Shown: positions 1 through 64,000 of the stretch, piece by piece | Numbering within the stretch: position 1 is the stretch's first letter | Layout: every line of letters starts with the position of its first letter | Assembly: GCA_964635715.1 (NCBI GenBank) | Contig: CAZWNZ010000001.1 | Location: forward strand, 138,358 to 202,357 | Origin: an uncultured Gammaproteobacteria bacterium | GTDB lineage: Bacteria > Patescibacteriota > Microgenomatia > UBA8517 | Direction: 5' to 3' | Length of the DNA: 64,000 bases | Notes under the pieces: generated by a model | What the model was told of the DNA's origin: nothing | What the model saw: only the letters and a program-made list of their open reading frames with translations | Databases searched by the model: none | Position numbers and translations under genes: made by a program

Positions 1-194
1 TTTCTGCCGGCAGAACTAATAAGACCTATTCCACCCATGATAAAAAAGAAAAGAAGAATTATTCCCGCAACCACGAAAGCTATATTTAGAAAAAGCGAAA
101 CAATATTGCTTACTCCGGAAATTTCACGAAAAGATGTGGCATCCGAACCGCCAAAAAAAGTACTGCCTATATCAAAAGCAAGATTTTGGTTCAT
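1..194 (-). CDS. VirB2/TrbC-like pilin-like small membrane protein (start at 194, 3' end beyond window)
   Basis: Reverse-strand ATG at 194. Translation is MNQNLAFDIGSTFFGGSDATSFREISGVSNIVSLFLNIAFVVAGIILLFFFIMGGIGL..., the same hydrophobic C-terminal architecture as the next two genes. Not in the ORF track because it runs off the window. Confidence 0.4.
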   Translation of the reverse strand, partial: MNQNLAFDIGSTFFGGSDATSFREISGVSNIVSLFLNIAFVVAGIILLFFFIMGGIGLISSAGR

Positions 195-239
195 AGAGCC
201 ATTTTATAATAATGCTGTCGGCGACACAAGTTTGCCTAG

Positions 240-572
240 TTACTTTCCTCCGAAAACTTGGCTAAAAAGGGTACCTTCAAGGCCGAGAATCTGACCTAAT
301 ATCTGAACAAGAGTGAATGCAAAAAAAACGATAACAAAACCAATCAGTGCGTTTGTGATCTTTGCCTGAGCTGATTGCATGGCTTTAGGATCCCCGCGGG
401 ACACCATCATCTGTAGACCTCCAATAATCAGATAGATTAAAAGGGCAATTCCTGCAGCACCAAATATATAGGGGAGTATTTTACTAATCAAACTGCCGAT
501 CGTCATTGTTTCAATAGATCCCGAGTTGGGAAAGGCTTCCTGCTGAATCTGTTCCAAGTTTTGAGTAAGCAT
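240..572 (-). CDS. TrbC/VirB2-family pilin-like small membrane protein
   Basis: 110 aa with two hydrophobic segments, LLIYLIIGGLQMM and ALIGFVIVFFAFTLVQILG. This is the typical layout of the CPR type IV-secretion-pilin-like family. Confidence 0.5.
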   Translation of the reverse strand: MLTQNLEQIQQEAFPNSGSIETMTIGSLISKILPYIFGAAGIALLIYLIIGGLQMMVSRGDPKAMQSAQAKITNALIGFVIVFFAFTLVQILGQILGLEGTLFSQVFGGK

Positions 573-577
573 TATTT

Positions 578-1291
578 TTATTGGTTAAACCCAAATTTAT
601 CCAATCCCAGTATATCAACTCCGATGAATTTGAGTATAACAATAGATAAGACAAGTAAAATAAGCCCTGCAATTGCTGAGGTCAAAAGTTCCTGACCGGC
701 CTTGATTCTTTCCGGATTTCCCGACGCCGTCATAATCATAAATCCGGCATAAAGCATGAGGGCAAAAGCAATACCACCACCAATTCCCGTAGCCCATCTC
801 AGAAGATCCGATAGGAATGCATTTTCACTATTAAAAATATGAATACAACCTATGGCGGTGTTTATACCGGTTCCACCATCACATTTCAGACTGGTGCCGT
901 CTTCGGTTTGATCTTCTCCTTCTTGATATTGATAAGGATCAATGTTCTCATCTATACACGTAGAACCATAGCCGTAGTTGTGGGCTTTAAGCCCGCTGCA
1001 GCAGGGTTTTGATACTGTTGGAGTTTCTCCTTCATGAGCACAATTTTCGCCGGGAATTTCTGCTTCGCATGAACAGATCATCAAGTTAAGATTTTTGCGT
1101 GCGTCCTTTTGACTGTTTTTTGTCCCTTCCGGCCAAGTACATTTGCCTATTTCATCATCATCGCAACCAACTGCGACCACAGAATCGCTTTGTAGTGTAC
1201 ATGAACATGCAGAAACATCTTTGGCTAATAAAGTGGAAGAAATCGCAATTAATGCCAGAAAAGCCGTTAAAACAGTTATTTTTTTCTTCAC
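578..1291 (-). CDS. Secreted Cys-rich protein with C-terminal pilin-like (VirB2/TrbC-like) membrane domain
   Basis: Signal peptide MKKKITVLTAFLALIAISS, many Cys, and a C-terminal GNPERIKAGQELLTSAIAGLILLVLSIVIL hydrophobic pilin-like segment. Confidence 0.5.
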   Translation of the reverse strand: MKKKITVLTAFLALIAISSTLLAKDVSACSCTLQSDSVVAVGCDDDEIGKCTWPEGTKNSQKDARKNLNLMICSCEAEIPGENCAHEGETPTVSKPCCSGLKAHNYGYGSTCIDENIDPYQYQEGEDQTEDGTSLKCDGGTGINTAIGCIHIFNSENAFLSDLLRWATGIGGGIAFALMLYAGFMIMTASGNPERIKAGQELLTSAIAGLILLVLSIVILKFIGVDILGLDKFGFNQ

Positions 1292-1353
1292 TCTCTCATT
1301 TTAAAGCAAATGTGAAGAAAGTAAAAGATGAGGGATGGTACAATAAATGGCAC

Positions 1354-3051
1354 ATGCCATTTAATCCCAAATCTCAAATCTCAAAGTTCAAAATTAAACC
1401 TAAGTTTTTGAAAGTTATCCTGACTATTATTGTTTTTATGAGTACTATGTACTGTGTACTAAGTACTGTCTATGCTCAAAATTGCGGATCCGATCTTGAT
1501 TGTCAGATTGCTCAAATTCAGAAAGAAATTGATGCGCTTTCTCCTGCTCAAGAGAAAAACAAGCAGGATTTAGCGGCTTTGAATACTCAAATTACTCAAC
1601 TAAATGCCAAAATTGCAAATTTGACCTCACAATTAAAATCTTTGGAACTGGAAATTGCCGGTAGAGAAAAAGACCTCGCCTATGCAAAAACAGTTTTTGA
1701 TGAAAAAGCAAGAGATCTTTATACATTCTTAAGGCTTTATGATCCCATTACCCCCTTTCTTTTTTCCGATAGTGCCTCAGACGCTTTTCAGGAAATCGCA
1801 TTAAGACAGAAAGTTACTGATGCTGATAGACAGACAATGGAAGATTATGCTAAAGAACTGACTTCACTTAAAAACGATAAGGAAAATTTGGAAAAGAACA
1901 AAACAAGTGTTTCCTCACTTCAATCCCAAGTTACCGAAAAACAAAAGTTTTTAGCGAGTGAGGTTGCCAAAGTGGATACTTATCTTTCAAGCCTTTCAGC
2001 TAAACAGCAAGAACTCTTAGCGGCTAAAAGCGGCAGTTTTATCGCCAGTGTGGGCGATAGTGAACTTGCAGATGACTACAATGCTTCGATAAAAGGGTTT
2101 AGGGAAGCAGCTCCTTCTGGATCTTTTGCCATCTTTTCATTTGGTGCATACACCCACAGAAAAGGTATGAGCCAGTATGGTGCTAGAGGAAGAGCAATAA
2201 AGGGACAGGATTATAAACAGATATTGAAAGCATATTATGGAAAAGAACCGGTAGGTAAAGATACCGGCGGAACTATTAATGTGGCGGGTGTAGGGAATGT
2301 GGATTTTGAGAGTTATTACTTGATGGGTATTGCTGAAATGCCATCAAGTTGGGATATGAATGCACTCAAAGCTCAAGCGGTCGCCGCAAGAACATATGCC
2401 TATAGATATAAGGTTGAAGGAAAACAAATTTGTGTTACAGAAAGTTGTCAGGTTTTTAGAAAATCAAAGGCAGATAGTCCTCCCTCAGCTTGGAAACAGG
2501 CTGTTGAAGAAACCCGAGGTCAAGTCTTGGAGGATGTTGTTACATACTACTCTTCTACATCTGGTGGCTATTCGACAACTTCCGGTTGGGACACAACCGA
2601 TGGTGGTGGGGGGTCAAACTTTTTTGATAAAAGTTATGAGAAAATCGGAGGCTCACCTTGGGCATATAAAGCTTGGTACAGAAAAGGTTATACAGCAAGC
2701 GGTGAGACTTGCGGACAGGGTGACCCTTGGCTTAACAACGAAGAGTTTACTGATATAGTTAATGCGGCAATTGTTCTTAAAAATGGATCCGACGATAGGG
2801 TCACTTCCACCTCAACCGCTTGCTGGGGTGGCAATCCTTACAGTTATGCAGAGCTTCGTTCCAAAGGTGGGGTGAATTCGGTAACAAGTGTTTCAGTTAT
2901 TCAAGGAACCGGCACTACCAACGAAGTAATAATTAACGGCTCGATTCACCTGACAGGTGCGGAATTTAAACAGGCATTTAACTTAAGAGCTCCAGGGTAC
3001 TTAATGATTCCTCAAAAGGGTTTTGCCTTTTTTAATATTGAGAAGAAATAG
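1354..3051 (+). CDS. SpoIID/LytB-domain protein with N-terminal signal peptide and coiled coil
   Basis: SpoIID-type motifs are present: YLMGIAEMPSSW and LKAQAVAARTYAYRYK. A long coiled coil precedes the domain. The ORF-track start at 1099 overlaps the divergent gene; the ATG at 1354 begins MPFNPKS followed by a signal peptide. Confidence 0.7.
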   Translation: MPFNPKSQISKFKIKPKFLKVILTIIVFMSTMYCVLSTVYAQNCGSDLDCQIAQIQKEIDALSPAQEKNKQDLAALNTQITQLNAKIANLTSQLKSLELEIAGREKDLAYAKTVFDEKARDLYTFLRLYDPITPFLFSDSASDAFQEIALRQKVTDADRQTMEDYAKELTSLKNDKENLEKNKTSVSSLQSQVTEKQKFLASEVAKVDTYLSSLSAKQQELLAAKSGSFIASVGDSELADDYNASIKGFREAAPSGSFAIFSFGAYTHRKGMSQYGARGRAIKGQDYKQILKAYYGKEPVGKDTGGTINVAGVGNVDFESYYLMGIAEMPSSWDMNALKAQAVAARTYAYRYKVEGKQICVTESCQVFRKSKADSPPSAWKQAVEETRGQVLEDVVTYYSSTSGGYSTTSGWDTTDGGGGSNFFDKSYEKIGGSPWAYKAWYRKGYTASGETCGQGDPWLNNEEFTDIVNAAIVLKNGSDDRVTSTSTACWGGNPYSYAELRSKGGVNSVTSVSVIQGTGTTNEVIINGSIHLTGAEFKQAFNLRAPGYLMIPQKGFAFFNIEKK

Positions 3052-3066
3052 TATAATCGGTTTACT

Positions 3067-3672
3067 ATGCCAGACATTTTTGTTTCTCCGGAGAAGATAG
3101 AGGAAAAGCCAGTTAAGGAAAATATTGAACATGGTCATAGACGTAGACGCCTTTCATCTTATTATCTTCACCCAAAACACATTAATTTTGAAACAAAAGA
3201 CCAGGACGAGGAAATAATACTGATGCTTAGACAGCATCCGATTATTAATTTAAAATGGATTGCAATTACCATAGTGCTTCTTTTGTGTTTGTCCTTTGTG
3301 GAAAAGACCAATTTCTTTTCTCTTCTACCTGAAGGTTATCCATTAATTATTAAGATGGTATGGTATCTGGTTACTTTTATTTATGCGGTCGAAGGTTTTT
3401 TCCATTGGTATTTTAATGTTTATTTCATTACAAAAAGAAGGGTTATCGATGTAGATTTCTTTAATATTATCAGTAAGAGAGTTACGGATGCTGAAATAGA
3501 CAAGATTCAGGATGTCACTTACACAAATAGCGGTCCTATAGGAACAATATTTAATTATGGAGAAATTTCAATTCAAACATCCGGAGAATCACGGGAAATT
3601 GCTTTTGAAAATGTGCCACATCCCGACAAAGCCGCGGACATTTTGGATGATTTGAGAGCAATGTATAAATAA
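3067..3672 (+). CDS. Membrane protein with bacterial PH (bPH_2/YdbS-like) domain
   Basis: Two TM helices are followed by a beta-rich domain with a YdbS-like pattern (VIDVDFFNIISKRV...ISIQTSGESREIAF). Confidence 0.45.
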   Translation: MPDIFVSPEKIEEKPVKENIEHGHRRRRLSSYYLHPKHINFETKDQDEEIILMLRQHPIINLKWIAITIVLLLCLSFVEKTNFFSLLPEGYPLIIKMVWYLVTFIYAVEGFFHWYFNVYFITKRRVIDVDFFNIISKRVTDAEIDKIQDVTYTNSGPIGTIFNYGEISIQTSGESREIAFENVPHPDKAADILDDLRAMYK

Positions 3673-3677
3673 TACTT

Positions 3678-3902
3678 ATGGAAAATATTACAGGATTAAA
3701 TTTTGGAATTTGGGCAGTCATTAAAATTTTGGTATTGGTAGCTTTGGGTATTTATATTATTTTTGCCTTTGTAATTACAAGACAAGTAAAAATTATGACC
3801 AGTACACTAACGTTAGGTTCCGAATTTTTCGCCAAGTTTTTAGCTTTTATCCATTTGCTTTTTGCTGTTCTGGTTTTTATTACTGCCTTAGCGGTTCTCT
3901 AA
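3678..3902 (+). CDS. Small 2-TM membrane protein
   Basis: 74 aa, two hydrophobic helices. Confidence 0.3.
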   Translation: MENITGLNFGIWAVIKILVLVALGIYIIFAFVITRQVKIMTSTLTLGSEFFAKFLAFIHLLFAVLVFITALAVL

Positions 3903-3905
3903 GCG

Positions 3906-5831
3906 ATGCTCAAAATAATAAGTGCAAAAGTTACAGCTTCTCCCGGAGGATCCGGTTGGGTACAAATTCATTGTTTTTCCCCCTCAGAGCCGGAAAAAGC
4001 ACAAGGTAAAGGCCAGCTTTTTGTGATTGCTGCTTCCAAAGACGGAAAGGAAGGTGTTGAGGCAATATCCCTTGAAAGAGAAATTGCCGGGAAATTACGT
4101 GGGGAATATTACAACTCTCTCCAGGGAAAGCCATTTGATGCCCTAAAATACGCTATTCAAAAAACGATTGATAGTTTTATAGAAAAAGTATCAAATCTTG
4201 AATTATCTTGTTGTGTTTACATAAATAATGTTGTTTACACGTCTTCTTTTGGGGGAGGTAGGGTTGTCATAAATAGAGGTGGAGTTCTGGCCCCAATTTT
4301 GGAAAGTGGCGAAGAGGTAATTACGGCATCCGGTTTTCCAAAAGAGAACGACATTATTATAATTGGGACAAAATCTTTTTTTAATAAAGTAAGCAATTCT
4401 GAATTGGGTAACACCCTGAATAATAAAAATCCGGAATCTTCAGCAGAAGAGTTAGCCCCACTTATTTATGAGGGAGGAGAGGAAGGAACCGCGGGAGCTT
4501 TAATAATAAAATTTGAGCAAGATTTGGAATTTGTGCAAACATCGGAAGTACCATCGACACAAAAAAATCTTGTACAAAATATGCCGGAAGTTGCGCTCCC
4601 TTCTCCGATTGAAATACGAAGTGATGATAACCAAGGAGTTGATCTGAAAAAAAAGCTATCCACGATTTTCTCCGGTTTTGGAAAAAAAATACCAAGAAGA
4701 AATATCTACATTAAGCCTACATTTCAGGATGAGGCGGTATCTCATAGCCGTAAACTAACTCTTTCTGTGGGAATAATTCTTTTGGTTATTTTAGCCGTTA
4801 GTATTGGTTTTGGCATAAGACAGAGAAAAGTTAATGACAGGAAGGAACAATATCAGACTCTTTTGACAGAAGCTAATAGTGAAGTGGATCAAGCAATAAG
4901 TCTGGCAAGTACCAATCCGGAAGAATCGCGACAACTTTTTTTGAGTAGTGAACAGAAACTGGATCAGATTTTGGAATTAAAAGTTAAAGATACTGAGGTA
5001 TCAGAATTGCAGAAAAAAATTGAGGATAGCCGAGCTGCAGTTTTGGGAGAATATTCTGTAAATATGGAATCGTTTTTGGATTTGGGCTTACTTTCGTCCG
5101 GGTTTATAGGTAATGAAATTTCTTTTTCGGGAGGAAATGTTTACGTTTTGGATAAAAGTGGAGCAAAGGTTGTCAGTATTGCAATAGATACAAAAAAGAG
5201 TGAAGTTGTTTCGGGGCCTGACGTTATTGAAAATCCGGCAGGATTGGCCTCTTACGAAGGTAATGTTTTTGTTTTATTGCCTGACGGCATTTATCTCGTG
5301 GAAAATAAAAAAACCAGGGTTATAGAAAAAACCTGGGGTGGAGATGCTTTGATCTATGCTTTTGCCGGCAATCTTTACGTTCTTGATAAAGGTGGAAATC
5401 AAATATATAGGTATACGGGACAGTCAGGTAACATTTTTGGTAGCCAACAAAATTGGCTGTCTAGCTCGACTACTGCAAATTTCTCGGATGTCCTTGAATG
5501 GGGAATGAATGGAGCTGTATATGTACTTTATCCAAACTCAAAAGTTTTGAAGTATAGTCTCGGTTCCCCTCAAAACTTTTCCATCTCCGGTGTATTTCCC
5601 GAAATAGGCAGTATTGATTCTTTGTGCGCCGATTCAGATAATGAATATGTCTATCTTTTAGACAGAGCAGGCAGTCGCGTTGTGGTTATTGATAAAAATG
5701 GAAAGTATAAGGCTCAGTATTTGAGTGATCAGATTGGAAATGCCACGAAAATGGTGGTGTCTGAAGCGGAAGGGAAAATAATTCTTTTAACAGGAAATAA
5801 GCTTTATTCCATTGAGATGAAGAACTTGTAG
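3906..5831 (+). CDS. Membrane-anchored protein with C-terminal beta-propeller-like repeats
   Basis: A central TM (LTLSVGIILLVILAVSIGFGI) is followed by repeated GNVYVLDKSG, GNVFVLLPDG, GNLYVLDKGG and YVYLLDRAGSRVVVID blades of NHL/YVTN type. Confidence 0.45.
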   Translation: MLKIISAKVTASPGGSGWVQIHCFSPSEPEKAQGKGQLFVIAASKDGKEGVEAISLEREIAGKLRGEYYNSLQGKPFDALKYAIQKTIDSFIEKVSNLELSCCVYINNVVYTSSFGGGRVVINRGGVLAPILESGEEVITASGFPKENDIIIIGTKSFFNKVSNSELGNTLNNKNPESSAEELAPLIYEGGEEGTAGALIIKFEQDLEFVQTSEVPSTQKNLVQNMPEVALPSPIEIRSDDNQGVDLKKKLSTIFSGFGKKIPRRNIYIKPTFQDEAVSHSRKLTLSVGIILLVILAVSIGFGIRQRKVNDRKEQYQTLLTEANSEVDQAISLASTNPEESRQLFLSSEQKLDQILELKVKDTEVSELQKKIEDSRAAVLGEYSVNMESFLDLGLLSSGFIGNEISFSGGNVYVLDKSGAKVVSIAIDTKKSEVVSGPDVIENPAGLASYEGNVFVLLPDGIYLVENKKTRVIEKTWGGDALIYAFAGNLYVLDKGGNQIYRYTGQSGNIFGSQQNWLSSSTTANFSDVLEWGMNGAVYVLYPNSKVLKYSLGSPQNFSISGVFPEIGSIDSLCADSDNEYVYLLDRAGSRVVVIDKNGKYKAQYLSDQIGNATKMVVSEAEGKIILLTGNKLYSIEMKNL

Positions 5832-5854
5832 TAATTCCTACTTGTTGTTCTTAA

Positions 5855-6091
5855 TCACAGTAAATATTTGTTTCTGAAGTCAAAACCGGAGCCTTCTTTC
5901 AGATACCTTTCAAATTTAGTAGCCTTATTTTTCGTTACAAAAGCACAATAGAATAACAATTTGATAGGTAGGAGATTTTTGGTAGTTTTAACTGTGCCTC
6001 TACTATGTTCCAATATCCGTTGTTTTAAATTATCAGAATATCCAACATAATAGGATTTGTTTTTAAGTTTAAGAATATAGACGTAATGCAC
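5855..6091 (-). CDS. GIY-YIG nuclease-domain protein (YhbQ/UPF0213-like)
   Basis: MHYVYILKLKNKSYYVGYSDNLKQRILEH carries the GIY-YIG motifs. Confidence 0.75.
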   Translation of the reverse strand: MHYVYILKLKNKSYYVGYSDNLKQRILEHSRGTVKTTKNLLPIKLLFYCAFVTKNKATKFERYLKEGSGFDFRNKYLL

Positions 6092-6185
6092 AAGACTATG
6101 GCTCTACTTCGCTAGAGCTTCGAAGAGCACTTCTTCGATAGGAGTGCTGCGCGCTTCGAAACTCCAACAAGGTTGGAGTGAAGAA

Positions 6186-6550
6186 GTGGAGACGGCGGGA
6201 ATCGAACCCGCGTCCGAAAATACTATAAACAATACTTCTACAAGCTTATTAGATCTTTTTTTATTTTCTTTTAATTTAAGTCGATCTACAAACAATCAAA
6301 AGTAAGGCTAATTTAGTTTCAGCTACTAGCTATCAGCCGTTAGCTATTAGTTATATCCCGGATTGGTTTACACCCTTTTGATCCGGCCGAGATTCAGATC
6401 TAAGGACGCAACTTAAGCGTACGCTACTGCGTAGTTAGGTTGGGCTTGGAATAAATTCCTAGCTTTTATTTTTTAATCCCTTTTGACAAGTGATGATCAA
6501 ACTTGGCTTGCTGTATTGTAAAGAGCTCTCCGTCGAAACCGATCGTCCCC
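6186..6550 (-). ncRNA. ssrA: tmRNA (SsrA)
   Basis: The reverse strand reads 5' GGGGACGATCGGTTTCGACGGAG... and ends ...GGACGCGGGTTCGATTCCCGCCGTCTCCAC. The acceptor stem is GGGGACG/CGUCUCC with a G3:U pair. An internal frame reads ...AQPNYAVAYA followed by a stop, which fits a tag peptide. smpB is adjacent. Confidence 0.8.
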
Positions 6551-6618
6551 AAAAAATATTACCAATTTCAAATTCCAAATAAATACAAATTTCCAATTGG
6601 GCATTGGTATTTATTGGA

Positions 6619-7065
6619 TTATTTGTACTTATTGGTACTTATTTTCAACTCTCTTTCAATATCACGATTGATATCGTGGCGTCTAATACTTTCCTTCTTT
6701 TGGAACTTGCGCTTGCCTTTACCAAGCTCAAGATAAATCTTAATTAGACGGCCTTTATTATACACTCTAAGAGGAACGATCTGCAATTTTTTCTGCTTCA
6801 TTTTTGTGATTAGTGATAATATTTCAGATCGGTGTAAAAGGAGTTTTCTCATGCGTGTCGAGTCATACTTTTGGATGCCCTGTGCAGGTATATTTGCATT
6901 AATCAGGTAGGCTTCGTCTTTCAAAATTCTAATTGCTGCCTGAGAAATATCAGCTCTTCCTTCACGCACAGATTTGGCCTCGGCTCCTAAAAGAGAAACG
7001 CCTGCTTCAACACCCTCACCTGTAAGTTCGTATTCAAATTTAGCCTTTTTGTTAACTATTTTCAT
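6619..7065 (-). CDS. smpB: SsrA-binding protein SmpB
   Basis: MKIVNKKAKFEYELTGEGVEAGVSLLGAEAKSVREGRADIS...RMRKLLLHRSEI matches SmpB, and the gene sits next to the tmRNA. Confidence 0.9.
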   Translation of the reverse strand: MKIVNKKAKFEYELTGEGVEAGVSLLGAEAKSVREGRADISQAAIRILKDEAYLINANIPAQGIQKYDSTRMRKLLLHRSEILSLITKMKQKKLQIVPLRVYNKGRLIKIYLELGKGKRKFQKKESIRRHDINRDIERELKISTNKYK

Positions 7066-7126
7066 TTGTATTTATTTTCCTGGTACTGTGTATTAAGTAC
7101 TATGTACTAGAATCAATTATAGCTCA

Positions 7127-7792
7127 ATGGGATTTTTGGATTTGGTTTTTCCTAAAAATTGTCTCGGCTGCGGCAGAGAAGGAAAATATCTTTGCCCAAT
7201 ATGTATAGATAAAGTTCCCCGTGCAAAAGCAATTTGCCCTTATTGCAAACACCCTTCAATGGATGGAGTAACTCATGTTAATTGTCAAAGAAAGCTTGGA
7301 ATCGATGGTCTAACTTCCATCTGGAGATACGAGGGGATTGTCAGAAAGGCAATATTAGCTTTGAAATACAAATACGCGACGGAAGTAGGCAGGGAAATTT
7401 CTGAATATGTAATTAGTTCACTTGGGAATTTGATTTTACCTCCTGTGCACAATTTATGCCCGGTTCCTATTTATTGGCATAAACAAAATATTAGAGGATT
7501 TAATCAATCAATTGAGCTTGGCGGAAATATTGCGGAGAATTTGCGGTTAAATTTTGTTCCTGACTTGTTGATTAAAAAGGTTAATACAATTCCGCAAGCA
7601 AATCTTTCAGGTAAGGAGAGAATGCAGAATTTAAAAGGTGTTTTTGCAGTTAACCCCAGCTACCAACTACTAGATTCTAGATACTTGCTATTTGATGATG
7701 TTTTTACCACAGGTTCTACAATGTTTGAGGCAACAAAAGTTCTAAAAAGAGGAGGGGCAGATAAGGTGTGGGGACTGACAATTGCAAGATGA
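7127..7792 (+). CDS. ComF-family protein (double zinc ribbon plus phosphoribosyltransferase domain)
   Basis: N-terminal CxxC...CxxC pairs and a C-terminal PRTase motif LLFDDVFTTGST. Confidence 0.8.
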   Translation: MGFLDLVFPKNCLGCGREGKYLCPICIDKVPRAKAICPYCKHPSMDGVTHVNCQRKLGIDGLTSIWRYEGIVRKAILALKYKYATEVGREISEYVISSLGNLILPPVHNLCPVPIYWHKQNIRGFNQSIELGGNIAENLRLNFVPDLLIKKVNTIPQANLSGKERMQNLKGVFAVNPSYQLLDSRYLLFDDVFTTGSTMFEATKVLKRGGADKVWGLTIAR

Positions 7793-8155
7793 ATTGAAAT
7801 CGATTTATATAATGATATAATCCCTTCCAGAGCTGGAAATTCGGAAAACCCTGAGAGGTGGCTAGTTTGATCATCACGCCTTGTCTGACAATTGCGTCAG
7901 TACATATATTTAAAGTGATGGAACAAGCTCAAGGTTCGATTCCTTGTAGGGTGAAGAGGGTTTTCTAAAGACGCGCAGAATAGGTGGGAGGCTATGATAG
8001 TGTGATGAAGGTCACAAAGGAGCCGTCAATGAAATACTACCCCCTTTAGTTTTAAGAAATTATAAAAAAATACCCGATCACGTTTTCCAGCTCCACCCTC
8101 TTTCTCTCCAATTAAGCAGTAATTACGTTCCATTTTTGATATAATGATCGAGCTT
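7793..8155. other. 360-nt non-coding region with tRNA-like T-arm and a 10-nt long-range complementarity (candidate structured RNA)
   Basis: Contains GGTTCGATTCC (7938-7948). GAGCTGGAAA (7833-7842) is the exact reverse complement of TTTCCAGCTC (8073-8082). No ORF longer than the spurious track entries. Confidence 0.3.
8137..8145 (+). promoter_or_regulatory. Extended -10 element TGaTATAAT upstream of tRNA-Ser
   Basis: TGATATAAT lies 10 nt before the tRNA 5' end. The same style occurs upstream of tRNA-Asn (17767-17775) and tRNA-Ile (62899-62907). Confidence 0.5.
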
Positions 8156-8239
8156 GGAGGATATGCCGAGCGGTTAAGGCAATTGTTCGCTAAACAATGT
8201 CGCGCAAGCGACCGACAGGTTCGACTCCTGTATCCTCCG
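8156..8239 (+). tRNA. tRNA-Ser (type II; anticodon probably GCU, C at position 33 is unusual)
   Basis: GGAGGAT...Ser-type D-arm GCCGAGCGGTTAAGGC, long variable arm, T-arm ACAGGTTCGACTCCTGT, acceptor ATCCTCC plus G. CCA is not encoded. Confidence 0.7.
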
Positions 8240-8244
8240 CCCAT

Positions 8245-8326
8245 GGTGGGCGGGCAGGACGGTAATGCGCGGGTCTTGAAAACCCGTGGGAGCAATCCCT
8301 AACAGGTTCGACCCCTGTGCCCACCG
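8245..8326 (+). tRNA. tRNA-Ser(UGA)
   Basis: GGTGGGC..., anticodon loop CTTGAAA, long variable arm, T-arm ACAGGTTCGACCCCTGT, acceptor GCCCACC plus G. Confidence 0.8.
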
Positions 8327-8345
8327 CACTTCTTTGTTTTATCAA

Positions 8346-8359
8346 CTTCTGTTATAATA
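8346..8359 (+). promoter_or_regulatory. Conserved promoter-like box CTTCTGTTATAATA (extended -10), copy 1
   Basis: An identical 14-mer recurs at 10056-10069. Here the TATAAT ends 6 nt before the ATG at 8365, which implies a leaderless mRNA. Confidence 0.5.
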
Positions 8360-8364
8360 CGCAT

Positions 8365-8913
8365 ATGGAATCTGCCTCCAATCCTGCCGATAGCACATTA
8401 AATGGGGAACCACAGGCAGTGGTCGTAAGAAGAGAAGCAGAACGTGATATTATCACCTGGGTAGCTCCAGCAAGACCTTTTAAAAGGTATGGTAGAAAAT
8501 TTTATGTCACCGTTTTTTCCATAATCGGAATTATCGGTATAATTTTTTTTATAGCTGAAGGCATTATGCCAGTGATACTTTTAATTTCCCTAACCTTTTT
8601 ATTTTATGTTTTGTCTACTGTTCAGCCTGAAAATATTGAATATAAGATAACAAACAGAGGGGTTAAAATTGCAGGTAGAGAAACACCTTGGCAAAGTTTG
8701 GTCAAATTTTGCTTCTCACAGAAATCCGGGAGTGATGTTTTGGTATTTGAGATGATTCCACTTCCCGGTAGAATGGAACTTGTCGTAAAGTCTGAAATTA
8801 AAGAAAGTCTCAGAAAGGAAATCTCCGCGTATATTCCATACGAGGAAATTCCACCCTCCTTTTTAGACAAAATTTTAAACTGGATTGTTAAAAAACTACC
8901 TGAGAACGATTGA
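8365..8913 (+). CDS. Hypothetical 2-TM membrane protein
   Basis: The ORF-track start at 8317 overlaps tRNA-Ser. The ATG at 8365 (MESASNP) follows the -10 box. Two central hydrophobic helices. Confidence 0.5.
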   Translation: MESASNPADSTLNGEPQAVVVRREAERDIITWVAPARPFKRYGRKFYVTVFSIIGIIGIIFFIAEGIMPVILLISLTFLFYVLSTVQPENIEYKITNRGVKIAGRETPWQSLVKFCFSQKSGSDVLVFEMIPLPGRMELVVKSEIKESLRKEISAYIPYEEIPPSFLDKILNWIVKKLPEND

Positions 8914-8936
8914 GAGTCTTACTCTGCAAAGTATTA

Positions 8937-9008
8937 GCGCCTGTAGCTTAATGGATAGAGTTGAGCCTTGCGGAGGCTTAGGTCCCAGTTCAACTCTGGG
9001 CAGGCGCA
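8937..9008 (+). tRNA. tRNA-Arg(GCG)
   Basis: GCGCCTG TA GCTTAATGGATAGAGT (Arg-type D-arm), anticodon arm GAGCC-TTGCGGA-GGCTT, T-arm CCCAGTTCAACTCTGGG, acceptor CAGGCGC plus A. Confidence 0.7.
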
Positions 9009-9013
9009 CTCAA

Positions 9014-9095
9014 GGTGGGTGGGCGGGACGGTAACGCGTTGGTTTCGAAAACCAATTCTCGCAAGGGATAACAAGTTCGACTCTTGTACCCACCG
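9014..9095 (+). tRNA. tRNA-Ser(CGA)
   Basis: GGTGGGT..., anticodon loop TTCGAAA, long variable arm, T-arm CAAGTTCGACTCTTG, acceptor ACCCACC plus G. Confidence 0.8.
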
Positions 9096-9110
9096 CTAAG
9101 AATTAAAAGT

Positions 9111-9563
9111 ATGAATAGTAAAAATAATCAGCAAATTTTAATAGGTGGAGCCATTGTTTTTAAAGACAATCGTGGCAAACGCCAATTTCTTTTGGTGAAA
9201 ACAAAAGAAGATGGGGATTGGGAAATTCCCAAAGTTACCGTTAGACGTGGAGAATCTTCTGTGCGTGCCGTTATAAGACTTACAGGAGAACAAGGTGGAA
9301 TTACTGCCAGAGTATTAGAAGAAGCGGGAAGATATTCCGGAAATGCCATTATCAACGGAAACTCCATGCCTCAAAAACATTATTATTATTTAATGCTTCA
9401 AAAGGGGGGATCAAGCGAATTGATAGGCTTCCAGAATTTTAAGTGGATGGACGCGGTTAACGTAAACAAAAAACTGGATTCGAAAAAAGAGAAAGAAATG
9501 TTTAAGTCGGCGCGTGACGTATTAAAAGAGTGGGAAACAACACACAAGGTAAAAACATACTAA
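9111..9563 (+). CDS. NUDIX-fold protein with degenerate Nudix box
   Basis: GESSVRAVIRLTGEQGG loosely resembles GX5EX7REUXEEXGU. The ORF-track start at 9084 overlaps the tRNA; the ATG at 9111 is used. Confidence 0.5.
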   Translation: MNSKNNQQILIGGAIVFKDNRGKRQFLLVKTKEDGDWEIPKVTVRRGESSVRAVIRLTGEQGGITARVLEEAGRYSGNAIINGNSMPQKHYYYLMLQKGGSSELIGFQNFKWMDAVNVNKKLDSKKEKEMFKSARDVLKEWETTHKVKTY

Positions 9564-10042
9564 CCCGTGAGTTCTCTTCCGGAGGCGTGGTGTACAAAAG
9601 ATCAGGAAATAAAATATTTTGGTTGATTCGAAAAACAATGGTGAGTGACTTATTTCCTGAGTGTTATTGGATGCTGCCCAAGGGCTGGTTGGATGATGCC
9701 GGAGACGGAATGCCTGGCCCAATGGCTTCAGGCAGGAAAAAAGCGGATGAAAAAACACTCCAGAAAACAGCAATAAGAGAAGTCGAGGAAGAAACGGGTG
9801 TTAATGCGAAAATTGTAGGCAAAATCGAAACAGCAAAATATTTTTACACTCATCCACAGAGAGGGAGAATATTAAAATTTGTTACATTTTATCTTATGGA
9901 ATGGACCCGTGATTTACCTGAAGGTTTTGACGGAGAAACGTCAGAAATTGACTGGCTTCCGTTTGAAAATGCATCGAAAAAGTTGTCTTTTGATAAGGAA
10001 AGAGAAGTTTTAAGTAACGCTTACAAATTATTACCTCATTAA
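9530..10042 (+). CDS. NUDIX hydrolase
   Basis: Canonical Nudix box GRKKADEKTLQKTAIREVEEETGV. Confidence 0.75.
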   Translation: MGNNTQGKNILTREFSSGGVVYKRSGNKIFWLIRKTMVSDLFPECYWMLPKGWLDDAGDGMPGPMASGRKKADEKTLQKTAIREVEEETGVNAKIVGKIETAKYFYTHPQRGRILKFVTFYLMEWTRDLPEGFDGETSEIDWLPFENASKKLSFDKEREVLSNAYKLLPH

Positions 10043-10055
10043 TCCAATCAAGTAG

Positions 10056-10069
10056 CTTCTGTTATAATA
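10056..10069 (+). promoter_or_regulatory. Conserved promoter-like box CTTCTGTTATAATA, copy 2, upstream of tRNA-Ser(GGA)
   Basis: Exact repeat of the 8346-8359 box. TATAAT ends 12 nt before the tRNA. Confidence 0.5.
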
Positions 10070-10080
10070 TGCCTACAATT

Positions 10081-10165
10081 GGAGGAGTCGCCTAGTGGCC
10101 TATGGCACGGGTTTGGAAAACCCGGACTCGCAAGAGTCTCGTGAGTTCGAATCTCACCTCCTCCG
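10081..10165 (+). tRNA. tRNA-Ser(GGA)
   Basis: GGAGGAG TC GCC TAGTGGCCTAT GGC, anticodon arm CGGGT-TTGGAAA-ACCCG, long variable arm, T-arm GTGAGTTCGAATCTCAC, acceptor CTCCTCC plus G. Confidence 0.8.
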
Positions 10166-10349
10166 CAAATAAAATTTGCGTTGGATCTGCGATTCGGTAC
10201 TGGGGTATAAGTGTGTACGGCGAATCTCACTTCCTCCGCTCGTCAGAGCAAGACTTTGTCGCTTCATTCCGACCATGTCGGAATGTTCGCTGCTTTTAGT
10301 CTGCTCTTCCTCTCAAAATTGCTTAGCAATTTTGTTGACACAAGAACAC

Positions 10350-11063
10350 ATGAGAATAATTTTTTTAAATTCCTGGTTTGGAAAAGCCGGTAAACCATTC
10401 TTTGATTTTATTGAAAGAGAAAAAGAAAAGACCGACGTTTTTTGTTTAACAGAATTTAATGAAGATTCAGTGAAAAAGATTTTCAGTTCCAATGATTGGA
10501 ATAAATTTAGCCATAGAGGTACATTTTTAGAATTGCTTGGATTCCAGGATAAGAATGTGATTTTCTCGAGAAAAGAATATTCAATTGTTGATTCGGGGAG
10601 TTTTAATACAAAAACACCAGTCAAAAATGAGACTGGAGTTGCCCAGTATGTTCTGCTTAGATTTGGCAACAGAGATTTGATGATTGTAAGTGTACATGGA
10701 ATATCCAAACCCGGTGATAAATTCGATACTCCAAAACGCCTAGGTCAATCAAAAAAAATTATTGATTTTTTTGGGCAGACAAGCGGACCAAAGATAATTG
10801 GGGGAGATTTTAATTTAAACCCTGAAACAGAAAGCATAAAAATGTTTGAGAAAGCGGGATACAGGAATTTAATTAAAGAATTTGGCATTCAAAATACAAG
10901 AAATGAGCTGAGTTGGACAAACTTTAGCAATGATCCGAAATTTGTCAAACAATATTTTGCTGATTATGTATTCGTTTCGCCCGATGTAAAAGTTAAAAAA
11001 TTTGAAGTTCCATACAATGAAATTTCGGACCATCTACCGTTAATTTTAGAGATTGAGATTTGA
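10350..11063 (+). CDS. Endonuclease/exonuclease/phosphatase (EEP, DNase I-like) family protein
   Basis: DVFCLTE and C-terminal ISDHLPLILEIEI motifs. The true ATG is at 10350 (MRIIFLNSW); the upstream TTG extension overlaps the tRNA region. Confidence 0.7.
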   Translation: MRIIFLNSWFGKAGKPFFDFIEREKEKTDVFCLTEFNEDSVKKIFSSNDWNKFSHRGTFLELLGFQDKNVIFSRKEYSIVDSGSFNTKTPVKNETGVAQYVLLRFGNRDLMIVSVHGISKPGDKFDTPKRLGQSKKIIDFFGQTSGPKIIGGDFNLNPETESIKMFEKAGYRNLIKEFGIQNTRNELSWTNFSNDPKFVKQYFADYVFVSPDVKVKKFEVPYNEISDHLPLILEIEI

Positions 11064-11125
11064 TCTTATATTTAAGATAGATTTTCGGGTTTTTTGTAGT
11101 CTTTTTATGATACACTACCCCTGAA

Positions 11126-12928
11126 GTGGATAACCAAATCGAAGAGGTCAAAAATAAGACAGACATAGTTTCGATAATCGGCGAAAGAATCGAACTTAAA
11201 AAGGCGGGACGCAACTATAAAACAAATTGTCCTTTCCACGGAGAAAAAACTCCTTCATTTATGGTTTCTCCCGAACTCCAGATTTTTAAATGTTTTGGTT
11301 GTGGCGAGGCTGGAGATGTTTTTGCTTTCCTGGAAAAATATGAAGGGATGGAATTTCCCGAAGCACTGAAGTATTTGGCAGAGCGCGCAGGAATCAAATT
11401 GCAAAAATTTGGCGGTGGGCAGGCGTCTGAAAAGGAAAAACTTATAGATCTAAATCGCGAGGCTCTGCGCTTTTATAGTTACCTGCTTGTCGAGCATCCC
11501 GCTGGTAAAAAGGCTTTAAATTATTTAACGGAAACACGCGGATTAAGTCTAGAAGTAATTAAAGAATTTCAGTTGGGATATTCTCCGGACAGTTCATATT
11601 CATTAAAAAAATATCTTGTTGATAAGAAAAAGTTTACTTTAAACGAAGTCGAACGGGCAGGAATAGGGATCGTCAGAGGAAGCGGGCTTTATGACAGGTT
11701 TAACGGCAGAATTATCTTTCCTCTCTTTGATCACAGAGGAAACCCCATTGGTTTTTCCGGCAGAATTTTGCCTTGGGATAAACGCGAGACGGGAAAGTAT
11801 ATTAATTCTCCCGAAACTCCGCTATATCACAAAAGTAATGTTCTTTATGGCCTGAATTTATCACGCTCTTTTATTAAGAAGAAAAAAACAGCGATAGTTG
11901 TAGAAGGGGAACTTGACCTTATTTCATCATGGCAGGCGGGAATAAAAAATGTGGTAGCTATTAAAGGTTCTGCTTTGACCGAGGAGCAAGTTAAACTTCT
12001 TTCACGCTTTGCTCAAAAATTTATTTTAGCTCTTGATAGTGACATGGCAGGTGATGCTGCAACCAGGAGGGGAATAAAAGTGGCAGCTGATATGGGAGTA
12101 GAAATAAAAGTGGTCGAACTTTCCGGGGGGTACAAAGATCCCGATGAAGCTGCCCGGAATAATATCGAAAGCTACAAAAAAGATTTGATAGGATCAAAAG
12201 TCATTTGGGATTTTTTAATCGACTCCGTTTTTGCCCGCAACGACGCGTCAACCGGCTCCGGTAAATCAAAAATTTCTAAAGAAATTATTCCCATCCTTTC
12301 TGAAATAGGGGATAAGATTGTCCAGTCTCATTATGCAAATGTTGTGGCCAGGAAACTCAGTGTTCCTTTGGAAGCAGTTTCCGAACAGATTTCAAAAATC
12401 GAAAGGCCTTCCACAAAGCCGATTGTTCAGGAAGAAAAAGTAACAAAGGATAAAACCAAGAGAGATGTTTTGGAAGAAAACTTTCTAAAATTGACTTTCG
12501 CTGTAGATTTAAAGTCCTTATCTTCAAAAGTGGCAACGGAGCTAATTAAGATGCCGTTTAATTTAAAACTAATTGAGGAATATAAGGTATTTATGGATAA
12601 GCATAAAAAATTTAATATTTCACAATTTGGCCAAAATTTACCCAAGGAATTATTTTCAGGTTTTTCAAAAATTGTGCTTGCCGAAGAGCGTGATTTAGAT
12701 GAAAATTCGGAAGAATTAAAAAGGGAGTTGGAATTAGTTGAAAAAGAGCTTAAAATACTAGCAGTAAAAGAAAAATTAGAAGATTTAGAATCTCAGATAC
12801 GTGAGATGGAAGAAAAAGGCGAAGATCAAAAGCTTCTTAAAGCTCAAACCGAATTTAACAAACTCGCCAAATTACGCTCCACCTACGAAAAGGACGAAGA
12901 AAGCGGTATAATTCTAAACGAACAATGA
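11126..12928 (+). CDS. dnaG: DNA primase DnaG
   Basis: CHC2 zinc finger [31 protein letters not shown] and a TOPRIM region (EGELD). GTG start. Confidence 0.9.
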
Positions 12929-14004
12929 TACGTAAACCAGTACTCGATTTAATTAAAAAAGGCCGTGATCAAGGGTTTGTCACTCAAGAAGAAATCATGG
13001 AAGTTTTTCCGGACGCGGAAGAGAGAATAGTGGAATTAGATGACCTTTATGAAAAACTTTTGGCTGAAGGGATTGATGTTTTTGAATCGGTAACCCCTGG
13101 TGAAATCGAAACCGATGAAAAAGCCAGAGAAAAACTTGATCGTGAAATAGAGCTTCTTACAAAACTTGAGGGAATAGAGTCAACGGATCCTGTCAGACAA
13201 TATTTGAGGGAGATTGGAAGGGTTCCGCTTCTTTTAGCCGAAGACGAAATAGAATATGCAAAAAGATATGAAAAGGGTGATAAGCGCGCAAAAGATAAAT
13301 TAACAGAAAGCAATTTGAGACTTGTTGTTTCCATTGCCAAGAAATACATCGGTCGCGGTTTATCACTTCTCGATCTTATCCAAGAAGGAAATCAGGGCTT
13401 GATCCGCGCTGTCGAAAAATATGATTGGAGAAAAGGTTTCAAATTCTCAACTTACGCTACCTGGTGGATAAGACAGGCTATCACCCGTGCGATTGCCGAT
13501 CAGGCAAGAACTATCAGAATTCCGGTGCACATGGTTGAAACAATCAATAAAATTTACAGAACGAGCAGAAGACTTATGCAGGAACTGGGGCGTGAACCGA
13601 CTCCTGAGGAAATAGGCGGAGAGCTCGAAATGGATGGTGATAGAATTCGTGAGATTTTTAAAATTGCTCAAGAAACTACTTCATTGGAAGCTCCGGTTGG
13701 TGAGGATCAGGAAAGCTTTCTGGGAGATTTTATTCCAGACGAGAGCACTCTTTCACCAGTGGACCAAGCCAGCAAACAACTTTTAAAAGATCATTTGGAG
13801 GAAGTTCTTGGAACACTTTCCGAAAGGGAGGCAAAAGTTTTGAAGCTTAGGTTCGGATTGGAGGGCAGCAAAGCAATGACTTTGGAAGAAGTCGGAAAAG
13901 TTTTTGGGGTTACCCGTGAACGTATCCGCCAGATTGAGGCTAAAGCCTTGAGAAAATTAAAGCACCCCTCAAGGAGAAAGAAATTACAGGACTACTTAGA
14001 TTAG
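12925..14004 (+). CDS. rpoD: RNA polymerase sigma-70 factor RpoD
   Basis: Regions 1.2 to 4 are conserved: [67 protein letters not shown]. Lies in a dnaG-rpoD operon. Confidence 0.9.
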
Positions 14005-14069
14005 TAACTGGAATCTAGAAGTCAGAATCTAGGAAAAACAAAACTAATTTCTAGTTTCTAGTGCCTAGC
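14003..14069. repeat. CTAG-AWTC-TAG palindromic repeat cluster (copy A)
   Basis: GTAACTGGAATCTAGAAGTCAGAATCTAGG...CTAGTTTCTAGTGCCTAG between convergent rpoD and tdh. Related clusters are at 40464-40497 and 62017-62041. Confidence 0.45.
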
Positions 14070-15004
14070 TTCTTTCGCAGACCATCAATCATTGTGGAGG
14101 TCATTTTGGGTAAATTAAATTCAGGTTTCCAGCCCCAATCAGCTCTAGCGACTGAATCATCAATTGATTCCGGCCAGGATTCGGCAATTGCCTGTTTTAC
14201 AGGATCGACATCATATGTAAAAATAAAATTCGGGTAGAGCTTTTTGATTTCTGCAGCAATTTCCTCCGGTGTAAAATTAATTGCTCCGAAATTGTAGCTT
14301 GTTCTAACTGTAATATTTTCGGCTGGGGCTTCCATTAGATCAATAGTTCCTTTGATGGCGTCATCAATATACATCATGGGAAGTCTCGTTCCTTCTTTGA
14401 GGAAACAACTATATTTCCCCTCGTTCAAAAGACCATAAAATATATGAACTGAGTATTCAGTTGTTCCGTCTCCCGGAGGAGCTTTGTATCCGGTAAGTCC
14501 CGGATATCGAATAGATCTGGCGTCAACGCCCCAGCGTTTCCAGTAATATTGGCACATGAGTTCTCCCGTAACTTTTCCGACTCCGTAAATTGTTGTTGGC
14601 TCAAGGCTTGTGTGCTGAGGAGTATCTATTTTTGGGGTAGTTGGGCCAAAGGCTGCAATTGAGCTTGGCCAAAAGACTTTGAATTTATAAGTTTTTGCTA
14701 AGTCTAAAATGTTTTTTAATCCCCCGAAGTTTACTTTCCAGGCCAAATCCGGGTCTTTCTCGCTTCCGACAGACAAAAGACCTGCCAGGTGGTAAACGTC
14801 AGTGATTCCGTTATTTTTAATAATTGTTTCAAGAGTGGAAATATCTGTCACATCCCCTTTGACTAAATTTCCGTCAAAATCAGCAGGAATTGTGCGATTT
14901 CCTAGTGCGAAAACATTTTCTTTACCGAATCTTTTTTGAAGTTCGGGAACAAGATCACTTCCCACAAGCCCAAAAGCTCCGGTTACTAATATTTTTTTGT
15001 TCAT
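14051..15004 (-). CDS. tdh: L-threonine 3-dehydrogenase (NAD-dependent epimerase/dehydratase-type, SDR fold)
   Basis: MNKKILVTGAFGLVGSDL Rossmann motif, YGVGK catalytic Tyr-x3-Lys, and it sits immediately downstream of kbl. Confidence 0.7.
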   Translation of the reverse strand: MNKKILVTGAFGLVGSDLVPELQKRFGKENVFALGNRTIPADFDGNLVKGDVTDISTLETIIKNNGITDVYHLAGLLSVGSEKDPDLAWKVNFGGLKNILDLAKTYKFKVFWPSSIAAFGPTTPKIDTPQHTSLEPTTIYGVGKVTGELMCQYYWKRWGVDARSIRYPGLTGYKAPPGDGTTEYSVHIFYGLLNEGKYSCFLKEGTRLPMMYIDDAIKGTIDLMEAPAENITVRTSYNFGAINFTPEEIAAEIKKLYPNFIFTYDVDPVKQAIAESWPESIDDSVARADWGWKPEFNLPKMTSTMIDGLRKKLGTRN

Positions 15005-15031
15005 TTTTTCTTTCGACTCGCTAAAGCTCGC

Positions 15032-16213
15032 TCAAGACTTCACTACGTTCAACTTCTCACCAACATTCTTGAAGATCTCTAATGCTTTGTCTAATTGCTC
15101 TTTAGTATGACCTGCAGAGTTCATAACTCGAACCCTGGCCTTTCCCTGGGGGACTGTTGGATAAACGATTGCTTTGGCAAACAAACCTTCATTAAATAAC
15201 TCGCGGCTGAAATCCTGTGCCATTTTGTTTTCTCCAAGCATAATAGGAACTATTGGGGTAGTGGAGATACCGGTGTCAAAACCAAGTTTTTTAAGCCCGG
15301 CTCGAAGATAATCTGCATTTTCCCAAAGTTTTTTAACCAAGTCTCCGCTTTTTTCCAAAAGTTCGACGGCTGCGATGCAAGCTGCAACGTCCGGTATAGT
15401 CATTGCAGAGGAGAATAAAAATGGTCGGCCGCGCTGGGAAAGCCATTCGATTACCTCTTTTTTACCTGCAGCAAGTCCACCCATAACTCCAAAAGCTTTG
15501 CTCATGGTGCCGACTTCAACATCAACTTTTCCGTGAAGGTTAAAATGGTCCACTATTCCTCGGCCATTTTCACCCAAAACTCCTTCACCATGTGCATCGT
15601 CAACCATAAGCATGGCCTCATATTTTGAAGTTACTTCATACAGTTTATCTAGGGGCGCAATATCACCGTCCATCGAAAATACTCCGTCAGTAATTACTAA
15701 CTTCTTACATTCTTTGTCCCCGACAGCTTTCAGTTTGGCATCCAGATCTTTTGGATCAGCATGGGCAAACCTAATAACAGTAGCCTTGCTTAATCGGCAA
15801 CCATCAATAATGCTTGCATGATTAAGCTCATCGGAGAAAATAAGATCGTTTTCACCCACAAGAGCGGGGATAACTGCAAGATTGGCGACAAACCCGGTTT
15901 GAAAAGTAATTACAGCTTCAGATTTTTTAAACTTGGCAAGTTTTTCTTCAAGTTTTTTGTGAAGAGTTGTAGTTCCTGCAATGGTTCTTACGGCGGCAGG
16001 TCCGATTCCGTACTCATCAATTGCTTTCTTGGCAGCTTCTTTCATCTCGGAATTATTGGCCAATCCCAGATAATTATTTGAGCAGAAGTTTAGAAGTTTT
16101 TTGCCGTCAATTACTATTTCGGGGCCGATGGGACTTTCGATGGTGAGAATGTTGTTGTATAAATTTTGTTCCTTGAGGTCTTCAACCTGCTTTTTTATCC
16201 AATCCGTAGCCAT
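15032..16213 (-). CDS. kbl: 2-amino-3-ketobutyrate CoA ligase (glycine C-acetyltransferase)
   Basis: Alpha-oxoamine synthase family: [11 protein letters not shown]-lysine motif and FCSNNYLGL. Confidence 0.8.
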
Positions 16214-16239
16214 GAGATGATTATAACACCATTATGAAC

Positions 16240-17403
16240 TTATGTAGCTCCCAGCTCTCCTGGAGGCAAATATCTGGGTTTAAGTCCACGGTCAATTCCA
16301 GCCAAAACATTGATAACATCATCGGGGCGGTGTGACGAAAAATTTACGCTATATACCGGGTCTAGTAATTTATCATGCAACAAGTTTTCGGAGAGGCTTC
16401 TATCCGTGTTTTCTATTACCAAGTTGTCAACCAGGGTTCTCAGTGCTCTTTCTTGGTTTTCATTATATTCGCTAATTTGGACAGACCATTTTATTTCTGG
16501 CCCGTCATTAGAAGACTCCTTGTTTTGAGTAATCAATAATTTACTTCCAAAACCATAATCATCGCCGACCTGGGACAGGTCTTCATCTAAATTTTCTCTC
16601 CCCATTATCTTATCTCTGCCGTTCGGAGAAACATACAAAGTAACTTCGTAAGTTTTGCTTTCAGGATCGTAATTACAGTTGGGTTTGAGTTCTTCCGGCA
16701 GGTGTTTATTTTTATGAGCAAGACGTAGAGAAGCAATTCTGGCTAAATCTTTTATTTCCCGGATTGTTTTGTGTCTTACTTCCTCTTCCTTTTGTTCTTT
16801 TCTTAAATCTGCAGTGAATGCGGCAACTGCATGATCTAACGTAGCGTTAGGATAGGTTAATTCAAATTTGGAAGGTGTAAAACTAATGGCGTTGGTGGTT
16901 GGGGAGACATCGGCTCTTTCGTTAAATTTTCTGGATATTATAAATTGACCATTGTGATCTTTTGAAACTAAAGCAATCGGCTGTAGGCTTTTATCTTTTA
17001 ACTTATAATCGGGTTTGACCTCTGGTTTAAAGGAAATAATGCTTGCTGGGACGTTTGCTCCTATCAAGATAGTTCTTTTGGGAGCGTCAAAACTGCCTTC
17101 GGTTGGAGCTATATGAATATTGCCGGATTCAGTGTCTCCATATATAAAAAACGTGTTTCCTGAGGCTGATTCTTCCGTTCCCCCTGGCCTTAGAATTCCC
17201 AAACTAGTAACTTCTTTTCCTCTCATTACTAAAATATCAGACCATTCTTGATTTGGATTCAAGCGTATTTGAGCTCCGTCGGCCTTTATTGTTTCACCAA
17301 AAGAATCTGTCTCCGGAATAAAAATCATTGAGGGATAAGACAATTTTTCTTGGTTAACTGGGTGTTCAGACATATAAATATCAGTATATAGGCGAATTGA
17401 CAC
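16240..17403 (-). CDS. Hypothetical soluble protein, no recognisable domain
   Basis: 387 aa, no TM helix and no motif I can assign. Confidence 0.35.
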   Translation of the reverse strand: MSIRLYTDIYMSEHPVNQEKLSYPSMIFIPETDSFGETIKADGAQIRLNPNQEWSDILVMRGKEVTSLGILRPGGTEESASGNTFFIYGDTESGNIHIAPTEGSFDAPKRTILIGANVPASIISFKPEVKPDYKLKDKSLQPIALVSKDHNGQFIISRKFNERADVSPTTNAISFTPSKFELTYPNATLDHAVAAFTADLRKEQKEEEVRHKTIREIKDLARIASLRLAHKNKHLPEELKPNCNYDPESKTYEVTLYVSPNGRDKIMGRENLDEDLSQVGDDYGFGSKLLITQNKESSNDGPEIKWSVQISEYNENQERALRTLVDNLVIENTDRSLSENLLHDKLLDPVYSVNFSSHRPDDVINVLAGIDRGLKPRYLPPGELGAT

Positions 17404-17430
17404 AAGCTCAATTACATTCTAATATGAATT

Positions 17431-17769
17431 ATGCCCAATAAAACCCGAACAAAAGATACTAGAACCTATCGTGATAGGGCGCATTATTTAGTTCTTGCAG
17501 TTGCCAAAAGAAGACGAAAGTTAAAATCCATGGCGGTGGAATTAAAAGGGGGTAAATGCCAAATTTGTGGATACAATAAATATGTTGGGGCGTTGTCTTT
17601 TCATCATTTAGATGAAAAAAGTAAATCATTTGATTTATCAACAAAAGGTTTAACAAGAAGTTGGGAAAAAACAAAAGAAGAAGTCAATAAATGTATATTG
17701 GTTTGTGAAAATTGTCACAGGGAAATCCATGGGGGATTAATAAAGCTTCCAGTTAAGCTCAATGTTTGA
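17431..17769 (+). CDS. HNH endonuclease
   Basis: CQICGYNKYVGALSFHHLDEK...LVCENCHREIH is an HNH/zinc-finger nuclease signature. Confidence 0.7.
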   Translation: MPNKTRTKDTRTYRDRAHYLVLAVAKRRRKLKSMAVELKGGKCQICGYNKYVGALSFHHLDEKSKSFDLSTKGLTRSWEKTKEEVNKCILVCENCHREIHGGLIKLPVKLNV

Positions 17770-17792
17770 TATAATCAGTCGTTCATTAATAA

Positions 17793-18069
17793 TCCCCGGT
17801 AGCTCAGCGGTAGAGCGGATTCCTGTGATTTCTTAGCAGCTCTTAAAGGAAACTTTAAGATGAAAACTGGGAGAATTGCGTGAAGCCCCTGTCATTTTGA
17901 CGAGGTAACCCGCAGCCGAGCCCTAATAAAAATTAGGGAAGGTTCAGAAACTATGTACCCAGACACCTCGTTTATTCTGTAAACAAGTGCAAGATATAGT
18001 TCCGCGTCCCACAGAAATGTGGGGGAGCGAGTAAGAATAAGGTCGCTGGTCCGAATCCAGCCCGGGGAG
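17793..18069 (+). tRNA. tRNA-Asn(GUU) interrupted by a 205-nt intron in the anticodon loop
   Basis: 5' exon TCCCCGG TA GCTCAGCGGTAGAGC G GATTC CTGT (17793-17826). 3' exon TAA GAATA AGGTC GCTGGTCCGAATCCAGC CCGGGGA G (18032-18069). Spliced anticodon loop is CUGUUAA. U1-A72 and discriminator G are typical for bacterial tRNA-Asn. Confidence 0.7.
17827..18031 (+). ncRNA. Group I-like self-splicing intron inside tRNA-Asn
   Basis: Exon ends in U and intron ends in G. Exon CUGU can pair with intron GCAG (P1 with a U-G wobble at the splice site). P2 hairpin CTCTTAAAG-GAAA-CTTTAAGA. P3 pairing GACGAGGT/ACCTCGT. GCCGAGCC and GAAGGU core-like segments. Terminal hairpin CCCACA-GAAA-TGTGGG. Size matches the small IC3-type tRNA introns. 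Confidence 0.6.
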
Positions 18070-18106
18070 CACTTCGGCAAGCTCAGTGCAAGCACAATTT
18101 TTGACA

Positions 18107-18403
18107 ATGAACAAGGACTGGTATGTTTATATGCTTCTTTGTGATCAGAAAACTTTTTATGTTGGGATTACTCCAGATTTATTAGAAAGAATGAGAAAAC
18201 ATGGGGACAAGCTGTCGTTTTTTACTAAAAAGTTTTCTGATCTGAAACTGGTTTATTGCGAAAAATATCGAAGCAAATTTGATGTTGCAAAAAGAGAAAA
18301 ACAAATAAAAGGTTGGAGTAGAGCAAAGAAGCAAAAGTTGATAAATGGAGAATTAGGTGTTAATACTTGTACTGAGATTGCCAAAGCTCTTTTGGGCGGA
18401 TGA
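18107..18403 (+). CDS. GIY-YIG nuclease-domain protein (YhbQ/UPF0213-like)
   Basis: MNKDWYVYMLLCDQKTFYVGITPDLLERMRKH. Starts 38 nt after the tRNA-Asn 3' end. Confidence 0.75.
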   Translation: MNKDWYVYMLLCDQKTFYVGITPDLLERMRKHGDKLSFFTKKFSDLKLVYCEKYRSKFDVAKREKQIKGWSRAKKQKLINGELGVNTCTEIAKALLGG

Positions 18404-18478
18404 GGAGTTTACCCTGAGTTTACCGAAGGGAGTCCTCCTGGGGGAGCATTTTGGGGAGGATGATTTAACCAATTATTT

Positions 18479-19105
18479 TTGTTGTATAATCTTCTAATGG
18501 CCGACGCTTCTTCTTCGGAATTTGGTGTTTCAGTTGAAATTGAAAATCCAAATAAGAACATAGATAAAATAACTACCTCCAAAGGTTCAGAATATAAGTA
18601 TTTGATAGACGGAAAGATACAGAGATTCAAAAAGGCGACTGGTGAAGTAATGGCTCCTCAAGATGTTTTGGTATTTATTCCTCCTTATGAGTCGTTAAAG
18701 GGTCAAGAATATTGGTCTAAATATTTACAAGAAAAAGGGATTAATGATCAAAATACTTACGAAAGAGTATTGTTGGATTTTACACGCCCCGGCAAAACAA
18801 TTTTGGTAACCAATAAAGAAGGAAATGAAATCAACAGTAATAATAGCGCCTATGAAATTAAAGGTAGGGGTCAGGGGGTTTATATACAGTTAATTGACAA
18901 AAGTGGTGGAAATTATGATCAAAAATACTTTTTTCCGGTATCAGTCGCTCCAAAAGTTGGTTGGCTAACTTTTGACACCCGCAGATATGAAGAAAATGGT
19001 AAAAAGATGCACGAAAAGCACATCGGCAATTCGGTGGTTGAAATTGGTTTAAAAAAGCCAGGTAATGCTTTTACCAAAGCCATTGAAGCTAGTAAAGGAA
19101 AATAA
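18479..19105 (+). CDS. Hypothetical Lys-rich soluble protein
   Basis: 208 aa with no recognisable motif. Confidence 0.35.
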   Translation: MLYNLLMADASSSEFGVSVEIENPNKNIDKITTSKGSEYKYLIDGKIQRFKKATGEVMAPQDVLVFIPPYESLKGQEYWSKYLQEKGINDQNTYERVLLDFTRPGKTILVTNKEGNEINSNNSAYEIKGRGQGVYIQLIDKSGGNYDQKYFFPVSVAPKVGWLTFDTRRYEENGKKMHEKHIGNSVVEIGLKKPGNAFTKAIEASKGK

Positions 19106-19193
19106 AATGTTGTTTGGATTTGTTCGGATTTAGTCTGGGGAGCTAATTTCTACGGACTTTTTCAGATTTTGAGGCTTCTGATATACTTCGAAT

Positions 19194-19667
19194 ATGGATA
19201 TAAAACTGGAGTTGGTAGTTATTGATGAAAGAGAACGATTGGAGGATCTAATTAATGATTATCAAAAAGAAATACTGAAATCTGATTCTGTTGAGGAATA
19301 CAAATATCTAGACAGCTATTGGGAAAAAGAAGATAGATGGCCATATTTTATCAAAGTTGATGGTACTGTTGTCGGTTTTGTATTAATGAATAGTTACAAC
19401 ATCATTGAAAAAGACGCTAAGAATATTGCCGAATTTTATGTTGATAAGAAATCTAGGGGGCAGGGTATTGGCAGGACCGTTGCAATAAAAGCTTTTGAAA
19501 TGTTTCCCGGGAAGTGGGAAATAAGAGAAATGAGGAACAATATCCCCGCTCAAAAATTTTGGAGAAAGGTGATTGAGGGGTACACAAAGGGACAGTTTAA
19601 AGAAGTAAGTTTGAATAACGAGAAATGGAATGGTTTTGTTCAGACTTTTCTCACAGCAATCAAATGA
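19194..19667 (+). CDS. GNAT-family N-acetyltransferase
   Basis: RGQGIGRTVAIKAFEMF acetyl-CoA binding motif. Confidence 0.7.
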   Translation: MDIKLELVVIDERERLEDLINDYQKEILKSDSVEEYKYLDSYWEKEDRWPYFIKVDGTVVGFVLMNSYNIIEKDAKNIAEFYVDKKSRGQGIGRTVAIKAFEMFPGKWEIREMRNNIPAQKFWRKVIEGYTKGQFKEVSLNNEKWNGFVQTFLTAIK

Positions 19668-19730
19668 CAGAAATTAAACCAAACCCAAATTGGACATGGG
19701 GAGGTGAAAAAATCTTGATATACTTAAAAA

Positions 19731-20921
19731 GTGATTAAGATACTTCATAAAATTAAAGTTTTTTTGGTAAACAAAAGATCGATCTTAATTCCTATATCAG
19801 TTTTTATTGTAGTGGCGTTGGTGGGAGCTTTTTTTATAAACAGTCTTTATCAAAAAAATAAAGATTTATATTCAAAATTTGAGGTTGCAAATGCAAATTT
19901 GGTTAGCTTGCAAAGTGAAGATCCGTATAAAACCAATCAGGAACTTAAAGCAGAAATTGCAAATATAAATAAAGTTTTTATTGAAGCAAAGGATATCTAT
20001 CAAGATATCACTGACCTTGACGTACAAAAAGGGCAAACAGGTGATATTAAAAAAACTTTTGCACAGGTTTTAACCTATCTTGCCGAAAGAAATTATGCTT
20101 CGGCAAGTGCTGACTTGATTGTTCTGACAGAATCTATACAAAAAGAAAAATCGAGAATTTCCTTGCTTTCAAATTCATCTTCGAAAAATACAATTGATAC
20201 TTCTTCTCTGACGCAAAGCAATATTCCTCCGAATTCAGGATACTCGCGGCAATCAGTGTCAGCTCTCGATTCTTCATACGTAGTTGACATTGTCGCAGCA
20301 GATATGTCTTCTACCAAAATAATTGTAGATACGGCAAGCGAGAGCGATTGCAGGGATAATTGTCCGGTACTGTCACTTGGCGATTATGTGGCAAGAAACG
20401 GAGCGTTTGCGGGAATAAACGGATCCTATTTTTGCCCGGCGGAATATCCAACATGTGCCGGAAAAACAAACTCTTTCGATACTCTTCTCATGAACAAAAA
20501 TAAAGTTTACTTTAACTCCGATAATAATGTTTACAGCACAATTCCTGCTGTAATTTTTCAAAGCGGTTCTATGAGATTTGTTAGTCAATCTCAGGAGTGG
20601 GGTAGGGATACAGGTGTAGATGGGGTTTTGGCAAATCAACCACTACTACTTTCGGGAGGAAATATTACTTTTACAGGAAACGGGGATCCTAAACAAGGAT
20701 CGAAAGGTTCGAGAAGTTTTATCGGGAATAAAGGATCAACCGCCTATATAGGGGTGGTAAGAAACGTAACAGTTGCCGAAATGGCGGAGGTATTAAAAGC
20801 AATGGGATTGGAAAATGCGCTAAACCTGGATTCGGGCGGATCAACTGCTCTTTGGTACGGCGGATATAAATCCGGGCCCGGAAGGAATATTCCCAATGCG
20901 ATACTTTTTGTTAAAAAATAA
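19731..20921 (+). CDS. Membrane-anchored phosphodiester glycosidase (NAGPA-like) family protein
   Basis: N-terminal TM, and ALNLDSGGSTAL is the hallmark of the phosphodiester glycosidase domain. Confidence 0.6.
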   Translation: MIKILHKIKVFLVNKRSILIPISVFIVVALVGAFFINSLYQKNKDLYSKFEVANANLVSLQSEDPYKTNQELKAEIANINKVFIEAKDIYQDITDLDVQKGQTGDIKKTFAQVLTYLAERNYASASADLIVLTESIQKEKSRISLLSNSSSKNTIDTSSLTQSNIPPNSGYSRQSVSALDSSYVVDIVAADMSSTKIIVDTASESDCRDNCPVLSLGDYVARNGAFAGINGSYFCPAEYPTCAGKTNSFDTLLMNKNKVYFNSDNNVYSTIPAVIFQSGSMRFVSQSQEWGRDTGVDGVLANQPLLLSGGNITFTGNGDPKQGSKGSRSFIGNKGSTAYIGVVRNVTVAEMAEVLKAMGLENALNLDSGGSTALWYGGYKSGPGRNIPNAILFVKK

Positions 20922-20934
20922 ATACTAGTTTTAC

Positions 20935-21537
20935 TTAAGATTTGGTAAGTGTTAGATGAGCAGAGAATTTTGTGATGGCATATTGAAAGGCAAGAAGTGC
21001 GACTCCACCAATAATAATCAGACCAATAATCATTTCCCGAGTTACCTCAAACGGAAGCCTTAGCATTCCTTCGAGGCTACCTGCGGTATAAGGATCGGAT
21101 AGGGCAATTGCTGCCGAGGAAATACATATTAAAAGCATAAAAATAACACTTATTAAGCAAGCTTTCTCAATTCCTTTTTTTATTTTTTCCTCTGAAAATT
21201 TAAGTATCTTTGTCTGTCTGGCAATAAATACCCCGACGGGAATGCCCAAAAACAAATTAAAAACAGGCACCCCCATGAAAAAACCAAAGAAACCGATTGA
21301 ATAAAAAATGTAAATTAAAAGTAGTAAATATTTATTTATCCGGTAGGCTTTCTTTATCCATTTTTTGAGAAATAAGACATCCAACAGGATTCCGATTATC
21401 AATCCAACCAGGGCGACAATAAACACACGGTTTTCAGGGATGAATAAAAGACTAATCCACCAACCGGCAAGAAAAAGAAGGATCAGCAGTATCGGGGCAA
21501 GTATTACAAAAAGGAATACTTTGTCAAAACGGGTCAT
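20935..21537 (-). CDS. Polytopic membrane protein (hypothetical)
   Basis: About six hydrophobic helices. Confidence 0.4.
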   Translation of the reverse strand: MTRFDKVFLFVILAPILLILLFLAGWWISLLFIPENRVFIVALVGLIIGILLDVLFLKKWIKKAYRINKYLLLLIYIFYSIGFFGFFMGVPVFNLFLGIPVGVFIARQTKILKFSEEKIKKGIEKACLISVIFMLLICISSAAIALSDPYTAGSLEGMLRLPFEVTREMIIGLIIIGGVALLAFQYAITKFSAHLTLTKS

Positions 21538-21582
21538 ATTTATATCATATTAATATTTTTCCGTATAAGCCATCATCCAGCG

Positions 21583-21921
21583 TCAAAAAATTACAAAAAG
21601 TACACCAATTGCTGCAACAATCCCCAGGAAGGGGACAGCTTTTTTTGCCACTTTTATTGGAAGAAACAATTCAAAGAATGCCTTATCGTCTCCGTATTTA
21701 TGATGAACTGCTCCTAGAGGACAATTTCCGCCATTAAGAGAGACCACGGCACCTTCCAAGATAATTAGACCGATTGCGATATATGTTAAAAAACCAACTT
21801 TATTGGTAATTCCTGAATAATATATATAAAAAATACAACTCAAAAAGACAAAAGTTATGACCCCATGTAGAGTTCTGATCAAAATGACCATCTTATCGTT
21901 TTTCATTATCAATTGAGCCAT
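21583..21921 (-). CDS. DUF2784-like small membrane protein
   Basis: GGNCPLGAVHHKYGD motif between TM helices. Confidence 0.4.
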   Translation of the reverse strand: MAQLIMKNDKMVILIRTLHGVITFVFLSCIFYIYYSGITNKVGFLTYIAIGLIILEGAVVSLNGGNCPLGAVHHKYGDDKAFFELFLPIKVAKKAVPFLGIVAAIGVLFVIF

Positions 21922-22021
21922 TATACAATATCATTCAAGACGCATTACTTTCACCCCCTTTTTTATGAATCTTTTTTGAATAAAAATTTTAGTTGAATAC
22001 ATTGCTCTGGTATATTTAATT

Positions 22022-23014
22022 ATGCTTAGCAAAAATCTTGATTCGCAGGGTATTTCAAAAAAAATTTCTGTAGAAATAAACGGAGTCAAACAGGGAATGT
22101 TTATAAAAGGAAAAAACAAAAACAACCCGGTTTTACTTTATCTTCATGGAGGTATGCCCGATTACTTTTTAAAACAAAAATACCCCACAAAATTGGAAGA
22201 CGACTTTGTTGTTGTCTGGTGGGAACAGCGGGGGAGCGGAATTTCTTACAATTCCAAGGAACCATTATCTTCAATTACACAGGAAAAGCTGATTTCAGAC
22301 ACCTTAGAGTTAACCAATTATCTCCGTCGGAGATTTGAAAAGAAAAAAATATATTTAATGGGTCATTCGGGAGGAACATTTATTGGCATACAAACAGCCG
22401 CAAGGACGCCTGAATTATACGAGGCCTATATAGGAGTAGCTCAAATGTCAAATCAATTTGAATCGGAGGTGGAGGCGTATGATTACATGCTGGGACAATA
22501 CAAGAAAAAGGAAAATACCGGAATGGTAAGAAAACTAATGAGGAACCCCGTCGTACTGAACCGCAAAATATTCCAAGGGTATCTCAAGATCCGTGACCAA
22601 GCAATGCACAGATTGGGTATTGGTACAACGCATGATATGAACTCTGTAATAACCGGTATTTTTTTGCCGTCATTAATGTCTCGGGAATATACACTGAAGG
22701 AAAAAATAAACTTATGGCGCGGTAAATTTGGATCTGGAATAAGCGTACTTTCGGACACAATAATGACAACAGACCTTAATACAAAAGTTAAGAAAGTGGA
22801 TTTACCTATTTATTTTTTCCACGGCAAATATGATTACACGGTTTCTTACAAAGGTGCCTTATCTTATTTTATGCGCATCAAAGCTCCTACAAAAGGCTTT
22901 TATACATTTAAAAAATCAGCGCACAGCCCAATGTTTGAAGAACCAGAAAAGATGCAAGAAATATTATGTAAGGATGTTTTGAATAAGAAAAACAATCTTG
23001 CGGATAGTTTATAA
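22022..23014 (+). CDS. Alpha/beta hydrolase (proline iminopeptidase-like)
   Basis: Nucleophile elbow LMGHSGGTF with HGG upstream. Confidence 0.7.
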   Translation: MLSKNLDSQGISKKISVEINGVKQGMFIKGKNKNNPVLLYLHGGMPDYFLKQKYPTKLEDDFVVVWWEQRGSGISYNSKEPLSSITQEKLISDTLELTNYLRRRFEKKKIYLMGHSGGTFIGIQTAARTPELYEAYIGVAQMSNQFESEVEAYDYMLGQYKKKENTGMVRKLMRNPVVLNRKIFQGYLKIRDQAMHRLGIGTTHDMNSVITGIFLPSLMSREYTLKEKINLWRGKFGSGISVLSDTIMTTDLNTKVKKVDLPIYFFHGKYDYTVSYKGALSYFMRIKAPTKGFYTFKKSAHSPMFEEPEKMQEILCKDVLNKKNNLADSL

Positions 23015-23794
23015 GAACCCTTCATTTGTTGGGTGCAGACATTTAATTAAAAGCGGCAGTAATGTGAGAAGAAAAATGTCCGTTGCGAAATGAGAAATAA
23101 TTGCGGATTCCAAACCCTTTTTCCAATATAGATATCCGAAAATAATACCGCCGATGCCGTTAAGAATAATCGCACGCATTACGACAAGGGGAGTAATTTT
23201 TGTCAGTGATGCTGTAATGGGCAAATGTCCCAAACCAAAAATAGCGGCAGCTAAGATAATAGAAAAAATAACAATTACATTTGACGGCTTTTTTTGCTTA
23301 AATATTTTCATTCCCAACCAGACAAAAAGCGTCATCAGAAAAAGCCTCATCAGAATTTCTTCAGTGATACCTCCATAAAATGAGGCCAGAAGCGTTTGCC
23401 ATACAGGCGCGATAGTTTGGTGTGTGGATATCCCGGGTATTACAAATAAAAAGTCCGCGGCATAGATAAGTATTCCCGAGACCGCACCCCAGAAAAGAGA
23501 CGCTCCAACAATATTTTTGATAATTTTTTTTGGGCTATTTTTATTGACAATCGCGGTTAGAAGAGGCAGTTGAAAACCCGTCTTTTCCGATAAAAACAGG
23601 CCTATGAATATTGCTATAGAAAAAAGAACAGCACTTTGGATAATTTGTACAAGGAATATATAAACAAGCGATACCCCCGACATTTTCAACAGTTCACCTT
23701 GTACGGTCACAATATACGGAAACACACAGGCAATGCTTGCCAGACTTGAAACAATCAAGATTATAAATATTTTCCAATTAATATTTTTTTTCAT
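23009..23794 (-). CDS. CPBP-family intramembrane metalloprotease (CAAX protease/Abi)
   Basis: EEILMRLFL, FGLGHL and HFATDI motifs. Confidence 0.7.
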   Translation of the reverse strand: MKKNINWKIFIILIVSSLASIACVFPYIVTVQGELLKMSGVSLVYIFLVQIIQSAVLFSIAIFIGLFLSEKTGFQLPLLTAIVNKNSPKKIIKNIVGASLFWGAVSGILIYAADFLFVIPGISTHQTIAPVWQTLLASFYGGITEEILMRLFLMTLFVWLGMKIFKQKKPSNVIVIFSIILAAAIFGLGHLPITASLTKITPLVVMRAIILNGIGGIIFGYLYWKKGLESAIISHFATDIFLLTLLPLLIKCLHPTNEGFL

Positions 23795-23801
23795 AAGGCA
23801 T

Positions 23802-24773
23802 TTAATCTACAAGTGAAAGTATTTCGGCAATAACTATATCAGGAAAATACTGATGTATGTTGTGATTTACCCCCTCAACAATCTTTTGACTACTGTTGGA
23901 TGACCAATTTTTAAATGTTTCCTGACTAACTTTCCATTTTTCATCTTTTGATTCATCTCCGGATGTTAATATCCTAAAAGGGATATCACCTAATTGCCCC
24001 GCTTTAACTACCGCTTCTGCATTTAGTCTAATATTGTTAGTTTCGTCAATTTTATTATTGTTTACCATATTTTTTAGGTACATTGCCTTATCTATTTCTC
24101 GCAATTCTTCAGGAATTAACAGTAGATGATTTCTTGCGGCGTATGCGGATGAATAGAAGCTGGGGGAGTAATTGAATAGAAGTCTAAAGATTCCAAAGTT
24201 ATTCAAAATTGATTTCAGTCTGAGGGAGGATAGCGCGCTGTCGGTTAGAGTTTCATTTGCATAAAATTCAGGATTACCTGCATCAATTGTGACAATTCCT
24301 TTTACATCATCTTTATAAATTTGGGCAAACCTTATTATTTCAAGTGATTCGAGAGAATGCCCCACAAGAATGTAAGGAGGTTTTTGGCCAGATTTTTCCA
24401 GCAATTCATGCAATTCTTTAGCCATTGTGTCTGCATCTCTGGGTGTTGGGGAAGTGTTACTCCAACCATATCCGGGTCTATCATAAACTGCAATTTTTGC
24501 CTGCCCTGATATTTTGCTATACAGCGGATAAAAATCGGTATAAGGGCAGGGAATCCCAAAGCCGGAAGCAAAAACGACAGTTGAGTTTCCGCCTCCTTCC
24601 GTATAAATATGCATTTTATGTCCGTTAATTTCAATTATCTTTCCCGGAGGTGTGTATTTTTTGCCATCAAAATATTCACTTATCTTTTCATAAATGAATC
24701 CGGATAAAAGGACTACGAGAAATATTACAATTCCCCCGATACATATTCTTTTGATCCATTTTAATATTTTCAT
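23802..24773 (-). CDS. Alpha/beta hydrolase-fold protein
   Basis: YDRPGYGWS and VGHSLES elbow-like segment after an N-terminal TM. Confidence 0.55.
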   Translation of the reverse strand: MKILKWIKRICIGGIVIFLVVLLSGFIYEKISEYFDGKKYTPPGKIIEINGHKMHIYTEGGGNSTVVFASGFGIPCPYTDFYPLYSKISGQAKIAVYDRPGYGWSNTSPTPRDADTMAKELHELLEKSGQKPPYILVGHSLESLEIIRFAQIYKDDVKGIVTIDAGNPEFYANETLTDSALSSLRLKSILNNFGIFRLLFNYSPSFYSSAYAARNHLLLIPEELREIDKAMYLKNMVNNNKIDETNNIRLNAEAVVKAGQLGDIPFRILTSGDESKDEKWKVSQETFKNWSSNSSQKIVEGVNHNIHQYFPDIVIAEILSLVD

Positions 24774-24785
24774 ACTAAGTAATTA

Positions 24786-25613
24786 TTATTTTTGGTTATA
24801 GATAATTTCATCCACAGATATGTCAATATATTTGCAATCTCCGCTGTTTAGCTTCCAAACGGCACTGCCTTTAGTGGGAAGATTAAATCCGTTAATTTGG
24901 CCATATTCGGATATCGGTGTTTCCCATTTTTCCAAAGAAAATCCGCTATTTGCTGAATAATATCGCTGAGCGACAAAGTTGACTAATTTTCCCTCATTAT
25001 CAAAATATATTACGGCACTTACACTTTTATCGGATGCAAATAATGTTACTTCTGCTGAATTTTCATCAATATATTTCCAGGTAACATTGTCACCCAAAAA
25101 GGCGGTAGGGAACCACATCATTTCGTTTAAATAACGCATCATAGCTCCCTGATCGAGCTCTTCACTCTTAGCATTGGCTACAGGAAAAATTGAAATGAGC
25201 TTTATAAAAAGCTCTCCTTCTCCGTTTTGATATTTATCTCTTCCTTGAATAACCGGTAGCCATTGTTTTGGACCCCAAACATGCCAAATAAATGCAGGCG
25301 GGTTAGTGGAATAATATTCTTCGGCTACGATCGGAAACCATTTTCCTTCAGGGGTTGTTTTCATTTGTCCGACCTGTTTAAGGTATACGGTATTTGTCCA
25401 CGGTTTGCCGATTACTCCGGAATATCGCAAGTATCTTTGGACAGGGGATGGCAACCCCTGAAGCATCTCTTCTGTGATAATTTTTTCATCCGTTAAACTT
25501 TCGGAATAAAGTGTTTTAACCTCTTTATCAACCATCCGACTAAATTGTATGTAAGCAAAAACGAGGCTTACAATAATTAAAAACAGTAATATTAAAACGA
25601 TTTTTTTAACCAT
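24786..25613 (-). CDS. Hypothetical membrane-anchored/secreted protein
   Basis: N-terminal TM only; no assignable domain. Confidence 0.4.
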   Translation of the reverse strand: MVKKIVLILLFLIIVSLVFAYIQFSRMVDKEVKTLYSESLTDEKIITEEMLQGLPSPVQRYLRYSGVIGKPWTNTVYLKQVGQMKTTPEGKWFPIVAEEYYSTNPPAFIWHVWGPKQWLPVIQGRDKYQNGEGELFIKLISIFPVANAKSEELDQGAMMRYLNEMMWFPTAFLGDNVTWKYIDENSAEVTLFASDKSVSAVIYFDNEGKLVNFVAQRYYSANSGFSLEKWETPISEYGQINGFNLPTKGSAVWKLNSGDCKYIDISVDEIIYNQK

Positions 25614-25659
25614 GTTTTATTATATGAATAAAGAGACAATTTAACCAATGCCAATACAC

Positions 25660-25710
25660 TTGACAAAAGGAAATATTAATATATAATTAGATAGTTGTCG
25701 AAATATCTAA
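25660..25710 (+). promoter_or_regulatory. Sigma-70-like promoter (TTGACA-16-TATAAT) overlapped by a TTAGATA/TATCTAA inverted repeat (putative ArsR-type operator)
   Basis: TTGACA at 25660-25665, TATAAT at 25682-25687, inverted repeat 25687-25693 and 25704-25710, just upstream of the ArsR-family gene. Confidence 0.45.
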
Positions 25711-25714
25711 ATGA

Positions 25715-25987
25715 ATGTTAATATTATCAAACACATTTTCTGCCCTTTCAGACCCTAATAGACAAAAAATATTAGAGCTCTTAAAAAAAAGGGAGATGTC
25801 AGTTACGGAGATACTTGGTGGACTGGATATTACAATGGCCACTTTGTCACATCACCTAGATATATTAAAAAGAGCAGATTTGATTTCGGGCAGGAGAGAA
25901 GGGCAAAAAATATTTTATTCTCTTAACCTGAGTATTTTGGAAGAAATTAGCGAGAAAATAGTCAAACTATTGAAAGTAAAACAATAA
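25715..25987 (+). CDS. ArsR/SmtB-family transcriptional regulator
   Basis: LSDPNRQKILELLKKREMSVTEILGGLDITMATLSHHLDILKRADLI is a winged HTH. Confidence 0.8.
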   Translation: MLILSNTFSALSDPNRQKILELLKKREMSVTEILGGLDITMATLSHHLDILKRADLISGRREGQKIFYSLNLSILEEISEKIVKLLKVKQ

Positions 25988-25988
25988 T

Positions 25989-26654
25989 ATGAAATATCCA
26001 ATAAAAATTACCAAGAAAACCGAATTTCTGCCAATTTCCATAGTGATTGCCTCAATTATCCTTGGGGTTTATTTTTACTTTCATTTCCCAGAGACGGTAA
26101 TGGTACACTGGAATTTCCAGGGTGTCCCGGATGGATATAGCGGGCGTTTTACGGGAGCGTTTGCAATGCCTTTAATGCTTGCTTTAATGTATATTTTATT
26201 TTTAGTACTTCCGTCACTTGATCCCAAAAGGGATCGTTATTCGGAGTTCGAAAAGACCTTTCATATATTAAGATCTGCAATTATGGTGGTTCTTCTAATT
26301 GCTTTCATTATCATGGGTCTTTTAAATTTGGGCATTTTCATTGAAGTTGGTCCGATCGTAGCCGCCGTAATTGGAATTTTTATAATGATTGCCGGCAATT
26401 TTATGGGCAAAATCAAAAGGAACAGTTATTTGGGTATAAGAACACCCTGGACTCTTCAATCGGAGAACGTCTGGAATAAAACACACCGTTTTGGAGGTTG
26501 GATGTTTGTGATATTTGGTCTAATTATTGTCGCTGCCCCGCATTTGTCTTATCAGTTGGCTTTAACGCTTTTCTTGTCAGGTGTCGGATTAATTGTTGTT
26601 GGGACATCAATATATTCGTATTGGCTGTATTCGAAAGAAAAGAATAAAAAATAA
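25989..26654 (+). CDS. SdpI/YhfL-family membrane protein (DUF1648 plus SdpI domain)
   Basis: HWNFQG and GIRTPWTLQSENVWNKTHR motifs. Paired with the ArsR (SdpR-like) gene, with stop and start abutting. Confidence 0.65.
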   Translation: MKYPIKITKKTEFLPISIVIASIILGVYFYFHFPETVMVHWNFQGVPDGYSGRFTGAFAMPLMLALMYILFLVLPSLDPKRDRYSEFEKTFHILRSAIMVVLLIAFIIMGLLNLGIFIEVGPIVAAVIGIFIMIAGNFMGKIKRNSYLGIRTPWTLQSENVWNKTHRFGGWMFVIFGLIIVAAPHLSYQLALTLFLSGVGLIVVGTSIYSYWLYSKEKNKK

Positions 26655-26671
26655 GGCATTTCCGATAAAGA

Positions 26672-26932
26672 TCATTTCTTCCCGATAGGACATTTCCAGA
26701 CGAGAATAATGAGAATTATGAATGGCAGAACTTGTAGGAGGTGTGTTAGTCCGCTTAAATCTCCGCCAATTACTTCTCCAAACATAAAAAATAGGAAGAA
26801 TGCTGCGGGGATTGCGAATAATACGGTAAGGAAGATGACAAGCTTTTTATTCCTCATACATTTATAGTAGAACAATATTTTGCTTAATGATACAATTTTC
26901 TGTATGACAAAAGTAAAAGACGAATGTTGCAC
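26672..26932 (-). CDS. Small membrane protein (hypothetical)
   Basis: Two hydrophobic helices. Start uncertain. Confidence 0.25.
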   Translation of the reverse strand: MQHSSFTFVIQKIVSLSKILFYYKCMRNKKLVIFLTVLFAIPAAFFLFFMFGEVIGGDLSGLTHLLQVLPFIILIILVWKCPIGKK

Positions 26933-27386
26933 GAAATTTAAGCCTGAAAGTTATCAAAATAAAACTCATGTTTGGAAAGACAAACTATTCCTTCAAGACG
27001 AGGTTAAACAAGTAATGCATATGCCTATAAATATGGGAGCTGTGATTACAAGAATGTTTAAAAAGGTTGAAGAGGCTCAGGCAGCTCCTCCCACAAACGA
27101 ATTTTTAGTTCTTTGTTATGATCCATCCCCCTGGAAATCTGAAATATATATGACAGTAAATAAAAATATTCCGGGAGGAAAAATGGCAAAATTGACGGGA
27201 AAATTCGTTAGTAAAGTTTATGATGGACAATATAACGAAGTTCCCGCCTGGATCAAAGACATGGATACTTATTTAGCCAGTCATGGGCAAAAAGCCAAAA
27301 AGTATTATTTCCATTATGCATACTGTCCCAAGTGTGCCAAAAAATACGGACATAATTACTGCATAGCATTTGCCCAGGTTGACTAG
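26904..27386 (+). CDS. Hypothetical Cys-containing protein
   Basis: MTKVKDECC...YCPKCAKKYGHNYC. No assignable domain and the start is ambiguous. Confidence 0.35.
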   Translation: MTKVKDECCTKFKPESYQNKTHVWKDKLFLQDEVKQVMHMPINMGAVITRMFKKVEEAQAAPPTNEFLVLCYDPSPWKSEIYMTVNKNIPGGKMAKLTGKFVSKVYDGQYNEVPAWIKDMDTYLASHGQKAKKYYFHYAYCPKCAKKYGHNYCIAFAQVD

Positions 27387-27604
27387 TTTTTTATTTCAAA
27401 TAATTTATTTTTTGACTTATTTCCGTTTAGAAGAATTACTTTTCCACGATTTACATTAAAATGGGTGGCCAAGGCCTCAATAACTGCACGGTTTGCCTTT
27501 CCTTCAAGTGGGGGAGCGGAAACATAGACATGTATAGTTCCCAATAGATCATTTTCAATTCTGGGTTTTTTTGCGTTAGGATGAGCAATTACTGAGAGTT
27601 TCAT
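27383..27604 (-). CDS. DUF167 (YggU/UPF0235) family protein
   Basis: HPNAKKPRI...YVSAPPLEGKANRAVIEALA...LLNGNKSKNK matches the DUF167 pattern. Confidence 0.7.
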   Translation of the reverse strand: MKLSVIAHPNAKKPRIENDLLGTIHVYVSAPPLEGKANRAVIEALATHFNVNRGKVILLNGNKSKNKLFEIKN

Positions 27605-27993
27605 ATTCTATCCTGATAATTATAACCGTAAAGGATAATAAACACCTCATCCCTGTCATTATTTGTTAATAATTCAACGCTGTAATTGTTAGTTTTAGTG
27701 ACGTCTGTTTCCAATAAGGATGCTATGGCATAGGTATTATCATCCCCAGCAATTCTATTACGAGATATTTTGCTACAACCCAGACACTTGTGAACTATCA
27801 TAAGTTCACCATCCTTCTTCAGAGTAAGTCCTATTGGTTCCATTCTTGCCCTACAATTAGATCTTCTGTCACCGGGAGCGTTGTCAAGATGTCTAGACCA
27901 CAAGCAAAGTGGACAGTGATTGCGATTCCTAGTTCCAATTGAAGTATTACTAATTATGGCGCGACAAGTCAGACATCTGAAAGACGTCTGACC
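27601..27993 (-). CDS. Zinc-ribbon protein (two CxxC...CxxC pairs), likely non-ATG start
   Basis: The ORF-track part is 27601-27903 with a TTG start. The frame stays open upstream to 27993 and adds FRCLTCRAI...HCPLC. A second ribbon CRAR...HKCLGC follows. It overlaps the DUF167 gene by 4 nt. Confidence 0.35.
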   Translation of the reverse strand, partial: GQTSFRCLTCRAIISNTSIGTRNRNHCPLCLWSRHLDNAPGDRRSNCRARMEPIGLTLKKDGELMIVHKCLGCSKISRNRIAGDDNTYAIASLLETDVTKTNNYSVELLTNNDRDEVFIILYGYNYQDRI

Positions 27994-28114
27994 ACTACAA
28001 AAGCTTTATTACTATTTCTATACATCAGACTGTATTATATCAAGTTTTATAATAATGATCTACCTTGTGTCATAAATACTTGACATATTGTAAAAAATAC
28101 TTTACATTATATTT

Positions 28115-28537
28115 ATGAACATAAAAAAATATAAACAAGCGCGTGTTTTAGTTGCCTTTTTCGTTGGGGCAATTGTGTCAGTAGCGGTAAACTTAAATAG
28201 TTATCTCCTGGCTACAGCTGGAGTACTAACAGGAATGCTATTTTTGGCCTTGGTTAGATCAAAGACAAAAATAGTTGTAGACGAAAGGGAAAACACCATT
28301 CGAGAAAAAGCCGCCCAAATGACTTATGCTATTTTTACTCCTACTGTTGGAATCGGGGCATTTTTACTTTTATTTCCGTCCCTAAGTAAGTTATCGGTTT
28401 TTTCTAAAGGTGAATTTTTATTTCTGGAGTCCTTAGGTGTGATATTTGCTTATTTGACCTTGTTTTTGATTTCCGTATATTCCATTTCTTTTTATTTTCT
28501 CAATAAAAAATACGGAGGAGGTAGTGATGAAAAATAA
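28115..28537 (+). CDS. 4-TM membrane protein (hypothetical)
   Basis: Hydrophobicity pattern only. It overlaps the downstream XRE regulator gene by 14 nt. Confidence 0.45.
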   Translation: MNIKKYKQARVLVAFFVGAIVSVAVNLNSYLLATAGVLTGMLFLALVRSKTKIVVDERENTIREKAAQMTYAIFTPTVGIGAFLLLFPSLSKLSVFSKGEFLFLESLGVIFAYLTLFLISVYSISFYFLNKKYGGGSDEK

Positions 28538-28715
28538 TTTAAAAGTTCAAAGAGCAATGCATAATTTTACACAGGAAGAATTTGCGGAGAAAATCGGAGT
28601 AACCAGGCAAACTGTAATTGCCATAGAAAGCAATAAATATTTACCGTCTTTAGGTTTAGCTTTCAAAATAGCCAAATTGTTTAAGGTAAAAATTGAAGAC
28701 ATCTTTTTTGACTAA
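28524..28715 (+). CDS. XRE-family HTH transcriptional regulator (small Cro/C1-type)
   Basis: FTQEEFAEKIGVTRQTVIAIESNKYLPSLGLAFKIAKLF. Confidence 0.8.
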   Translation: MMKNNLKVQRAMHNFTQEEFAEKIGVTRQTVIAIESNKYLPSLGLAFKIAKLFKVKIEDIFFD

Positions 28716-28719
28716 AAAT

Positions 28720-29127
28720 ATGAAAATTAAAAACATTATTCAAAAACTTTTATATATTGTCATTATCGGTATAAGTATTTTTATATTGTTTTTTGTAATT
28801 GCCTGTATCTGGATAGGTTACGATGTTAAACAAAGGTGTTTAGATGCAAAGAGTCAATACGAAGGAAATTGTACGGAAGCATTGGTAACACTCCTTAAAG
28901 ATGAAGACAGAGGTTTTAAGGACAGAAATTCGGCAATCTGGGCCTTAGGACAATTGGGGGATGCAAAAGCCCTGCCTGTATTACAAAGTTACTATACTGG
29001 CAATATTCCCGATAGAGAACCTTTAAATGCAGTGATTAGCCAGTATGAGCTTTCAAAGGCAATAAACCTTGTAAATGGGGGAACTAACATTACCGCCTTC
29101 TTCTGGCGATATGGAATTGATGATTAA
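28720..29127 (+). CDS. Membrane-anchored HEAT/PBS-lyase-repeat protein
   Basis: An N-terminal TM is followed by NSAIWALGQLGDAKALPVL. Confidence 0.4.
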   Translation: MKIKNIIQKLLYIVIIGISIFILFFVIACIWIGYDVKQRCLDAKSQYEGNCTEALVTLLKDEDRGFKDRNSAIWALGQLGDAKALPVLQSYYTGNIPDREPLNAVISQYELSKAINLVNGGTNITAFFWRYGIDD

Positions 29128-29141
29128 CAAGTCTTGCGTTT

Positions 29142-29672
29142 TTGTTGGGATTTAACGATAATGAATATATGCCCAAAACGAAGATTAAAAAAACACCCCA
29201 ATTGGGTTTGGGAAAAAAAATCGGGAAAGTTTTAATCAGTTACCTCACAACACAGTTTGTTCTAATGATTTTAGTTGGAGTGGCTTCATGGGCGATTTTG
29301 AATGCCCTTCACGTTAAATATGCAGTAATTTTAGGTATAGTTACAGGAACCTTGTCAATTATCCCAGGGTTTGGAATGATTGTTTCAACCCTGACAGCGA
29401 GCCTGGTGGCAATTTTTGATCAAGCAGTGTTTATGCCCAACGTGGCGCCATTCTTTGAGGGAGTCATTATACTTTTGATTTTTATTGTATTGAACAAAAT
29501 TGTTGATTGGATATTGATGCCCATTTTTTTAGGAAAAACCACTAAAGTTAATCCCTTAATCATAATTTTAGCGGTTATTCTTGGAACAATCTTTTTTGGT
29601 CCAGTGGGTGCAATTCTGGCAGTGCCGCTTATTTTGGTAATTAAGACCGCAGTTGAACACTTCAATAAATAA
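29142..29672 (+). CDS. AI-2E family transporter (UPF0118/PerM-like), C-terminal half only
   Basis: LSIIPGFG and NPLIIILAVILGTIFFGPVGAILAVPL motifs. At 176 aa it is about half the usual family length. Confidence 0.5.
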   Translation: MLGFNDNEYMPKTKIKKTPQLGLGKKIGKVLISYLTTQFVLMILVGVASWAILNALHVKYAVILGIVTGTLSIIPGFGMIVSTLTASLVAIFDQAVFMPNVAPFFEGVIILLIFIVLNKIVDWILMPIFLGKTTKVNPLIIILAVILGTIFFGPVGAILAVPLILVIKTAVEHFNK

Positions 29673-29710
29673 AAACCCCGCCGGTTTGGGGCGGGGAAAA
29701 GGTCTTTTTT
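29673..29710. terminator. Bidirectional rho-independent terminator
   Basis: AAAACCCCGCC-GGTTT-GGGGCGGGG followed by TTTTTT, between convergent genes. Confidence 0.7.
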
Positions 29711-29719
29711 CAGCAACCT

Positions 29720-30145
29720 TTATTTATTTGCCTTAACAGCAATTTTCTTGGGTTTTGCAGCTTCGGCAATGGGAGCTTTAATGATAACAACTCCATCATT
29801 CACTTCCGCTGAAATTTTATCACCCTTAACTGCCCTAGGAAGAGTAGTGGTGTAATCAAAGTAGCTCATCTTTTGTTGTCGATAAACTACTTTCTTAGCT
29901 TTTTTCTCTTCTTCGGTTTCTTTGGATTCGGCCTTAATTCTTAAGACTCCATCTTCGAAAGTAACATCAACCCGATCAGCTGGAATTCCGGGAACAGCGG
30001 CTTTTATAACAACATCAGTGTCTGTTTCGTAGACATCAAGACCCTCGGTTACTTTAACCATTGGCCAGTTGTCATCTTCATCAAAAGAAGAAAAGAACCG
30101 ATCGTTTAGCCATGGGCTGAAAGGATTGAATTTAACAATAGCCAT
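29720..30145 (-). CDS. Hsp20/alpha-crystallin small heat-shock protein
   Basis: Alpha-crystallin domain with VDVTFEDGVLRIKAE...AEVNDGVVIIKAP. Confidence 0.85.
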   Translation of the reverse strand: MAIVKFNPFSPWLNDRFFSSFDEDDNWPMVKVTEGLDVYETDTDVVIKAAVPGIPADRVDVTFEDGVLRIKAESKETEEEKKAKKVVYRQQKMSYFDYTTTLPRAVKGDKISAEVNDGVVIIKAPIAEAAKPKKIAVKANK

Positions 30146-30226
30146 TTATCTGTCACCCCCTTTCTGTATATTAGCAGTCTAAAACAAAGAGTGCTAATTT
30201 GTCAAGAGGTTTTTATTTGAGAAGAC

Positions 30227-30724
30227 TTACTTTTTCTTAATTGAAGCTGCTTTTTTGACTGTTTTTTTGGCCTTTTCCTGTTTAACTTTTTCGCTTTTGC
30301 CGGAATCCTTGATGGGGGCGGGCTCAACTACTTTTTCTTTAACAACCGGAGCCGGGGATAGAATGCTTAAAATTTTGTCTAATTTTACATTAATTACATC
30401 AAACTGGGCCTTATTTTGATCAAAACCTGAAGTTTGAGGCCTGAAATCTGGTCTTTCCGGTCTTCTGGAATCAGATCTTCCACCATTAATTTTTTCAAAA
30501 CAATTACTGCAATAAACCGGTTTGCCGTTTGTGGGTCTGAAAGGAACTTGGCATTCTTTGCCACATTCGCTACAGACTGCGCTAAACATTTCGTGTCTGT
30601 CTCCACCTCTACTAAATCCACCGCGTCCTCCACGATCACCACTAAATCCGCCTCGGCCAGCGTCAAAATCACGTCTGCCGAAGTTTCTTCCACCGCCTCT
30701 GTTATCTCTTCCAAAGTTTCCCAT
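30227..30724 (-). CDS. RGG-repeat plus zinc-ribbon protein (putative nucleic-acid binding)
   Basis: N-terminal RGG/GRGG repeats, CSECGKECQVPFRPTNGKPVYCSNCF zinc ribbon, Lys-rich tail. Confidence 0.5.
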   Translation of the reverse strand: MGNFGRDNRGGGRNFGRRDFDAGRGGFSGDRGGRGGFSRGGDRHEMFSAVCSECGKECQVPFRPTNGKPVYCSNCFEKINGGRSDSRRPERPDFRPQTSGFDQNKAQFDVINVKLDKILSILSPAPVVKEKVVEPAPIKDSGKSEKVKQEKAKKTVKKAASIKKK

Positions 30725-30782
30725 AGTGAATCATTGTAGCATGCTATCTCGAATAAACCTAATGCAGTATAATATTGCTCGT

Positions 30783-31763
30783 ATGCAGACCTGGAAAAAG
30801 ATTAAAAATAATCCGAATCTACTAGAACTATATTTGGTCCGGGAAAAAGTAGTCGACGCGATTAGATTATTTTTTAAAGACCAAGGTTTCCATGAAGTTT
30901 TTACACCCGTCTTGGTTCCGATTCCATCAATTGAGCCTAATTTGGAAGTTTTTAAGACGGAACTGCGAACATCGAAGGGTGTAAGGCGTGATGCTTATTT
31001 AATAATGAGTCCCGAGTTCTCAATTAAAAAACTTTTGGCAGCGGGAATAGGCAGTTGTTTTGAAATTACAAAATGCTTCAGAAATGAAGAAGAGGTGAGT
31101 GTTCTTCATAACCCTGAATTTACAATGCTTGAATGGTACAGAGTTGGCGCAAATTATTTTGATGTAATGGGTGATTTTGAAAAGCTTTTTGTTGAAATAA
31201 TTAAAAAGACAAACCCTAAAGTTGATTTAAAGAGCTGGGAATATCAGGGAAGGATCTTTGATATAACTCTTCCTTGGCCAAGAATTAGAATACCCGATGC
31301 CTTTGAAAAATATGCGGGTAAAGATGTCCTAAACGTAAATGATGAAGATTTTTATAAAATTTATTTCAACGAAATAGAACCTGAACTTTTAAAGATGGGC
31401 AAGCCTTATTTTATTTATGACTATCCGATTTCTCAGGCATCTTTATCAAAACCCTCAAAAGACCCTAGATTTGCGGAAAGATTTGAGGTTTTTTTGGGAG
31501 GATTGGAGCTTGGGAATTGCTTTTCAGAACTTACTGACGCGAATACTCAACTTGAGAGATTTAAAGAAGACAAAAGGTTTCGGCAGGCTCAGCACAAGGA
31601 AGATTATCCGATTGATATGGATTTAGTTGAAGCTCTCAAAAGCGGAATACCTACAGTTTCCGGAATTGCCGTGGGGGTAGATAGACTTATCATGCTAGCC
31701 GCTAACACGGTTTCAATTGAAGAAACACTTTTTTTTCCTGGAAAGGAATTATTCGGCCTTTGA
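30783..31763 (+). CDS. epmA: EF-P lysine-34 lysyltransferase EpmA (class II LysRS paralog)
   Basis: Class II aaRS motifs FEITKCFRNEE and GIAVGVDRLIM. NPNLLELYLVREKVVDAIRLFF aligns with the EpmA N-terminus. In-frame ATGs at 30741, 30762 and 30783 are possible; the upstream Pro-rich ORF-track extension is antisense to the RGG gene. Confidence 0.75.
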   Translation: MQTWKKIKNNPNLLELYLVREKVVDAIRLFFKDQGFHEVFTPVLVPIPSIEPNLEVFKTELRTSKGVRRDAYLIMSPEFSIKKLLAAGIGSCFEITKCFRNEEEVSVLHNPEFTMLEWYRVGANYFDVMGDFEKLFVEIIKKTNPKVDLKSWEYQGRIFDITLPWPRIRIPDAFEKYAGKDVLNVNDEDFYKIYFNEIEPELLKMGKPYFIYDYPISQASLSKPSKDPRFAERFEVFLGGLELGNCFSELTDANTQLERFKEDKRFRQAQHKEDYPIDMDLVEALKSGIPTVSGIAVGVDRLIMLAANTVSIEETLFFPGKELFGL

Positions 31764-31841
31764 AATTAAATATCCATTTGGATTAGTCTAATTCTTCTTC
31801 TTCTTGTCAAACCAATTCGTCTGGGATTAAAATACGCAGAT

Positions 31842-32411
31842 ATGGCAAATACAATTAGTGCAGGAAACATTTCAAAAGGCAGCTTCATTCTTTTTAAAGG
31901 AGCACCTGTTTTTATAACCAAGGCTGAATTTATGTCACCCGGAAAAGGCTCTCCTGTTATGAGGATTAAATTCAAAAATGTTCAGACCGGAAGCGCAGGA
32001 GAATTTACTTACAAAACAAGTGAGCAAGTCGAAGTAGCTGAAATTGAGAAAAAGGAAATGGAATATTTATACAGAGATGGAGATGAACTTTTCTTTATGA
32101 ATCCTAAAACTTACGATCAAGTTAGCATTCCGCTTGCCTTAGTTGATGAACAATTTGGATATCTTACACCAAACCTTAAGTGTTGGCTTGTTTGGTACAA
32201 AGGTAGTCCCATAGGTGCTAATTTGCCGGCACATGTAACACTTAAAGTAATAGAATCTCCTGATGATGTGGCAGGCAACCGTGTTAATGCTCCCAAAAAG
32301 ACAGTTAAACTTGAGACAGGAATTGAAGCTCAAGTCCCGCTTTTTATTAAAGTTGGGGAAAAAGTTCAGCTAGACACGGAAACGGGGATATATCTGAACA
32401 GAGTTAAATAA
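31842..32411 (+). CDS. efp: Elongation factor P
   Basis: KOW/OB domains. The SPGKGSP loop carries the Lys that EpmA modifies. Confidence 0.9.
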   Translation: MANTISAGNISKGSFILFKGAPVFITKAEFMSPGKGSPVMRIKFKNVQTGSAGEFTYKTSEQVEVAEIEKKEMEYLYRDGDELFFMNPKTYDQVSIPLALVDEQFGYLTPNLKCWLVWYKGSPIGANLPAHVTLKVIESPDDVAGNRVNAPKKTVKLETGIEAQVPLFIKVGEKVQLDTETGIYLNRVK

Positions 32412-32456
32412 GAATAGTCTTCAGGTTGTGCAACATTTCAGCTAGAATAGTAATCA

Positions 32457-33950
32457 ATGACGCTCTTGCCGACAATTTTGGTTATAATCCCTTTTCTCCT
32501 TTTAATAATCCTTCTTTTTTGGGGAAAGAAAAAGTTAGTTTGGGTATCTTTGATTTTACTCACCTTTGTTGGAATTGTGGCAGGATTTTATTGGAAAATG
32601 TATCCGTTTTTTATTCTGGGTTCAATTGAAAAGGGTTTTTTTGTAGCCTTGGATATATTTTTTATAATTTTCGGAGCGATATTTTTCCTGGAAATCCTGA
32701 AAGAAATCAAAATAGTAGAGAACATAGGTTTTTATCTGGAATCAATTTCAAAAGATCTACGGGTTCAGGTAATACTTTTAGCCTGGTTTTTTGAAAATCT
32801 TTTGGAAGGGACAGCGGGGTTTGGGACTCCTGCAACAGTAGTTGCTCCACTTTTGGTTGGGCTTGGCATAACTCCTATAAACGCTGTCATTATTTCCCTT
32901 TTAGGTAATAGCTCCGCGGGAATTTTTGGTGCGGCAGGAGCACCTATTAAAATCGGATTTGGTGAACTTGCAGGAGCCGGCCTTCCTCTGACGGCATCAC
33001 TGATCAATTCCGTAGGAATTTTAATACCTGTTTTTATGCTTTGGTTTTTGACAAAAAACAAAATTGATGGCAGGAAAAGTTTTTTTGGTGCGCTACCTTT
33101 TGCACTCTGGTCCGGGGCTGCATTTATTATTCCATCGATTTTGGTTGTACCTTTTGGTCAGGAATTCCCTTCCATTTTAGGCTCAATCTTGGGTTTTGTT
33201 ATAGTACTTATCTCAATAAAAACCGGTTTTTTAGTTCCTAAAAGTGAAACTGACTTTATCGATAGAAAAAGTTCCAATGCCGGTTTACCCCTTAAAAGAG
33301 TACTCTTCCCTTACGTTTTGCTGGTAATTCTTTTGATTGCCGGAAAATTCATTCTTGGCTCAAATGGTATTGACATACCAATACCGGTTAAACACACTTT
33401 TGCGTTCTTTAATCCCGGTTTTGTTTTTGTTCTGACGGGTCTTGTTGTGTCCTTTATCTACAGGGTCAGATCGGATATTTGCAAAAGATCTTTAAAACTT
33501 GCATTTAAAAAATCACTAAACCCGTTTCTGGTAATTGCCTTTATGTCTTCCATGGCTCAGATTATGGTTAACTCATTTCACAATAGTGTAGGACTTGTTT
33601 CTATGATTGATCTTCTGGCAGTTAATGTAAAAAATGTATTTTTACCGCTTTGGGCACCTATTGCAGGGGCTTTTGGAAGTTTTTTGACCGGAAGTGTTAC
33701 TATTTCCAATTTAATGTTTGGTAACCTTTTAGCTACTGCGGCGAAAGATTTAAGTTTTAACATCAACAGTATTCTGGCCCTGGCTCTGGTTGGGGGAGCG
33801 ATTGGTAATATGGTCGCCCTGGCGGATATTCTGGTTGCCGAAGCTGTTGTTGGCATAAAACACAAAGAAAGAGAAGTTATAAAGGGCGTAATAGTGCCTT
33901 GTTTAATTTGTCTTGGGTTAGTTGGTCTTGTGGGAATGATTGTATTTTGA
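32457..33950 (+). CDS. L-lactate permease (LctP) family transporter
   Basis: EGTAGFGTPATVVAPLLVGLGITPINAV matches the LctP signature; about 13 TM helices. Confidence 0.6.
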   Translation: MTLLPTILVIIPFLLLIILLFWGKKKLVWVSLILLTFVGIVAGFYWKMYPFFILGSIEKGFFVALDIFFIIFGAIFFLEILKEIKIVENIGFYLESISKDLRVQVILLAWFFENLLEGTAGFGTPATVVAPLLVGLGITPINAVIISLLGNSSAGIFGAAGAPIKIGFGELAGAGLPLTASLINSVGILIPVFMLWFLTKNKIDGRKSFFGALPFALWSGAAFIIPSILVVPFGQEFPSILGSILGFVIVLISIKTGFLVPKSETDFIDRKSSNAGLPLKRVLFPYVLLVILLIAGKFILGSNGIDIPIPVKHTFAFFNPGFVFVLTGLVVSFIYRVRSDICKRSLKLAFKKSLNPFLVIAFMSSMAQIMVNSFHNSVGLVSMIDLLAVNVKNVFLPLWAPIAGAFGSFLTGSVTISNLMFGNLLATAAKDLSFNINSILALALVGGAIGNMVALADILVAEAVVGIKHKEREVIKGVIVPCLICLGLVGLVGMIVF

Positions 33951-33968
33951 TGGTAATATAATCGAAAT

Positions 33969-34583
33969 ATGACTATGCAAAACACAGATAAGGATTTTTA
34001 CGGTAAACAGGATGGGGAAAGAATTCTCTATGTTGCCAAACCTCACCCCTTGGCCCTTATTTTTAAGCTCGTAAAAATATATATACTTGCCCTAATTGTT
34101 TTTATTGCGTTCTTTGTTTTGGGGACAGTACTTTTATCGGCTGGGACTTTGTTTATTGTCGGAATGGTAATAGCTGCAATAATTGCAATTGTTGGAACGA
34201 AAGTGGTGATTAATTATCAAAAGAGGGACTTGGCATATATTACCGACAGAAGATTGATTCGTTTTGAGCCGACGACTTTAGTTTCAACGAACTCCAGATC
34301 TCTGACTTGGGAAGAAGCAGTCAAGGTTAAAACCTACCCGCCGAATTTTCTTTGGAAAGAATTGGCTTTGGGAAATGTTGTGGTGCATGCAAGATCAAGT
34401 GTTACAGTCATGGAATCTCCACATTCGATAATTACAGTTGATGACATAGAAATCAATGATGTTTATTTATACAAAGACCTAGGTAACTATATAGACAAAA
34501 TCCTTTTTACTTATAAACAACGTCCTAAAGAAATGGACAATATTCATGAATTCGTTCCAAAGCCTAAAGGGGAGCGCTATTAA
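33969..34583 (+). CDS. Membrane protein with bacterial PH (bPH_2/YdbS-like) domain
   Basis: Two TM helices plus a PH-like domain, the same architecture as 3067-3672. Confidence 0.45.
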   Translation: MTMQNTDKDFYGKQDGERILYVAKPHPLALIFKLVKIYILALIVFIAFFVLGTVLLSAGTLFIVGMVIAAIIAIVGTKVVINYQKRDLAYITDRRLIRFEPTTLVSTNSRSLTWEEAVKVKTYPPNFLWKELALGNVVVHARSSVTVMESPHSIITVDDIEINDVYLYKDLGNYIDKILFTYKQRPKEMDNIHEFVPKPKGERY

Positions 34584-34614
34584 CAACAAGCAGCCAATAA
34601 CCGGTAGATAGTAG

Positions 34615-35166
34615 CTAGGATTTGGCTACAGAAAACCTTGAAAGATTTTTGAGAGCAAGCTCATAGCCTCCGAAGAAAACTCCGATATAGAATAAGTCTC
34701 CAAGAATAGTGTTTCTAAAGAACGGAATAGCTAATGTAAAACATTCGATAAGACCAGTAGGTGTTTTTGCGTACATTGATCCAAAAAACCAAACAGCGAC
34801 ATTTGTAACGATAAAAAATATAAAAGATGATGCAAGTGAAGCCATTACGATATTTTTATAGTTTTTGTGATTTTTGATCCAAAATCCAATAAAGACGGAA
34901 ACAAGAAAACACCCGTAAACAGCAAATCTCATAGGTAGCGAGTCAAATCCGATTACGAAATCGGAAAAGATCATGGCCAAAAGTGGCAACGTCAAAGCCT
35001 GTTTTTTAGTCAGGTTAGCTCCTCCAAAAAGAGCCATTGCTCCGATTGGGGCAAAATTGGGTAGATGTGGAATTATTCTTGCCACGACGCCGATGAGAAT
35101 AAAAGTCACAGGCATAGCCAATTTGCCTATCAACTCTTTATGTTTTAATAAGTATCTATTTGCCAT
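34615..35166 (-). CDS. ECF-transporter S-component-like membrane protein (vitamin uptake, unassigned)
   Basis: About 6 TM helices with an HLPNFAPIGAMALFGG N-terminal helix. Overlaps and is co-oriented with the DUF4430 gene. Confidence 0.35.
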   Translation of the reverse strand: MANRYLLKHKELIGKLAMPVTFILIGVVARIIPHLPNFAPIGAMALFGGANLTKKQALTLPLLAMIFSDFVIGFDSLPMRFAVYGCFLVSVFIGFWIKNHKNYKNIVMASLASSFIFFIVTNVAVWFFGSMYAKTPTGLIECFTLAIPFFRNTILGDLFYIGVFFGGYELALKNLSRFSVAKS

Positions 35167-35549
35167 AAGATTGAATCTCCTTTTTGAATAATGTAGCTTC
35201 CGGCTCCGACTTGGGCTTCGGATCCATTAATGACAAGTTCCCAAAATTCATGATTATCGCTATCTGCCGCGTATCCGTTTATTGATGTAACAAAAGCATT
35301 TTCAGCTTCGCCATTGGTAACAAGTTTAGTTTTAGACGCGGTTGCTTGAAGTGCAGTTTTACCAATAAAATCTGCAATATCAAAAGAAACGGAATCTGTC
35401 GTTTTGATTTCCAGCGTTGTTGAAGCTTCCTGAACCACATTATTAGTTTGATTGTTATTTTTGAGGTTAAAAGCCGAAAACTGCCAAAATCCAATTCCGA
35501 GGAGGATTATTATAATTGCGGCAAGAAGTATTTTTGTATATTTTTTCAT
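35145..35549 (-). CDS. DUF4430-domain secreted protein
   Basis: Signal/TM anchor, then FVTSINGYAADSDNHEFWELVINGSEAQVGAGSYIIQKGDSILWQ, the DUF4430 pattern. Confidence 0.55.
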   Translation of the reverse strand: MKKYTKILLAAIIIILLGIGFWQFSAFNLKNNNQTNNVVQEASTTLEIKTTDSVSFDIADFIGKTALQATASKTKLVTNGEAENAFVTSINGYAADSDNHEFWELVINGSEAQVGAGSYIIQKGDSILWQIDTY

Positions 35550-35990
35550 TCAATTGCTCCAATGTACTTTCAAAATAATTTCCGGTCAAGTGGTATTATA
35601 TAATAAGTCCCTGCTGGATAGTGCTAGGGCGCATTCAATGGGGTTTGTGAGATGTTTAAAAGCTATCTCACTGAGGGGAGGTGAAAAAGTTGAAATTTTT
35701 TAGGAAGAATCAGGAGTTTTTTTCAAAACTGTTTATGTTTGGTGCAATTGTTGGAGTCTTGTTTTCGTTTTCGGGTTGGATAGCAAGTGATATTTGGTTG
35801 GCCTCAACGCAGTGGTTGATAGTGGCGGCAGTATTAGCTTTGTTCAGTGTTTATTTAAAAAAATGAACCTGGCGGAAATAACGCGTTAATTTTGCGGAAA
35901 TTAGAGACTATATAAAAGCGATAAGGTGTTAAGACATCGAGTACAGACGGAATTGACAAAAATAAAAGAGGGTGTTATCTTTCGCTCAGA

Positions 35991-36434
35991 ATGAGTTTAA
36001 AGAAAATCATAGTTATCTCCGTCCTGTTTGCGTTGATATTGATAGTTTTCTTCTTCATTTTACCAAGATTAAAAAAAGACAAACAAGTTGAAAGCTTGCC
36101 TCCGGCAACACCTTCAGCAGAGGATCGGATTGAAGAAAAGTTCAACGGCCTGGTTATACCTGATGATGTGGAAAAAATTGAACTTAAAAATGTTTCGGGA
36201 GAGATGGCGATAGGTGTTGCAACCAAAGAGGGAATATACGCTGATCTTCCTGACTTGAAAACGGGAGAAATTTATCAGGTATTGATTACTAATGGATTAA
36301 ATACAATTGCTTTAGGTAGCTTAAGACAATCGAAAGGTGGTTATATTTTAGAATACAACCTTTCAAAATATCCGGGGTACGACACAATTTTTATTACAAG
36401 GGGTCAGGAACGTATACTCGAGGGTTCATTCTGA
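35991..36434 (+). CDS. Hypothetical membrane-anchored protein
   Basis: N-terminal TM; no assignable domain. Confidence 0.35.
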   Translation: MSLKKIIVISVLFALILIVFFFILPRLKKDKQVESLPPATPSAEDRIEEKFNGLVIPDDVEKIELKNVSGEMAIGVATKEGIYADLPDLKTGEIYQVLITNGLNTIALGSLRQSKGGYILEYNLSKYPGYDTIFITRGQERILEGSF

Positions 36435-36476
36435 AGTAGATTTAGATACTCAATTTGAGTTAATATAGTTTGATAT

Positions 36477-37136
36477 ATGATTTTTGTTAATTACAAGACT
36501 TTTGAAGAAAGCTCCGGTGAGAAAGCGCTCCTGTTAACAAAAAAACTTGAGGAAGTTGCCCACGAATCACAGGTAAAAATAATACCTATCGTTCAGACAA
36601 TTGATGCTGAGATGGTTCTTTCTTCCACCACCTTAGAAGTGTGGGTGCAACACATAGACCCTTTTAACTTCGGGGCACACACAGGTTGGGTGATACCTGA
36701 AGAGGTAGCAAAAATCGGAATCTCCGGTGTCTTTCTGAACCATTCAGAGCATAAATTCAGCGATTTTGAGTCGCTTCGTATAGCCAATGAAAAAGCAAAA
36801 GAGGTAAATCTTAAAACTCTGATTTTTGCCGGAAGTATCGAAGAGTTAAAGAACATAGCAACTCTTAAACCAACATTTATTGCTTACGAGCCCCCGGAAC
36901 TTGTCGGGTCTACCGATACTTCAGTTGCCAGATCTCAACCTGAAATTATCTCTCAGGCCGCCGAAATTGCCAGGGCAGCGGGTGAACCTCTAATAGTTGG
37001 TGCCGGAGTTTCGTCGATGGAAGATGTTAAAAAGAGTTTGGAATTGGGGGCAGTTGGTGTAGCGCTAGCTACAGCAGTTGTAAAAGCTAATGACCCTAAA
37101 GTGAAACTACTGGAATTAGTGGAGGGGTTTAAATAG
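36477..37136 (+). CDS. tpiA: Triosephosphate isomerase, archaeal-type short form
   Basis: 219 aa. VNYKTFEES, LNHSEHK and FIAYEPPELVGS motifs. Confidence 0.8.
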   Translation: MIFVNYKTFEESSGEKALLLTKKLEEVAHESQVKIIPIVQTIDAEMVLSSTTLEVWVQHIDPFNFGAHTGWVIPEEVAKIGISGVFLNHSEHKFSDFESLRIANEKAKEVNLKTLIFAGSIEELKNIATLKPTFIAYEPPELVGSTDTSVARSQPEIISQAAEIARAAGEPLIVGAGVSSMEDVKKSLELGAVGVALATAVVKANDPKVKLLELVEGFK

Positions 37137-37140
37137 AAAG

Positions 37141-37590
37141 ATGAAAATTTACATAGGATCTGATCATAGAGGATATAGGCTAAAAGAAAAGATAGTTAAA
37201 TGGCTTTTTGATATGGAATATCCATATCAAGATCTTGGGGCTACACATTTTGATCCGAAAGACGACTATACAAAATATGCTACTCAAGTTGCTTCGCTTG
37301 TTGCCAAAACTGAAGGTGCTCGCGGGGTATTGCTTTGTGGAAGCGGTGTCGGTGTTGATGTGATGGCCAATAAATTTGATGGGATTAGAGCTTCGATAGG
37401 AAAAGATGTTTTTCAGGTTGAGGCCGGTAGAAATGATGATGATATGAATATTTTGGTAATTGCGGCGGACTTTACCGAGGAAAAAGAAGCAAAAGCTATG
37501 TTGATTTCTTTTCTTGAGACAAAATTCTCAGGGAAGGCGAGATATGAAAGAAGACTTCAGGAAATTGAGGAAATAGAAGCAAATAACTGA
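37141..37590 (+). CDS. rpiB: Ribose-5-phosphate isomerase B
   Basis: MKIYIGSDHRGY and LLCGSGVGVDVMANK. Confidence 0.85.
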   Translation: MKIYIGSDHRGYRLKEKIVKWLFDMEYPYQDLGATHFDPKDDYTKYATQVASLVAKTEGARGVLLCGSGVGVDVMANKFDGIRASIGKDVFQVEAGRNDDDMNILVIAADFTEEKEAKAMLISFLETKFSGKARYERRLQEIEEIEANN

Positions 37591-37592
37591 CA

Positions 37593-38564
37593 ATGAGCCT
37601 GCCCAAACTTACTGATATTGATGTGTCCAGAAAAAGAGTTTTGGTTCGTGCCGATCTGGATATTGATATTGGGGAAAATTACAGACTGGAGGCAATTTTG
37701 CCCACTCTTGAATATCTGTCCTCCAAATCTGCAAATATAACAATAATGGGGCATTTAGGCAGGCCGTGTGGAAAAGTTGTTGAAGAACTGAAAATAAAAC
37801 CAGTAGAAGAGGCTTTAAGAAAAGTTGCAAAAGGTATCGAATTTGAGGTTTTGGAAAACCTAAGATTTAACCCCGGAGAGGAAGCAAGTGATATGAAATT
37901 TGCTGAAAGTCTTGCGATACAGGGCGATGTATATGTAAATGAAGCCTTCGCATCTTCCCATAGAAATTCCGCTTCAATAACCACACTACCGAAACTTTTG
38001 CCGCACGCGGTAGGTTTTAGATTTGAAAAAGAAGTGGAAAATCTTTCAAAGGTTTTTGAGAATCCAAAAAAGCCTGTTGTGTTAGTAGTTGGGGGATCGA
38101 AAGATGACAAAAAGGAATATATAAAAAGTCTGGAAAATTTTGTCGACAAAATTCTTGTTGGTGGACGCCTGCCTGAATATTATGGAGATTTGGCATTGGA
38201 AAGTGTGAGAAATATCGGAGAAGAGGATAAAATAGTTTTGGCAAATTTAATTCAGGACAAGGAGGATATTACTTTAAATTCAATTGAGCGGTTTGAAGAA
38301 GAAATAGTCAAAGCCGGAACAATTGTCCTGGCCGGACCAATGGGTAGGTATGAGGACGAAGGTCATAGGCAGGGAACCGAAAGAGTTTTTAAAGCAGTTG
38401 CGGCTTCCAGTGCATATAAAGTCGTTGGAGGAGGCGACAGTCTTTCTGTTCTTAGTTTATATTCTTTGAAAGACAAATTTGACTGGGTTTCAGTTGGGGG
38501 AGGAGCAATGCTTGAGTTTTTAGCACAAAAAACATTACCCGGTATTGAGGCGCTTCTTAAATAA
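37593..38564 (+). CDS. pgk: Phosphoglycerate kinase (compact)
   Basis: KRVLVRADLD, GHLGRP, ENLRFNPGEE, AGPMGRYE and VVGGGDS motifs. Confidence 0.8.
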   Translation: MSLPKLTDIDVSRKRVLVRADLDIDIGENYRLEAILPTLEYLSSKSANITIMGHLGRPCGKVVEELKIKPVEEALRKVAKGIEFEVLENLRFNPGEEASDMKFAESLAIQGDVYVNEAFASSHRNSASITTLPKLLPHAVGFRFEKEVENLSKVFENPKKPVVLVVGGSKDDKKEYIKSLENFVDKILVGGRLPEYYGDLALESVRNIGEEDKIVLANLIQDKEDITLNSIERFEEEIVKAGTIVLAGPMGRYEDEGHRQGTERVFKAVAASSAYKVVGGGDSLSVLSLYSLKDKFDWVSVGGGAMLEFLAQKTLPGIEALLK

Positions 38565-38603
38565 TCCACATCAAAAATGTATAATGAATGATAACCTGCT
38601 CGT

Positions 38604-39719
38604 ATGTCAAAGATAAAAGTTGGAATTAATGGTTTTGGTAGAATTGGGCGTCTAGCGCTCAGAATCGGAGTTCTTAAACATCTCGATGAAATTGAGTTTG
38701 CTGCAATCAACACTTCTGGCTCAATGGATACTTCATCATGGGCTCATTTGGTGAATTATGACACGATGTATCGCACCTTTCAGTATAAAGTTCAAGCAAA
38801 GGATATTAGAGACCCGAAAGAGATAACTGACGAAGAACCTCAAATAGGAGAGATATTAATTTCCGAGAGAAATGTAAAGGTTCCGGTTCTTGCACAAAGA
38901 GATCCTGCCAAAATTCCCTGGGGAAAATACGGTGTTGATGTGGTAATTGAGGCAACAGGCATTTTTACTAAAAGAGAAGATGCGGTTAAACATGCAAGAG
39001 GGGGAGCAAAAAGAATAGTTTTGTCCGCTCCAGCAAAAGGAGAGAATGTCGGAACTTATGTAGTTGGAGTTAAAGAAGTCGAGGGTTCTGCAGAAGTTAT
39101 TTCTAATGCCAGTTGTACAACTAATTGTGTCGCTCCGGTCATGGCGGTGCTTGAATCAGTGTTTGGGATTGAAAAAGCGGCAATGACAACGGTACACGCA
39201 TATACAGACGACCAAAATTTACAGGATGGATCGCACAAAGATTTACGACGTGCACGCGCCGCCGGACAAAATATTGTTCCCACGTCCACCGGAGCAGCTA
39301 TTGCTACAACAGAAACAATACCATCTCTTAAAGGAGTGTTTGATGGGAGGTCTTTGAGGGTTCCGGTTGCAACAGGATCCATTACAGATTTTGCGGTAAT
39401 TCTAAAGAGAAATACGACAGTGGAGGAAGTAAACGATGCTTTTAGACAGGCATCTAAAAATTCCATATATAAGGGAATATTGGCAGTTTCTGAGGAAGAA
39501 TTAGTATCAAGCGATATTATAGGAAGAAGCGAGAGTTCCATAGTTGACTTACCTCTTACTCAAGTAATTGGTGGAAATCTTGTCAAGGTTTTTGCCTGGT
39601 ATGACAATGAATGGGGATATGCCAATAGGCTTATTGAACAGGTAATTAGAGTTGGCAGGAATCTGGAAAGTAAAACCGTGCCAACAGATCCAATATCTTT
39701 ATCATTTAAAACAGTGTAA
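38604..39719 (+). CDS. gap: Glyceraldehyde-3-phosphate dehydrogenase
   Basis: INGFGRIGR, SNASCTTNC and WYDNEWGY motifs. Confidence 0.9.
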   Translation: MSKIKVGINGFGRIGRLALRIGVLKHLDEIEFAAINTSGSMDTSSWAHLVNYDTMYRTFQYKVQAKDIRDPKEITDEEPQIGEILISERNVKVPVLAQRDPAKIPWGKYGVDVVIEATGIFTKREDAVKHARGGAKRIVLSAPAKGENVGTYVVGVKEVEGSAEVISNASCTTNCVAPVMAVLESVFGIEKAAMTTVHAYTDDQNLQDGSHKDLRRARAAGQNIVPTSTGAAIATTETIPSLKGVFDGRSLRVPVATGSITDFAVILKRNTTVEEVNDAFRQASKNSIYKGILAVSEEELVSSDIIGRSESSIVDLPLTQVIGGNLVKVFAWYDNEWGYANRLIEQVIRVGRNLESKTVPTDPISLSFKTV

Positions 39720-39720
39720 T

Positions 39721-39806
39721 TATATGAAATTCTCTCAGGAGAAATAGTGCGATTTAAAAATCGTAGACGATTCGGAGAATCTCCAAGGATGAACTTCATA
39801 TAACAT
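39721..39806 (+). promoter_or_regulatory. Conserved ~65-nt leader element, copy 1 (with 18-nt insertion), upstream of the LOG-family gene
   Basis: AAATTCTCTCAGGAGAAAT...GCGATT[TAAAAATCGTAGACGATT]CGGAGAATCTCCAAGGATGAACTTCATATAA. GGAGA/UCUCC stem, AAGGA SD and a 4-codon uORF MNFI (39788-39802). A second copy is at 46782-46847. Confidence 0.4.
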
Positions 39807-39822
39807 TTGTTTTACAAACATT

Positions 39823-40464
39823 ATGGAAGAAGCAAAAAAATACTCCGGTGTTAGATGTATTAAAAATATTGCTTTTTTTGGCGATGCGAATATTTCCGAA
39901 ACTGACGAAGCATATAAAGACGCATTTGAGGTGGCAGAAGCTTTAGGACAAAAGGAATATGTCATTGTTGATGGGGGAGGTCCCGGAGTAATGGAAGCAG
40001 CAACAAGTGGTGCAAGAAAGGGAGGAGGAAAAACAATTTCGATAACTTTCGATCCGGTAGGAGCTACCGGATATGAAGGGCGCTATATCAAAAATGTTAC
40101 CGATACGGAAGTGGTGACCACAAATTATATAGAACGCATGTTCAAGCTTCTGGAATATGGAGATGTCTTTATTATTTTTAAAGGTGGCAGCGGAACAGTT
40201 TCGGAATTCGGCACGGCCTGGGTTTTGGCAAAATTATATTTTGGTCACCACAAACCGATTATTCTTTATGGCGATTTTTGGGCAGAGATTTTGGATGTTT
40301 TCAGAAAAAATATGAATATAGACAGTACTGAAATGAGCGTTTTTGAGATTTGTACAACTCGCGATGAGGTTTTGAATGCTATTGAAAGATTTGAAAAAAA
40401 GATAAATGACAGGGGCTGCTTATTGAGCAATGATGACTCGATTGATGGAGCTTTTAAAGTTTAA
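39823..40464 (+). CDS. LOG-family protein (cytokinin riboside 5'-monophosphate phosphoribohydrolase-like; TIGR00730)
   Basis: GGGPGVMEAA and KGGSGTVSE motifs. Confidence 0.75.
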   Translation: MEEAKKYSGVRCIKNIAFFGDANISETDEAYKDAFEVAEALGQKEYVIVDGGGPGVMEAATSGARKGGGKTISITFDPVGATGYEGRYIKNVTDTEVVTTNYIERMFKLLEYGDVFIIFKGGSGTVSEFGTAWVLAKLYFGHHKPIILYGDFWAEILDVFRKNMNIDSTEMSVFEICTTRDEVLNAIERFEKKINDRGCLLSNDDSIDGAFKV

Positions 40465-40497
40465 CTAGATTCTGGAATTTAGAATCTAGAATCTAGG
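40464..40497. repeat. CTAG-AWTC-TAG palindromic repeat cluster (copy B)
   Basis: TAACTAGATTCTGGAATTTAGAATCTAGAATCTAGG upstream of tktA. Confidence 0.45.
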
Positions 40498-40498
40498 T

Positions 40499-41275
40499 AT
40501 GAAAAATACACAAGAAGGCCTAAAAAACATATCGCTACAAGTAAGACGGGACATATTGGAGATGATTTATAAAGCCGGGAGCGGACATCCCGGAGGATCT
40601 CTTTCCGCAGTTGAAATTTTGGTCGCCCTGTATTTTGAGGTGTTGGGGGAGGAAGATAAATTTTTTCTTTCAAATGGTCATATCTGCCCCGCTTTATATT
40701 CAGTTTTTATTGAAAAAGGATTATTGTCTCGCGATTCCTTATCTCAATACACATCTCTCAACTCTTCTTTACAAGGACATCCTGAAAAAGGAAAATTGCC
40801 CGAGATTGAAAACACATCGGGGTCTTTGGGGATGGGTTTGGGACAAGCGGCAGGGTTTGCCGTTGTAGAAAAAGACTCAACTGTTTATTGCATGACCAGC
40901 GATGGCGAGCATGATGAAGGAAGTCATTGGGAGGCTGTTAATTTTGCTGCAAAATATCATCTCGGAAACCTAATCCAAATAGTCGATAAAAACGGGATTC
41001 AAATTGAAGGAACGGTGGAGGAAATAATGCCCCTTGGAAACCTAAAAGAGAAATATGAGGCTAGTGATTGGAACGTCATCGAAATTGACGGACATAATTT
41101 TGAGGAAATTATCGATGCTTTTGAAAAAGCCAAGGAAAACGGCGGTAAACCGACTGTCATCCTGGCCAAAACTATTTTTGGCAAAGGCATTTCTTTTATG
41201 GAGGGCAATCCTAATTGGCATGCAAAAGCACCCAACAAAGAGGAATTTGAAAAAGCAATGTCGGAGCTAAAATAA
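40499..41275 (+). CDS. tktA: Transketolase, N-terminal subunit (split form)
   Basis: GSGHPGGSLSAVEILVALYF thiamine-diphosphate-binding motif. Confidence 0.85.
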   Translation: MKNTQEGLKNISLQVRRDILEMIYKAGSGHPGGSLSAVEILVALYFEVLGEEDKFFLSNGHICPALYSVFIEKGLLSRDSLSQYTSLNSSLQGHPEKGKLPEIENTSGSLGMGLGQAAGFAVVEKDSTVYCMTSDGEHDEGSHWEAVNFAAKYHLGNLIQIVDKNGIQIEGTVEEIMPLGNLKEKYEASDWNVIEIDGHNFEEIIDAFEKAKENGGKPTVILAKTIFGKGISFMEGNPNWHAKAPNKEEFEKAMSELK

Positions 41276-41290
41276 ATACCAATAATACCA

Positions 41291-42253
41291 ATGTCACCAA
41301 TAAATACAAATTCCAAATTAAAAAGTATGAGGGATGGATTTGGAGAAGCACTGGTTGAGCTTGGTGAGAAAAATCCCGACGTTGTTGTATTGACGGCAGA
41401 TTTGGCTCAGTCAACAAAAGTTGCTGATTTTGCTGATAAATTTCCAGATCGATTTTTCCAGGTCGGAGTGGCAGAGCAATCGCTTGTCACCGTTGCCATG
41501 GGAATGGCCGCCGCAGGCAAAATTCCTTTTACAACTTCCTATGCGGTTTTTTCTCCGGGAAGAACCCTTGAATTTATAAAAGTTGCAGCATTGAGTAATC
41601 TACCGATAAAAATCATCGGAGCCCATGCAGGGTTCGGGGCTTCAATGTATGGGGCAACACACCAGAGTCTGGAAGATATAGCTTTGATGAGAACAATTCC
41701 CAATATGGTTGTTGAAGTTCCCGCCGACTTTGAAGAGGCTAAAAAGGCCACATTCGCATTAGCTGAAAATGGAAAACCAAGCTATTTGAGACTGGCCAGG
41801 CAGGAATCAGAAGTTTTATCTAAAGGAAATTTTGAAACAGGTAAGGTAGTTACCTTAAGGGAAGGAAAGGATCCTCAAGTTGCAATAATCGGAGCAGGGC
41901 CAATTCTGGCGGAAGGATTAAAAGCTGCGGAGGAATTATCTGATATTGGAATTGAAACAATGGTAATTAATTGCCACACAGTGAAACCCATTGACGATAT
42001 TGCAATCACAAATGCGGCTAGGATTTGCGGCGGCATTGTAACGATTGAAGAGCATCAGATAATGGGAGGATTAGGGAGTGCAATCGCTGAAGTTGTGGTT
42101 CAGGGCCATCAGGTTCCGATGGAATTTGTGGGAGTGAAAGATTCCTTCGGAGAATCTGCTAAAACATATCAGGAACTTTGGAAAAAGTTTGGATTAACAA
42201 AAGAAAATATTATAGAAGCAGTCAAAAAAGTAATCCTTCGTAAAAATTCCTAG
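41291..42253 (+). CDS. tktB: Transketolase, C-terminal subunit (split form)
   Basis: Pyrimidine-binding and C-terminal domains: FFQVGVAEQSLV and EDIALMRTIPNM. Confidence 0.85.
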   Translation: MSPINTNSKLKSMRDGFGEALVELGEKNPDVVVLTADLAQSTKVADFADKFPDRFFQVGVAEQSLVTVAMGMAAAGKIPFTTSYAVFSPGRTLEFIKVAALSNLPIKIIGAHAGFGASMYGATHQSLEDIALMRTIPNMVVEVPADFEEAKKATFALAENGKPSYLRLARQESEVLSKGNFETGKVVTLREGKDPQVAIIGAGPILAEGLKAAEELSDIGIETMVINCHTVKPIDDIAITNAARICGGIVTIEEHQIMGGLGSAIAEVVVQGHQVPMEFVGVKDSFGESAKTYQELWKKFGLTKENIIEAVKKVILRKNS

Positions 42254-43305
42254 TTACTTACCCAAATTTTCTTCAACTCGGGATTGATTAAACCTTCTGG
42301 GGTTTCGGATACCCATTCTTTAAAAGTTTGACTTACTTCGATCTCAACTTGCCATTTAGAATCAACCTTTTTTCCTAAAAAATGATATAAGTCAGGACCT
42401 CCTTCACCTGTGGCATATATTGTAATTATGCCAAAAGCCCAATTATCGGAGGTTTTAGTATCCTGTTGAGAAACACCATATTCTGTTGTGGGTGTTCTAC
42501 CCAAACGACTTATTAGCGCAGACTTGGCTGCTGAATTTAAACTGTCGAAATCTAAATCCTGGTTTTGATTAGTAAACTTAAAAGTGGAAAGGATTTGGTT
42601 CAGCAAATTTTTATCGGGTATGCGAAACCTCATATCGATAATAAAACCGGAATCCGGTACTAAAATTTCAGTAACAGAATTGGATCTACTATCGTATGGT
42701 TTTGTTAATTCATATACAAACTTATAAGCAGGTTTGCCGTTGAAGGTAATATTATCCTGAAAAATAATTTTTGGTTCCTCGTCTGCTAAACCAGCTGTTG
42801 AACCCATGTAATAATCGACAGCGTATCGCTTCATTTCCTCCAGTGTTTTATTTGTATTTGTGATTACTGTGACGTTGTCGTCTACGTGGTTGGTAATTTT
42901 GGAATTTTCACCCACAGATATATAGCTACTTTGATCAGTTATTACTGTCCAGTTTTTAGGGTATTGGAACTCCAAATTTTTGTTTTGCGAAACATATTTT
43001 TTCCAATCTGCAGTTGGATCGGCTGTGACTTGAGGGGTGGGGGAAGGAGACCTAGTTGCTACAGGTTCTTTCGCGAAATAACGTTGGTATACAAAATATC
43101 CACCAGTCCCCAAAATCGCAAAAGCCAAAATAATTAATAAAACCGGTATTAACTTACTTTTTGTTACTGGAAGTTCAGATAAAACAGGTTGAGACGTTAC
43201 CGGTTGAATGAGGGGAGTATTAGCTATACCTGTCGGAATTTCGAGCGGTGGAACCTGATTTTGAACAGGTTCTTGAATTGGGGCTTGGTTAATTTGGTTT
43301 CCCAC
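42250..43305 (-). CDS. Membrane-anchored extracellular protein, paralog 1 (Pro/Gln-rich N-terminus, TM, PT linker, TADPTADWK motif)
   Basis: PTPQVTADPTADWKKY. Paralogous to 43309-44349. Confidence 0.45.
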   Translation of the reverse strand: MGNQINQAPIQEPVQNQVPPLEIPTGIANTPLIQPVTSQPVLSELPVTKSKLIPVLLIILAFAILGTGGYFVYQRYFAKEPVATRSPSPTPQVTADPTADWKKYVSQNKNLEFQYPKNWTVITDQSSYISVGENSKITNHVDDNVTVITNTNKTLEEMKRYAVDYYMGSTAGLADEEPKIIFQDNITFNGKPAYKFVYELTKPYDSRSNSVTEILVPDSGFIIDMRFRIPDKNLLNQILSTFKFTNQNQDLDFDSLNSAAKSALISRLGRTPTTEYGVSQQDTKTSDNWAFGIITIYATGEGGPDLYHFLGKKVDSKWQVEIEVSQTFKEWVSETPEGLINPELKKIWVSN

Positions 43306-43308
43306 TTT

Positions 43309-44349
43309 TTAAAATGTACAAACAACTGCAATATTAGGACCACAAATTTCTCCTGGCAATGCATGTCTGCAAGTATTTGATTGTGCATCAAACTTTCCTT
43401 GATAAGTTTGACATAGGGTCTGCAATTTTTGAGTTAAAGTTGAATTGCCGGAAGAATCTTGACACTCTTTATAATCATCATCCCAATGTTTTGATGAACC
43501 AAATATACCTATGCATGCAGTTTTAGCAGACTCTAAGGTTGACGAGGTTGTTGTCGAACCAAACTTAAAAGTGGAAAGAATTTGATTTATAGCATCAATA
43601 TTGCTAAGTGTAATTTGGAATATGTTATTTTCATTTTCAAACCAGAGGTATTTATATTCCATTAGCGGATACAAAGATTCTGCACTTCCATCTTCAACGT
43701 AATTTCCCTTGATGGTGTAGGTATAGGCCTTTGTTCCTAAAAAAACTGTTTCTGTAAACTTTTCAATCACTTGGTTGTCTTCAATTTCGGACTTAGCTAT
43801 TTCAGAAAGTTGTTCTTTATTGCTGTTCGCAGGCAACTTATAGGTGGAAACCTTGTTAAAATGTCTTTGAGCCTGTGTAGTTAAACTTTCGAGTGTTTTG
43901 TCTGTAATACTAACCGCAATTCTTGGTTCCAATGTTGAATCTTGAGAGTCAGAATTATAAGCAACTATGTGTGATTCAATTTCAGGAGTATCACTACCAA
44001 AACCATTTTGGCCAACGCTGTAGTTTTCAGGATATTTAAAAGAGTAATTATATTTTGTATTTGTATATGTTTTCCAATCGGCTGTGGGATCAGCTGTAAC
44101 TACTGGTGTGGGGGAAGCCACAGCAATCGGTTTAACTGCAAAATACTTTTGGTATACCAAAAGACCTCCAATCCCAACTAATATTCCAACAACAAGAAAT
44201 ATGACCAAAATCAACCAATTATTTTTAGATTGTACAGGAATTGAAGGGGTAATAGGTTCAGTGGGTGGTGTGATTGGAGTATTTTGTGCAGGGACTTGAG
44301 GATCCATGTTTAGATTCTGAAGTTTATAATTTTGGATGTCAAGAAGCAA
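43309..44349 (-). CDS. Membrane-anchored extracellular protein, paralog 2
   Basis: PTPVVTADPTADWKTY. Cys-rich C-terminus: CIGIF...CQDSSGNSTLTQKLQTLCQTYQGKFDAQSNTCRHALPGEICGPNIAVVCTF. Confidence 0.45.
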   Translation of the reverse strand: MLLDIQNYKLQNLNMDPQVPAQNTPITPPTEPITPSIPVQSKNNWLILVIFLVVGILVGIGGLLVYQKYFAVKPIAVASPTPVVTADPTADWKTYTNTKYNYSFKYPENYSVGQNGFGSDTPEIESHIVAYNSDSQDSTLEPRIAVSITDKTLESLTTQAQRHFNKVSTYKLPANSNKEQLSEIAKSEIEDNQVIEKFTETVFLGTKAYTYTIKGNYVEDGSAESLYPLMEYKYLWFENENNIFQITLSNIDAINQILSTFKFGSTTTSSTLESAKTACIGIFGSSKHWDDDYKECQDSSGNSTLTQKLQTLCQTYQGKFDAQSNTCRHALPGEICGPNIAVVCTF

Positions 44350-44752
44350 CCCCTTTAAAATCCGGACAGTTTTCTTGATACCAATTTATTGCCTCAGTTG
44401 AACACTCGGATTTTATATCAGTGCCTGGCATACAATCGACATATCCGTTTTCCGGACATGAATATTTTAAGGCTTTACCGACAGGAGAAGCTGAAGACGT
44501 AGCAATCGGAGACGGGGTGGCAATAATTACAATCGGCGTTGGGGAAGGAAGTGATTCGTATTGGGATAATTTATCTTTTAGCGATTGATTTTGGTTATAC
44601 AAAAAAATAATCATTCCAAGGGAGAGAATTACAAACAGAGCAACACAAATAATAGTTATAAAATTTCCGGAGGAATTTTTGTGACCATTTTTTGTCGGAA
44701 TTGTTTCGTTAACACCCTGATATATATGGTCCATATTTTTGAATTCTAGCAT
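44339..44752 (-). CDS. Membrane-anchored small extracellular Cys-containing protein
   Basis: TM, SPTPIVIIATPSP linker and six Cys in the C-terminal domain. Confidence 0.4.
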   Translation of the reverse strand: MLEFKNMDHIYQGVNETIPTKNGHKNSSGNFITIICVALFVILSLGMIIFLYNQNQSLKDKLSQYESLPSPTPIVIIATPSPIATSSASPVGKALKYSCPENGYVDCMPGTDIKSECSTEAINWYQENCPDFKGVAS

Positions 44753-44811
44753 AATCCGCTTTACTCATGAATAGTTTGGTTTTAAACTGATAGATAATAT
44801 TTAACAATACT

Positions 44812-45789
44812 ATGAAAGAGACTATCCAAAAGTTATTGACTCAAGGTAAGGGAATACTTGCTGCCGACGAAAGCAATAAAACGATTAATAAAAGGTTTGA
44901 GTTTTTTGGAATCGAATCTACTCCCGAGTCTCGCAGAAAATACAGAGAAATGCTTTTTACTACACCGGGAATAGAAAATTATCTAAGTGGGGTTATTCTC
45001 TTTGAAGAAACGCTGGACCAGGAGATGCAGGGTAAGTTCCCTGTCCAGTTGCTTCAGGAAAAAGGAATTATCCCGGGTATTAAAGTTGACGGAGGGTTGG
45101 AGCCATTTAATGAAACTGAAGAACAAATTACTAAAGGACTTGAGGATTTAGAGGTGAGGATTAAAAAATATGCCGGTATGGGACTTAAGTTCACTAAATG
45201 GAGGGGAGTATTCAAAATAAACGATAAATATCCATCAGATGCGTTTTATGATGAAAATCTGAAAAGAATGGCTAAGTTCGCAAAAATTTCTCAAGATGTG
45301 GGCTTAGTACCGATTGTTGAGCCCGAGATTTTACTTGAAGGGAACCACACAACTACACGCTGTAGCGAAACAATAGATGAAACCTTAACAATTCTTTTTA
45401 AAAAGCTTGTTGAAATGAACGTTGATATCACGAAACTTCTTGTAAAAACAAGCATGGCTCTTCCCGGACCCGAATCCGGAGTTAAGGCCTTGCCTTTGGA
45501 AGTAGCTAATTCTACACTTAGGGCTTTAAGAAAATCAGTACCGGACGGAGTTCCCGGTATAGTTTTCCTTTCCGGCGGACAAACACCGGATGAGGCTACA
45601 AGTAATCTAAATGAAATAGTTAAGCTGAAAGAAGATGAATCCTGGGAAACATCCTTTTCTTTTGCAAGAGCATTACAGGAGGAAACAATGGCTGTATGGT
45701 GCGGAGAGGCCGAAAACATAGCCGATGCTCAAGAGGTATTCATTAGACGATTAGAAAAAGTCTCAAAAGCACGATATGGAAAACTTTAA
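44812..45789 (+). CDS. fba: Fructose-bisphosphate aldolase, class I
   Basis: GKGILAADESNKTINKRF and the Schiff-base lysine region. Confidence 0.8.
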   Translation: MKETIQKLLTQGKGILAADESNKTINKRFEFFGIESTPESRRKYREMLFTTPGIENYLSGVILFEETLDQEMQGKFPVQLLQEKGIIPGIKVDGGLEPFNETEEQITKGLEDLEVRIKKYAGMGLKFTKWRGVFKINDKYPSDAFYDENLKRMAKFAKISQDVGLVPIVEPEILLEGNHTTTRCSETIDETLTILFKKLVEMNVDITKLLVKTSMALPGPESGVKALPLEVANSTLRALRKSVPDGVPGIVFLSGGQTPDEATSNLNEIVKLKEDESWETSFSFARALQEETMAVWCGEAENIADAQEVFIRRLEKVSKARYGKL

Positions 45790-46777
45790 TCTGCTATCCA
45801 TCGGAGATGCAGGAATGGACGCCTTTATGACTCCGTTAGAAGGTGAAACTGTTTGTAAGTTGGACACTAAGGAGTGTTTGATATCTTTTTCCTATGGTGA
45901 CAAGATACCTGTAAAAAACTTGGAGTTTACAATCGGGGGAAATGCTGCCAATAATTCTATAGGCGCCAGACGTCTCGGAATTTCTACAGCAGTGGCTTTG
46001 ACTTTAGGGGATGATAGTGTCGGAGAAACGATAATTAAAAAACTAAAAGATGAAGGAGTGGATGTAACCTATGTTGTTCAACAGCCGTCAACGTCTTCAA
46101 ATTTTTCAACAATAATAAATTATTCTGGAGAGCGGACGATTTTTGTACACCATGCTCCAAGATCGTACGAATTTCCGGTCAATCTTCCGGCTGCACCTTG
46201 GGTTTACCTCACCAGTATGGGTGAAAGTTTTAGGCCATTTTATATGCACACAGTCGATTGGATAAAGAAGAATCCCCAAATTAAGCTCGTGTTTAACCCC
46301 GGAAGCTGGCAAATGCGCAGTAATTTTGAAGATATTCAGGACATAATGAGTTTAACTTATTTAATTTTTGTGAATAGGGAGGAAGCAGAAAAATTGACAA
46401 AGTTTGACGGCAGCAGCAAAGATAAAGAAAGAGATTTATTAATTGGCCTAAAAAATTTGGGTCCAAAAATTTGTGTCGTTACAGATGGAGAGAATGGAGC
46501 TTTTGCTTATGATTCGGTTAATGGTTTGTTTTTGAAAGTAGGAGCTTTTCCGATTGAAGCCTATGAAAGAACCGGGGCGGGGGATGCCTTTGGGGCCGGA
46601 GTTCTCTCTGCACTAATTTATGGAAAACCTCTTGCAGAAGCACTCCTTTGGGGTACATGCAATTCTGCTTCTGTAATTGGGTTTATAGGCTCACAAAAGG
46701 GACTTTTAAAACTTGAAGATCTTGATATGTGGCTAACCCGCGCCAAGACAAGTGGGATTAATGTTGTACAATTTTAG
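45776..46777 (+). CDS. PfkB-family carbohydrate kinase
   Basis: GGNAANNSIG and GAGDAFGAGVLSAL motifs. Confidence 0.75.
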   Translation: MENFNLLSIGDAGMDAFMTPLEGETVCKLDTKECLISFSYGDKIPVKNLEFTIGGNAANNSIGARRLGISTAVALTLGDDSVGETIIKKLKDEGVDVTYVVQQPSTSSNFSTIINYSGERTIFVHHAPRSYEFPVNLPAAPWVYLTSMGESFRPFYMHTVDWIKKNPQIKLVFNPGSWQMRSNFEDIQDIMSLTYLIFVNREEAEKLTKFDGSSKDKERDLLIGLKNLGPKICVVTDGENGAFAYDSVNGLFLKVGAFPIEAYERTGAGDAFGAGVLSALIYGKPLAEALLWGTCNSASVIGFIGSQKGLLKLEDLDMWLTRAKTSGINVVQF

Positions 46778-46781
46778 TGAT

Positions 46782-46847
46782 TATATAAAATTCTATCAGG
46801 AGAAATTAAGCGATTCAAAGAATCTCCAAGGATGAATTTTATATTAC
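46782..46847 (+). promoter_or_regulatory. Conserved ~65-nt leader element, copy 2, upstream of the 2-hydroxyacid dehydrogenase gene
   Basis: AAATTCTATCAGGAGAAATTAAGCGATTCAAAGAATCTCCAAGGATGAATTTTATATTAC. uORF MNFILLK at 46832-46855. Confidence 0.4.
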
Positions 46848-46864
46848 TTAAATAAATTTAACTT

Positions 46865-47851
46865 ATGAAAGTATTTGTAACCAGAAAGATACCAGGTGAG
46901 CATCTTGAAAAGCTTAAGGAAGCGGGGTTTGATATATCAGTTTCAGAGTTTAATCGTGTTTTGACAAACGAAGAACTTTTGGAAGGTATTAGAGGTACCG
47001 ACGCTATCTTGAGTCTTTTGACGGATAAGATCGACGGTGATGTAATGGATGCGGCAGGCCCAGGTTTAAAAATAATTTCAAACTATGCAGTAGGTTTTGA
47101 CAATATTGATGTGGATGCAGCAACTAAAAGGGGGATAGTTGTTACGAATACCCCCTCAGATGAGGTTAATGAAGCAGTGGCTGAGCACACATGGGCGCTT
47201 ATTCTAGCTCTTTCGAGGCGTATTGTTGAGGCTGATGAGGCAACCCGTCATGGAGCATATAAAGGTTGGGAGCCGGACATATTTTTGGGTATAAACTTGA
47301 TTGGCAAAACTTTGGGAATAATCGGAATGGGTAGAATAGGATCCATGGTTGCCAGAAGGGCGGCGGGTTACAAAATGAATGTGCTTTACAACAAACGCAA
47401 TCCGGATCCAGAAGCGGAAAAAGCTTTAGGAATTAAATTTGCTTCAGTAGACGAACTGCTGGCTCAGAGTGATTTTGTAACTCTCCATGTTCCACTTACT
47501 TCCGAAACATACCATATGATGAACAAGGATGCTTTTGCAAAAATGAAAAAAGGATCATATCTGGTCAATACCGCGCGGGGCCCGGTTGTCGATGAAAGAG
47601 CCTTAATCGAAGCGCTTGGCAATGCCCAAATTGCCGGAGCGGCTTTAGATGTTTTTGATAATGAACCGAATATTTCACCCGAACTTACGGGTAACCAAAG
47701 AGTCGTAACAACACCCCACATAGCCTCTGCTACATGGGAAGCCAGAAATAAAATGGGGCAGCAGGCTGTCTCTGCAATTATTGATATTTTTTCCGGTAAT
47801 AAACCTCAAAATATTGTTGACGAAAAAGTATGGCCTGCCCGCAGACGCTAA
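46865..47851 (+). CDS. D-isomer-specific 2-hydroxyacid dehydrogenase (glyoxylate/hydroxypyruvate reductase-like)
   Basis: GKTLGIIGMGRIGSMVARRA NAD-binding motif; catalytic Arg/Glu/His region. Confidence 0.8.
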   Translation: MKVFVTRKIPGEHLEKLKEAGFDISVSEFNRVLTNEELLEGIRGTDAILSLLTDKIDGDVMDAAGPGLKIISNYAVGFDNIDVDAATKRGIVVTNTPSDEVNEAVAEHTWALILALSRRIVEADEATRHGAYKGWEPDIFLGINLIGKTLGIIGMGRIGSMVARRAAGYKMNVLYNKRNPDPEAEKALGIKFASVDELLAQSDFVTLHVPLTSETYHMMNKDAFAKMKKGSYLVNTARGPVVDERALIEALGNAQIAGAALDVFDNEPNISPELTGNQRVVTTPHIASATWEARNKMGQQAVSAIIDIFSGNKPQNIVDEKVWPARRR

Positions 47852-47890
47852 AGCGTCAGCTTTTGCAGGCGGTGAGTCTCTCGTGTAAAA

Positions 47891-48229
47891 TTGGCTATGT
47901 CGATATTTAAAAATAAAAATGAAGATTTTGAAGATGAAGACGAATTTGAAGAGGGGGAATCGGGAAATAGAAAATTTACAAAGAAGTTTAAGGATTTAAA
48001 ACCTGAAAATAAGAAAAAAAGAAAAGAACCTCCTAAACCGTGGGGAAAAAAAGAGAGAATGATTGTACTTATAATTCTTCTTATAACAACAGTTTTTTCG
48101 GCAATACTTTTGCTCAAGAACTCTTTAGGCACAGGACATAAAAAAAATAATTTTCAAATACCGAAAATTAACCTGGACTCGATAAATATTTTTAAAGGTG
48201 AGACAATAGTGATTGAAAAAACAGATTAG
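47891..48229 (+). CDS. Small acidic/Lys-rich single-TM protein
   Basis: Charged N-terminus and a TM helix MIVLIILLITTVFSAILLL. Confidence 0.3.
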   Translation: MAMSIFKNKNEDFEDEDEFEEGESGNRKFTKKFKDLKPENKKKRKEPPKPWGKKERMIVLIILLITTVFSAILLLKNSLGTGHKKNNFQIPKINLDSINIFKGETIVIEKTD

Positions 48230-48929
48230 ACAAATGAGAAAACTTGCAAGCCCCTTTGTTTTGATTAAAAAATCCTGGGAAATTTTTTCGATTAAAAAAA
48301 ACTTAGTTACCTTAGTACAATTGTATTTACCATTAGGATTAGTGTCGCTAATATCGTTATTGTTTGTTAAAATCCCGTTTTTATCTGATTTTTTAAAAAC
48401 CGACAATGGAAACACTGTTGTTGTCGCATTAGATCTTCTTTTTGCTGTGGTATCTGTTTTTGTTGGACTTGCCGGGATAATTGCAATTATCGAGATTACT
48501 AATGGTAAAAGCGTTCAGGTAAAGAAAGTTTTTAAACAAGCTACTTCAAAATTCTGGAAATATTTTCTTCTAGTGTTTGTTACCGGTCTGATATATGTAT
48601 TTGGTTCGATTTTACTAGTGTTCCCTCTAATATTATTTTTAACCTGGTTTGCCTTTGGCAGGTTTATATTTGTAGAGAATGGAACCGGAATTAAATCTTC
48701 GCTTCTGGAGAGTAAAAAAATGGTTAAGGGAATTTTCTGGAAAGTTTTTGCGAGACTTCTTGTTTTTGGAATTTTTTCCTTATGTATGGAAATCACTTTT
48801 GGAATGTTACCTCTAGGAATCGGGGATGTTGCCCTAAGGCTTTTGAGTGGTTTTTTCCTGATTCCGCAATATCTTCTTTACAGAGAGATCCTTTCGGGTA
48901 AAGAGCCTTCAAAAAACGAAATAGTTTAA
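48213..48929 (+). CDS. Polytopic membrane protein (hypothetical)
   Basis: About six hydrophobic helices. Confidence 0.4.
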   Translation: MKKQIRQMRKLASPFVLIKKSWEIFSIKKNLVTLVQLYLPLGLVSLISLLFVKIPFLSDFLKTDNGNTVVVALDLLFAVVSVFVGLAGIIAIIEITNGKSVQVKKVFKQATSKFWKYFLLVFVTGLIYVFGSILLVFPLILFLTWFAFGRFIFVENGTGIKSSLLESKKMVKGIFWKVFARLLVFGIFSLCMEITFGMLPLGIGDVALRLLSGFFLIPQYLLYREILSGKEPSKNEIV

Positions 48930-51157
48930 CGGTTGAATTCTGTACTGACTCCTGAATCTAAAATTTGGTTTTTGTTTTTTTGATTTGAGTTTAAAGTATC
49001 TTGCTTTATGATGCAGTGTTTGTTTGGAATATTTTCATCCAGAAACCATTCTTGTTTAGTGATACATCCGTTACATGGAAGGGTTCCTGTTATAGAACAA
49101 ATGTTAACTTTACTCACACCTTCCGGAATCTCCCAGTCAATAGAGGTTTGACCATTTAGTAGTGTCGACATGATTTTATTCCAAATAGGTGAAGCGCCGG
49201 TTACTCCGGAAGCAATTCGTGACATGGGAGAGTTATCATTGTTTCCAACCCAAGCTAATACCAAATAATTTTGGTTGTAGCCAATCGTCCAATTATCTCT
49301 AAGATCATTGCTGGTTCCGGTTTTTACGGCAACTTCCGGGTGATTTTTAACAACAAGATAAGAGTTGCTTCCAAATTCCGGTGTGCGGGCAAAGTTGTCT
49401 TTTAAAATATCAGTCAGAAGAAAAGCAATTCGGGGGTCGATTGTTTGCTGTACATAAGGATTATTTTTTTCCAAAATTTCTCCTTTATAGTTTTTTACCT
49501 CCAAAATTGGCATGAGCTCCGGTGTCTTGCCTGAGTTTGCTAATGTAGCATAAACTTTAGATAATTCGAGCGCCTTAACAGCTCCACCACCGAGGGTTAG
49601 AGACAAACCGTAGTTACTTGGGTCTCCCCATGTTGTTATTCCCATACTCTGGCCTTGTTCAATCATCTTGTTAACACCATACGAAGCCAGGACTTTTACA
49701 GCAGGAATATTGCGGCTTTCTGCCAGAGCGTTTCTCAGACTGATATTGCCGCGATACTTACCATCGTAGTTAACGGGAGAATAGGGGGTTGTACCTGCTG
49801 CATAAAAAGTTATTGGTGAGTCATCAATAATTGAAGCCGAAGTATACCCGTTTGATAAGGCGTATGTGTAATTTACTATTTTTATAGAACTTCCGGGTTG
49901 TCTGAGACTATTCAACACATTTACATTTCCGTCATTTTCTATATCAAAATAGTCTTTGGAACCTACCATTGCCAGGATTTCACCTGTCTGCGGATTAACT
50001 ACGAGCGCAGCCCCGTTTCCTACATTTAGTTTTTCCAGCTTTTTAATTTCATCGGCAACTATTTCCTGCCCTATTTCCTGGATAGATAAATCAAGACTGG
50101 TGGTCACTTCTAAGCCCCCTTTTTCCACAATATCTTCACCGTATTTATCGACAAGAATTTGTCTTACGTACATTACAAAATGAGGAGCTTTAATTTCGGT
50201 TTTTTTGGACGTAAAATAAATCTCCTTATTCGCAGATTCAATCGCCTGATCTCTGGTTATGTATTTATTAATTACCATGAGATTTAATATTTCCCTTTGT
50301 CTTTCAAAGGCTAATTCCGGATTTGAACCAAAAGGAGAGTATGTGGTTGGACTTTTAGGAAGACCTGCCAAAAGTGCTGATTCAGCTAAATCAAGATCTT
50401 CTACATTCTTTCCAAAATAATAATCTGCAGCTTCTTTTATACCATACGCAGTTCCTCCATAACTGACCTCATTTAGATACATTTCGAATATTTCGTCTTT
50501 GGTATATAAGGCTTCGATTTCGATAGATAAAATTATTTCCCTAACCTTTCTTATTATTGTCTTTTCGGGGGTTAGTAAAGTATTTTTAACCAACTGTTGG
50601 GTAATTGTTGAGCCTCCCTGTAAAGAACCTGTTTTAATATCCTGTACCATTGCTCGAAATATTCCTCTTACAGAAAAACCCGGATGTGTATAAAATTCGG
50701 CATCCTCGGCGGCTAGGGTAGCTAAACGTATTGTCTGCGGAATTTGTGCAATTGGGATAATTGTCCTGTTCTCATCTTTGTAGATCTTATAAAGCAGTTC
50801 TCCATTCCTATCATAAATTTTTGTCGATACTTCAGGAATTCTTGATGCAAGCTCTTTTGGTGATGGCATATCTTTTAGAATAAAAAAGTAAAATAAGGAA
50901 CAAATTAACAAAAGTACGGCACAAAAAATGGCAAATCCATATTTGCGCCTTGGATAAAGTTTCTTTCTTTCCTTACCTTTTTTAAGCAGAGGTTTTTTAT
51001 TTTTTTGTAATTTATCTGATTTCTTTTTATGCCCTGGTTTGAGTTTAATTAAACTGAGTTTTTTAATAGTCAAAACGGGTAAAATGGTTAAACCAAAAAG
51101 AAGAAAATATATAGGTTTTCCAATCAATGCCAATACCCGTTTTACCGTCTTAATCAT
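48926..51157 (-). CDS. Class A penicillin-binding protein (PBP1A family), copy 1
   Basis: GT51 motifs EDAEFYTHPGF and GGSTITQQLVKN. Transpeptidase motifs SSIK, SNG and KTGT. Confidence 0.85.
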   Translation of the reverse strand: MIKTVKRVLALIGKPIYFLLFGLTILPVLTIKKLSLIKLKPGHKKKSDKLQKNKKPLLKKGKERKKLYPRRKYGFAIFCAVLLLICSLFYFFILKDMPSPKELASRIPEVSTKIYDRNGELLYKIYKDENRTIIPIAQIPQTIRLATLAAEDAEFYTHPGFSVRGIFRAMVQDIKTGSLQGGSTITQQLVKNTLLTPEKTIIRKVREIILSIEIEALYTKDEIFEMYLNEVSYGGTAYGIKEAADYYFGKNVEDLDLAESALLAGLPKSPTTYSPFGSNPELAFERQREILNLMVINKYITRDQAIESANKEIYFTSKKTEIKAPHFVMYVRQILVDKYGEDIVEKGGLEVTTSLDLSIQEIGQEIVADEIKKLEKLNVGNGAALVVNPQTGEILAMVGSKDYFDIENDGNVNVLNSLRQPGSSIKIVNYTYALSNGYTSASIIDDSPITFYAAGTTPYSPVNYDGKYRGNISLRNALAESRNIPAVKVLASYGVNKMIEQGQSMGITTWGDPSNYGLSLTLGGGAVKALELSKVYATLANSGKTPELMPILEVKNYKGEILEKNNPYVQQTIDPRIAFLLTDILKDNFARTPEFGSNSYLVVKNHPEVAVKTGTSNDLRDNWTIGYNQNYLVLAWVGNNDNSPMSRIASGVTGASPIWNKIMSTLLNGQTSIDWEIPEGVSKVNICSITGTLPCNGCITKQEWFLDENIPNKHCIIKQDTLNSNQKNKNQILDSGVSTEFNR

Positions 51158-51210
51158 TGTTTCGCGAATTGTACCTCCGGAGCCTTTTCAATTCAATACA
51201 TAGAGCCAAA

Positions 51211-53424
51211 TTAGTAATGTAGAGTAGCTGAGGCAGAAGCAATTGGGCATGACAAGCAAAATATGGTTCCATTTGGGTCTGTATATATGGTTTTATTTTC
51301 TGTATGTATCTGGTCGGCAGGATCAGTAGGGGAAGCTATCTGTCCTGTGGCATTGTTGATAGAAATATCTTGATTAATTACGTTAACCGCTGATGGAACA
51401 GTTCCCTCCAAAAAGTATTCAAATCTTGTTGCACAGCCAGGATTGGCAGGATCTTGCGATGGAGAAGCACCACCCGTGTCCGCGCATATTGTTGCACCAA
51501 CAACACCATCAGGTTGCTTCGGCCAGGAATGACCTTTTTCATTTTCGTCATAAGCGCCGCTCTCTGCTTTATCTAAAACTGCTTTCATAATTTTGTTCCA
51601 AATTGGTGATGCACCGGATATTCCTGATACGGCTCCACCCATCGAAGAATTATCGTTATTTCCCACCCAGGACACAACAACAGCGTTAGATGTATAACCA
51701 ACGGTCCAATTGTCGCGTCTGTCGTTTGTTGTCCCTGTTTTGACGGAAACTTCAGAGTGTCCTGATACATTTAAATAAGAGCTTGATCCAAAGGCAGATG
51801 ATCTGGCATTGTTGTCGTAAAGTATGTGAGAGACTAGAAACGTAACACTGGGATCCAAAACTCTTGTTCCAGTCAGGCTATTTTCAGATGGATTATATTC
51901 CAAGATGGTGTTTCCTTTCCAATCAGTGACTTTGGTTATGGCTACAAGCGGTTGTCTGACACCACTGTTTGCAAAAACCCCGTAAGAGACTGCCATGTCA
52001 TATGGTGTAACTAAAAGTCCACCAAGAGTTGCGGAAAGACCGTAGTCAGATGCGTCGGTAATGGTAGTAAGACCCATTTCCTTGGTAAATTCAATAAAAT
52101 TCTTCACACCATTCAAGGCTAGTATTTTGACAGCAGGAATGTTGTAAGAGTTTCCAAGGGCGAATCTTGTTTGTACTAGCCCATGATATATTCCATCGTA
52201 ATTTACCGGGCAATAATTAGTTTGACCTGCAACTTGAAAACAGGTCGGAACATCAGCGAAGGTTGTTGCCGGTGTAATTTTTTGGTCTCTCAGAGCCAGC
52301 GCATAATTTAGAGGTTTTATTGAACTGCCTGGTTGTCTTTGGGCCAGCACGACATTAACTTTTCCGTCCTCATCGGTAGCAAAGTAATCCTTTGAACCAA
52401 CCATGGCCAGAATTTCTCCTGTCGACGGCCTGGTTACTATAGCCGCCCCATTTCCGACTTTTTGCTTCTTAAGTTTAGCTACTTCGGAGGCAACAGTCTG
52501 CTGTGCTAAATTTTGGATTTCCAAATCGAGCGTTGTATAAACTCTTAAACCTCCCTGTTCTACCATTTTTTCTCCGTATTCGTTCGCGAGCTGCTCTTTA
52601 ATCCAAAGGGCAAAATGTGTTGCCTGATCGGATCCTGCTGTAACATATTTCAGTTCTTTGTCATATGCAATATCTGCTTCTTCCTGGGAAATATAACCAT
52701 TGGCAACCATTTGCTTAAAGACCTCTTGTTGTCGGTTTTTGGCAAGTTCCGGGTGGGCACCGAATGGAGAATATGTAGAAGGTCTTTGGGGCAATCCGGC
52801 CAGTAGTGCGCTTTCGGCAAGATCTAAATCTTTTGTAGATTTTCCAAAATAAGTTTCGCTGGCTGCTTCAATACCGTAAGCAGTGCCACCATAGGGGATA
52901 GAGTTGAGATACATTTCTAAAATTTGATCTTTGGAGTATATTGATTCAATTACTACTGTTAATACCAATTCTTGAGCCTTTCTTCTAATGGTTCGCTCAT
53001 TGGATAGGAGTGAATTTTTAACCAGTTGCTGAGTCAAAGTTGAACCACCCTCTGCACGCCCTTGAGTAATTGTTTTTGATAATCCTCTCACTATTCCTAA
53101 AATGTCCACACCCTGATGCTTATAAAAATTTTTGTCTTCAATTGAAATTGTTGCCCATTTTAAATATTCAGGCACTTCATTTATGTCTATTGGGGTTCTT
53201 TTTTCATCCGTGTATATCTCGTAAATCAGTGTCCCGTTGCGATCAAAAATCTTTGTCGATACCGGAAGTGACTCAGATATTGCCCAGGTAAAGATCGGAA
53301 TTCCCCAAAAAAGATAAAGACAAACCGTTAATATTGTTCCCCAGAAGAAAATAGCCTTAATACCACGCTTGGTACTTAATAAGAGATTTATCTTTTTACC
53401 AACTATGATTGCAAATTTTTTCAT
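51211..53424 (-). CDS. Class A penicillin-binding protein (PBP1A family), copy 2
   Basis: GT51 motifs EDKNFYKHQGV and GGSTLTQQLVKN. Transpeptidase motifs SSIK, SYN and KTGT. Confidence 0.85.
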   Translation of the reverse strand: MKKFAIIVGKKINLLLSTKRGIKAIFFWGTILTVCLYLFWGIPIFTWAISESLPVSTKIFDRNGTLIYEIYTDEKRTPIDINEVPEYLKWATISIEDKNFYKHQGVDILGIVRGLSKTITQGRAEGGSTLTQQLVKNSLLSNERTIRRKAQELVLTVVIESIYSKDQILEMYLNSIPYGGTAYGIEAASETYFGKSTKDLDLAESALLAGLPQRPSTYSPFGAHPELAKNRQQEVFKQMVANGYISQEEADIAYDKELKYVTAGSDQATHFALWIKEQLANEYGEKMVEQGGLRVYTTLDLEIQNLAQQTVASEVAKLKKQKVGNGAAIVTRPSTGEILAMVGSKDYFATDEDGKVNVVLAQRQPGSSIKPLNYALALRDQKITPATTFADVPTCFQVAGQTNYCPVNYDGIYHGLVQTRFALGNSYNIPAVKILALNGVKNFIEFTKEMGLTTITDASDYGLSATLGGLLVTPYDMAVSYGVFANSGVRQPLVAITKVTDWKGNTILEYNPSENSLTGTRVLDPSVTFLVSHILYDNNARSSAFGSSSYLNVSGHSEVSVKTGTTNDRRDNWTVGYTSNAVVVSWVGNNDNSSMGGAVSGISGASPIWNKIMKAVLDKAESGAYDENEKGHSWPKQPDGVVGATICADTGGASPSQDPANPGCATRFEYFLEGTVPSAVNVINQDISINNATGQIASPTDPADQIHTENKTIYTDPNGTIFCLSCPIASASATLHY

Positions 53425-53494
53425 TTTAATTTTCGAAATACAATTATATTATATAGAGTATATATTAAACATTTTGATACAATAAATTATATAA

Positions 53495-54004
53495 ATGGAA
53501 ACACTTGAACAAATTAAATCCAGACCCTGGTGGGGCTACCTGGGAGAAGATATACAGAAACTTCTATCGACTTCAGAATTTCTTTATAGAATTGTACAAG
53601 AATGGGAAACTGATTTTCCGGAGGACGATAATAAGTTTCATGATTATTCATTTGTAGTTTTTCCTGCAGCAAAGGCCTATGAAGGTTTTTTAAAAAAGCT
53701 GTTTTTGGATTTGGGGTTTATTACGCAGGAGGATTATTATGGTAAGCGGTTTAGAATTGGCAAGGCATTGAATCCATCGCTTGAAAAAGCACTCAGAGAT
53801 GAAGGTGTTTACGATAAAATCGTCGATTTTTGCCATGGGAAGGCTCTTGCAGATAATCTTTGGGAAACATGGAGGCTTTCCCGTAATTTACTTTTTCACT
53901 GGTTTCCCAATGAAAAAAATACGATTACCCTTTTAGAGGCTAAGCAAAGAATAGAGATGGTGGTAAATGCGATCGACGAAGCATTTGAAGGGTGTAAAAT
54001 ATAA
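53495..54004 (+). CDS. Hypothetical alpha-helical protein with HEPN-like Rx4H motif
   Basis: LSRNLLFHW near the C-terminus. Its stop overlaps the start of the CPBP protease gene (ATAATGA). Confidence 0.3.
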   Translation: METLEQIKSRPWWGYLGEDIQKLLSTSEFLYRIVQEWETDFPEDDNKFHDYSFVVFPAAKAYEGFLKKLFLDLGFITQEDYYGKRFRIGKALNPSLEKALRDEGVYDKIVDFCHGKALADNLWETWRLSRNLLFHWFPNEKNTITLLEAKQRIEMVVNAIDEAFEGCKI

Positions 54005-54660
54005 TGAAGATGATTGTTGCCAAAACAAGAGTGGTAAAACATGTAGCTTTTTATTCGATTTATCTCCTTTTAGTGTGGAGTCTGTATCGTTTGGTCTTCA
54101 ATCTCTCCGATCAGGTTGAGGAGCTTGTTATAAAACCCGTTATTTGGCTTATTCCTATTTTTTGGTTGACATTTAAGGAGAAACTTCCAATATCTTCTTT
54201 CGGAATCACATTTAAAAATCTATTTCCATCTATTTATATTTCTTTAGGTCTTGGTGCGATATTTGTATTTGAGGCTGTTTTGACAAATTATTTTAAATAT
54301 GGGCATCTAAATTTTGCCGCAAATATAGGTGATTTACCGATATTTGCATCGCTTGGAATATCGTTTGCTACTGCTTTTTCGGAAGAAACAGCCTTCAGAG
54401 GTTATATTTTTGGTCGGCTTTGGTATTTTCTCAAGGATGAATGGGCAGCAAATATTGCCAGCTCACTTATTTGGACGGTGGTGCATATTCCTATTGCCTT
54501 TTTTGTTTGGAAGCTCAACTTAACATCAGGGCTTCTGTATTTACTTCTTACTGCAGTATTTGGAATAGGATCTGCTTTTGTTTTCGGAAGAACGAAAAAT
54601 GTCTTTGGTTCGGTTCTTTTGCATGTACTTTGGGAGTGGCCCATCATCCTTTTCCGTTAA
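54004..54660 (+). CDS. CPBP-family intramembrane metalloprotease (CAAX protease/Abi)
   Basis: SEETAFRGYIFGRL, HIPIAFF and LLHVLWEW motifs. Confidence 0.7.
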   Translation: MKMIVAKTRVVKHVAFYSIYLLLVWSLYRLVFNLSDQVEELVIKPVIWLIPIFWLTFKEKLPISSFGITFKNLFPSIYISLGLGAIFVFEAVLTNYFKYGHLNFAANIGDLPIFASLGISFATAFSEETAFRGYIFGRLWYFLKDEWAANIASSLIWTVVHIPIAFFVWKLNLTSGLLYLLLTAVFGIGSAFVFGRTKNVFGSVLLHVLWEWPIILFR

Positions 54661-54670
54661 ATTGATATCA

Positions 54671-55291
54671 ATGAAAAAATATATTCTAGCCTTGGGAGTT
54701 TTTGCCATCGCCTTCGTTGTCCTCCTAATCTCAATTTTTTATTCATCGGCGATTATTTATCCGGTTTCCGATACTCTTCCGCAAACAAACCCTGAGTCGG
54801 GAGAACCAACAATTAATTACACTCTTCCTTATGCAGGCAAAGTTTTACCCGATAGCCCATTGTGGCCGCTCAAAGCTTTAAGAGACAAGGTCTGGTTTGG
54901 AATAACGACATCTCATATTAGAAGGGCACAGCTGGCGCTTCTTTTTGCAGATAAAAGACTTGTTATGTCTCAGAAACTTTTTGAAAAAGGAAGGCCTGAA
55001 ATTGCAACATCAACTTTTACTAAGGCAGAAAAATATTTACCGATAGCAGTCGAGGAAGAATCGATTGCCAGAAGCCAGGGGATAAATACCGATGATTTTT
55101 TGGTACAACTAGCCACGGCAGCCTTAAAACATAAAGAGGTTGCGGAGGATTTGATATACTTAGCACCGGAAAATGCCAGACCCTTTATAATATCTACGGG
55201 AACATGTGCAGATAATGCTTATGAAATGGCCAGAAATGCCTTAAATTCAAGAGGAATCCCGGCCCCAAAAAACCCGTTTGAAAGGGAATAA
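54671..55291 (+). CDS. Secreted/anchored hypothetical protein (DUF5667-like)
   Basis: Signal/TM, then LPYAGKVLPDSPLWPLKALRDKVWFG. The ORF-track start at 54578 overlaps the CPBP gene. Confidence 0.4.
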   Translation: MKKYILALGVFAIAFVVLLISIFYSSAIIYPVSDTLPQTNPESGEPTINYTLPYAGKVLPDSPLWPLKALRDKVWFGITTSHIRRAQLALLFADKRLVMSQKLFEKGRPEIATSTFTKAEKYLPIAVEEESIARSQGINTDDFLVQLATAALKHKEVAEDLIYLAPENARPFIISTGTCADNAYEMARNALNSRGIPAPKNPFERE

Positions 55292-55500
55292 AAGCTTCTA
55301 TTGCTGTATTTTTTTGTACTGTTTTTTACTGGTCAAAAAAGTCCAAAAAAATATCTCCGCAAAAACTTCAGGAATTATTAAATACCCAGGCGTGGCTCAT
55401 GCTTAGGTTGATACATTTTGATTAAAAACTTGCCAGTTGACAGTCCAGCTGTAGTGTCGGACAATCGAAATCGTCACTAACTGTAGAGTATTTACTTTAC

Positions 55501-55959
55501 ATGTGTGAAATATTAAAAAGCATGAAATGTCCTTTTTGCGGCAAGGCCGACACAAGCGTTTTAGAAAGCAGGACGGTTGAAGACAGTGCTATTAGAAGAC
55601 GTAGGGAGTGTGCGAAATGCGGAAAACGTTTTACAACAATAGAGGCAGTTAAAAAAAGTTTTTTGTGGGTAATCAAAAAAGATGGTAGACGTGAGGTTTT
55701 TGAAAAAGAAAAGATAAAAAGGGGAATACTCAGAGCCATTGAGAAAAGACCGGTTTCCTTGGAATTGGTTGATGACATAGTCGATCAGGTGGAAAAAGAG
55801 ATGCTCAGAAGTGACAAACAGGAAATTACCACCAGAACGATCGGAAGTGCAGTCTTGAAAAGATTGAAAAAAATAGATAAAGTTGCCTGGCTCAGATTTG
55901 CAAGTGTTTATTTGGAATTTGAAGACTTGAGCGATTTTGAAAAACTTATTGAAAAGTGA
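55501..55959 (+). CDS. nrdR: Transcriptional repressor NrdR
   Basis: Zinc ribbon CPFCG...CAKCGKRF and ATP-cone domain. Confidence 0.9.
   Translation: MCEILKSMKCPFCGKADTSVLESRTVEDSAIRRRRECAKCGKRFTTIEAVKKSFLWVIKKDGRREVFEKEKIKRGILRAIEKRPVSLELVDDIVDQVEKEMLRSDKQEITTRTIGSAVLKRLKKIDKVAWLRFASVYLEFEDLSDFEKLIEK
55901..55957 (+). repeat. 57-bp direct repeat, copy 1 (the nrdR 3' end)
   Basis: CAAGTGTTTATTTGGAATTTGAAGACTTGAGCGATTTTGAAAAACTTATTGAAAAGT, identical to 56150-56206. Confidence 0.85.
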
Positions 55960-56149
55960 AAAGAACTTTAAAAGAACAATTTACTCGGTAATACTTTTTC
56001 GAAACCAGCATCCGGTGTTTTCTTTAAATGATTGTTTTGTCTGCCGGTGCTTGCGATCTCGACCGCCATAATATTTTTATTAAAAACGAAAAAATCCTAA
56101 GCGGTCTGCGATAGCTTTCTCAAAAGTACCGCCTCGATATTGTTCTTTA

Positions 56150-56206
56150 CAAGTGTTTATTTGGAATTTGAAGACTTGAGCGATTTTGAAAAACTTATTG
56201 AAAAGT
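56150..56206 (+). repeat. 57-bp direct repeat, copy 2 (immediately upstream of nrdJ)
   Basis: Perfect copy of 55901-55957. It would encode the same SVYLEFEDLSDFEKLIEK tail, ending in TAA instead of TGA. Confidence 0.85.
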
Positions 56207-56219
56207 AAGAAAAATAAAA

Positions 56220-58685
56220 ATGGCATTACAAACAACGAAAATAAAAAAAACAATTACCAAGCATAAGTTACCGGTTAAACCTATCTACAAAAACGGTGAG
56301 ACAAAAATTACCCTTGATGGTTTAATTGCTCCAAGCTATGAAGAAATAATGACAGAAGTTAAAAAGAAGGTAGGAGAAAGACCGGCAATGGATAAAAGCT
56401 TACCAAAAGGAGTTTGGACGGAGCAGTCAATGAAGGTACTGACAGAAAGATATCTCAGAAAGGATGAGGATTTAAAGCCCACTGAAGAACCTGAAGATTT
56501 GGCTTGGAGGGTCGCTTGGGAAATGGCTTCTGCCGAAGTTCGGTGGGGAGCAAAGAAGAAGGATGTAGAGGAGACTGCAAAAGATTTTTATAGACTGATA
56601 GTTTCCAGGCAATTTTTGCCAAACTCTCCAACGTTAATGAACGCCGGTACAAGAAATGGACTTCAGTATTCAGGATGTTTTGTTTTGCCGGTGGATGATT
56701 CGATGGAGGGTATATTTGATGCTATAAAATATCAGGCAATAATTCATAAAACGGGCGGCGGAACAGGTTTTTCGTTTAGTAGGCTTAGAGAAAATGGGTC
56801 GCGTGTAAAAACTTCTTCCGGTATTGCCTCCGGACCCGTTTCGTTTATGAGAATTTTTGATGCGGCTACAAACGAAGTTAAACAAGGTGGTAAGAGAAGA
56901 GGCGCAAATATGGGGATCCTCAGAGTTGATCATCCGGATATTTTGGAGTTTATTCACTGCAAAGAGAGTGGGGGAATAACAAATTTTAATATCTCTGTGG
57001 CAATTACAGATAATTTTATGGATGCTTATTACAAAAATGAAGAATACGAACTTATTAGCCCTAAAACGAAAACGGTAATTGGCAAACTTTCTGCTAAGAA
57101 GGTTTTTGATGAAATTGCCGAGCTTGCTTGGAAAACCGGGGATCCCGGGCTTATTTTTATAGATAGGATAAATAATGGAGCCGCCAACCCGATTCCGGCG
57201 TTAGGTCCGATAGAATCCACAAACCCTTGTGGCGAACAGCCTTTATATCCGTACGATGTTTGCAACCTTGGTAGTATTTTTCTGACGTATTTTATTAAAG
57301 ATGAGGGTGGCAAAAAAGACGTTGATTGGGAGAAATTAAAATATGTAACTCATCAGGCTGTAAGGTTTTTGGATGATGTTATCGAAGTTAATCCTTTTCC
57401 GCTTCCTCAAATAAGAAAAATGGCTTTCAATATCCGAAGGATTGGCCTTGGAGTCGGAGGTTGGAGTGATATGCTTATTTCTTTGGGAATTCCGTATGAC
57501 AGCAATGAGGCACTTGCCTTGGCCGAGAAAGTAATGAAATTTATTAACGACGAGGCCACTCTTGCTTCTGAAGAATTGGCTAAAACACGCGGGCCATTTT
57601 TCCTTTGGCCGGTATCAATATATCGCAATGAGACTCCCAGAAGAAATGCGGCAATTACAACAATTGCTCCAACAGGATCAATTTCCATAATTGCAGGTGC
57701 AAGTTCCGGCATTGAACCTATGTTTGCCATTGCTTACCAACATATTGTTCGCGACAAACATTTAGATAGAAAGCTTTCTTTTATTAATCCTGAATTCGAA
57801 AAAATAGCAAAAGACAGGGGTTTTTGGACAGAAAGTTTGATGGATAAAGTTGCAGAGAAGGGAGTTGTCAGAGAAATTACGGAGATACCTGGAGATGTAA
57901 GAAAGATATTTGGAACCGCACACGAAATTGATATCGATTGGCATATTAAAATGCAGGAATCATTCCAGAAATACACTAACAACGCTGTCAGTAAAACGAT
58001 AAATCTTAGACATGACGCTACAATAGAAGATGTTAAAAAATCCTATCTTGCTGCCTGGGAAGGTTGTTGCAAGGGAATTACTATTTTCAGGGACGGGAGT
58101 AAGGGTGAACAAGTTTTAAATCTTGGCTTGAACAAAAAAGAAGAAATAAAAGAAGTTGAAGCAGCAGCAACACAGGTTGTATTGGAAAGACCGATGAAAG
58201 TCGAAGGTGCAACTTACAGAATCCCGACCCCTTTGGGGGTTTCCTTTATTACAGTTAATCAGGATTCTCAAGGTAATCCTTTTGAGGTTTTTATAACTAT
58301 TGGTAAAGCAGGGAGTGAGGTCGCAGCGATGGCAGAAGCTTTAGGGCGCATGATTTCTACAACTTTAAGATTTGGAAATCATAAACCGGCGCTTGAACGC
58401 GCCCGTGAGATAGTTGATCAACTTAGAGGTATAGGTGGGGGACGATCTGTGGGATTTGGACCAAATAAAATAAGGTCTCTTCCCGATGCGGTTGCTAAGG
58501 CAATTTCAATGCACTTTGGATTTAATAATGTCAATCATGATACTGAAACACAATCTAACATAGGACAGGTTGGCGGAGACGACACTAAAGTTGTTGGAGA
58601 TATCTGTCCCTCTTGTGGATCTCCTGCTCTTGTTTTTCAAGAAGGTTGCTCCAAGTGTCACGCCTGCGGTCACTCTGAATGTTAA
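56220..58685 (+). CDS. nrdJ: Ribonucleoside-triphosphate/diphosphate reductase, class II (adenosylcobalamin-dependent)
   Basis: TLMNAGT, GCFVLPVDDSMEGIF, GGGTGFSFSRLR and the C-terminal CPSCG...CHACGH zinc finger. Confidence 0.9.
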   Translation: MALQTTKIKKTITKHKLPVKPIYKNGETKITLDGLIAPSYEEIMTEVKKKVGERPAMDKSLPKGVWTEQSMKVLTERYLRKDEDLKPTEEPEDLAWRVAWEMASAEVRWGAKKKDVEETAKDFYRLIVSRQFLPNSPTLMNAGTRNGLQYSGCFVLPVDDSMEGIFDAIKYQAIIHKTGGGTGFSFSRLRENGSRVKTSSGIASGPVSFMRIFDAATNEVKQGGKRRGANMGILRVDHPDILEFIHCKESGGITNFNISVAITDNFMDAYYKNEEYELISPKTKTVIGKLSAKKVFDEIAELAWKTGDPGLIFIDRINNGAANPIPALGPIESTNPCGEQPLYPYDVCNLGSIFLTYFIKDEGGKKDVDWEKLKYVTHQAVRFLDDVIEVNPFPLPQIRKMAFNIRRIGLGVGGWSDMLISLGIPYDSNEALALAEKVMKFINDEATLASEELAKTRGPFFLWPVSIYRNETPRRNAAITTIAPTGSISIIAGASSGIEPMFAIAYQHIVRDKHLDRKLSFINPEFEKIAKDRGFWTESLMDKVAEKGVVREITEIPGDVRKIFGTAHEIDIDWHIKMQESFQKYTNNAVSKTINLRHDATIEDVKKSYLAAWEGCCKGITIFRDGSKGEQVLNLGLNKKEEIKEVEAAATQVVLERPMKVEGATYRIPTPLGVSFITVNQDSQGNPFEVFITIGKAGSEVAAMAEALGRMISTTLRFGNHKPALERAREIVDQLRGIGGGRSVGFGPNKIRSLPDAVAKAISMHFGFNNVNHDTETQSNIGQVGGDDTKVVGDICPSCGSPALVFQEGCSKCHACGHSEC

Positions 58686-58710
58686 AAACGTTCGTAATTT
58701 TCAAACATGG

Positions 58711-58757
58711 CGTAATTGTAATTTTATTGTAAATTGGTAATTGTAAATTGGTAATTT
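58711..58757 (+). repeat. Tandem 14-nt repeat ATTGTAAATTGGTA x2 plus partial third copy in the pduO leader
   Basis: GTAATTGTAATTTTATTGTAAATTGGTAATTGTAAATTGGTAATTTT, directly before the ATG at 58761. Confidence 0.5.
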
Positions 58758-58760
58758 TAT

Positions 58761-59255
58761 ATGTCTATTTATACAAAAATGGGGGACAAAGGAGAGACGA
58801 GAACTTTAGAGGGTAAAGTCATTTCCAAATCTTCAAAATTAATTAACGCAATCGGATCCATTGATGAGTTGAACTCACTCTTGGGAATTATAGGCGGATT
58901 GGAAAATGTACAATTTGAACTATTCACTATAAATGCCATTTTGGCAGGCAGTAAACTCAAGTTTACTAAACCAAAAATCACAAAATTAGAAAAAGAAATC
59001 GATTCTTTGGAAATAGTCTTACCTAAACAAAAGAACTTTATTCTTTATGGTGGGGACCCGAAGGCTGCAATGTTTTTTTATGCAAGAAGTGTTTGCCGTC
59101 GTGCCGAATGTTCACTTGTATCTTTGTCTGATTCACAATTTAAAATTTCCGACTCAATATTGGCTTATATAAACAGGCTTTCAGATTACCTTTATATAAA
59201 AGGTAGGGAAGCAAACTTCAAAGCTAAAATTTCAGAAAAGGCTTGGAACAGATAG
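58761..59255 (+). CDS. ATP:cob(I)alamin adenosyltransferase, PduO-type
   Basis: MSIYTKMGDKGETRTLEGKVISKSSKLINAIGSIDELNS matches the TKTGDxGxT...DELN signature. Confidence 0.8.
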   Translation: MSIYTKMGDKGETRTLEGKVISKSSKLINAIGSIDELNSLLGIIGGLENVQFELFTINAILAGSKLKFTKPKITKLEKEIDSLEIVLPKQKNFILYGGDPKAAMFFYARSVCRRAECSLVSLSDSQFKISDSILAYINRLSDYLYIKGREANFKAKISEKAWNR

Positions 59256-59280
59256 TTAACTGCTATACAATGGTTGATAT

Positions 59281-59622
59281 ATGCCCACCACACCGGAAAT
59301 ACAAAAGCCAGAATCGCAGATTATTGAGAGAAAGGAAGAATTTGTGATCCCTGAAACACTTCAAAAAACTACTGGGGTACAAGTTGTTCAAAAAAACTTT
59401 AAAAATCAGATTAAAAATGACAGTGGACAGCCTTTGATTCAAACCCCACCGACTCAAGTTATCACCATAACACCGCCGGCAGATGATACAACCCTGGCAG
59501 GATGGTCCAAAGGTTCAACACTATCATCTTTAACCTGGCTTGCGGCATTTTGGATAAGAATTATTAAAAGAGCGACGTTTTTTGGCTGGAAAGTGATAGG
59601 TAATCAGAGTACAAAAGAATAA
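59281..59622 (+). CDS. Hypothetical protein with C-terminal amphipathic/hydrophobic segment
   Basis: 113 aa, Pro/Gln-rich. Its stop lies 4 nt before the T4CP-like gene. Confidence 0.3.
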   Translation: MPTTPEIQKPESQIIERKEEFVIPETLQKTTGVQVVQKNFKNQIKNDSGQPLIQTPPTQVITITPPADDTTLAGWSKGSTLSSLTWLAAFWIRIIKRATFFGWKVIGNQSTKE

Positions 59623-59625
59623 ATA

Positions 59626-61959
59626 ATGTTAACCGCAGAAGTAAATTATTCAGGCATTATTGTGGCTGTTGTTTTGGTGACTGCCGCAGTTTTCTCCTTG
59701 GTTCTTTTGGGCTATTCACTTTTTATTTATTTTAAAAACAGAGATAGGGAAAAAAGATCTTTAGATTCGGTACTTTTACAGGTTGCTCTTCCCAGAAATA
59801 ACGAAACAAAAATCGATGTGATGGAACAACTTTTTGCCAGTATTTATTCAATTAAAAAAGGAGGATGGAAGCAAAAGTTCTCCATTCAGCCAACAATTTC
59901 CTTTGAAATAGTAGCTAAACGTGAGGACATACGTTTCTATGTTTGGGCTCCAACAAAGCTTAAGGATTTGGTTGAAAAACAAATAAATGGTGCATACCCA
60001 GAAGCTGAAATTTTAGAAGTTGATGAATACAATATTTTTGACGAAAAAGGCAAAGTTGCTTACAAGTCATTTCAATTAGGGAAAAGCAATTTTTACCCAT
60101 TAAAAACTTTTAAAGATCTGGCTACCGATCCGATGCTTGGAATTACTTCTGCCTTAGCCAAAATGGGAGAGTCGGACGCAGCCGTTATCCAAATTGTTTT
60201 AACTCCGACTGAAAGCGATTGGCAAAAGGCAGGCGGGAAATTTATATCTGATATCAAAAAACAAGAGAGTGATGCTGAACATGCAAAATTCTCAACATCC
60301 GGCAAAACTTTGGACGCGATTGAAGGAAAAGTCTCCAAACCAGGGTTTGAAACATCAATAAGAATATTGGCCGTTTCGGAAGACGAGGAAACTGCAAAAA
60401 GCACAGTAGCCAATATCAGTAGCTCTTTTGCTCAATTTGCGGGAGACCTAAACAGTCTTAAAAGTAGAAAGATTTATAGGAAAGCTTCGTTTATGGAGGA
60501 ATTTCTTTATCGATATCAACCGATGTTTAATATTTTTAAAAATCATGTGTCAATATTAAATTCAGAAGAGTTGGCTTCAATCTATCATTTTCCGAATAAG
60601 CAGGTTACCACGCCGCATATTTTTTGGTTGAATGCTAAAACCGCTCCTGCGCCAAGTCAAATTCCAACAGAAGGCCTTTATCTTGGAATGAGTAATTACA
60701 GGGGAATTAAAAGACCAGTTTATTTAAGCAACAAAGATAGAATGCAGCATATCTACATTATTGGAAAGACGGGAGTTGGAAAATCAGAGCTTCTTAAGGA
60801 TTTGATATTGCAAGATATTAGGGCAGGTAAGGGAGTCTGTTTTATGGATCCCCATGGTGATGCAGTGGAAGATATTTTAAAACTTATCCCTCCCGAAAGG
60901 GCAGAAGATGTTATCTACTTCAATCCAAGTGATGTCGAACGTCCTATTGGAATGAATCTTTTGGAGGCGAGAACCGAAGATGAAAAACATTTTGCTGCGA
61001 CATCAATAATAAACCTCATGTACAAACTTTTTGATCCTTATAAAACCGGAATAGTCGGGCCACGTTTTGAGCATGGAGTTAGAAATGCCATGTTGACAGT
61101 CATGAGTGAGCCTGGAAATACTTTTGTGGAAATTATGAGAGCCATGACGGATTCTTCGTATGTTCAAAAACTTCTTCCCAAAGTTACTGACCCAATTGTC
61201 AGGCGCTATTGGACTGATCAGATTGCTCAAACTTCCGATTTCCACAAATCAGAAGTTTTAGACTACACAGTTTCCAAATTTGGGCGTTTTGTTACAAACA
61301 AGCTTATAAGAAACATAATAGGACAATCTCAAAGTTCTTTTGACATGAGAAAAGTTATGGATGAAGGAAAAATTTTACTTATTAATCTAGCCAAAGGATC
61401 TTTGGGAGAGGAGAATAGCAACTTTTTGGGGCTCCTTCTTGTTCCAAGAATATTGATGGCAGCTATGAGTAGGTCAAACTTGGCAAAAGAACAAAGAAAA
61501 GATTTTTACTTTTATGTTGACGAGTTCCAGAATTTTGCCACACCCGATTTTGCAGTAATTTTGTCTGAAGCTAGAAAGTATGGGTTAGGACTTTGTGTTG
61601 CTAATCAGTTTATCGGTCAGGTTGAGGAAGAGGTTAAAAATGCAGTTTTCGGAAATGTCGGAACTCTGATCTCCTTTAGAGTAGGTGTAACAGATGCGAA
61701 CTACTTACAACATGAATTTACACCAACTTTTGGTGAAGATGATTTATTAAATGTAGAGCGTTATCATTCTTATTGTAAAACTATTGTTAATAACGAACCT
61801 GTTCCGCCATTCTCCATGGATATGAGTAAGGACATGAATAAGCAAAAAGCCGAAGAAAATGAGCGTGTGGCGGAGATAATTAAAGAAATGAGCAGACTTA
61901 AATATGGTAGAGATGAAAAATTGGTTGAAGCGGAGATAACAAGAAGAAGCAATCTATAA
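59626..61959 (+). CDS. TraG/VirD4/TraD-family (type IV coupling protein-like) membrane-anchored P-loop ATPase
   Basis: N-terminal TM, Walker A YIIGKTGVGKSELL, DPHGD, Walker B YFYVDEFQNF and ARKYGLGLCVANQ. Confidence 0.55.
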   Translation: MLTAEVNYSGIIVAVVLVTAAVFSLVLLGYSLFIYFKNRDREKRSLDSVLLQVALPRNNETKIDVMEQLFASIYSIKKGGWKQKFSIQPTISFEIVAKREDIRFYVWAPTKLKDLVEKQINGAYPEAEILEVDEYNIFDEKGKVAYKSFQLGKSNFYPLKTFKDLATDPMLGITSALAKMGESDAAVIQIVLTPTESDWQKAGGKFISDIKKQESDAEHAKFSTSGKTLDAIEGKVSKPGFETSIRILAVSEDEETAKSTVANISSSFAQFAGDLNSLKSRKIYRKASFMEEFLYRYQPMFNIFKNHVSILNSEELASIYHFPNKQVTTPHIFWLNAKTAPAPSQIPTEGLYLGMSNYRGIKRPVYLSNKDRMQHIYIIGKTGVGKSELLKDLILQDIRAGKGVCFMDPHGDAVEDILKLIPPERAEDVIYFNPSDVERPIGMNLLEARTEDEKHFAATSIINLMYKLFDPYKTGIVGPRFEHGVRNAMLTVMSEPGNTFVEIMRAMTDSSYVQKLLPKVTDPIVRRYWTDQIAQTSDFHKSEVLDYTVSKFGRFVTNKLIRNIIGQSQSSFDMRKVMDEGKILLINLAKGSLGEENSNFLGLLLVPRILMAAMSRSNLAKEQRKDFYFYVDEFQNFATPDFAVILSEARKYGLGLCVANQFIGQVEEEVKNAVFGNVGTLISFRVGVTDANYLQHEFTPTFGEDDLLNVERYHSYCKTIVNNEPVPPFSMDMSKDMNKQKAEENERVAEIIKEMSRLKYGRDEKLVEAEITRRSNL

Positions 61960-62016
61960 AGACAGTAACTAGTCGCTGGAAGTTAGTATTGCATTTCAGA
62001 AGTTTTTTCCCTAACA

Positions 62017-62041
62017 TCTAGATTCTAGTTACTAGATTCTA
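62017..62041. repeat. CTAG-AWTC-TAG palindromic repeat cluster (copy C)
   Basis: TCTAGATTCTAGTTACTAGATTCTA upstream of the dehydrogenase gene. Confidence 0.45.
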
Positions 62042-62047
62042 AAAAAT

Positions 62048-62890
62048 ATGAATATCGGAATTGTTGGCAACGGTTATGTAGGTCATGCAACAGGAGCAGG
62101 TTTTGCGACCAACCCGGAAAATAAACTTTTCATCTACGACAAATTCAAGGAAAGCCCAAACACTCTCGATGAAGTAATTGAAAATTCAGAATTTATTTTT
62201 ATTTGTGTTCCAACACCAATTTTTTCCGATTATTCGGGAATGGACATGAGTATAGTCGAGGAAGTGATCGGAGAAGTAGCGGAAAAAATTAAAACACAGG
62301 GGAAGATAATTATTATTAAATCAACTTCTCTCCCGGGAACTACAAGAAAGATGGTAGAAAAATACCCACATGTTGATTTTGCCATGAATCCGGAATTTTT
62401 AACTCAAGCCAAAGCAGACGAGGATTTTTTAAAACCATATAGAACAGTGATTGGGTGCGAAAAGCCTGATGTGGGGGAGAAAGTTAAAAGTCTTTACGAA
62501 ACAATTCTACCTTCCAACCAAAGATATATAATTACCGACACTGTCAGTGCCGAGGTAATCAAGTATATGAGTAATCTCATTTTGGCAAGCAAAGTTCTTC
62601 TGGCAAACGAATTTTATGAATTGTCTCAAAAAGTTGGAGCAAATTATGTGGATGTGCAAAAAGGGGTTGAGGCTGATCCTAGGATCGGAACACATCTCGG
62701 GGTTCCGGGTTCCGATGGCGATAGAGGTTTTGGAGGAGCATGTTTTCCAAAAGACACGATTGGTATTTTGGGTTTAGCCAAAAAACTGGGTGTTGATATG
62801 AGTGCGCTCCAAGCAGTTTGGGATAAAAACCTGAAGATTAGAAAAAATAGGGATTGGGAAGAAATGCCTCAAGCTTTCAAGAAAAAATAA
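62048..62890 (+). CDS. UDP-glucose/GDP-mannose dehydrogenase-family protein lacking the C-terminal domain
   Basis: IGIVGNGYVGHATGAGF Rossmann motif and catalytic GGACFPKD. At 280 aa it is shorter than the roughly 390-440 aa typical of the family. Confidence 0.6.
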   Translation: MNIGIVGNGYVGHATGAGFATNPENKLFIYDKFKESPNTLDEVIENSEFIFICVPTPIFSDYSGMDMSIVEEVIGEVAEKIKTQGKIIIIKSTSLPGTTRKMVEKYPHVDFAMNPEFLTQAKADEDFLKPYRTVIGCEKPDVGEKVKSLYETILPSNQRYIITDTVSAEVIKYMSNLILASKVLLANEFYELSQKVGANYVDVQKGVEADPRIGTHLGVPGSDGDRGFGGACFPKDTIGILGLAKKLGVDMSALQAVWDKNLKIRKNRDWEEMPQAFKKK

Positions 62891-62917
62891 GCCCAAACTG
62901 GTATAATAGCCTCATCT

Positions 62918-62989
62918 GGGCTCGTCGTTTACCGGTAAGACATTACTCTTATAAAGTAAATACAGATGGTTCGACTCCATCCGAGCCCA
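62918..62989 (+). tRNA. tRNA-Ile(UAU)
   Basis: GGGCTCG TC GTTTACCGGTAAGAC A TTACT-CTTATAA-AGTAA ATACA GATGGTTCGACTCCATC CGAGCCC A. Extended -10 TGgTATAAT lies 10 nt upstream. Confidence 0.55.
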
Positions 62990-62993
62990 CAAG

Positions 62994-63082
62994 GGGTCTC
63001 TTATGTCAAAGTTTTGCATTGAGACGCGTTTTACAAATGCGATAAAGTCGACACGATAGTTCGATTCTATCCGGGACCACCA
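62994..63082 (+). other. Aberrant tRNA-like element with canonical T-arm, acceptor 3' strand and genomically encoded ACCA
   Basis: GATAGTTCGATTCTATC CGGGACC A CCA at 63055-63082. A candidate anticodon arm CGCGT-TTTACAA-ATGCG and a 13-nt variable region fit, but the D-region does not fold canonically and the acceptor pairing GGTCTCT/CGGGACC is 6 of 7. Confidence 0.3.
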
Positions 63083-63090
63083 AGTAGAAT

Positions 63091-63582
63091 ATGAATAGAA
63101 ATATTCTTAACACCAATTCAGGAATCTACCTGGGTTATGGTTACTTAATGCTTCCTCTAAATTTAAATATTTCTTCAAAAATAGAAATTGAAAACAAAAC
63201 GTTTTTCCCTAAAAAAGGATACCATGTAAGTTTGATTTGTCTCGAAAATCTGCCGAAACCCAATCAAGAAAAGATCTTAAATTTTGCCAAAAAATACCCA
63301 GTAGTGCTAAAAAGAATGACTGGGGTTTATCGATTAGTAATACAGGAGAATAATCAATCAATAATAGTTCGTATCCACCTCAAAGGATTAAAGAAATTAA
63401 TTACTGCTGTTAATAAACATTTCGGATATAGCCTTGTCTATCCACCAACCCACATAACTCTGTTTACCTTAAAAGGTCAGTATGGCATTGCAATAAATTC
63501 AAATAGTGAATATCGACAGTTAACTCACCAAATCAGCCCAAAAGATTCGCTAAGGTTAGCAAAGTCATTCAAACTAATTTAA
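63091..63582 (+). CDS. 2H phosphoesterase superfamily protein (LigT-like 2'-5' RNA ligase/cyclic phosphodiesterase)
   Basis: Two H-x-T/S-x motifs: YHVSLI and THITLF. Confidence 0.5.
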   Translation: MNRNILNTNSGIYLGYGYLMLPLNLNISSKIEIENKTFFPKKGYHVSLICLENLPKPNQEKILNFAKKYPVVLKRMTGVYRLVIQENNQSIIVRIHLKGLKKLITAVNKHFGYSLVYPPTHITLFTLKGQYGIAINSNSEYRQLTHQISPKDSLRLAKSFKLI

Positions 63583-63596
63583 AAAGTAATCGAAGA

Positions 63597-64000
63597 TTAA
63601 AGCTCGATTAAGGTTTGTTTCTTGCCGGGTTCGGTAATTTGGGCAAGCTCAAGATACCTTTCGGTTGTAGAAAGGCGCTTATGGCCCGAAACTTGAGAAA
63701 GAAGGACGATATCAACTCCGGCTTTAAGATTCTCAACAATAAATGTGGTTCTAAGATCATTTACTGAATAATTGGGGAGTTCTGCCCTTTGGACATATCT
63801 GGCAATAGAAGCTCTAATATTTCTAACAGCTAGTGGTTTTCCATTCTTACTGATAAAAACATATGGGGATTCTGCTTTTGGACGGATGTCTATGTAAGCG
63901 TTTAAGATATCGGAAGCCGGTTTATTAAGAGGGACGTTTCTTTCGGGTTGGGTTGCGTAAGCCTCTATTTTTAGAGAATCGCCCTTAATATTTTCAGATT
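63597..64000 (-). CDS. Tyrosine recombinase/integrase (XerC/XerD-like), C-terminal part (5' end beyond window)
   Basis: The reverse-strand translation ends ...LRTTFIVENLKAGVDIVLLSQVSGHKRLSTTERYLELAQITEPGKKQTLIEL followed by a stop. This includes the catalytic Arg, His-x-x-Arg and the nucleophilic Tyr. Absent from the ORF track because no start codon is in the window. Confidence 0.75.
   Translation of the reverse strand, partial: SENIKGDSLKIEAYATQPERNVPLNKPASDILNAYIDIRPKAESPYVFISKNGKPLAVRNIRASIARYVQRAELPNYSVNDLRTTFIVENLKAGVDIVLLSQVSGHKRLSTTERYLELAQITEPGKKQTLIEL

Follow-up and report, generated by a model that had tools for sequence, protein, structure and literature searches.

What separates the repressor gene nrdR from the ribonucleotide reductase gene nrdJ in a Microgenomates/Woesebacteria-like bacterium of the candidate phyla radiation (CPR), and why does the end of nrdR recur just before nrdJ? 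The locus lies within the 64-kb stretch of DNA analyzed here (the window, to which all coordinates refer). An earlier sequence-only reading had described a 57-bp perfect repeat bracketing an insert, and had taken it for a recent insertion or duplication in the operon, possibly a MITE. Our analysis supports an insertion accompanied by a duplication within the nrdR-nrdJ operon.

The nrdR coding sequence (55522..55959, plus strand) specifies 145 amino acids beginning MKCPFCG and ends in TGA (55957-55959). Its product is identical to database protein P0001, scores 172 bits against TIGR00244 (cut-off 125) and contains the Pfam Zn_ribbon_NrdR and ATP-cone domains; the start codon is kept among relatives. 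The nrdJ gene (56220..58685, plus strand) encodes an 821-residue adenosylcobalamin (B12)-dependent class II ribonucleotide reductase, matched by NF006417 (1019 bits, cut-off 961) and TIGR02504 (676 bits) as well as by Pfam, and a cobalamin adenosyltransferase gene lies downstream of it (58761-59255). The genes of the neighborhood, which encode PBPs, HEPN-like, Rce1-like and DUF5667 proteins, NrdR, NrdJ, the adenosyltransferase and a TraG-like ATPase, are found in the same order in relatives, and no transposase, integrase or reverse transcriptase gene occurs in this conserved nrdR-nrdJ neighborhood.

The control region of the operon lies upstream of nrdR (55437..55489, plus strand), outside the insert. 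A promoter scan identified a promoter-like site there (TTGACA-17-GACAAT, 55437-55465), together with two degenerate NrdR-box-like 16-mers (55442-55457 and 55474-55489) whose centers are 32 nt apart. In our own comparison these candidate boxes match the published consensus at 10/16 and 11/16 positions. By alignment, the control block is conserved in the related loci L001 and L006, and an equivalent promoter-like site is present in L013, the second carrier of the insert described below. No canonical NrdR box (ACACWATATATWGTGT, up to three mismatches) was found anywhere in the 64-kb window, in agreement with the earlier remark that no clear NrdR-box palindrome could be seen. A literature search combining nrdR with Patescibacteria or attB returned nothing relevant.

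The first repeat copy (R1, 55901..55957, plus strand) comprises the final 57 nt of nrdR and ends on the first base of its stop codon, and the second copy (R2, 56150..56206, plus strand) is identical to it and is followed by AA, creating TAA. The duplication itself, the in-frame reading of R2 as TSVYLEFEDLSDFEKLIEK with a TAA rather than a TGA stop, and the 13-nt distance between the end of R2 and the nrdJ ATG (56220) are all as originally described. When the units are extended to 60 nt so as to include the stop codon, 58/60 positions match; one difference is G/A in the first position, the other TGA versus TAA in the stop codon. R1 and R2 are 192 nt apart (55958-56149), equivalent to 190 nt past the nrdR TGA. 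The next-best self-matches of this region within the window are at most 17 nt long, and a perfect 57-nt repeat cannot be a chance occurrence in 64 kb. R2 has no start codon that is conserved in the second carrier species and is therefore not a conserved ORF. A leader peptide that ends at the R2 stop and couples nrdJ translation was considered and rejected, as the frame starts with TTG in the window and is shifted and startless in L013. Joined to 56209-56219, R2 restores the native sequence that immediately precedes nrdJ in relatives, and R2 with its 3' flank resembles the native nrdR-nrdJ junction of about 55 Microgenomates loci.

The insert (55958..56149, plus strand) is 192 nt long and non-coding, with a G+C content of 36% like that of the window. 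It contains no conserved ORF, and none of its seven candidate small ORFs (0/7) is present in the protein collection. Single-sequence and two-species consensus folds both predict a three-way junction for its conserved core (55973..56146), which may lie on either strand. The core is closed by a helix between 55973-55980 and 56139-56146, and inner helices (55987-89/56131-33, 55994-98/56122-26 and 56001-04/56116-19) lead to the junction. From there, predicted hairpin A (56007..56051, either strand) has the stem AGCAUCCGG / CCGGUGCU and holds both CCGGTG motifs (56012-56017 and 56044-56049), and hairpin B (56053..56115, either strand) has a stem with GACCGC (56061-66) and GCGGTC (56101-06). The motifs pointed out in the sequence-only reading are thus present and form predicted hairpins A and B. 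The domain is predicted to fold independently within a 370-nt context, leaving the nrdJ start unpaired.

A cmscan search against Rfam 15 matched nothing within the insert, either at the gathering threshold over the whole window or at E≤10 over the locus on both strands, for the window as well as for L013. The families covered include riboswitches (cobalamin among them), 6S, SRP, RNase P, group I/II introns, ribozymes, HEARO and others, and the whole-window search does find tmRNA, tRNAs and a group I intron. No promoter or terminator for separate transcription of the insert is conserved in both species. An NrdR box or promoter inside the insert was rejected, there being no box motif and no conserved spacing of the promoter-like sites. 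Two further candidates were likewise set aside: hairpin loops acting as repeat-complementary guides in the manner of a bridge RNA, for which the longest matches are no better than those of shuffles, and an origin by local tandem duplication plus deletion, for which only short A-rich similarity to nrdJ, nrdR and the flanks was found.

Approximately 55 related Microgenomates nrdR-nrdJ loci with the same synteny have spacers of -4 to +44 nt and carry neither insert nor repeat; these include the closest relatives (91% NrdR identity). Comparison with the intergenic regions of relatives, which had been suggested as a check, shows that the insert is lineage-restricted: 0-44 nt and no repeat lie between the two genes in relatives that share the gene order and have 85-91% NrdR identity. 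The insert was absent from every further NrdR-matched relative retrieved, and its apparent presence in L099 proved to be an unrelated contig break. The nearest relatives of the two carriers, all without the element, are L001, L006, L038 and L093 (91%) for the window and L092 (94%) for L013.

The same layout does recur in a second, distantly related species. L013, a GTDB representative MAG, contains nrdR, a homologous insert of ~195 nt that begins right after the nrdR stop codon (L013 positions 2939-3135 are homologous to the window insert), its own copy of the nrdR tail, and nrdJ. L089, a metagenome contig from a separate assembly, has this layout too and differs from L013 by 4 SNPs in 5.4 kb. 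The carriers found thus represent two species, that of the window and that of L013 and L089, and both fall within one six-taxon NrdJ subclade.

The two species are far apart at neutral sites and close in the insert. Fourfold-degenerate sites of nrdJ are 38.5% identical between the window and L013, near saturation, whereas the insert core is identical at 102/114 positions (89.5%; P ~2e-23 against a neutral expectation of 45%). Identity reaches 95% in paired columns, 75% in the unpaired core and 48% in the hairpin loops (46% in loop A and 50% in loop B). This combination of conserved helices, scrambled loops and nearly saturated neutral sites indicates that purifying selection acts on the predicted three-way-junction fold. 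The same junction is predicted in both species, with 41 consensus pairs that are all standard in both (41/41), and with three one-sided and one two-sided changes that preserve pairing; folding z-scores are -2.6 and -3.3 on the plus strand and -3.5 and -5.7 on the minus strand. Covariation within the fold is thin, given two carrier species and one compensatory pair, and the helix sequences themselves are conserved, beyond pairing. A homologous layout in a second species at near-saturating divergence implies that the element is old and maintained, or that it has been made repeatedly by a site-specific process. What had been called a recent insertion is therefore an insertion, but its recency does not stand as the sole reading, in view of a homologue with its own repeat in L013.

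The repeats follow their hosts. The two copies are alike within each genome (58/60 in the window and 54/60 in L013) and differ between the genomes at 12-15/60 positions, with nine species-specific substitutions present in both copies of each genome. This lockstep indicates either gene conversion or independent site-specific insertion. The inter-copy differences in L013 (2/54 positions, or 6/60) are C/T, A/G and G/A, run in both directions and are concentrated toward the margins of the repeats; conversion that fails to mend the ends would leave such a pattern. No part of NrdR is better conserved than its tail (residues 111-140, 86-99% amino acid identity in 30 relatives), and the synonymous sites of the tail show no special constraint across the same relatives; a codon identity of 0.54, versus 0.45 elsewhere, is insufficient to explain the match of R2 to R1 by extra synonymous constraint.

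We tentatively favor, at somewhat less than an even chance, a selectively maintained and structured intercistronic element of single origin, in which R2 preserves the native upstream sequence of nrdJ and which has a regulatory role. Arrival of the element right after the nrdR stop codon would have duplicated the last 57-60 nt of nrdR, with R1 keeping the conserved C-terminus and stop of NrdR and R2 keeping the native sequence before the nrdJ start codon. It may have originated once in a small Microgenomates subclade, for which the clustering of both carriers in one subclade counts, and may since have been lost in several descendants via repeat-repeat recombination that precisely restored the ancestral operon. 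In at least two lineages it would have been retained, with gene conversion keeping R2 like R1. The element may be transcribed within the nrdR-nrdJ mRNA, where the closed three-way-junction domain would separate the two cistrons, and the termination-reinitiation coupling seen in relatives would break. Judging from its position, the element could then shift how stable, or how well translated, the repressor and reductase parts are relative to each other, while R2 would offer an unstructured, A/U-rich ribosome landing region at nrdJ. Two considerations count against the single-origin reading: it needs at least three precise losses inside the subclade, and 57-bp direct repeats 249 bp apart should delete easily, which makes their long survival awkward. 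It also assumes gene conversion between such short repeats.

A maintained intercistronic element has counterparts in REP/BIME, ERIC and MITE-derived stem-loops, which are likewise small, non-coding, strongly folded, located between two operon cistrons and patchy among lineages, and which could plausibly alter the stability or translation of flanking cistrons. Those families are multi-copy and have short or no target duplications, whereas the nrdR-nrdJ insert is single-copy as far as searched. Unlike them, it always occupies one site, is ~190 nt long, is predicted to form a three-way junction and comes with a 57-60-bp coding duplication.

The main rival, which we consider possible but doubtful, is a non-autonomous site-specific mobile element that has the 3' end of nrdR as its target and makes a target duplication of ~57-60 bp. 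Such an element would insert after the stop codon through staggered cuts ~57-60 bp apart, each insertion making a new copy of the sequence of its host. On this reading, the insertions in the window and in L013 would be independent, fairly recent and derived from diverged sources, and the conserved helices would be the recognition feature of the mobilizing enzyme, probably in a folded single strand. Repeats that match within genomes and differ between genomes are the pattern of a target duplication, the distribution is patchy, with the nearest relatives of both carriers lacking the element, and the highly conserved NrdR tail is the type of site favored by homing and integrating elements. A subterminal inverted repeat (AGAACAAT/ATTGTTCT, 8-10 bp) is conserved in both species and would also suit a mobile element; it lies ~11-13 nt inside the left end of the insert and is equally the closing helix of the fold. 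Long target duplications have a precedent in IS1549 and IS1634, whose insertions yield direct repeats of 8-514 bp (PMC2266710), showing that bacterial transposition can give direct repeats of tens of bp. These insertion sequences are 1.5-2 kb long, encode a transposase, vary in duplication length and have no fixed target; the insert differs from them in having neither a conserved ORF nor a transposase and in occupying the same site, with nearly the same duplication limits, in two species. Such a near-identical insertion point with near-identical limits would demand a very precise mechanism, and we know of no described precedent for one that duplicates this length so precisely.

Searches for further copies also argue against mobility. 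No second copy of the insert was found in the 64-kb window by blastn-short, relaxed blastn or a covariance model with filters off (best noise match 16.9 bits, 48897-48984), or in 52 related loci by the covariance model with filters off. None of 101 nrdR loci examined with 2.5-kb flanks (0/101) has a second nrdR tail or an enlarged spacer with mobile-element genes. A 23-mer from the window, one base off the L013 copy, had no matches in genome_contigs or metagenome_contigs, and a conserved 20-mer had one true match in the JGI metagenomes, namely L089, which represents this locus in the L013 species; GC-rich 20-mer matches in L090 and L091 were due to chance. The insert was not found in viral (IMG/VR), phage or plasmid collections, blastn being used for the last two, and L094 from the viral scans was a chance match. 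The lack of transposase, integrase and reverse transcriptase genes in the conserved neighborhood and the confinement of both carriers to one small subclade likewise weigh against a mobile element.

The earlier suggestion of a MITE fares poorly on the same evidence. The insert is small and non-coding (192 nt) as MITEs are, but its duplication, 57-60 bp in the window and 54-60 bp in L013, far exceeds the short fixed 2-10 bp target duplications of MITEs. Nor is it present in many copies: neither the window nor the 52 loci contain a second one, the metagenomes contain the conserved 20-mer once for each carrier species, and the collections gave only the second species. The 8-10-bp inverted repeat, set ~11-13 nt inside the left end of the insert, might be read as the terminal repeat of a MITE or equally as the closing helix of the fold.

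Two other systems offer partial parallels. Casposon and CRISPR-spacer integration by Cas1 is staggered and copies everything that lies between its two attack points, and certain casposons copy the 3' end of a protein gene and leave the gene intact. Casposon duplications are ~14-15 bp, and the duplication made by a CRISPR spacer is one CRISPR repeat. Unlike these, the nrdR-nrdJ insert has no cas1, long terminal inverted repeats or array. A diversity-generating retroelement likewise pairs a repeat at a gene's 3' end with another copy some hundreds of bases downstream; here the differences are not adenine-specific (0/57 in the window, changes in both directions in L013), no reverse transcriptase is nearby, and the NrdR tail is 86-99% conserved rather than hypervariable.

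A bolder proposal, which we think rather unlikely, is that the locus holds the first member of an undescribed class of protein-less, site-specific CPR mobile elements that home to nrdR or cycle via the repeats. If true, the homing element would be a folded ~190-nt RNA or ssDNA whose ~60-bp target duplication spares both genes, and cycling in and out through the repeats would explain why the copies stay alike in each host.

We regard a free-standing small RNA gene, encoded on the minus strand in antisense orientation to the nrd operon and originating by either route, as a distinctly unlikely identity for the insert; in that case the flanks of the gene would be complementary to the 3' end of nrdR and to the leader of nrdJ. 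Predicted folding energies are lower on the minus strand, both in the window (-49.3 vs -42.9 kcal/mol on the plus strand) and in L013 (-61.3 vs -53.7 kcal/mol, with a minus-strand z of -5.7). Two A.C mismatches per species on the plus strand become G.U on the minus strand, such that a 12-bp helix is continuous on the latter and broken on the former, and two interspecies substitutions are pairing-neutral on the minus strand only. Pointing the other way, three G.U pairs on the plus strand of the window become mismatches on the minus strand. Thus, the minus strand is slightly favored thermodynamically yet opposed by the plus-strand G.U pairs, and the predicted fold fits either strand. The two strands give almost the same number of consensus pairs (41 vs 42), and a separate RNA gene finds no backing in an Rfam family match or in a promoter- or terminator-like site conserved in position on the minus strand.

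Still more improbable is a dead, functionless scar, in which attL and attR came to abut after interior deletion of a prophage or integrative element. Integrase insertion has as its hallmark an intact target gene whose 3' end is directly repeated, and the frame and stop are kept and the element lies directly downstream of the gene here as well. The insert plus one repeat measures 249 bp, and a complete phage attP is on about this scale. CIMEs, elements that retain attL and attR but not their genes, offer a model for such a remnant (PMC5704250). The interior of a scar should be randomized by neutral decay, yet that of the 190-nt insert is not: with neutral sites saturated (~38%), its core is 89.5% and its helices are 95% identical. 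Unlike those of integrase insertions, the repeats follow each host's own sequence in both genomes; no integrase, full-length relative, larger element or second nrdR tail is present at the site in 101 nrdR loci (0/101), and nested helices that close into a junction are unlike recombinase arm sites.

An assembly artefact, raised earlier as the finding that would overturn the duplication, is scarcely credible: a loop or mis-join through the 57-nt repeat in a metagenome assembly might be suspected from a perfect repeat whose length is near common de Bruijn k-mer sizes and from a lineage that is a singleton in the protein collection, but the repeat copies of the second species are non-identical (54/60, with differences at 2/54 or 6/60 positions) and so are not one collapsed sequence, its layout stands in two separate assemblies 4 SNPs apart elsewhere, and an artefact could not yield an orthologous, structure-conserving insert. 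The segment is a real, conserved element, neither an artefact nor a fresh accident.

Lockstep evolution of a 57-60-nt duplicate of coding sequence is unusual in bacteria, and the nrdR repeats would provide either a clean natural case in which very short repeats undergo gene conversion or the mark left by a hitherto undescribed mechanism of site-specific insertion with a very long target duplication. To our knowledge, little is known of non-coding RNA in CPR bacteria. Ribonucleotide reductase is an essential enzyme, and nrdR and nrdJ are normally coupled tightly as a pair in these very small genomes; a structured insert that is maintained by selection and splits the pair would represent a new way to tune repressor-to-enzyme expression in CPR bacteria.

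The gene upstream of the duplication encodes NrdR, which scores 172 bits with TIGR00244 (cut-off, 125) and has both a Zn-ribbon and an ATP-cone domain; its real start lies at 55522, matching relatives. The downstream gene encodes NrdJ, an adenosylcobalamin-dependent class II reductase (NF006417, 1019 bits; TIGR02504, 676 bits), and is followed by a cobalamin adenosyltransferase gene. The closest database proteins belong to Microgenomates/Woesebacteria metagenome-assembled genomes, and the window's NrdR is a singleton in the database, from one 482-kb NCBI contig. The architecture described in the sequence-only reading was recovered: the last 57 nt of nrdR (R1, 55901–55957) are identical to a second copy (R2, 56150–56206) that ends 13 nt ahead of the nrdJ ATG (56220), and the insert between the copies spans 192 nt, i.e., 190 nt past the nrdR stop. 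Counted back from the stop, the 60-nt units end in TGA and TAA, respectively, and their only two mismatches are the first base (G/A) and the stop codon. The CCGGTG pair and GACCGC/GCGGTC both occur and make up the stems of two hairpins. No ORF in the insert is conserved, and no small ORF was called there by any annotation in the protein collection. The window contains no other match to the repeat region longer than 17 nt, so the 57-nt repeat is not a chance occurrence. A 17-nt part of the repeat (TTTATTTGGAATTTGAA) recurs at 6567–6583 (−; blastn-short E ∼0.001), between an smpB-sized ORF (6619–7065, −) and the tmRNA gene (6186–6550, −), probably by chance in AT-rich DNA.

In the contigs with the closest NrdR (91% identity; L001–L008, L015, L038, and L093), gene order is as in the window (PBP, HEPN-like, Rce1-like, DUF5667, nrdR, nrdJ, adenosyltransferase) and the nrdR-nrdJ gap is 0–44 nt. 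A scan of species-representative genomes yielded 80 loci, ∼40 of them from Microgenomates and with a gene of the nrdJ type; in these, with L013 as the single exception, the two genes overlap or lie at most a few tens of bases apart. Among the 101 nrdR loci collected, a second nrdR tail occurs only in L013 and its second assembly, L089. Comparison with relatives, proposed as a check on lineage specificity, thus bore out the absence of the insert from close relatives and also revealed a homologous insert in a second species. The junction in all relatives consists of the nrdR stop, a short A-rich spacer, and then ATGGCATTACAAAC; R2 and its 3′ flank form this native type of junction in the window, while the R1 stop runs straight into the insert. 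In five more distant Patescibacteria (L016, L021, L022, L025, and L039), a reductase 22–25% identical to NrdJ lies ∼360–490 nt past nrdR, which suggests a different class or a long N-terminal extension; none of the five has a duplicated nrdR tail. In an ENA contig with the same NrdR as L096–L100 (L099, 771–1007), nrdJ stops after ∼60 nt and an unrelated minus-strand ORF follows, probably reflecting a chimeric contig or a rearrangement unrelated to the insert. Two class A penicillin-binding proteins of 742 and 736 aa, combining transglycosylase and transpeptidase, are encoded in tandem at 48926–53424 (−); at least one of these genes has a counterpart at the matching position in L001 and L006. 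The 777-aa ATPase encoded 3 kb past nrdJ (59626–61959, +), after a 113-aa ORF, has domains of the TrwB/TraG (type IV coupling protein) and HerA-like types; since its position appears syntenic in relatives, it probably does not belong to a mobile element here.

L013, the second genome with the insert, is a GTDB representative MAG; its NrdR and that of the window share 85% identity. The 257-nt nrdR-nrdJ spacer of L013 consists of a ∼195-nt homologue of the window insert directly after the stop, followed by a second copy of its own nrdR tail and nrdJ. The conserved 20-mer GCGGTCTGCGATAGCTTTCT also picked out this locus in AMFJ01005520 (L089), a metagenome contig that differs from L013 by four SNPs in 5.4 kb, none of them in the repeat-insert-repeat segment. 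The two L013 repeat copies differ at 2/54 positions (6/60), so a single sequence that was collapsed or looped during assembly cannot account for both; this difference and the orthologous insert rule out an assembly artefact as the source of the architecture.

In nrdJ, the window and L013 agree at 38.5% of 4-fold-degenerate sites, near saturation for this base composition, whereas the insert core is identical at 102 of 114 positions (89.5%). Identity reaches 95% in paired columns, 75% in unpaired core columns, and 48%, with indels, in the two hairpin loops. Because core identity lies far above even a generous neutral expectation of 45% (P∼2×10−23), the compared sequences indicate that the insert is under purifying selection, or was until recently. 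The same conservation excludes a functionless scar.

The repeats change in lockstep within each genome. R1 and R2 match at 58/60 positions in the window and 54/60 in L013, versus 45–48/60 between the two species in any pairing, and both copies in each genome share nine substitutions that set the species apart. Selection on R2 as the nrdJ upstream region cannot explain this match, because the nrdR tail shows no special constraint at its synonymous sites (codon identity for the same amino acid of 0.54 versus 0.45 elsewhere, 30 relatives). R2 may have been copied repeatedly from R1, through gene conversion or by repeated excision and reinsertion via the repeat, or there may have been two independent insertions younger than the species split.

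Neighbour-joining trees of NrdJ and of NrdR+NrdJ (26 taxa) place both carriers in one subclade of six taxa, whose other four members (L001, L009, L038, and L011) lack the element, as does L092, the closest NrdR relative of L013 (94%). This topology allows either two gains or one gain with at least three losses. Mechanistically, loss is an easy step that leaves no scar, since recombining the two repeats brings back the ancestral operon precisely. We tentatively favor a single-origin, maintained element, given the clustering of the carriers, an essentially identical insertion point directly past the stop codon, nearly identical duplication limits, the clustering of L013 R1/R2 mismatches at the repeat edges, and the lack of a further copy anywhere searched. 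A site-specific mobile element that inserted independently in each carrier is somewhat less likely; pointing to it are repeats that follow the host sequence in both genomes, a patchy distribution, a target in the most conserved NrdR segment, and the long-term instability to be expected of perfect 57-bp direct repeats with a spacing of 249 bp.

The element behaves like intercistronic structured repeat elements (REP/BIME, ERIC, MITE-derived), although its copy number and duplication length argue against the MITE suggested initially. It resembles both an integrase footprint at a gene 3′ end and a CIME (PMC5704250); unlike these, its interior is conserved, and no integrase-bearing relative was found at the nrdR 3′ site. 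IS1549/IS1634 provide a precedent for long target duplications (8–514 bp; PMC2266710), yet they carry a transposase and have no fixed site. The pattern of mismatches, the conservation of the NrdR tail, and the gene neighbourhood exclude a DGR template/variable pair. Hence, the element is a structured non-coding insertion in an operon that belongs to no named family.

The same closed domain is predicted for both inserts: from a closing helix (AGAACAAT/ATTGTTCT), three short helices extend to a three-way junction, where hairpins A and B branch off. The two-sequence consensus has 41/41 pairs standard in both species, with pairing kept through three one-sided changes and one two-sided change, a thin covariation signal, with two carrier species known. 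Predicted energies are −42.9 (plus; z-score −2.6) and −49.3 kcal/mol (minus; −3.5) for the window, and −53.7 (plus; −3.3) and −61.3 kcal/mol (minus; −5.7) for L013. The somewhat greater stability of the minus strand comes from a 12-bp helix that G·U pairs keep uninterrupted there, whereas three G·U pairs on the window plus strand favor that strand instead; consensus pair counts (41 versus 42) nearly balance the two. A minus-strand small RNA gene, which is a functional rival to the operon reading and would fit either history, is improbable. No promoter-like or terminator-like site is position-conserved on either strand in the window and L013, making operon co-transcription the default assumption. 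The domain folds by itself in 370 nt of context, leaving the nrdJ start unpaired, and neither insert matches an Rfam family at E≤10. Elsewhere in the window, a tRNA gene (17793–18083, +) has its anticodon loop interrupted by a 208-nt group I intron (RF00028, 60.9 bits, 17817–18024); ARAGORN calls no tRNA in the intact segment and one once ∼17822–18024 is removed, with anticodon identity depending on the exact splice points. Four tRNA-Ser genes (GCT, TGA, CGA, GGA) and a tRNA-Arg(GCG) lie within 2 kb at 8155–10166 (+), interleaved with ORFs.

Upstream of nrdR, a block conserved in L001, L006, and L013 (55437–55510, +) contains TTGACA-17-GACAAT, which resembles a promoter, along with a pair of degenerate NrdR-box-like 16-mers (55442–55457 and 55474–55489; centres 32 nt apart). 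The reported lack of a clear NrdR-box palindrome holds for the whole window, which has no canonical box within 3 mismatches; the lineage's box thus appears divergent. In relatives, nrdJ starts a few bases from the nrdR stop, a spacing that points to co-transcription from the conserved upstream promoter and, probably, translational coupling. In carriers, the closed 175-nt predicted domain starts 11–13 nt past the nrdR stop and ends 1–3 nt before R2, and ribosomes terminating at nrdR would be ∼260 nt away from the nrdJ start. R2 would contribute an A/U-rich RNA stretch of ∼60 nt with little structure, identical to the sequence natively upstream of nrdJ. Translation of nrdJ would be expected to become uncoupled from that of nrdR, and the stable structure may act as an exonuclease barrier or a processing site, shifting the repressor-to-enzyme ratio.

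Follow-up and report, generated by a model that had tools for sequence, protein, structure and literature searches.

A tRNA-like element beside an intact tRNA-Ile(UAU) gene in a Microgenomates genome is very probably a broken recombinant copy of that gene

In the documented cases of partial tRNA genes, an element of 9–23 kb with an integrase lies between the complete and the partial copy, and annotation frequently counts such integration-derived partial genes as additional tRNAs (van der Gulik et al. 2023, PMC9897764; Islander database, PMC4383910). A tRNA-dependent lysogeny is known in mycobacteriophages (PMC10865867). The disrupted tRNA genes of archaea include intron-containing, split and permuted forms, for which a model of mobile-element integration has been proposed (Sugahara et al. 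2012, PMC3293823). A tRNA-Ile2 with an unmodified UAU anticodon is found in Mycoplasma mobile and a few other bacteria without tilS (Taniguchi et al. 2013, PMC3575796).

The stretch analysed here (64,000 nt; hereafter the window) contains an intact tRNA-Ile(UAU) gene followed by a tRNA-like element. This element is very probably a broken recombinant copy of tRNA-Ile(UAU) that belongs to a recurrent, clade-wide process, and neither a tRNA-Val nor a type II tRNA. It resembles the integration-derived partial tRNAs in that the 3' portion of a tRNA is duplicated near the intact copy, and gene finders join the copy and its flanks into a low-scoring tRNA of the wrong isotype. Unlike the cases described in PMC9897764 and PMC4383910, the two copies lie 5 nt apart with no element or element integrase, the copy begins at the anticodon stem, a hairpin insert occupies the loop, and relatives carry tandem and nested forms. 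The features of the locus, with the basis of each in brackets, are as follows; numbers such as L026 denote individual loci.

62048..62890, forward strand: UDP-glucose/GDP-mannose dehydrogenase-like gene (UDPGDH), left border of the variable spacer (Pfam PF03721, PF00984)
62902..62915, forward strand: TATAATAGCCTCAT, a -10-like motif upstream of tRNA-Ile (read from the sequence)
62918..62989, forward strand: intact tRNA-Ile(UAU), no encoded CCA (ARAGORN, Rfam, fold z-score)
62990..62994, forward strand: 5-nt spacer CAAGG (sequence)
62995..63003, forward strand: GGTCT-CTTA, copy of the tRNA-Ile(UAU) anticodon-stem 5' strand and loop bases 32–35 (comparison with L044)
63004..63042, forward strand: 39-nt insert (its removal restores colinearity with tRNA-Ile)
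63043..63079, forward strand: tRNA-Ile(UAU) copy from U36 to A73 (alignments with L028, L032 and L044)
63080..63082, forward strand: CCA after the discriminator (sequence)
63091..63582, forward strand: 163-aa ORF for a probable phosphoesterase of the 2H type; lineage-specific spacer cargo (motifs, homologues, fold matches)
63597..64000, reverse strand: 3' part (134 codons of 287 aa) of an Xer-like tyrosine recombinase gene, right border (Pfam PF00589)

ARAGORN at default settings reported the first gene as tRNA-Ile(UAU) at 62918–62990, and the Rfam tRNA model gave 59.8 bits for 62918–62989, with a fold z-score of -4.5 for the gene. Both programs agree with the first-pass annotation, which had read an isoleucine tRNA with a UAU anticodon in the loop CUUAUAA. 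This intact gene, 5 nt upstream of the 88-nt element, is a working AUA decoder and possibly the only one in the clade. Canonical tRNA-Ile(UAU) genes were present in L026, L031–34, L044–54, L056–63 and L066; nearly the same allele as that of the window is held by L026 and by the broken outer copy of L051. The UAU anticodon is shared with the tRNA-Ile2 of Mycoplasma mobile, and here, in the loop CUUAUAA, it is conserved at the locus between UDPGDH and Xer in at least ten related genomes; two to three CAU tRNAs lie near the locus, close to DivIC, in relatives. An SGGxDS motif, sought as a check for tilS, was absent from the 64-kb window. The motif TATAATAGCCTCAT also precedes tRNA-Ile or its broken outer copy in L044, L051, L052 and L066, and may act as a promoter, judging from its sequence. 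None of the six other tRNAs in the window encodes CCA.

The tRNA-like element spans 62995–63082; the first-pass annotation had rightly placed its start 5 nt downstream of tRNA-Ile, with a length of 89 nt where 88 nt, including CCA, were counted here. The T arm GAUAG-UUCGAUU-CUAUC, the acceptor strand CGGGACC, A73 and CCA were all as it had described, and the region 63043–63079 reads in order TAA, AGTCG, ACAC, the T arm GATAG-TTCGATT-CTATC, CGGGACC and A. At the 5' end, GGTCT-CTTA is taken by gene finders as an acceptor 5' strand followed by U8 and A9, and the strand GGUCUCU forms 6 of 7 pairs with CGGGACC. A check with ARAGORN had been proposed; the element was not called at default settings, and only at 95% thresholds was it returned, as tRNA-Val(tac), the sole extra call in the window. 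Thirty dinucleotide shuffles of the window yielded 2 such calls altogether at the same thresholds; thus, the resemblance of the element to a tRNA is real rather than a product of chance.

This relaxed call, together with A73 and with A35 and C36 as in Val tRNAs, is what would favour an unusual functional tRNA, either tRNA-Val(UAC) or a type II-like form, a reading that we regard as extremely improbable. With the Rfam model RF00005 the element reached 22.6 bits, short of the gathering score of 29 bits, and a 20-nt insert took the place of the D arm. A 4-nt connector is needed for the best available D stem (UCAA/UUGA), compared with 2 nt in canonical tRNA, and the D-like loop AGUUUUGCA lacks GG, so that there is no G18 G19. 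The 13-nt AUAAAGUCGACAC, which would have to serve as a variable arm, forms no viable stem-loop; it matches the tRNA-Ile loop bases 35–38, the stem 3' strand and the 4-nt variable loop. Folding of the element gave no dominant cloverleaf (MFE frequency 0.06, z -2.7). The UAC anticodon candidate of the first-pass annotation does exist as the loop of the hairpin CGCGU-UUUACAA-AUGCG, but this hairpin (CGCGT-TTTACAA-ATGCG, 63025–63041), formerly taken as an anticodon arm, lies inside the 39-nt insert, which also holds TTGAGAC at 63019–63025.

Comparison with relatives points to the origin of the element. Once the insert was removed, seven intact tRNA-Ile(UAU) genes aligned colinearly with the element, position 27 through the trailer (alignment A2). 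The region 63043–63079 was identical at 36 of 37 positions to unit 1 of L028 and at 29 of 37 to the intact tRNA-Ile genes of L032 and L044, while the motif ATAAAG-N11-GTTCGAYTC was common to the element, the true tRNA-Ile genes and all broken units. On the 5' side, G62994, 62995–63003 and T63004 together make GGGTCTCTTAT, and the same 11 bases are found in the anticodon arm of the L044 tRNA-Ile. When the whole element was compared with the window and 26 loci by short-word BLAST, only chance matches of 10–13 nt were returned. Alignment A2 and the 29/37 match to intact alleles identify the element as a copy of tRNA-Ile(UAU), not of a Val or type II tRNA. The insert of L028 unit 1 carries CATCGCG-AAA-CGCGATG, a 7-bp stem with a 3-nt AAA loop, and that of L066 carries CATTGCG-AAA-CGTGAT; the anticodon-like loop UUUACAA is kept in neither of these homologous units. 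The homologous unit of L028 has no anticodon loop, which refutes the suggestion that the element is a functional, if unusual, type II tRNA. The element itself is missing from L026, the closest relative by the 2H gene, in which tRNA-Ile is followed by a 39-nt spacer with AGGAG and then by the 2H gene. Minimum free energy structures of the units differed from one another, with no shared cloverleaf. The element cannot decode.

RNA splicing of a split tRNA, or of one that contains an intron, was considered together with the functional tRNA and is covered by the same very low estimate. It draws on the outer copy of L045–50, which is fully canonical except for its insert, and on a group I intron-bearing tRNA gene elsewhere in the window. 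As in the archaeal disrupted tRNAs, the break lies in or near the anticodon loop, fragments stand beside intact genes, and a mobile element is proposed; the archaeal genes are cut by a splicing endonuclease at a bulge-helix-bulge, mostly at 37/38, whereas the present case is bacterial, is broken at 35|36 and has no 5' exon in the window unit (PMC3293823). That unit lacks the acceptor 5' strand, the D arm and the matching stem that an exon would require, its stem strands GGTCT/AGTCG pairing at 3 of 5 positions. A group I core was not found in the element.

The encoded CCA was tried as a mark of a retro-copy or of foreign origin. All tRNA-Ile copies and fragments read in relatives have CA after the discriminator, as CAA, CAT, CAG or CCA, the last in three of them; the CCA of the element is thus one base from the usual trailer, and its value as such a mark is weakened.

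Under the preferred reading, that of a broken recombinant copy, the last 37 nt and the CCA would derive from a tRNA-Ile(UAU) gene, from U36 to the discriminator, and the first 9 nt from another tRNA-Ile allele, of which they would be the 5' strand of the anticodon stem and half of the loop. The 39-nt insert, which ends in a hairpin, would have separated these parts at A35|U36. The cloverleaf appearance would then be inherited as far as the T arm and the acceptor 3' strand are concerned, and accidental in the remainder, namely the hairpin loop reading UUUACAA and the pairing of GGUCUC with GGGACC. More generally, the tRNA-Ile(UAU) gene between UDPGDH and Xer appears to have undergone repeated insertion or exchange of DNA, in or at its anticodon loop, within the clade. 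At each event an intact tRNA-Ile allele would be kept or brought in, displaced and broken copies would accumulate beside or around it, and small cargo genes, such as the 163-aa 2H-like gene, would land in the same spacer. For annotation, the element is a clear case of a bacterial (CPR) tRNA gene fragment reported as a spurious tRNA-Val by tRNA finders at relaxed settings, and its true content becomes visible only by comparison with relatives.

Broken copies of tRNA-Ile(UAU), interrupted in or at the anticodon loop, were observed in six lineages, including tandem arrays. The break CTTA|TAA (A35|U36) is common to the window, L028 unit 1 and the outer copies of L045–50 and L051, although a flanking T leaves 36|37 equally readable as the break point in some units; in the L066 partial the break falls within 1–2 bases of it. 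In L028 unit 2 and the L052 partial, which are nearly identical to each other, a hairpin stands where the loop would have its 5' half. Tandem arrays reach three units (L028). An intact tRNA-Ile is nested within the anticodon loop of another in L045–50 and L051, that is, in at least two lineages, and in L052–54 and L066 it stands between a 5' fragment and a 3' partial. The nested insert of about 125 nt comprises the tRNA-Ile, its flanks and a hairpin, and the inner tRNAs have complementary flanks of 8–12 bp. In two lineages the tRNA-Ile is inverted. Insertions follow (C/T)TTA(T) with an ambiguity of 0–3 nt, and the hairpins abut the right junction; their sequences differ between units, yet they always pair, always abut the junction and always follow a TTGAGAC/TTGACA-like motif. 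The tRNA-Ile(UAU) gene is in this sense a hot spot, whose alleles are replaced, inverted, broken at one anticodon position and nested.

The nested cases are comparable in logic to the mycobacteriophage lysogeny: insertion leaves the target tRNA gene broken, and a functional tRNA comes with the incoming DNA. In the mycobacteriophages, whole prophages with integrases are inserted, in contrast to about 125 nt within a gene of the same isoacceptor at the present locus.

An integrated element extending past the window, with the recombinase as its integrase and the degenerate tRNA 3' copy as a mark of attL/attR, was the interpretation first put forward, and a partial tRNA copy does adjoin a tyrosine recombinase gene. 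The presence of this gene at the window edge, on the minus strand at 63597–64000, was borne out by a Pfam Phage_integrase match of its C-terminal 134 aa (7e-17), and the full protein of 287 aa could be read on L001, an identical independent contig. It consists of a SAM_1 or SAM_4 domain and Phage_integrase. Over the full length, the NCBIfam models scored 149 bits for XerC, 143 for XerD and 142 for XerA, all below the equivalog cut-offs, and the XerS cut-off was likewise not reached. More than 120 homologues share at least 81% identity, nearly all of them 287 aa long, and the order exo-FtsH-tRNA_bind-aaRS-DivIC-Xer-spacer-UDPGDH-T4CP is the same in at least eight relatives; every relative fetched showed these neighbours. 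On sequence and synteny, the recombinase is a core gene rather than the integrase of an element, as had been supposed.

Beyond the window, the 2.2 kb available on L001 hold DivIC and an HTH gene where phage or plasmid genes had been anticipated; around Xer in the relatives lie DivIC, the HTH gene, CAU tRNAs, an aaRS, a tRNA-binding protein, FtsH and a 5'-3' exonuclease. The 28-mer from the T arm and acceptor had no further match in the window, where up to 3 mismatches were allowed, nor in viral contigs or L001, so that the att repeat expected past the edge was not found in the 2.2 kb covered there. The fragment is a copy of tRNA-Ile, only 5 nt separate it from the intact gene, and that gap holds no island; the attL/attR interpretation is very improbable. 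What does hold of the integration site is a displaced tRNA 3' copy at a site of insertion, whereas an island bearing its own integrase past the window is not supported; the term integration scar is partly right, because the locus is a hot spot of insertion and replacement. Neither a transposase nor an integrase turned up among 40 ORFs examined in the window. A phage origin was set aside, since blastn against 50,697 phage records returned only generic T-arm matches (E ≥0.08); the tRNA-Ile-type motif in viral contigs belonged to ordinary phage tRNA arrays.

The spacer between UDPGDH, a conserved neighbour in relatives, and Xer always contains tRNA-Ile(UAU) in at least ten related Microgenomates genomes, either alone or with broken copies or other small cargo genes. 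This cargo varies by lineage and includes the 2H gene, a four-helix-bundle gene and a receiver-like ORF. Homology, the common break point, nesting, synteny and the lack of an island are direct observations, whereas a site-specific or hairpin-dependent insertion of DNA as their cause, and the enzyme that would perform it, are inferred. Several points weigh against the preferred reading of a broken copy. The 3' half is conserved while the insert diverges, which is unlike neutral decay; neither an enzyme nor a mobile intermediate came to light; the classic att layout, with an island between complete and partial copy, is absent; and the recurrent hairpin, which the explanations offered do not account for, counts against them.

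Between the window and L028, identity at four-fold degenerate sites in the adjacent Xer gene is only 47.5%, and the insert has diverged by indels. Identity of the 3' half at 36 of 37 positions despite such silent sites therefore indicates constraint, gene conversion or recent spread, and not purely a dead relic; leftover units have stayed alike at a distance where silent changes have reached saturation, and some force still holds them constant or spreads them. Accordingly, the half-tRNA and hairpin unit could be a functional or mobile module instead of a passive scar, an idea we hold to be doubtful but a real possibility. One form of the idea treats it as the attachment site or terminus of a small mobile DNA with hairpin ends, which would be directed at the anticodon loop of tRNA-Ile(UAU) and able to carry a replacement tRNA-Ile; in the other, it would be a recombination site of the adjacent Xer-like enzyme, integron-like or IMEX-like. 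The 3' half frozen at saturated silent-site divergence, the near identity of L028 unit 2 and the L052 partial, hairpins that vary and still pair at the junction behind the same type of motif, up to three tandem units, the complementary flanks of the nested tRNAs, the changing cargo, the inversions and the constant presence of an adjoining tyrosine recombinase gene are all consistent with such a module. Against it, no circular form or empty-site pair was seen for any single unit, the short inserts are flanked by neither target duplications nor terminal repeats, further copies of the hairpins occur neither in the window nor in the loci, no transposase was found among 40 window ORFs, the Xer looks like a housekeeping gene, and GC skew does not switch at the locus. 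A multi-copy hairpin was also rejected: CACGTTCC-N3-GGAATGTG is confined to L028–30 among the loci, and its 27 viral matches represent a protein-coding gene family that is irrelevant here. A miniature element of the IS200/IS605 type with hairpin ends would have subterminal hairpins, insertion without duplication 3' of a fixed target of 4–5 nt, and a Y1 transposase in the genome; at this locus hairpins abut the right junction, insertion follows (C/T)TTA(T) with its ambiguity of 0–3 nt, and 40 ORFs of the window included no transposase.

In single-recombinase Xer systems such as XerS/difSL the site adjoins the recombinase gene, and IMEX are mobile elements that exploit Xer, for example CTX phage. 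The present locus is like both in that a conserved Xer-like gene always stands by a variable site with arrays of degenerate site copies and hairpins at the junctions. In contrast to these systems, the sign of the GC skew does not change across the Xer gene in five relatives, nor anywhere in the window, no dif-like 11-6-11 site could be recognised, and the protein falls below the XerC, XerD and XerS cut-offs. Because no GC-skew switch occurs, the locus is not a dif/terminus region, and that reading was discarded. In its most specific form, the module proposal holds that the tRNA-Ile(UAU) anticodon loop in these Microgenomates (CPR) serves as the attachment or homing site of a small hairpin-ended module, which can carry a replacement tRNA-Ile, leaves conserved half-tRNA units and brings promoterless cargo such as the 2H-like gene, on an integron- or IMEX-like platform provided by the core Xer-like recombinase; the window element would then be a unit kept by selection or spread horizontally and not a decaying scar. 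We put this forward tentatively and judge it rather unlikely as a whole. If a dedicated mechanism is at work, it would represent a novel type of element, one that targets tRNA genes and makes good the damage it causes, and a route for the movement of small genes in streamlined CPR genomes.

The 163-aa ORF begins 8 nt past the CCA with no Shine-Dalgarno sequence. With its 6/7 acceptor-like helix, intact T arm and ACCA, the element may have a role at the RNA level. Co-option as a signal for processing or expression of the 163-aa gene was thus considered in two forms: a minihelix of acceptor and T arm with ACCA, cut by RNase P or RNase Z from a read-through transcript of tRNA-Ile to give an mRNA with an 8-nt leader, or the insert and TAAAGT acting as a promoter. 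The close spacing of the start, the AGGAG present before the 2H gene in L026 and lost in the window, the TATTTTACCCTAAAACATG carried by homologues elsewhere in a leaderless-type arrangement, the preserved acceptor helix and 5-bp T stem, and a promoter-like match TTGAGA-18-TAAAGT are compatible with it. The promoter-like match is no more than chance would give (1 observed, 2.3 expected), folding favours no cloverleaf, and the units of L028, L052 and L066 share no acceptor-like helix of tRNA geometry; co-option appears quite unlikely. A linkage of the element to the 163-aa gene was also rejected: among 24 loci fetched by the 163-aa protein, tRNA-Ile lies upstream in L026 only, and Xer, UDPGDH or DivIC is nearby in none.

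The first-pass annotation had called this ORF a 2H phosphoesterase. No Pfam, NCBIfam, PHROG or PDB-sequence match was obtained, and the assignment rests instead on motifs and structure prediction: among 58 homologues, H45-V-S47 and H121-I-T123 were invariant in the 29 sequences of the family compared, and Foldseek with the AlphaFold2 model (pLDDT 94) gave weak matches enriched for 2H enzymes. The protein is probably a 2H-type phosphoesterase. Elsewhere, its gene usually stands between era and lon.

Analysis of the spacer between the UDPGDH gene and a Xer-like tyrosine recombinase gene revealed the following features, with the tRNA-like element resolved into three pieces:

62918-62989, canonical tRNA-Ile, anticodon UAU (ARAGORN and Rfam concordant, 59.8 bits)
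between tRNA-Ile and the element, 5-nt spacer CAAGG
62995-63082, tRNA-like element: 5' strand GGUCUCU opposite CGGGACC (6/7 pairs), hairpin CGCGU-UUUACAA-AUGCG, "variable region" of 13 nt, perfect T arm GAUAG-UUCGAUU-CUAUC, then A73 and CCA
62995-63003, element piece 1: GGTCT-CTTA, the 5' strand of the anticodon stem and loop bases 32-35
63004-63042, element piece 2: 39-nt insert
63043-63079, element piece 3: TAA-AGTCG-ACAC-T arm-CGGGACC-A, U36 to A73
63091-63582, 163-aa ORF downstream of the element
63597-64000, last 134 codons of the tyrosine recombinase, convergent with the 163-aa ORF

The tRNA-Ile(UAU) proposed in the first-pass annotation could be confirmed, as could a convergent tyrosine recombinase whose 5' end lies past the window. 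The features described for the element were also recovered, although its length is 88 nt and not 89. The Rfam tRNA model gave the element only 22.6 bits (gathering score 29), with a 20-nt insertion in place of the D arm, and ARAGORN did not call it at default settings. At 95% thresholds it was called as an 88-nt tRNA-Val(tac) with a UCAA/UUGA D stem, a 4-nt connector and no G18 G19. Since this was the sole extra call in the 64-kb window and 30 dinucleotide shuffles produced only 2 calls in total at the same thresholds, the resemblance was inherited from a tRNA and did not arise by chance.

The element is a scar of recombination, derived from a tRNA gene and located at an insertion site. Its reading as pieces of a tRNA-Ile(UAU) gene was based on loci from related Microgenomates genomes. 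Locus L028, whose Xer protein is 95% identical, carries three tandem units (broken tRNA-Ile copies with a hairpin insert) upstream of a four-helix-bundle gene, laid out as hairpin, (G)ATAAAG, 11 nt, T arm, 7 nt and A, followed by CAA, CAT or CCA. The motif ATAAAG-N11-GTTCGAYTC also matched true tRNA-Ile(UAU) genes in L031-34, where ATAAAG represents the end of the anticodon loop (CU-UAU-AA) and the first bases of the 3' strand of the stem. Without its insert, the element aligned colinearly with seven intact tRNA-Ile(UAU) genes. The 5' piece and neighbouring bases, GGGTCTCTTAT, were identical to the L044 allele, while the 3' piece is of a CGACT/AGTCG type; as the two anticodon-stem strands mismatch each other, the unit is recombinant.

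The "UAC anticodon arm" described earlier corresponds to the hairpin of the 39-nt insert. The homologous hairpins are CATCGCG-AAA-CGCGATG in L028 and CATTGCG-AAA-CGTGAT in L066, and no anticodon loop is conserved among these units and that of the window. Moreover, in L026, the closest relative by the 163-aa protein (78% identical), only a 39-nt spacer containing AGGAG separates the tRNA-Ile from the 163-aa gene, and the element is absent. A functional tRNA-Val, or the unusual type II tRNA offered as an alternative in the first-pass annotation, is therefore excluded for practical purposes.

Comparison of the UDPGDH-Xer spacer revealed that tRNA-Ile(UAU) was always present in the relatives, in very different states. 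It stands alone in L026 and L044, and alone and inverted in L031-34 and L056-63; in the window, L028 and L052-54, an intact gene is accompanied by between one and three broken units. Nested genes occur in L045-50 and L051, with a looser version in L066. Both halves of the outer tRNA-Ile in L045-50 are perfectly canonical and are separated in the anticodon loop (after A35 or U36) by an interruption of about 125 nt, which contains a complete, different tRNA-Ile(UAU) with complementary flanks CGAAAAT/ATTTTCG, and then a hairpin. L051 has the same design, with 12-bp complementary flanks on the inner gene and an outer copy that is a slightly decayed ortholog of the window's intact tRNA-Ile. In L066 and L052-54, the intact gene lies between a short 5' fragment of the outer copy and a 3' partial. 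The window, L028 unit 1, L045 and L051 are all broken at CTTA|TAA (A35/U36, 0-3 nt ambiguity), and L066 within one or two bases of that point; L028 unit 2 and the L052 partial instead have a hairpin in place of the 5' half of the loop. At least six different intact tRNA-Ile alleles, with compensatory changes in every stem, are found at this single locus across genomes with 88-95% identity between their Xer proteins.

To call the element merely a dead scar would be too simple. Between the window and L028, identity at four-fold degenerate sites of the Xer gene is down to 47.5%, near saturation, yet 36/37 positions in the 3' half of the window unit match L028 unit 1, while the inserts of the same pair differed by 15-nt and 6-nt indels. 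L028 unit 2 and the L052 partial were likewise almost identical for about 60 nt. These comparisons indicate that the units are constrained, template-converted or horizontally spread. By contrast, the L051 outer copy demonstrates ordinary decay, including a T-stem mismatch. No tRNA-like fold was common to the units.

In every unit the hairpin abuts the junction, behind a TTGAGAC/TTGACA-like motif, and its stem differs in sequence while pairing is always kept. Three mechanisms are candidates: the palindromic anticodon arm may be a target of site-specific recombination, possibly by the adjacent Xer-like enzyme; an IS200/IS605-type single-strand transposon with hairpin ends may be responsible; or incoming alleles may undergo homology-anchored illegitimate recombination. 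The hairpins were not multi-copy in the window or the relatives' loci searched.

The earlier suggestion of an integration site held in so far as a tRNA-derived scar marks an insertion site, but the proposed island past the window, with its own integrase, was contradicted. L001, an independent 4,683-bp assembly that also encodes the 163-aa protein, is 100% identical to the window across 2,489 nt and reaches 2.2 kb past it, where DivIC and a 225-aa HTH protein follow the recombinase. A second, att-like copy of the T-arm/acceptor 28-mer was found neither in the window nor in L001, including those 2.2 kb, nor in viral contigs, and none of 40 small and medium window ORFs was a transposase, integrase or phage gene. 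At full length, in L001, the recombinase has 287 aa and combines a SAM-like N-terminal domain with a catalytic one. Its homologues number more than 6,000; among the best 120, identity is 81-95% and almost every protein has 287 aa. The recombinase matched the XerC, XerD and XerA models over the full length at 142-149 bits, under the equivalog cut-offs. Gene order in every relative fetched was 5'-3' exonuclease, FtsH, tRNA-binding protein, class I aaRS, CAU tRNAs, DivIC, Xer, variable spacer, UDPGDH and T4 coupling protein; the recombinase is a core gene and not an element's integrase. The sign of GC skew was equal on both flanks of Xer, so the locus is not a replication terminus.

The Xer-like gene is the only opposite-strand gene in an otherwise co-oriented block. 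Its family motif VNDLRTTF was present in 119/120 homologues, together with GH(K/R)RLSTTERY; the Asn takes the place of the first HxxR His of XerC and XerD. In relatives, two or three distinct CAU tRNAs lie between aaRS and DivIC (L031 5257-5520; L044 4284-4488; L045 4152-4467; L028 2068-2140), one of which has an odd D region (GCGGGGTAGTGTACAGTGCACG...). A 212-226-aa protein with a transposase-like N-terminal HTH (L001 3921-4598; L026 3-641; L022 582-1178; L028 2194-2874) lies directly upstream of a tRNA gene in four contexts (tRNA-Met CAU, tRNA-Ile, tRNA-Gln) and may be a tRNA-associated mobile or regulatory gene. Two T4SS-pilin-domain ORFs (240-1291, -) and a 777-aa TrwB/TraG-like coupling ATPase (59626-61959, +), conserved next to UDPGDH in all relatives, look like the chromosomal type IV-like apparatus usual in CPR genomes and not a plasmid.

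All 58 homologues of the 163-aa gene are from Microgenomates, and the gene usually lies between era and lon; only in the window and L026 is it inside the tRNA-Ile/Xer spacer. Other lineages carry a four-helix-bundle gene, a receiver-domain-like ORF or a 75-aa ORF there, so the spacer is a small-scale insertion hot spot. The first-pass assignment of this gene as a 2H phosphoesterase is plausible but unproven. The HxS and HxT motifs are invariant in homologues, and the top Foldseek matches of a confident AlphaFold2 model (pLDDT 94) were enriched in 2H enzymes but weak (E >= 0.04, TM 0.3-0.42); profile searches with the protein gave no match. Most homologues (L003-L021) diverge from era and have TATTTTACCCTAAAA(C/T)ATG right at the start codon, which points to an mRNA with little or no leader; in the window, the tRNA relic plus AGTAGAAT stand in place of that sequence.

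There is ample documentation of partial tRNA genes that arose by integration and were mistaken for additional tRNAs (PMC9897764; PMC4383910), and the window element belongs with them. Taken alone it is an ordinary kind of object, whereas the clade-wide pattern around it is an unusual variant. Unlike in the documented cases, neither an island nor an element integrase is present, fragment and intact gene are immediate neighbours, a hairpin insert lies within the anticodon loop, and relatives show units in tandem as well as tRNA genes nested in one another, where the inner gene has assumed the function. The rescue logic resembles tRNA-dependent lysogeny (PMC10865867), and the gene disruption resembles archaeal disrupted-tRNA models (PMC3293823). 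tRNA-Ile(UAU) is known in Mycoplasma mobile and a few other bacteria without tilS (PMC3575796); here it is conserved clade-wide. Full-text searches covering tRNA integration sites, fragments and disrupted or nested tRNAs gave no account of CPR bacteria with tRNA genes nested or broken in series. The clade-wide pattern merits targeted follow-up.

The phenomenon may not be restricted to tRNA-Ile, considering two further loci. In L011 (3560-3910), upstream of a 2H homologue, an intact tRNA-Glu(UUC) lies between two broken tRNA-Glu-like copies, each with an insert of about 66 nt directly after the anticodon loop; the inserts are about 90% identical and terminate in the hairpin ATATGGGAG/CTCCCATAT. 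L012 (1-45) has an orphan 3' half similar to these copies. Within the window, an orphan T arm at 7877-7954 (+), CAAGG-TTCGATT-CCTTG, has the hairpin CTGAC-AATTGC-GTCAG in front of it and TAGGGTG-A behind it, and looks like another tRNA relic in the same style; for ARAGORN to call it ("Asn att"), thresholds had to be lowered to 90%. This relic is located some 200 nt upstream of a cluster (8155-10166) of four tRNA-Ser (GCU, UGA, CGA, GGA) and tRNA-Arg(GCG) with two NUDIX genes interleaved. The tmRNA (6184-6550, -) adjoins smpB (6619-7065, -), and no CCA is encoded in the tRNAs of the cluster. A tRNA gene at 17793-18070 (+), for which the ARAGORN call "Thr agt" is doubtful, has its anticodon loop split by a group I intron of about 205 nt (Rfam Intron_gpI, 60.9 bits, 17817-18024) and lies between an ORF for an HNH endonuclease (17431-17769) and a GIY-YIG-like ORF (18107-18403).
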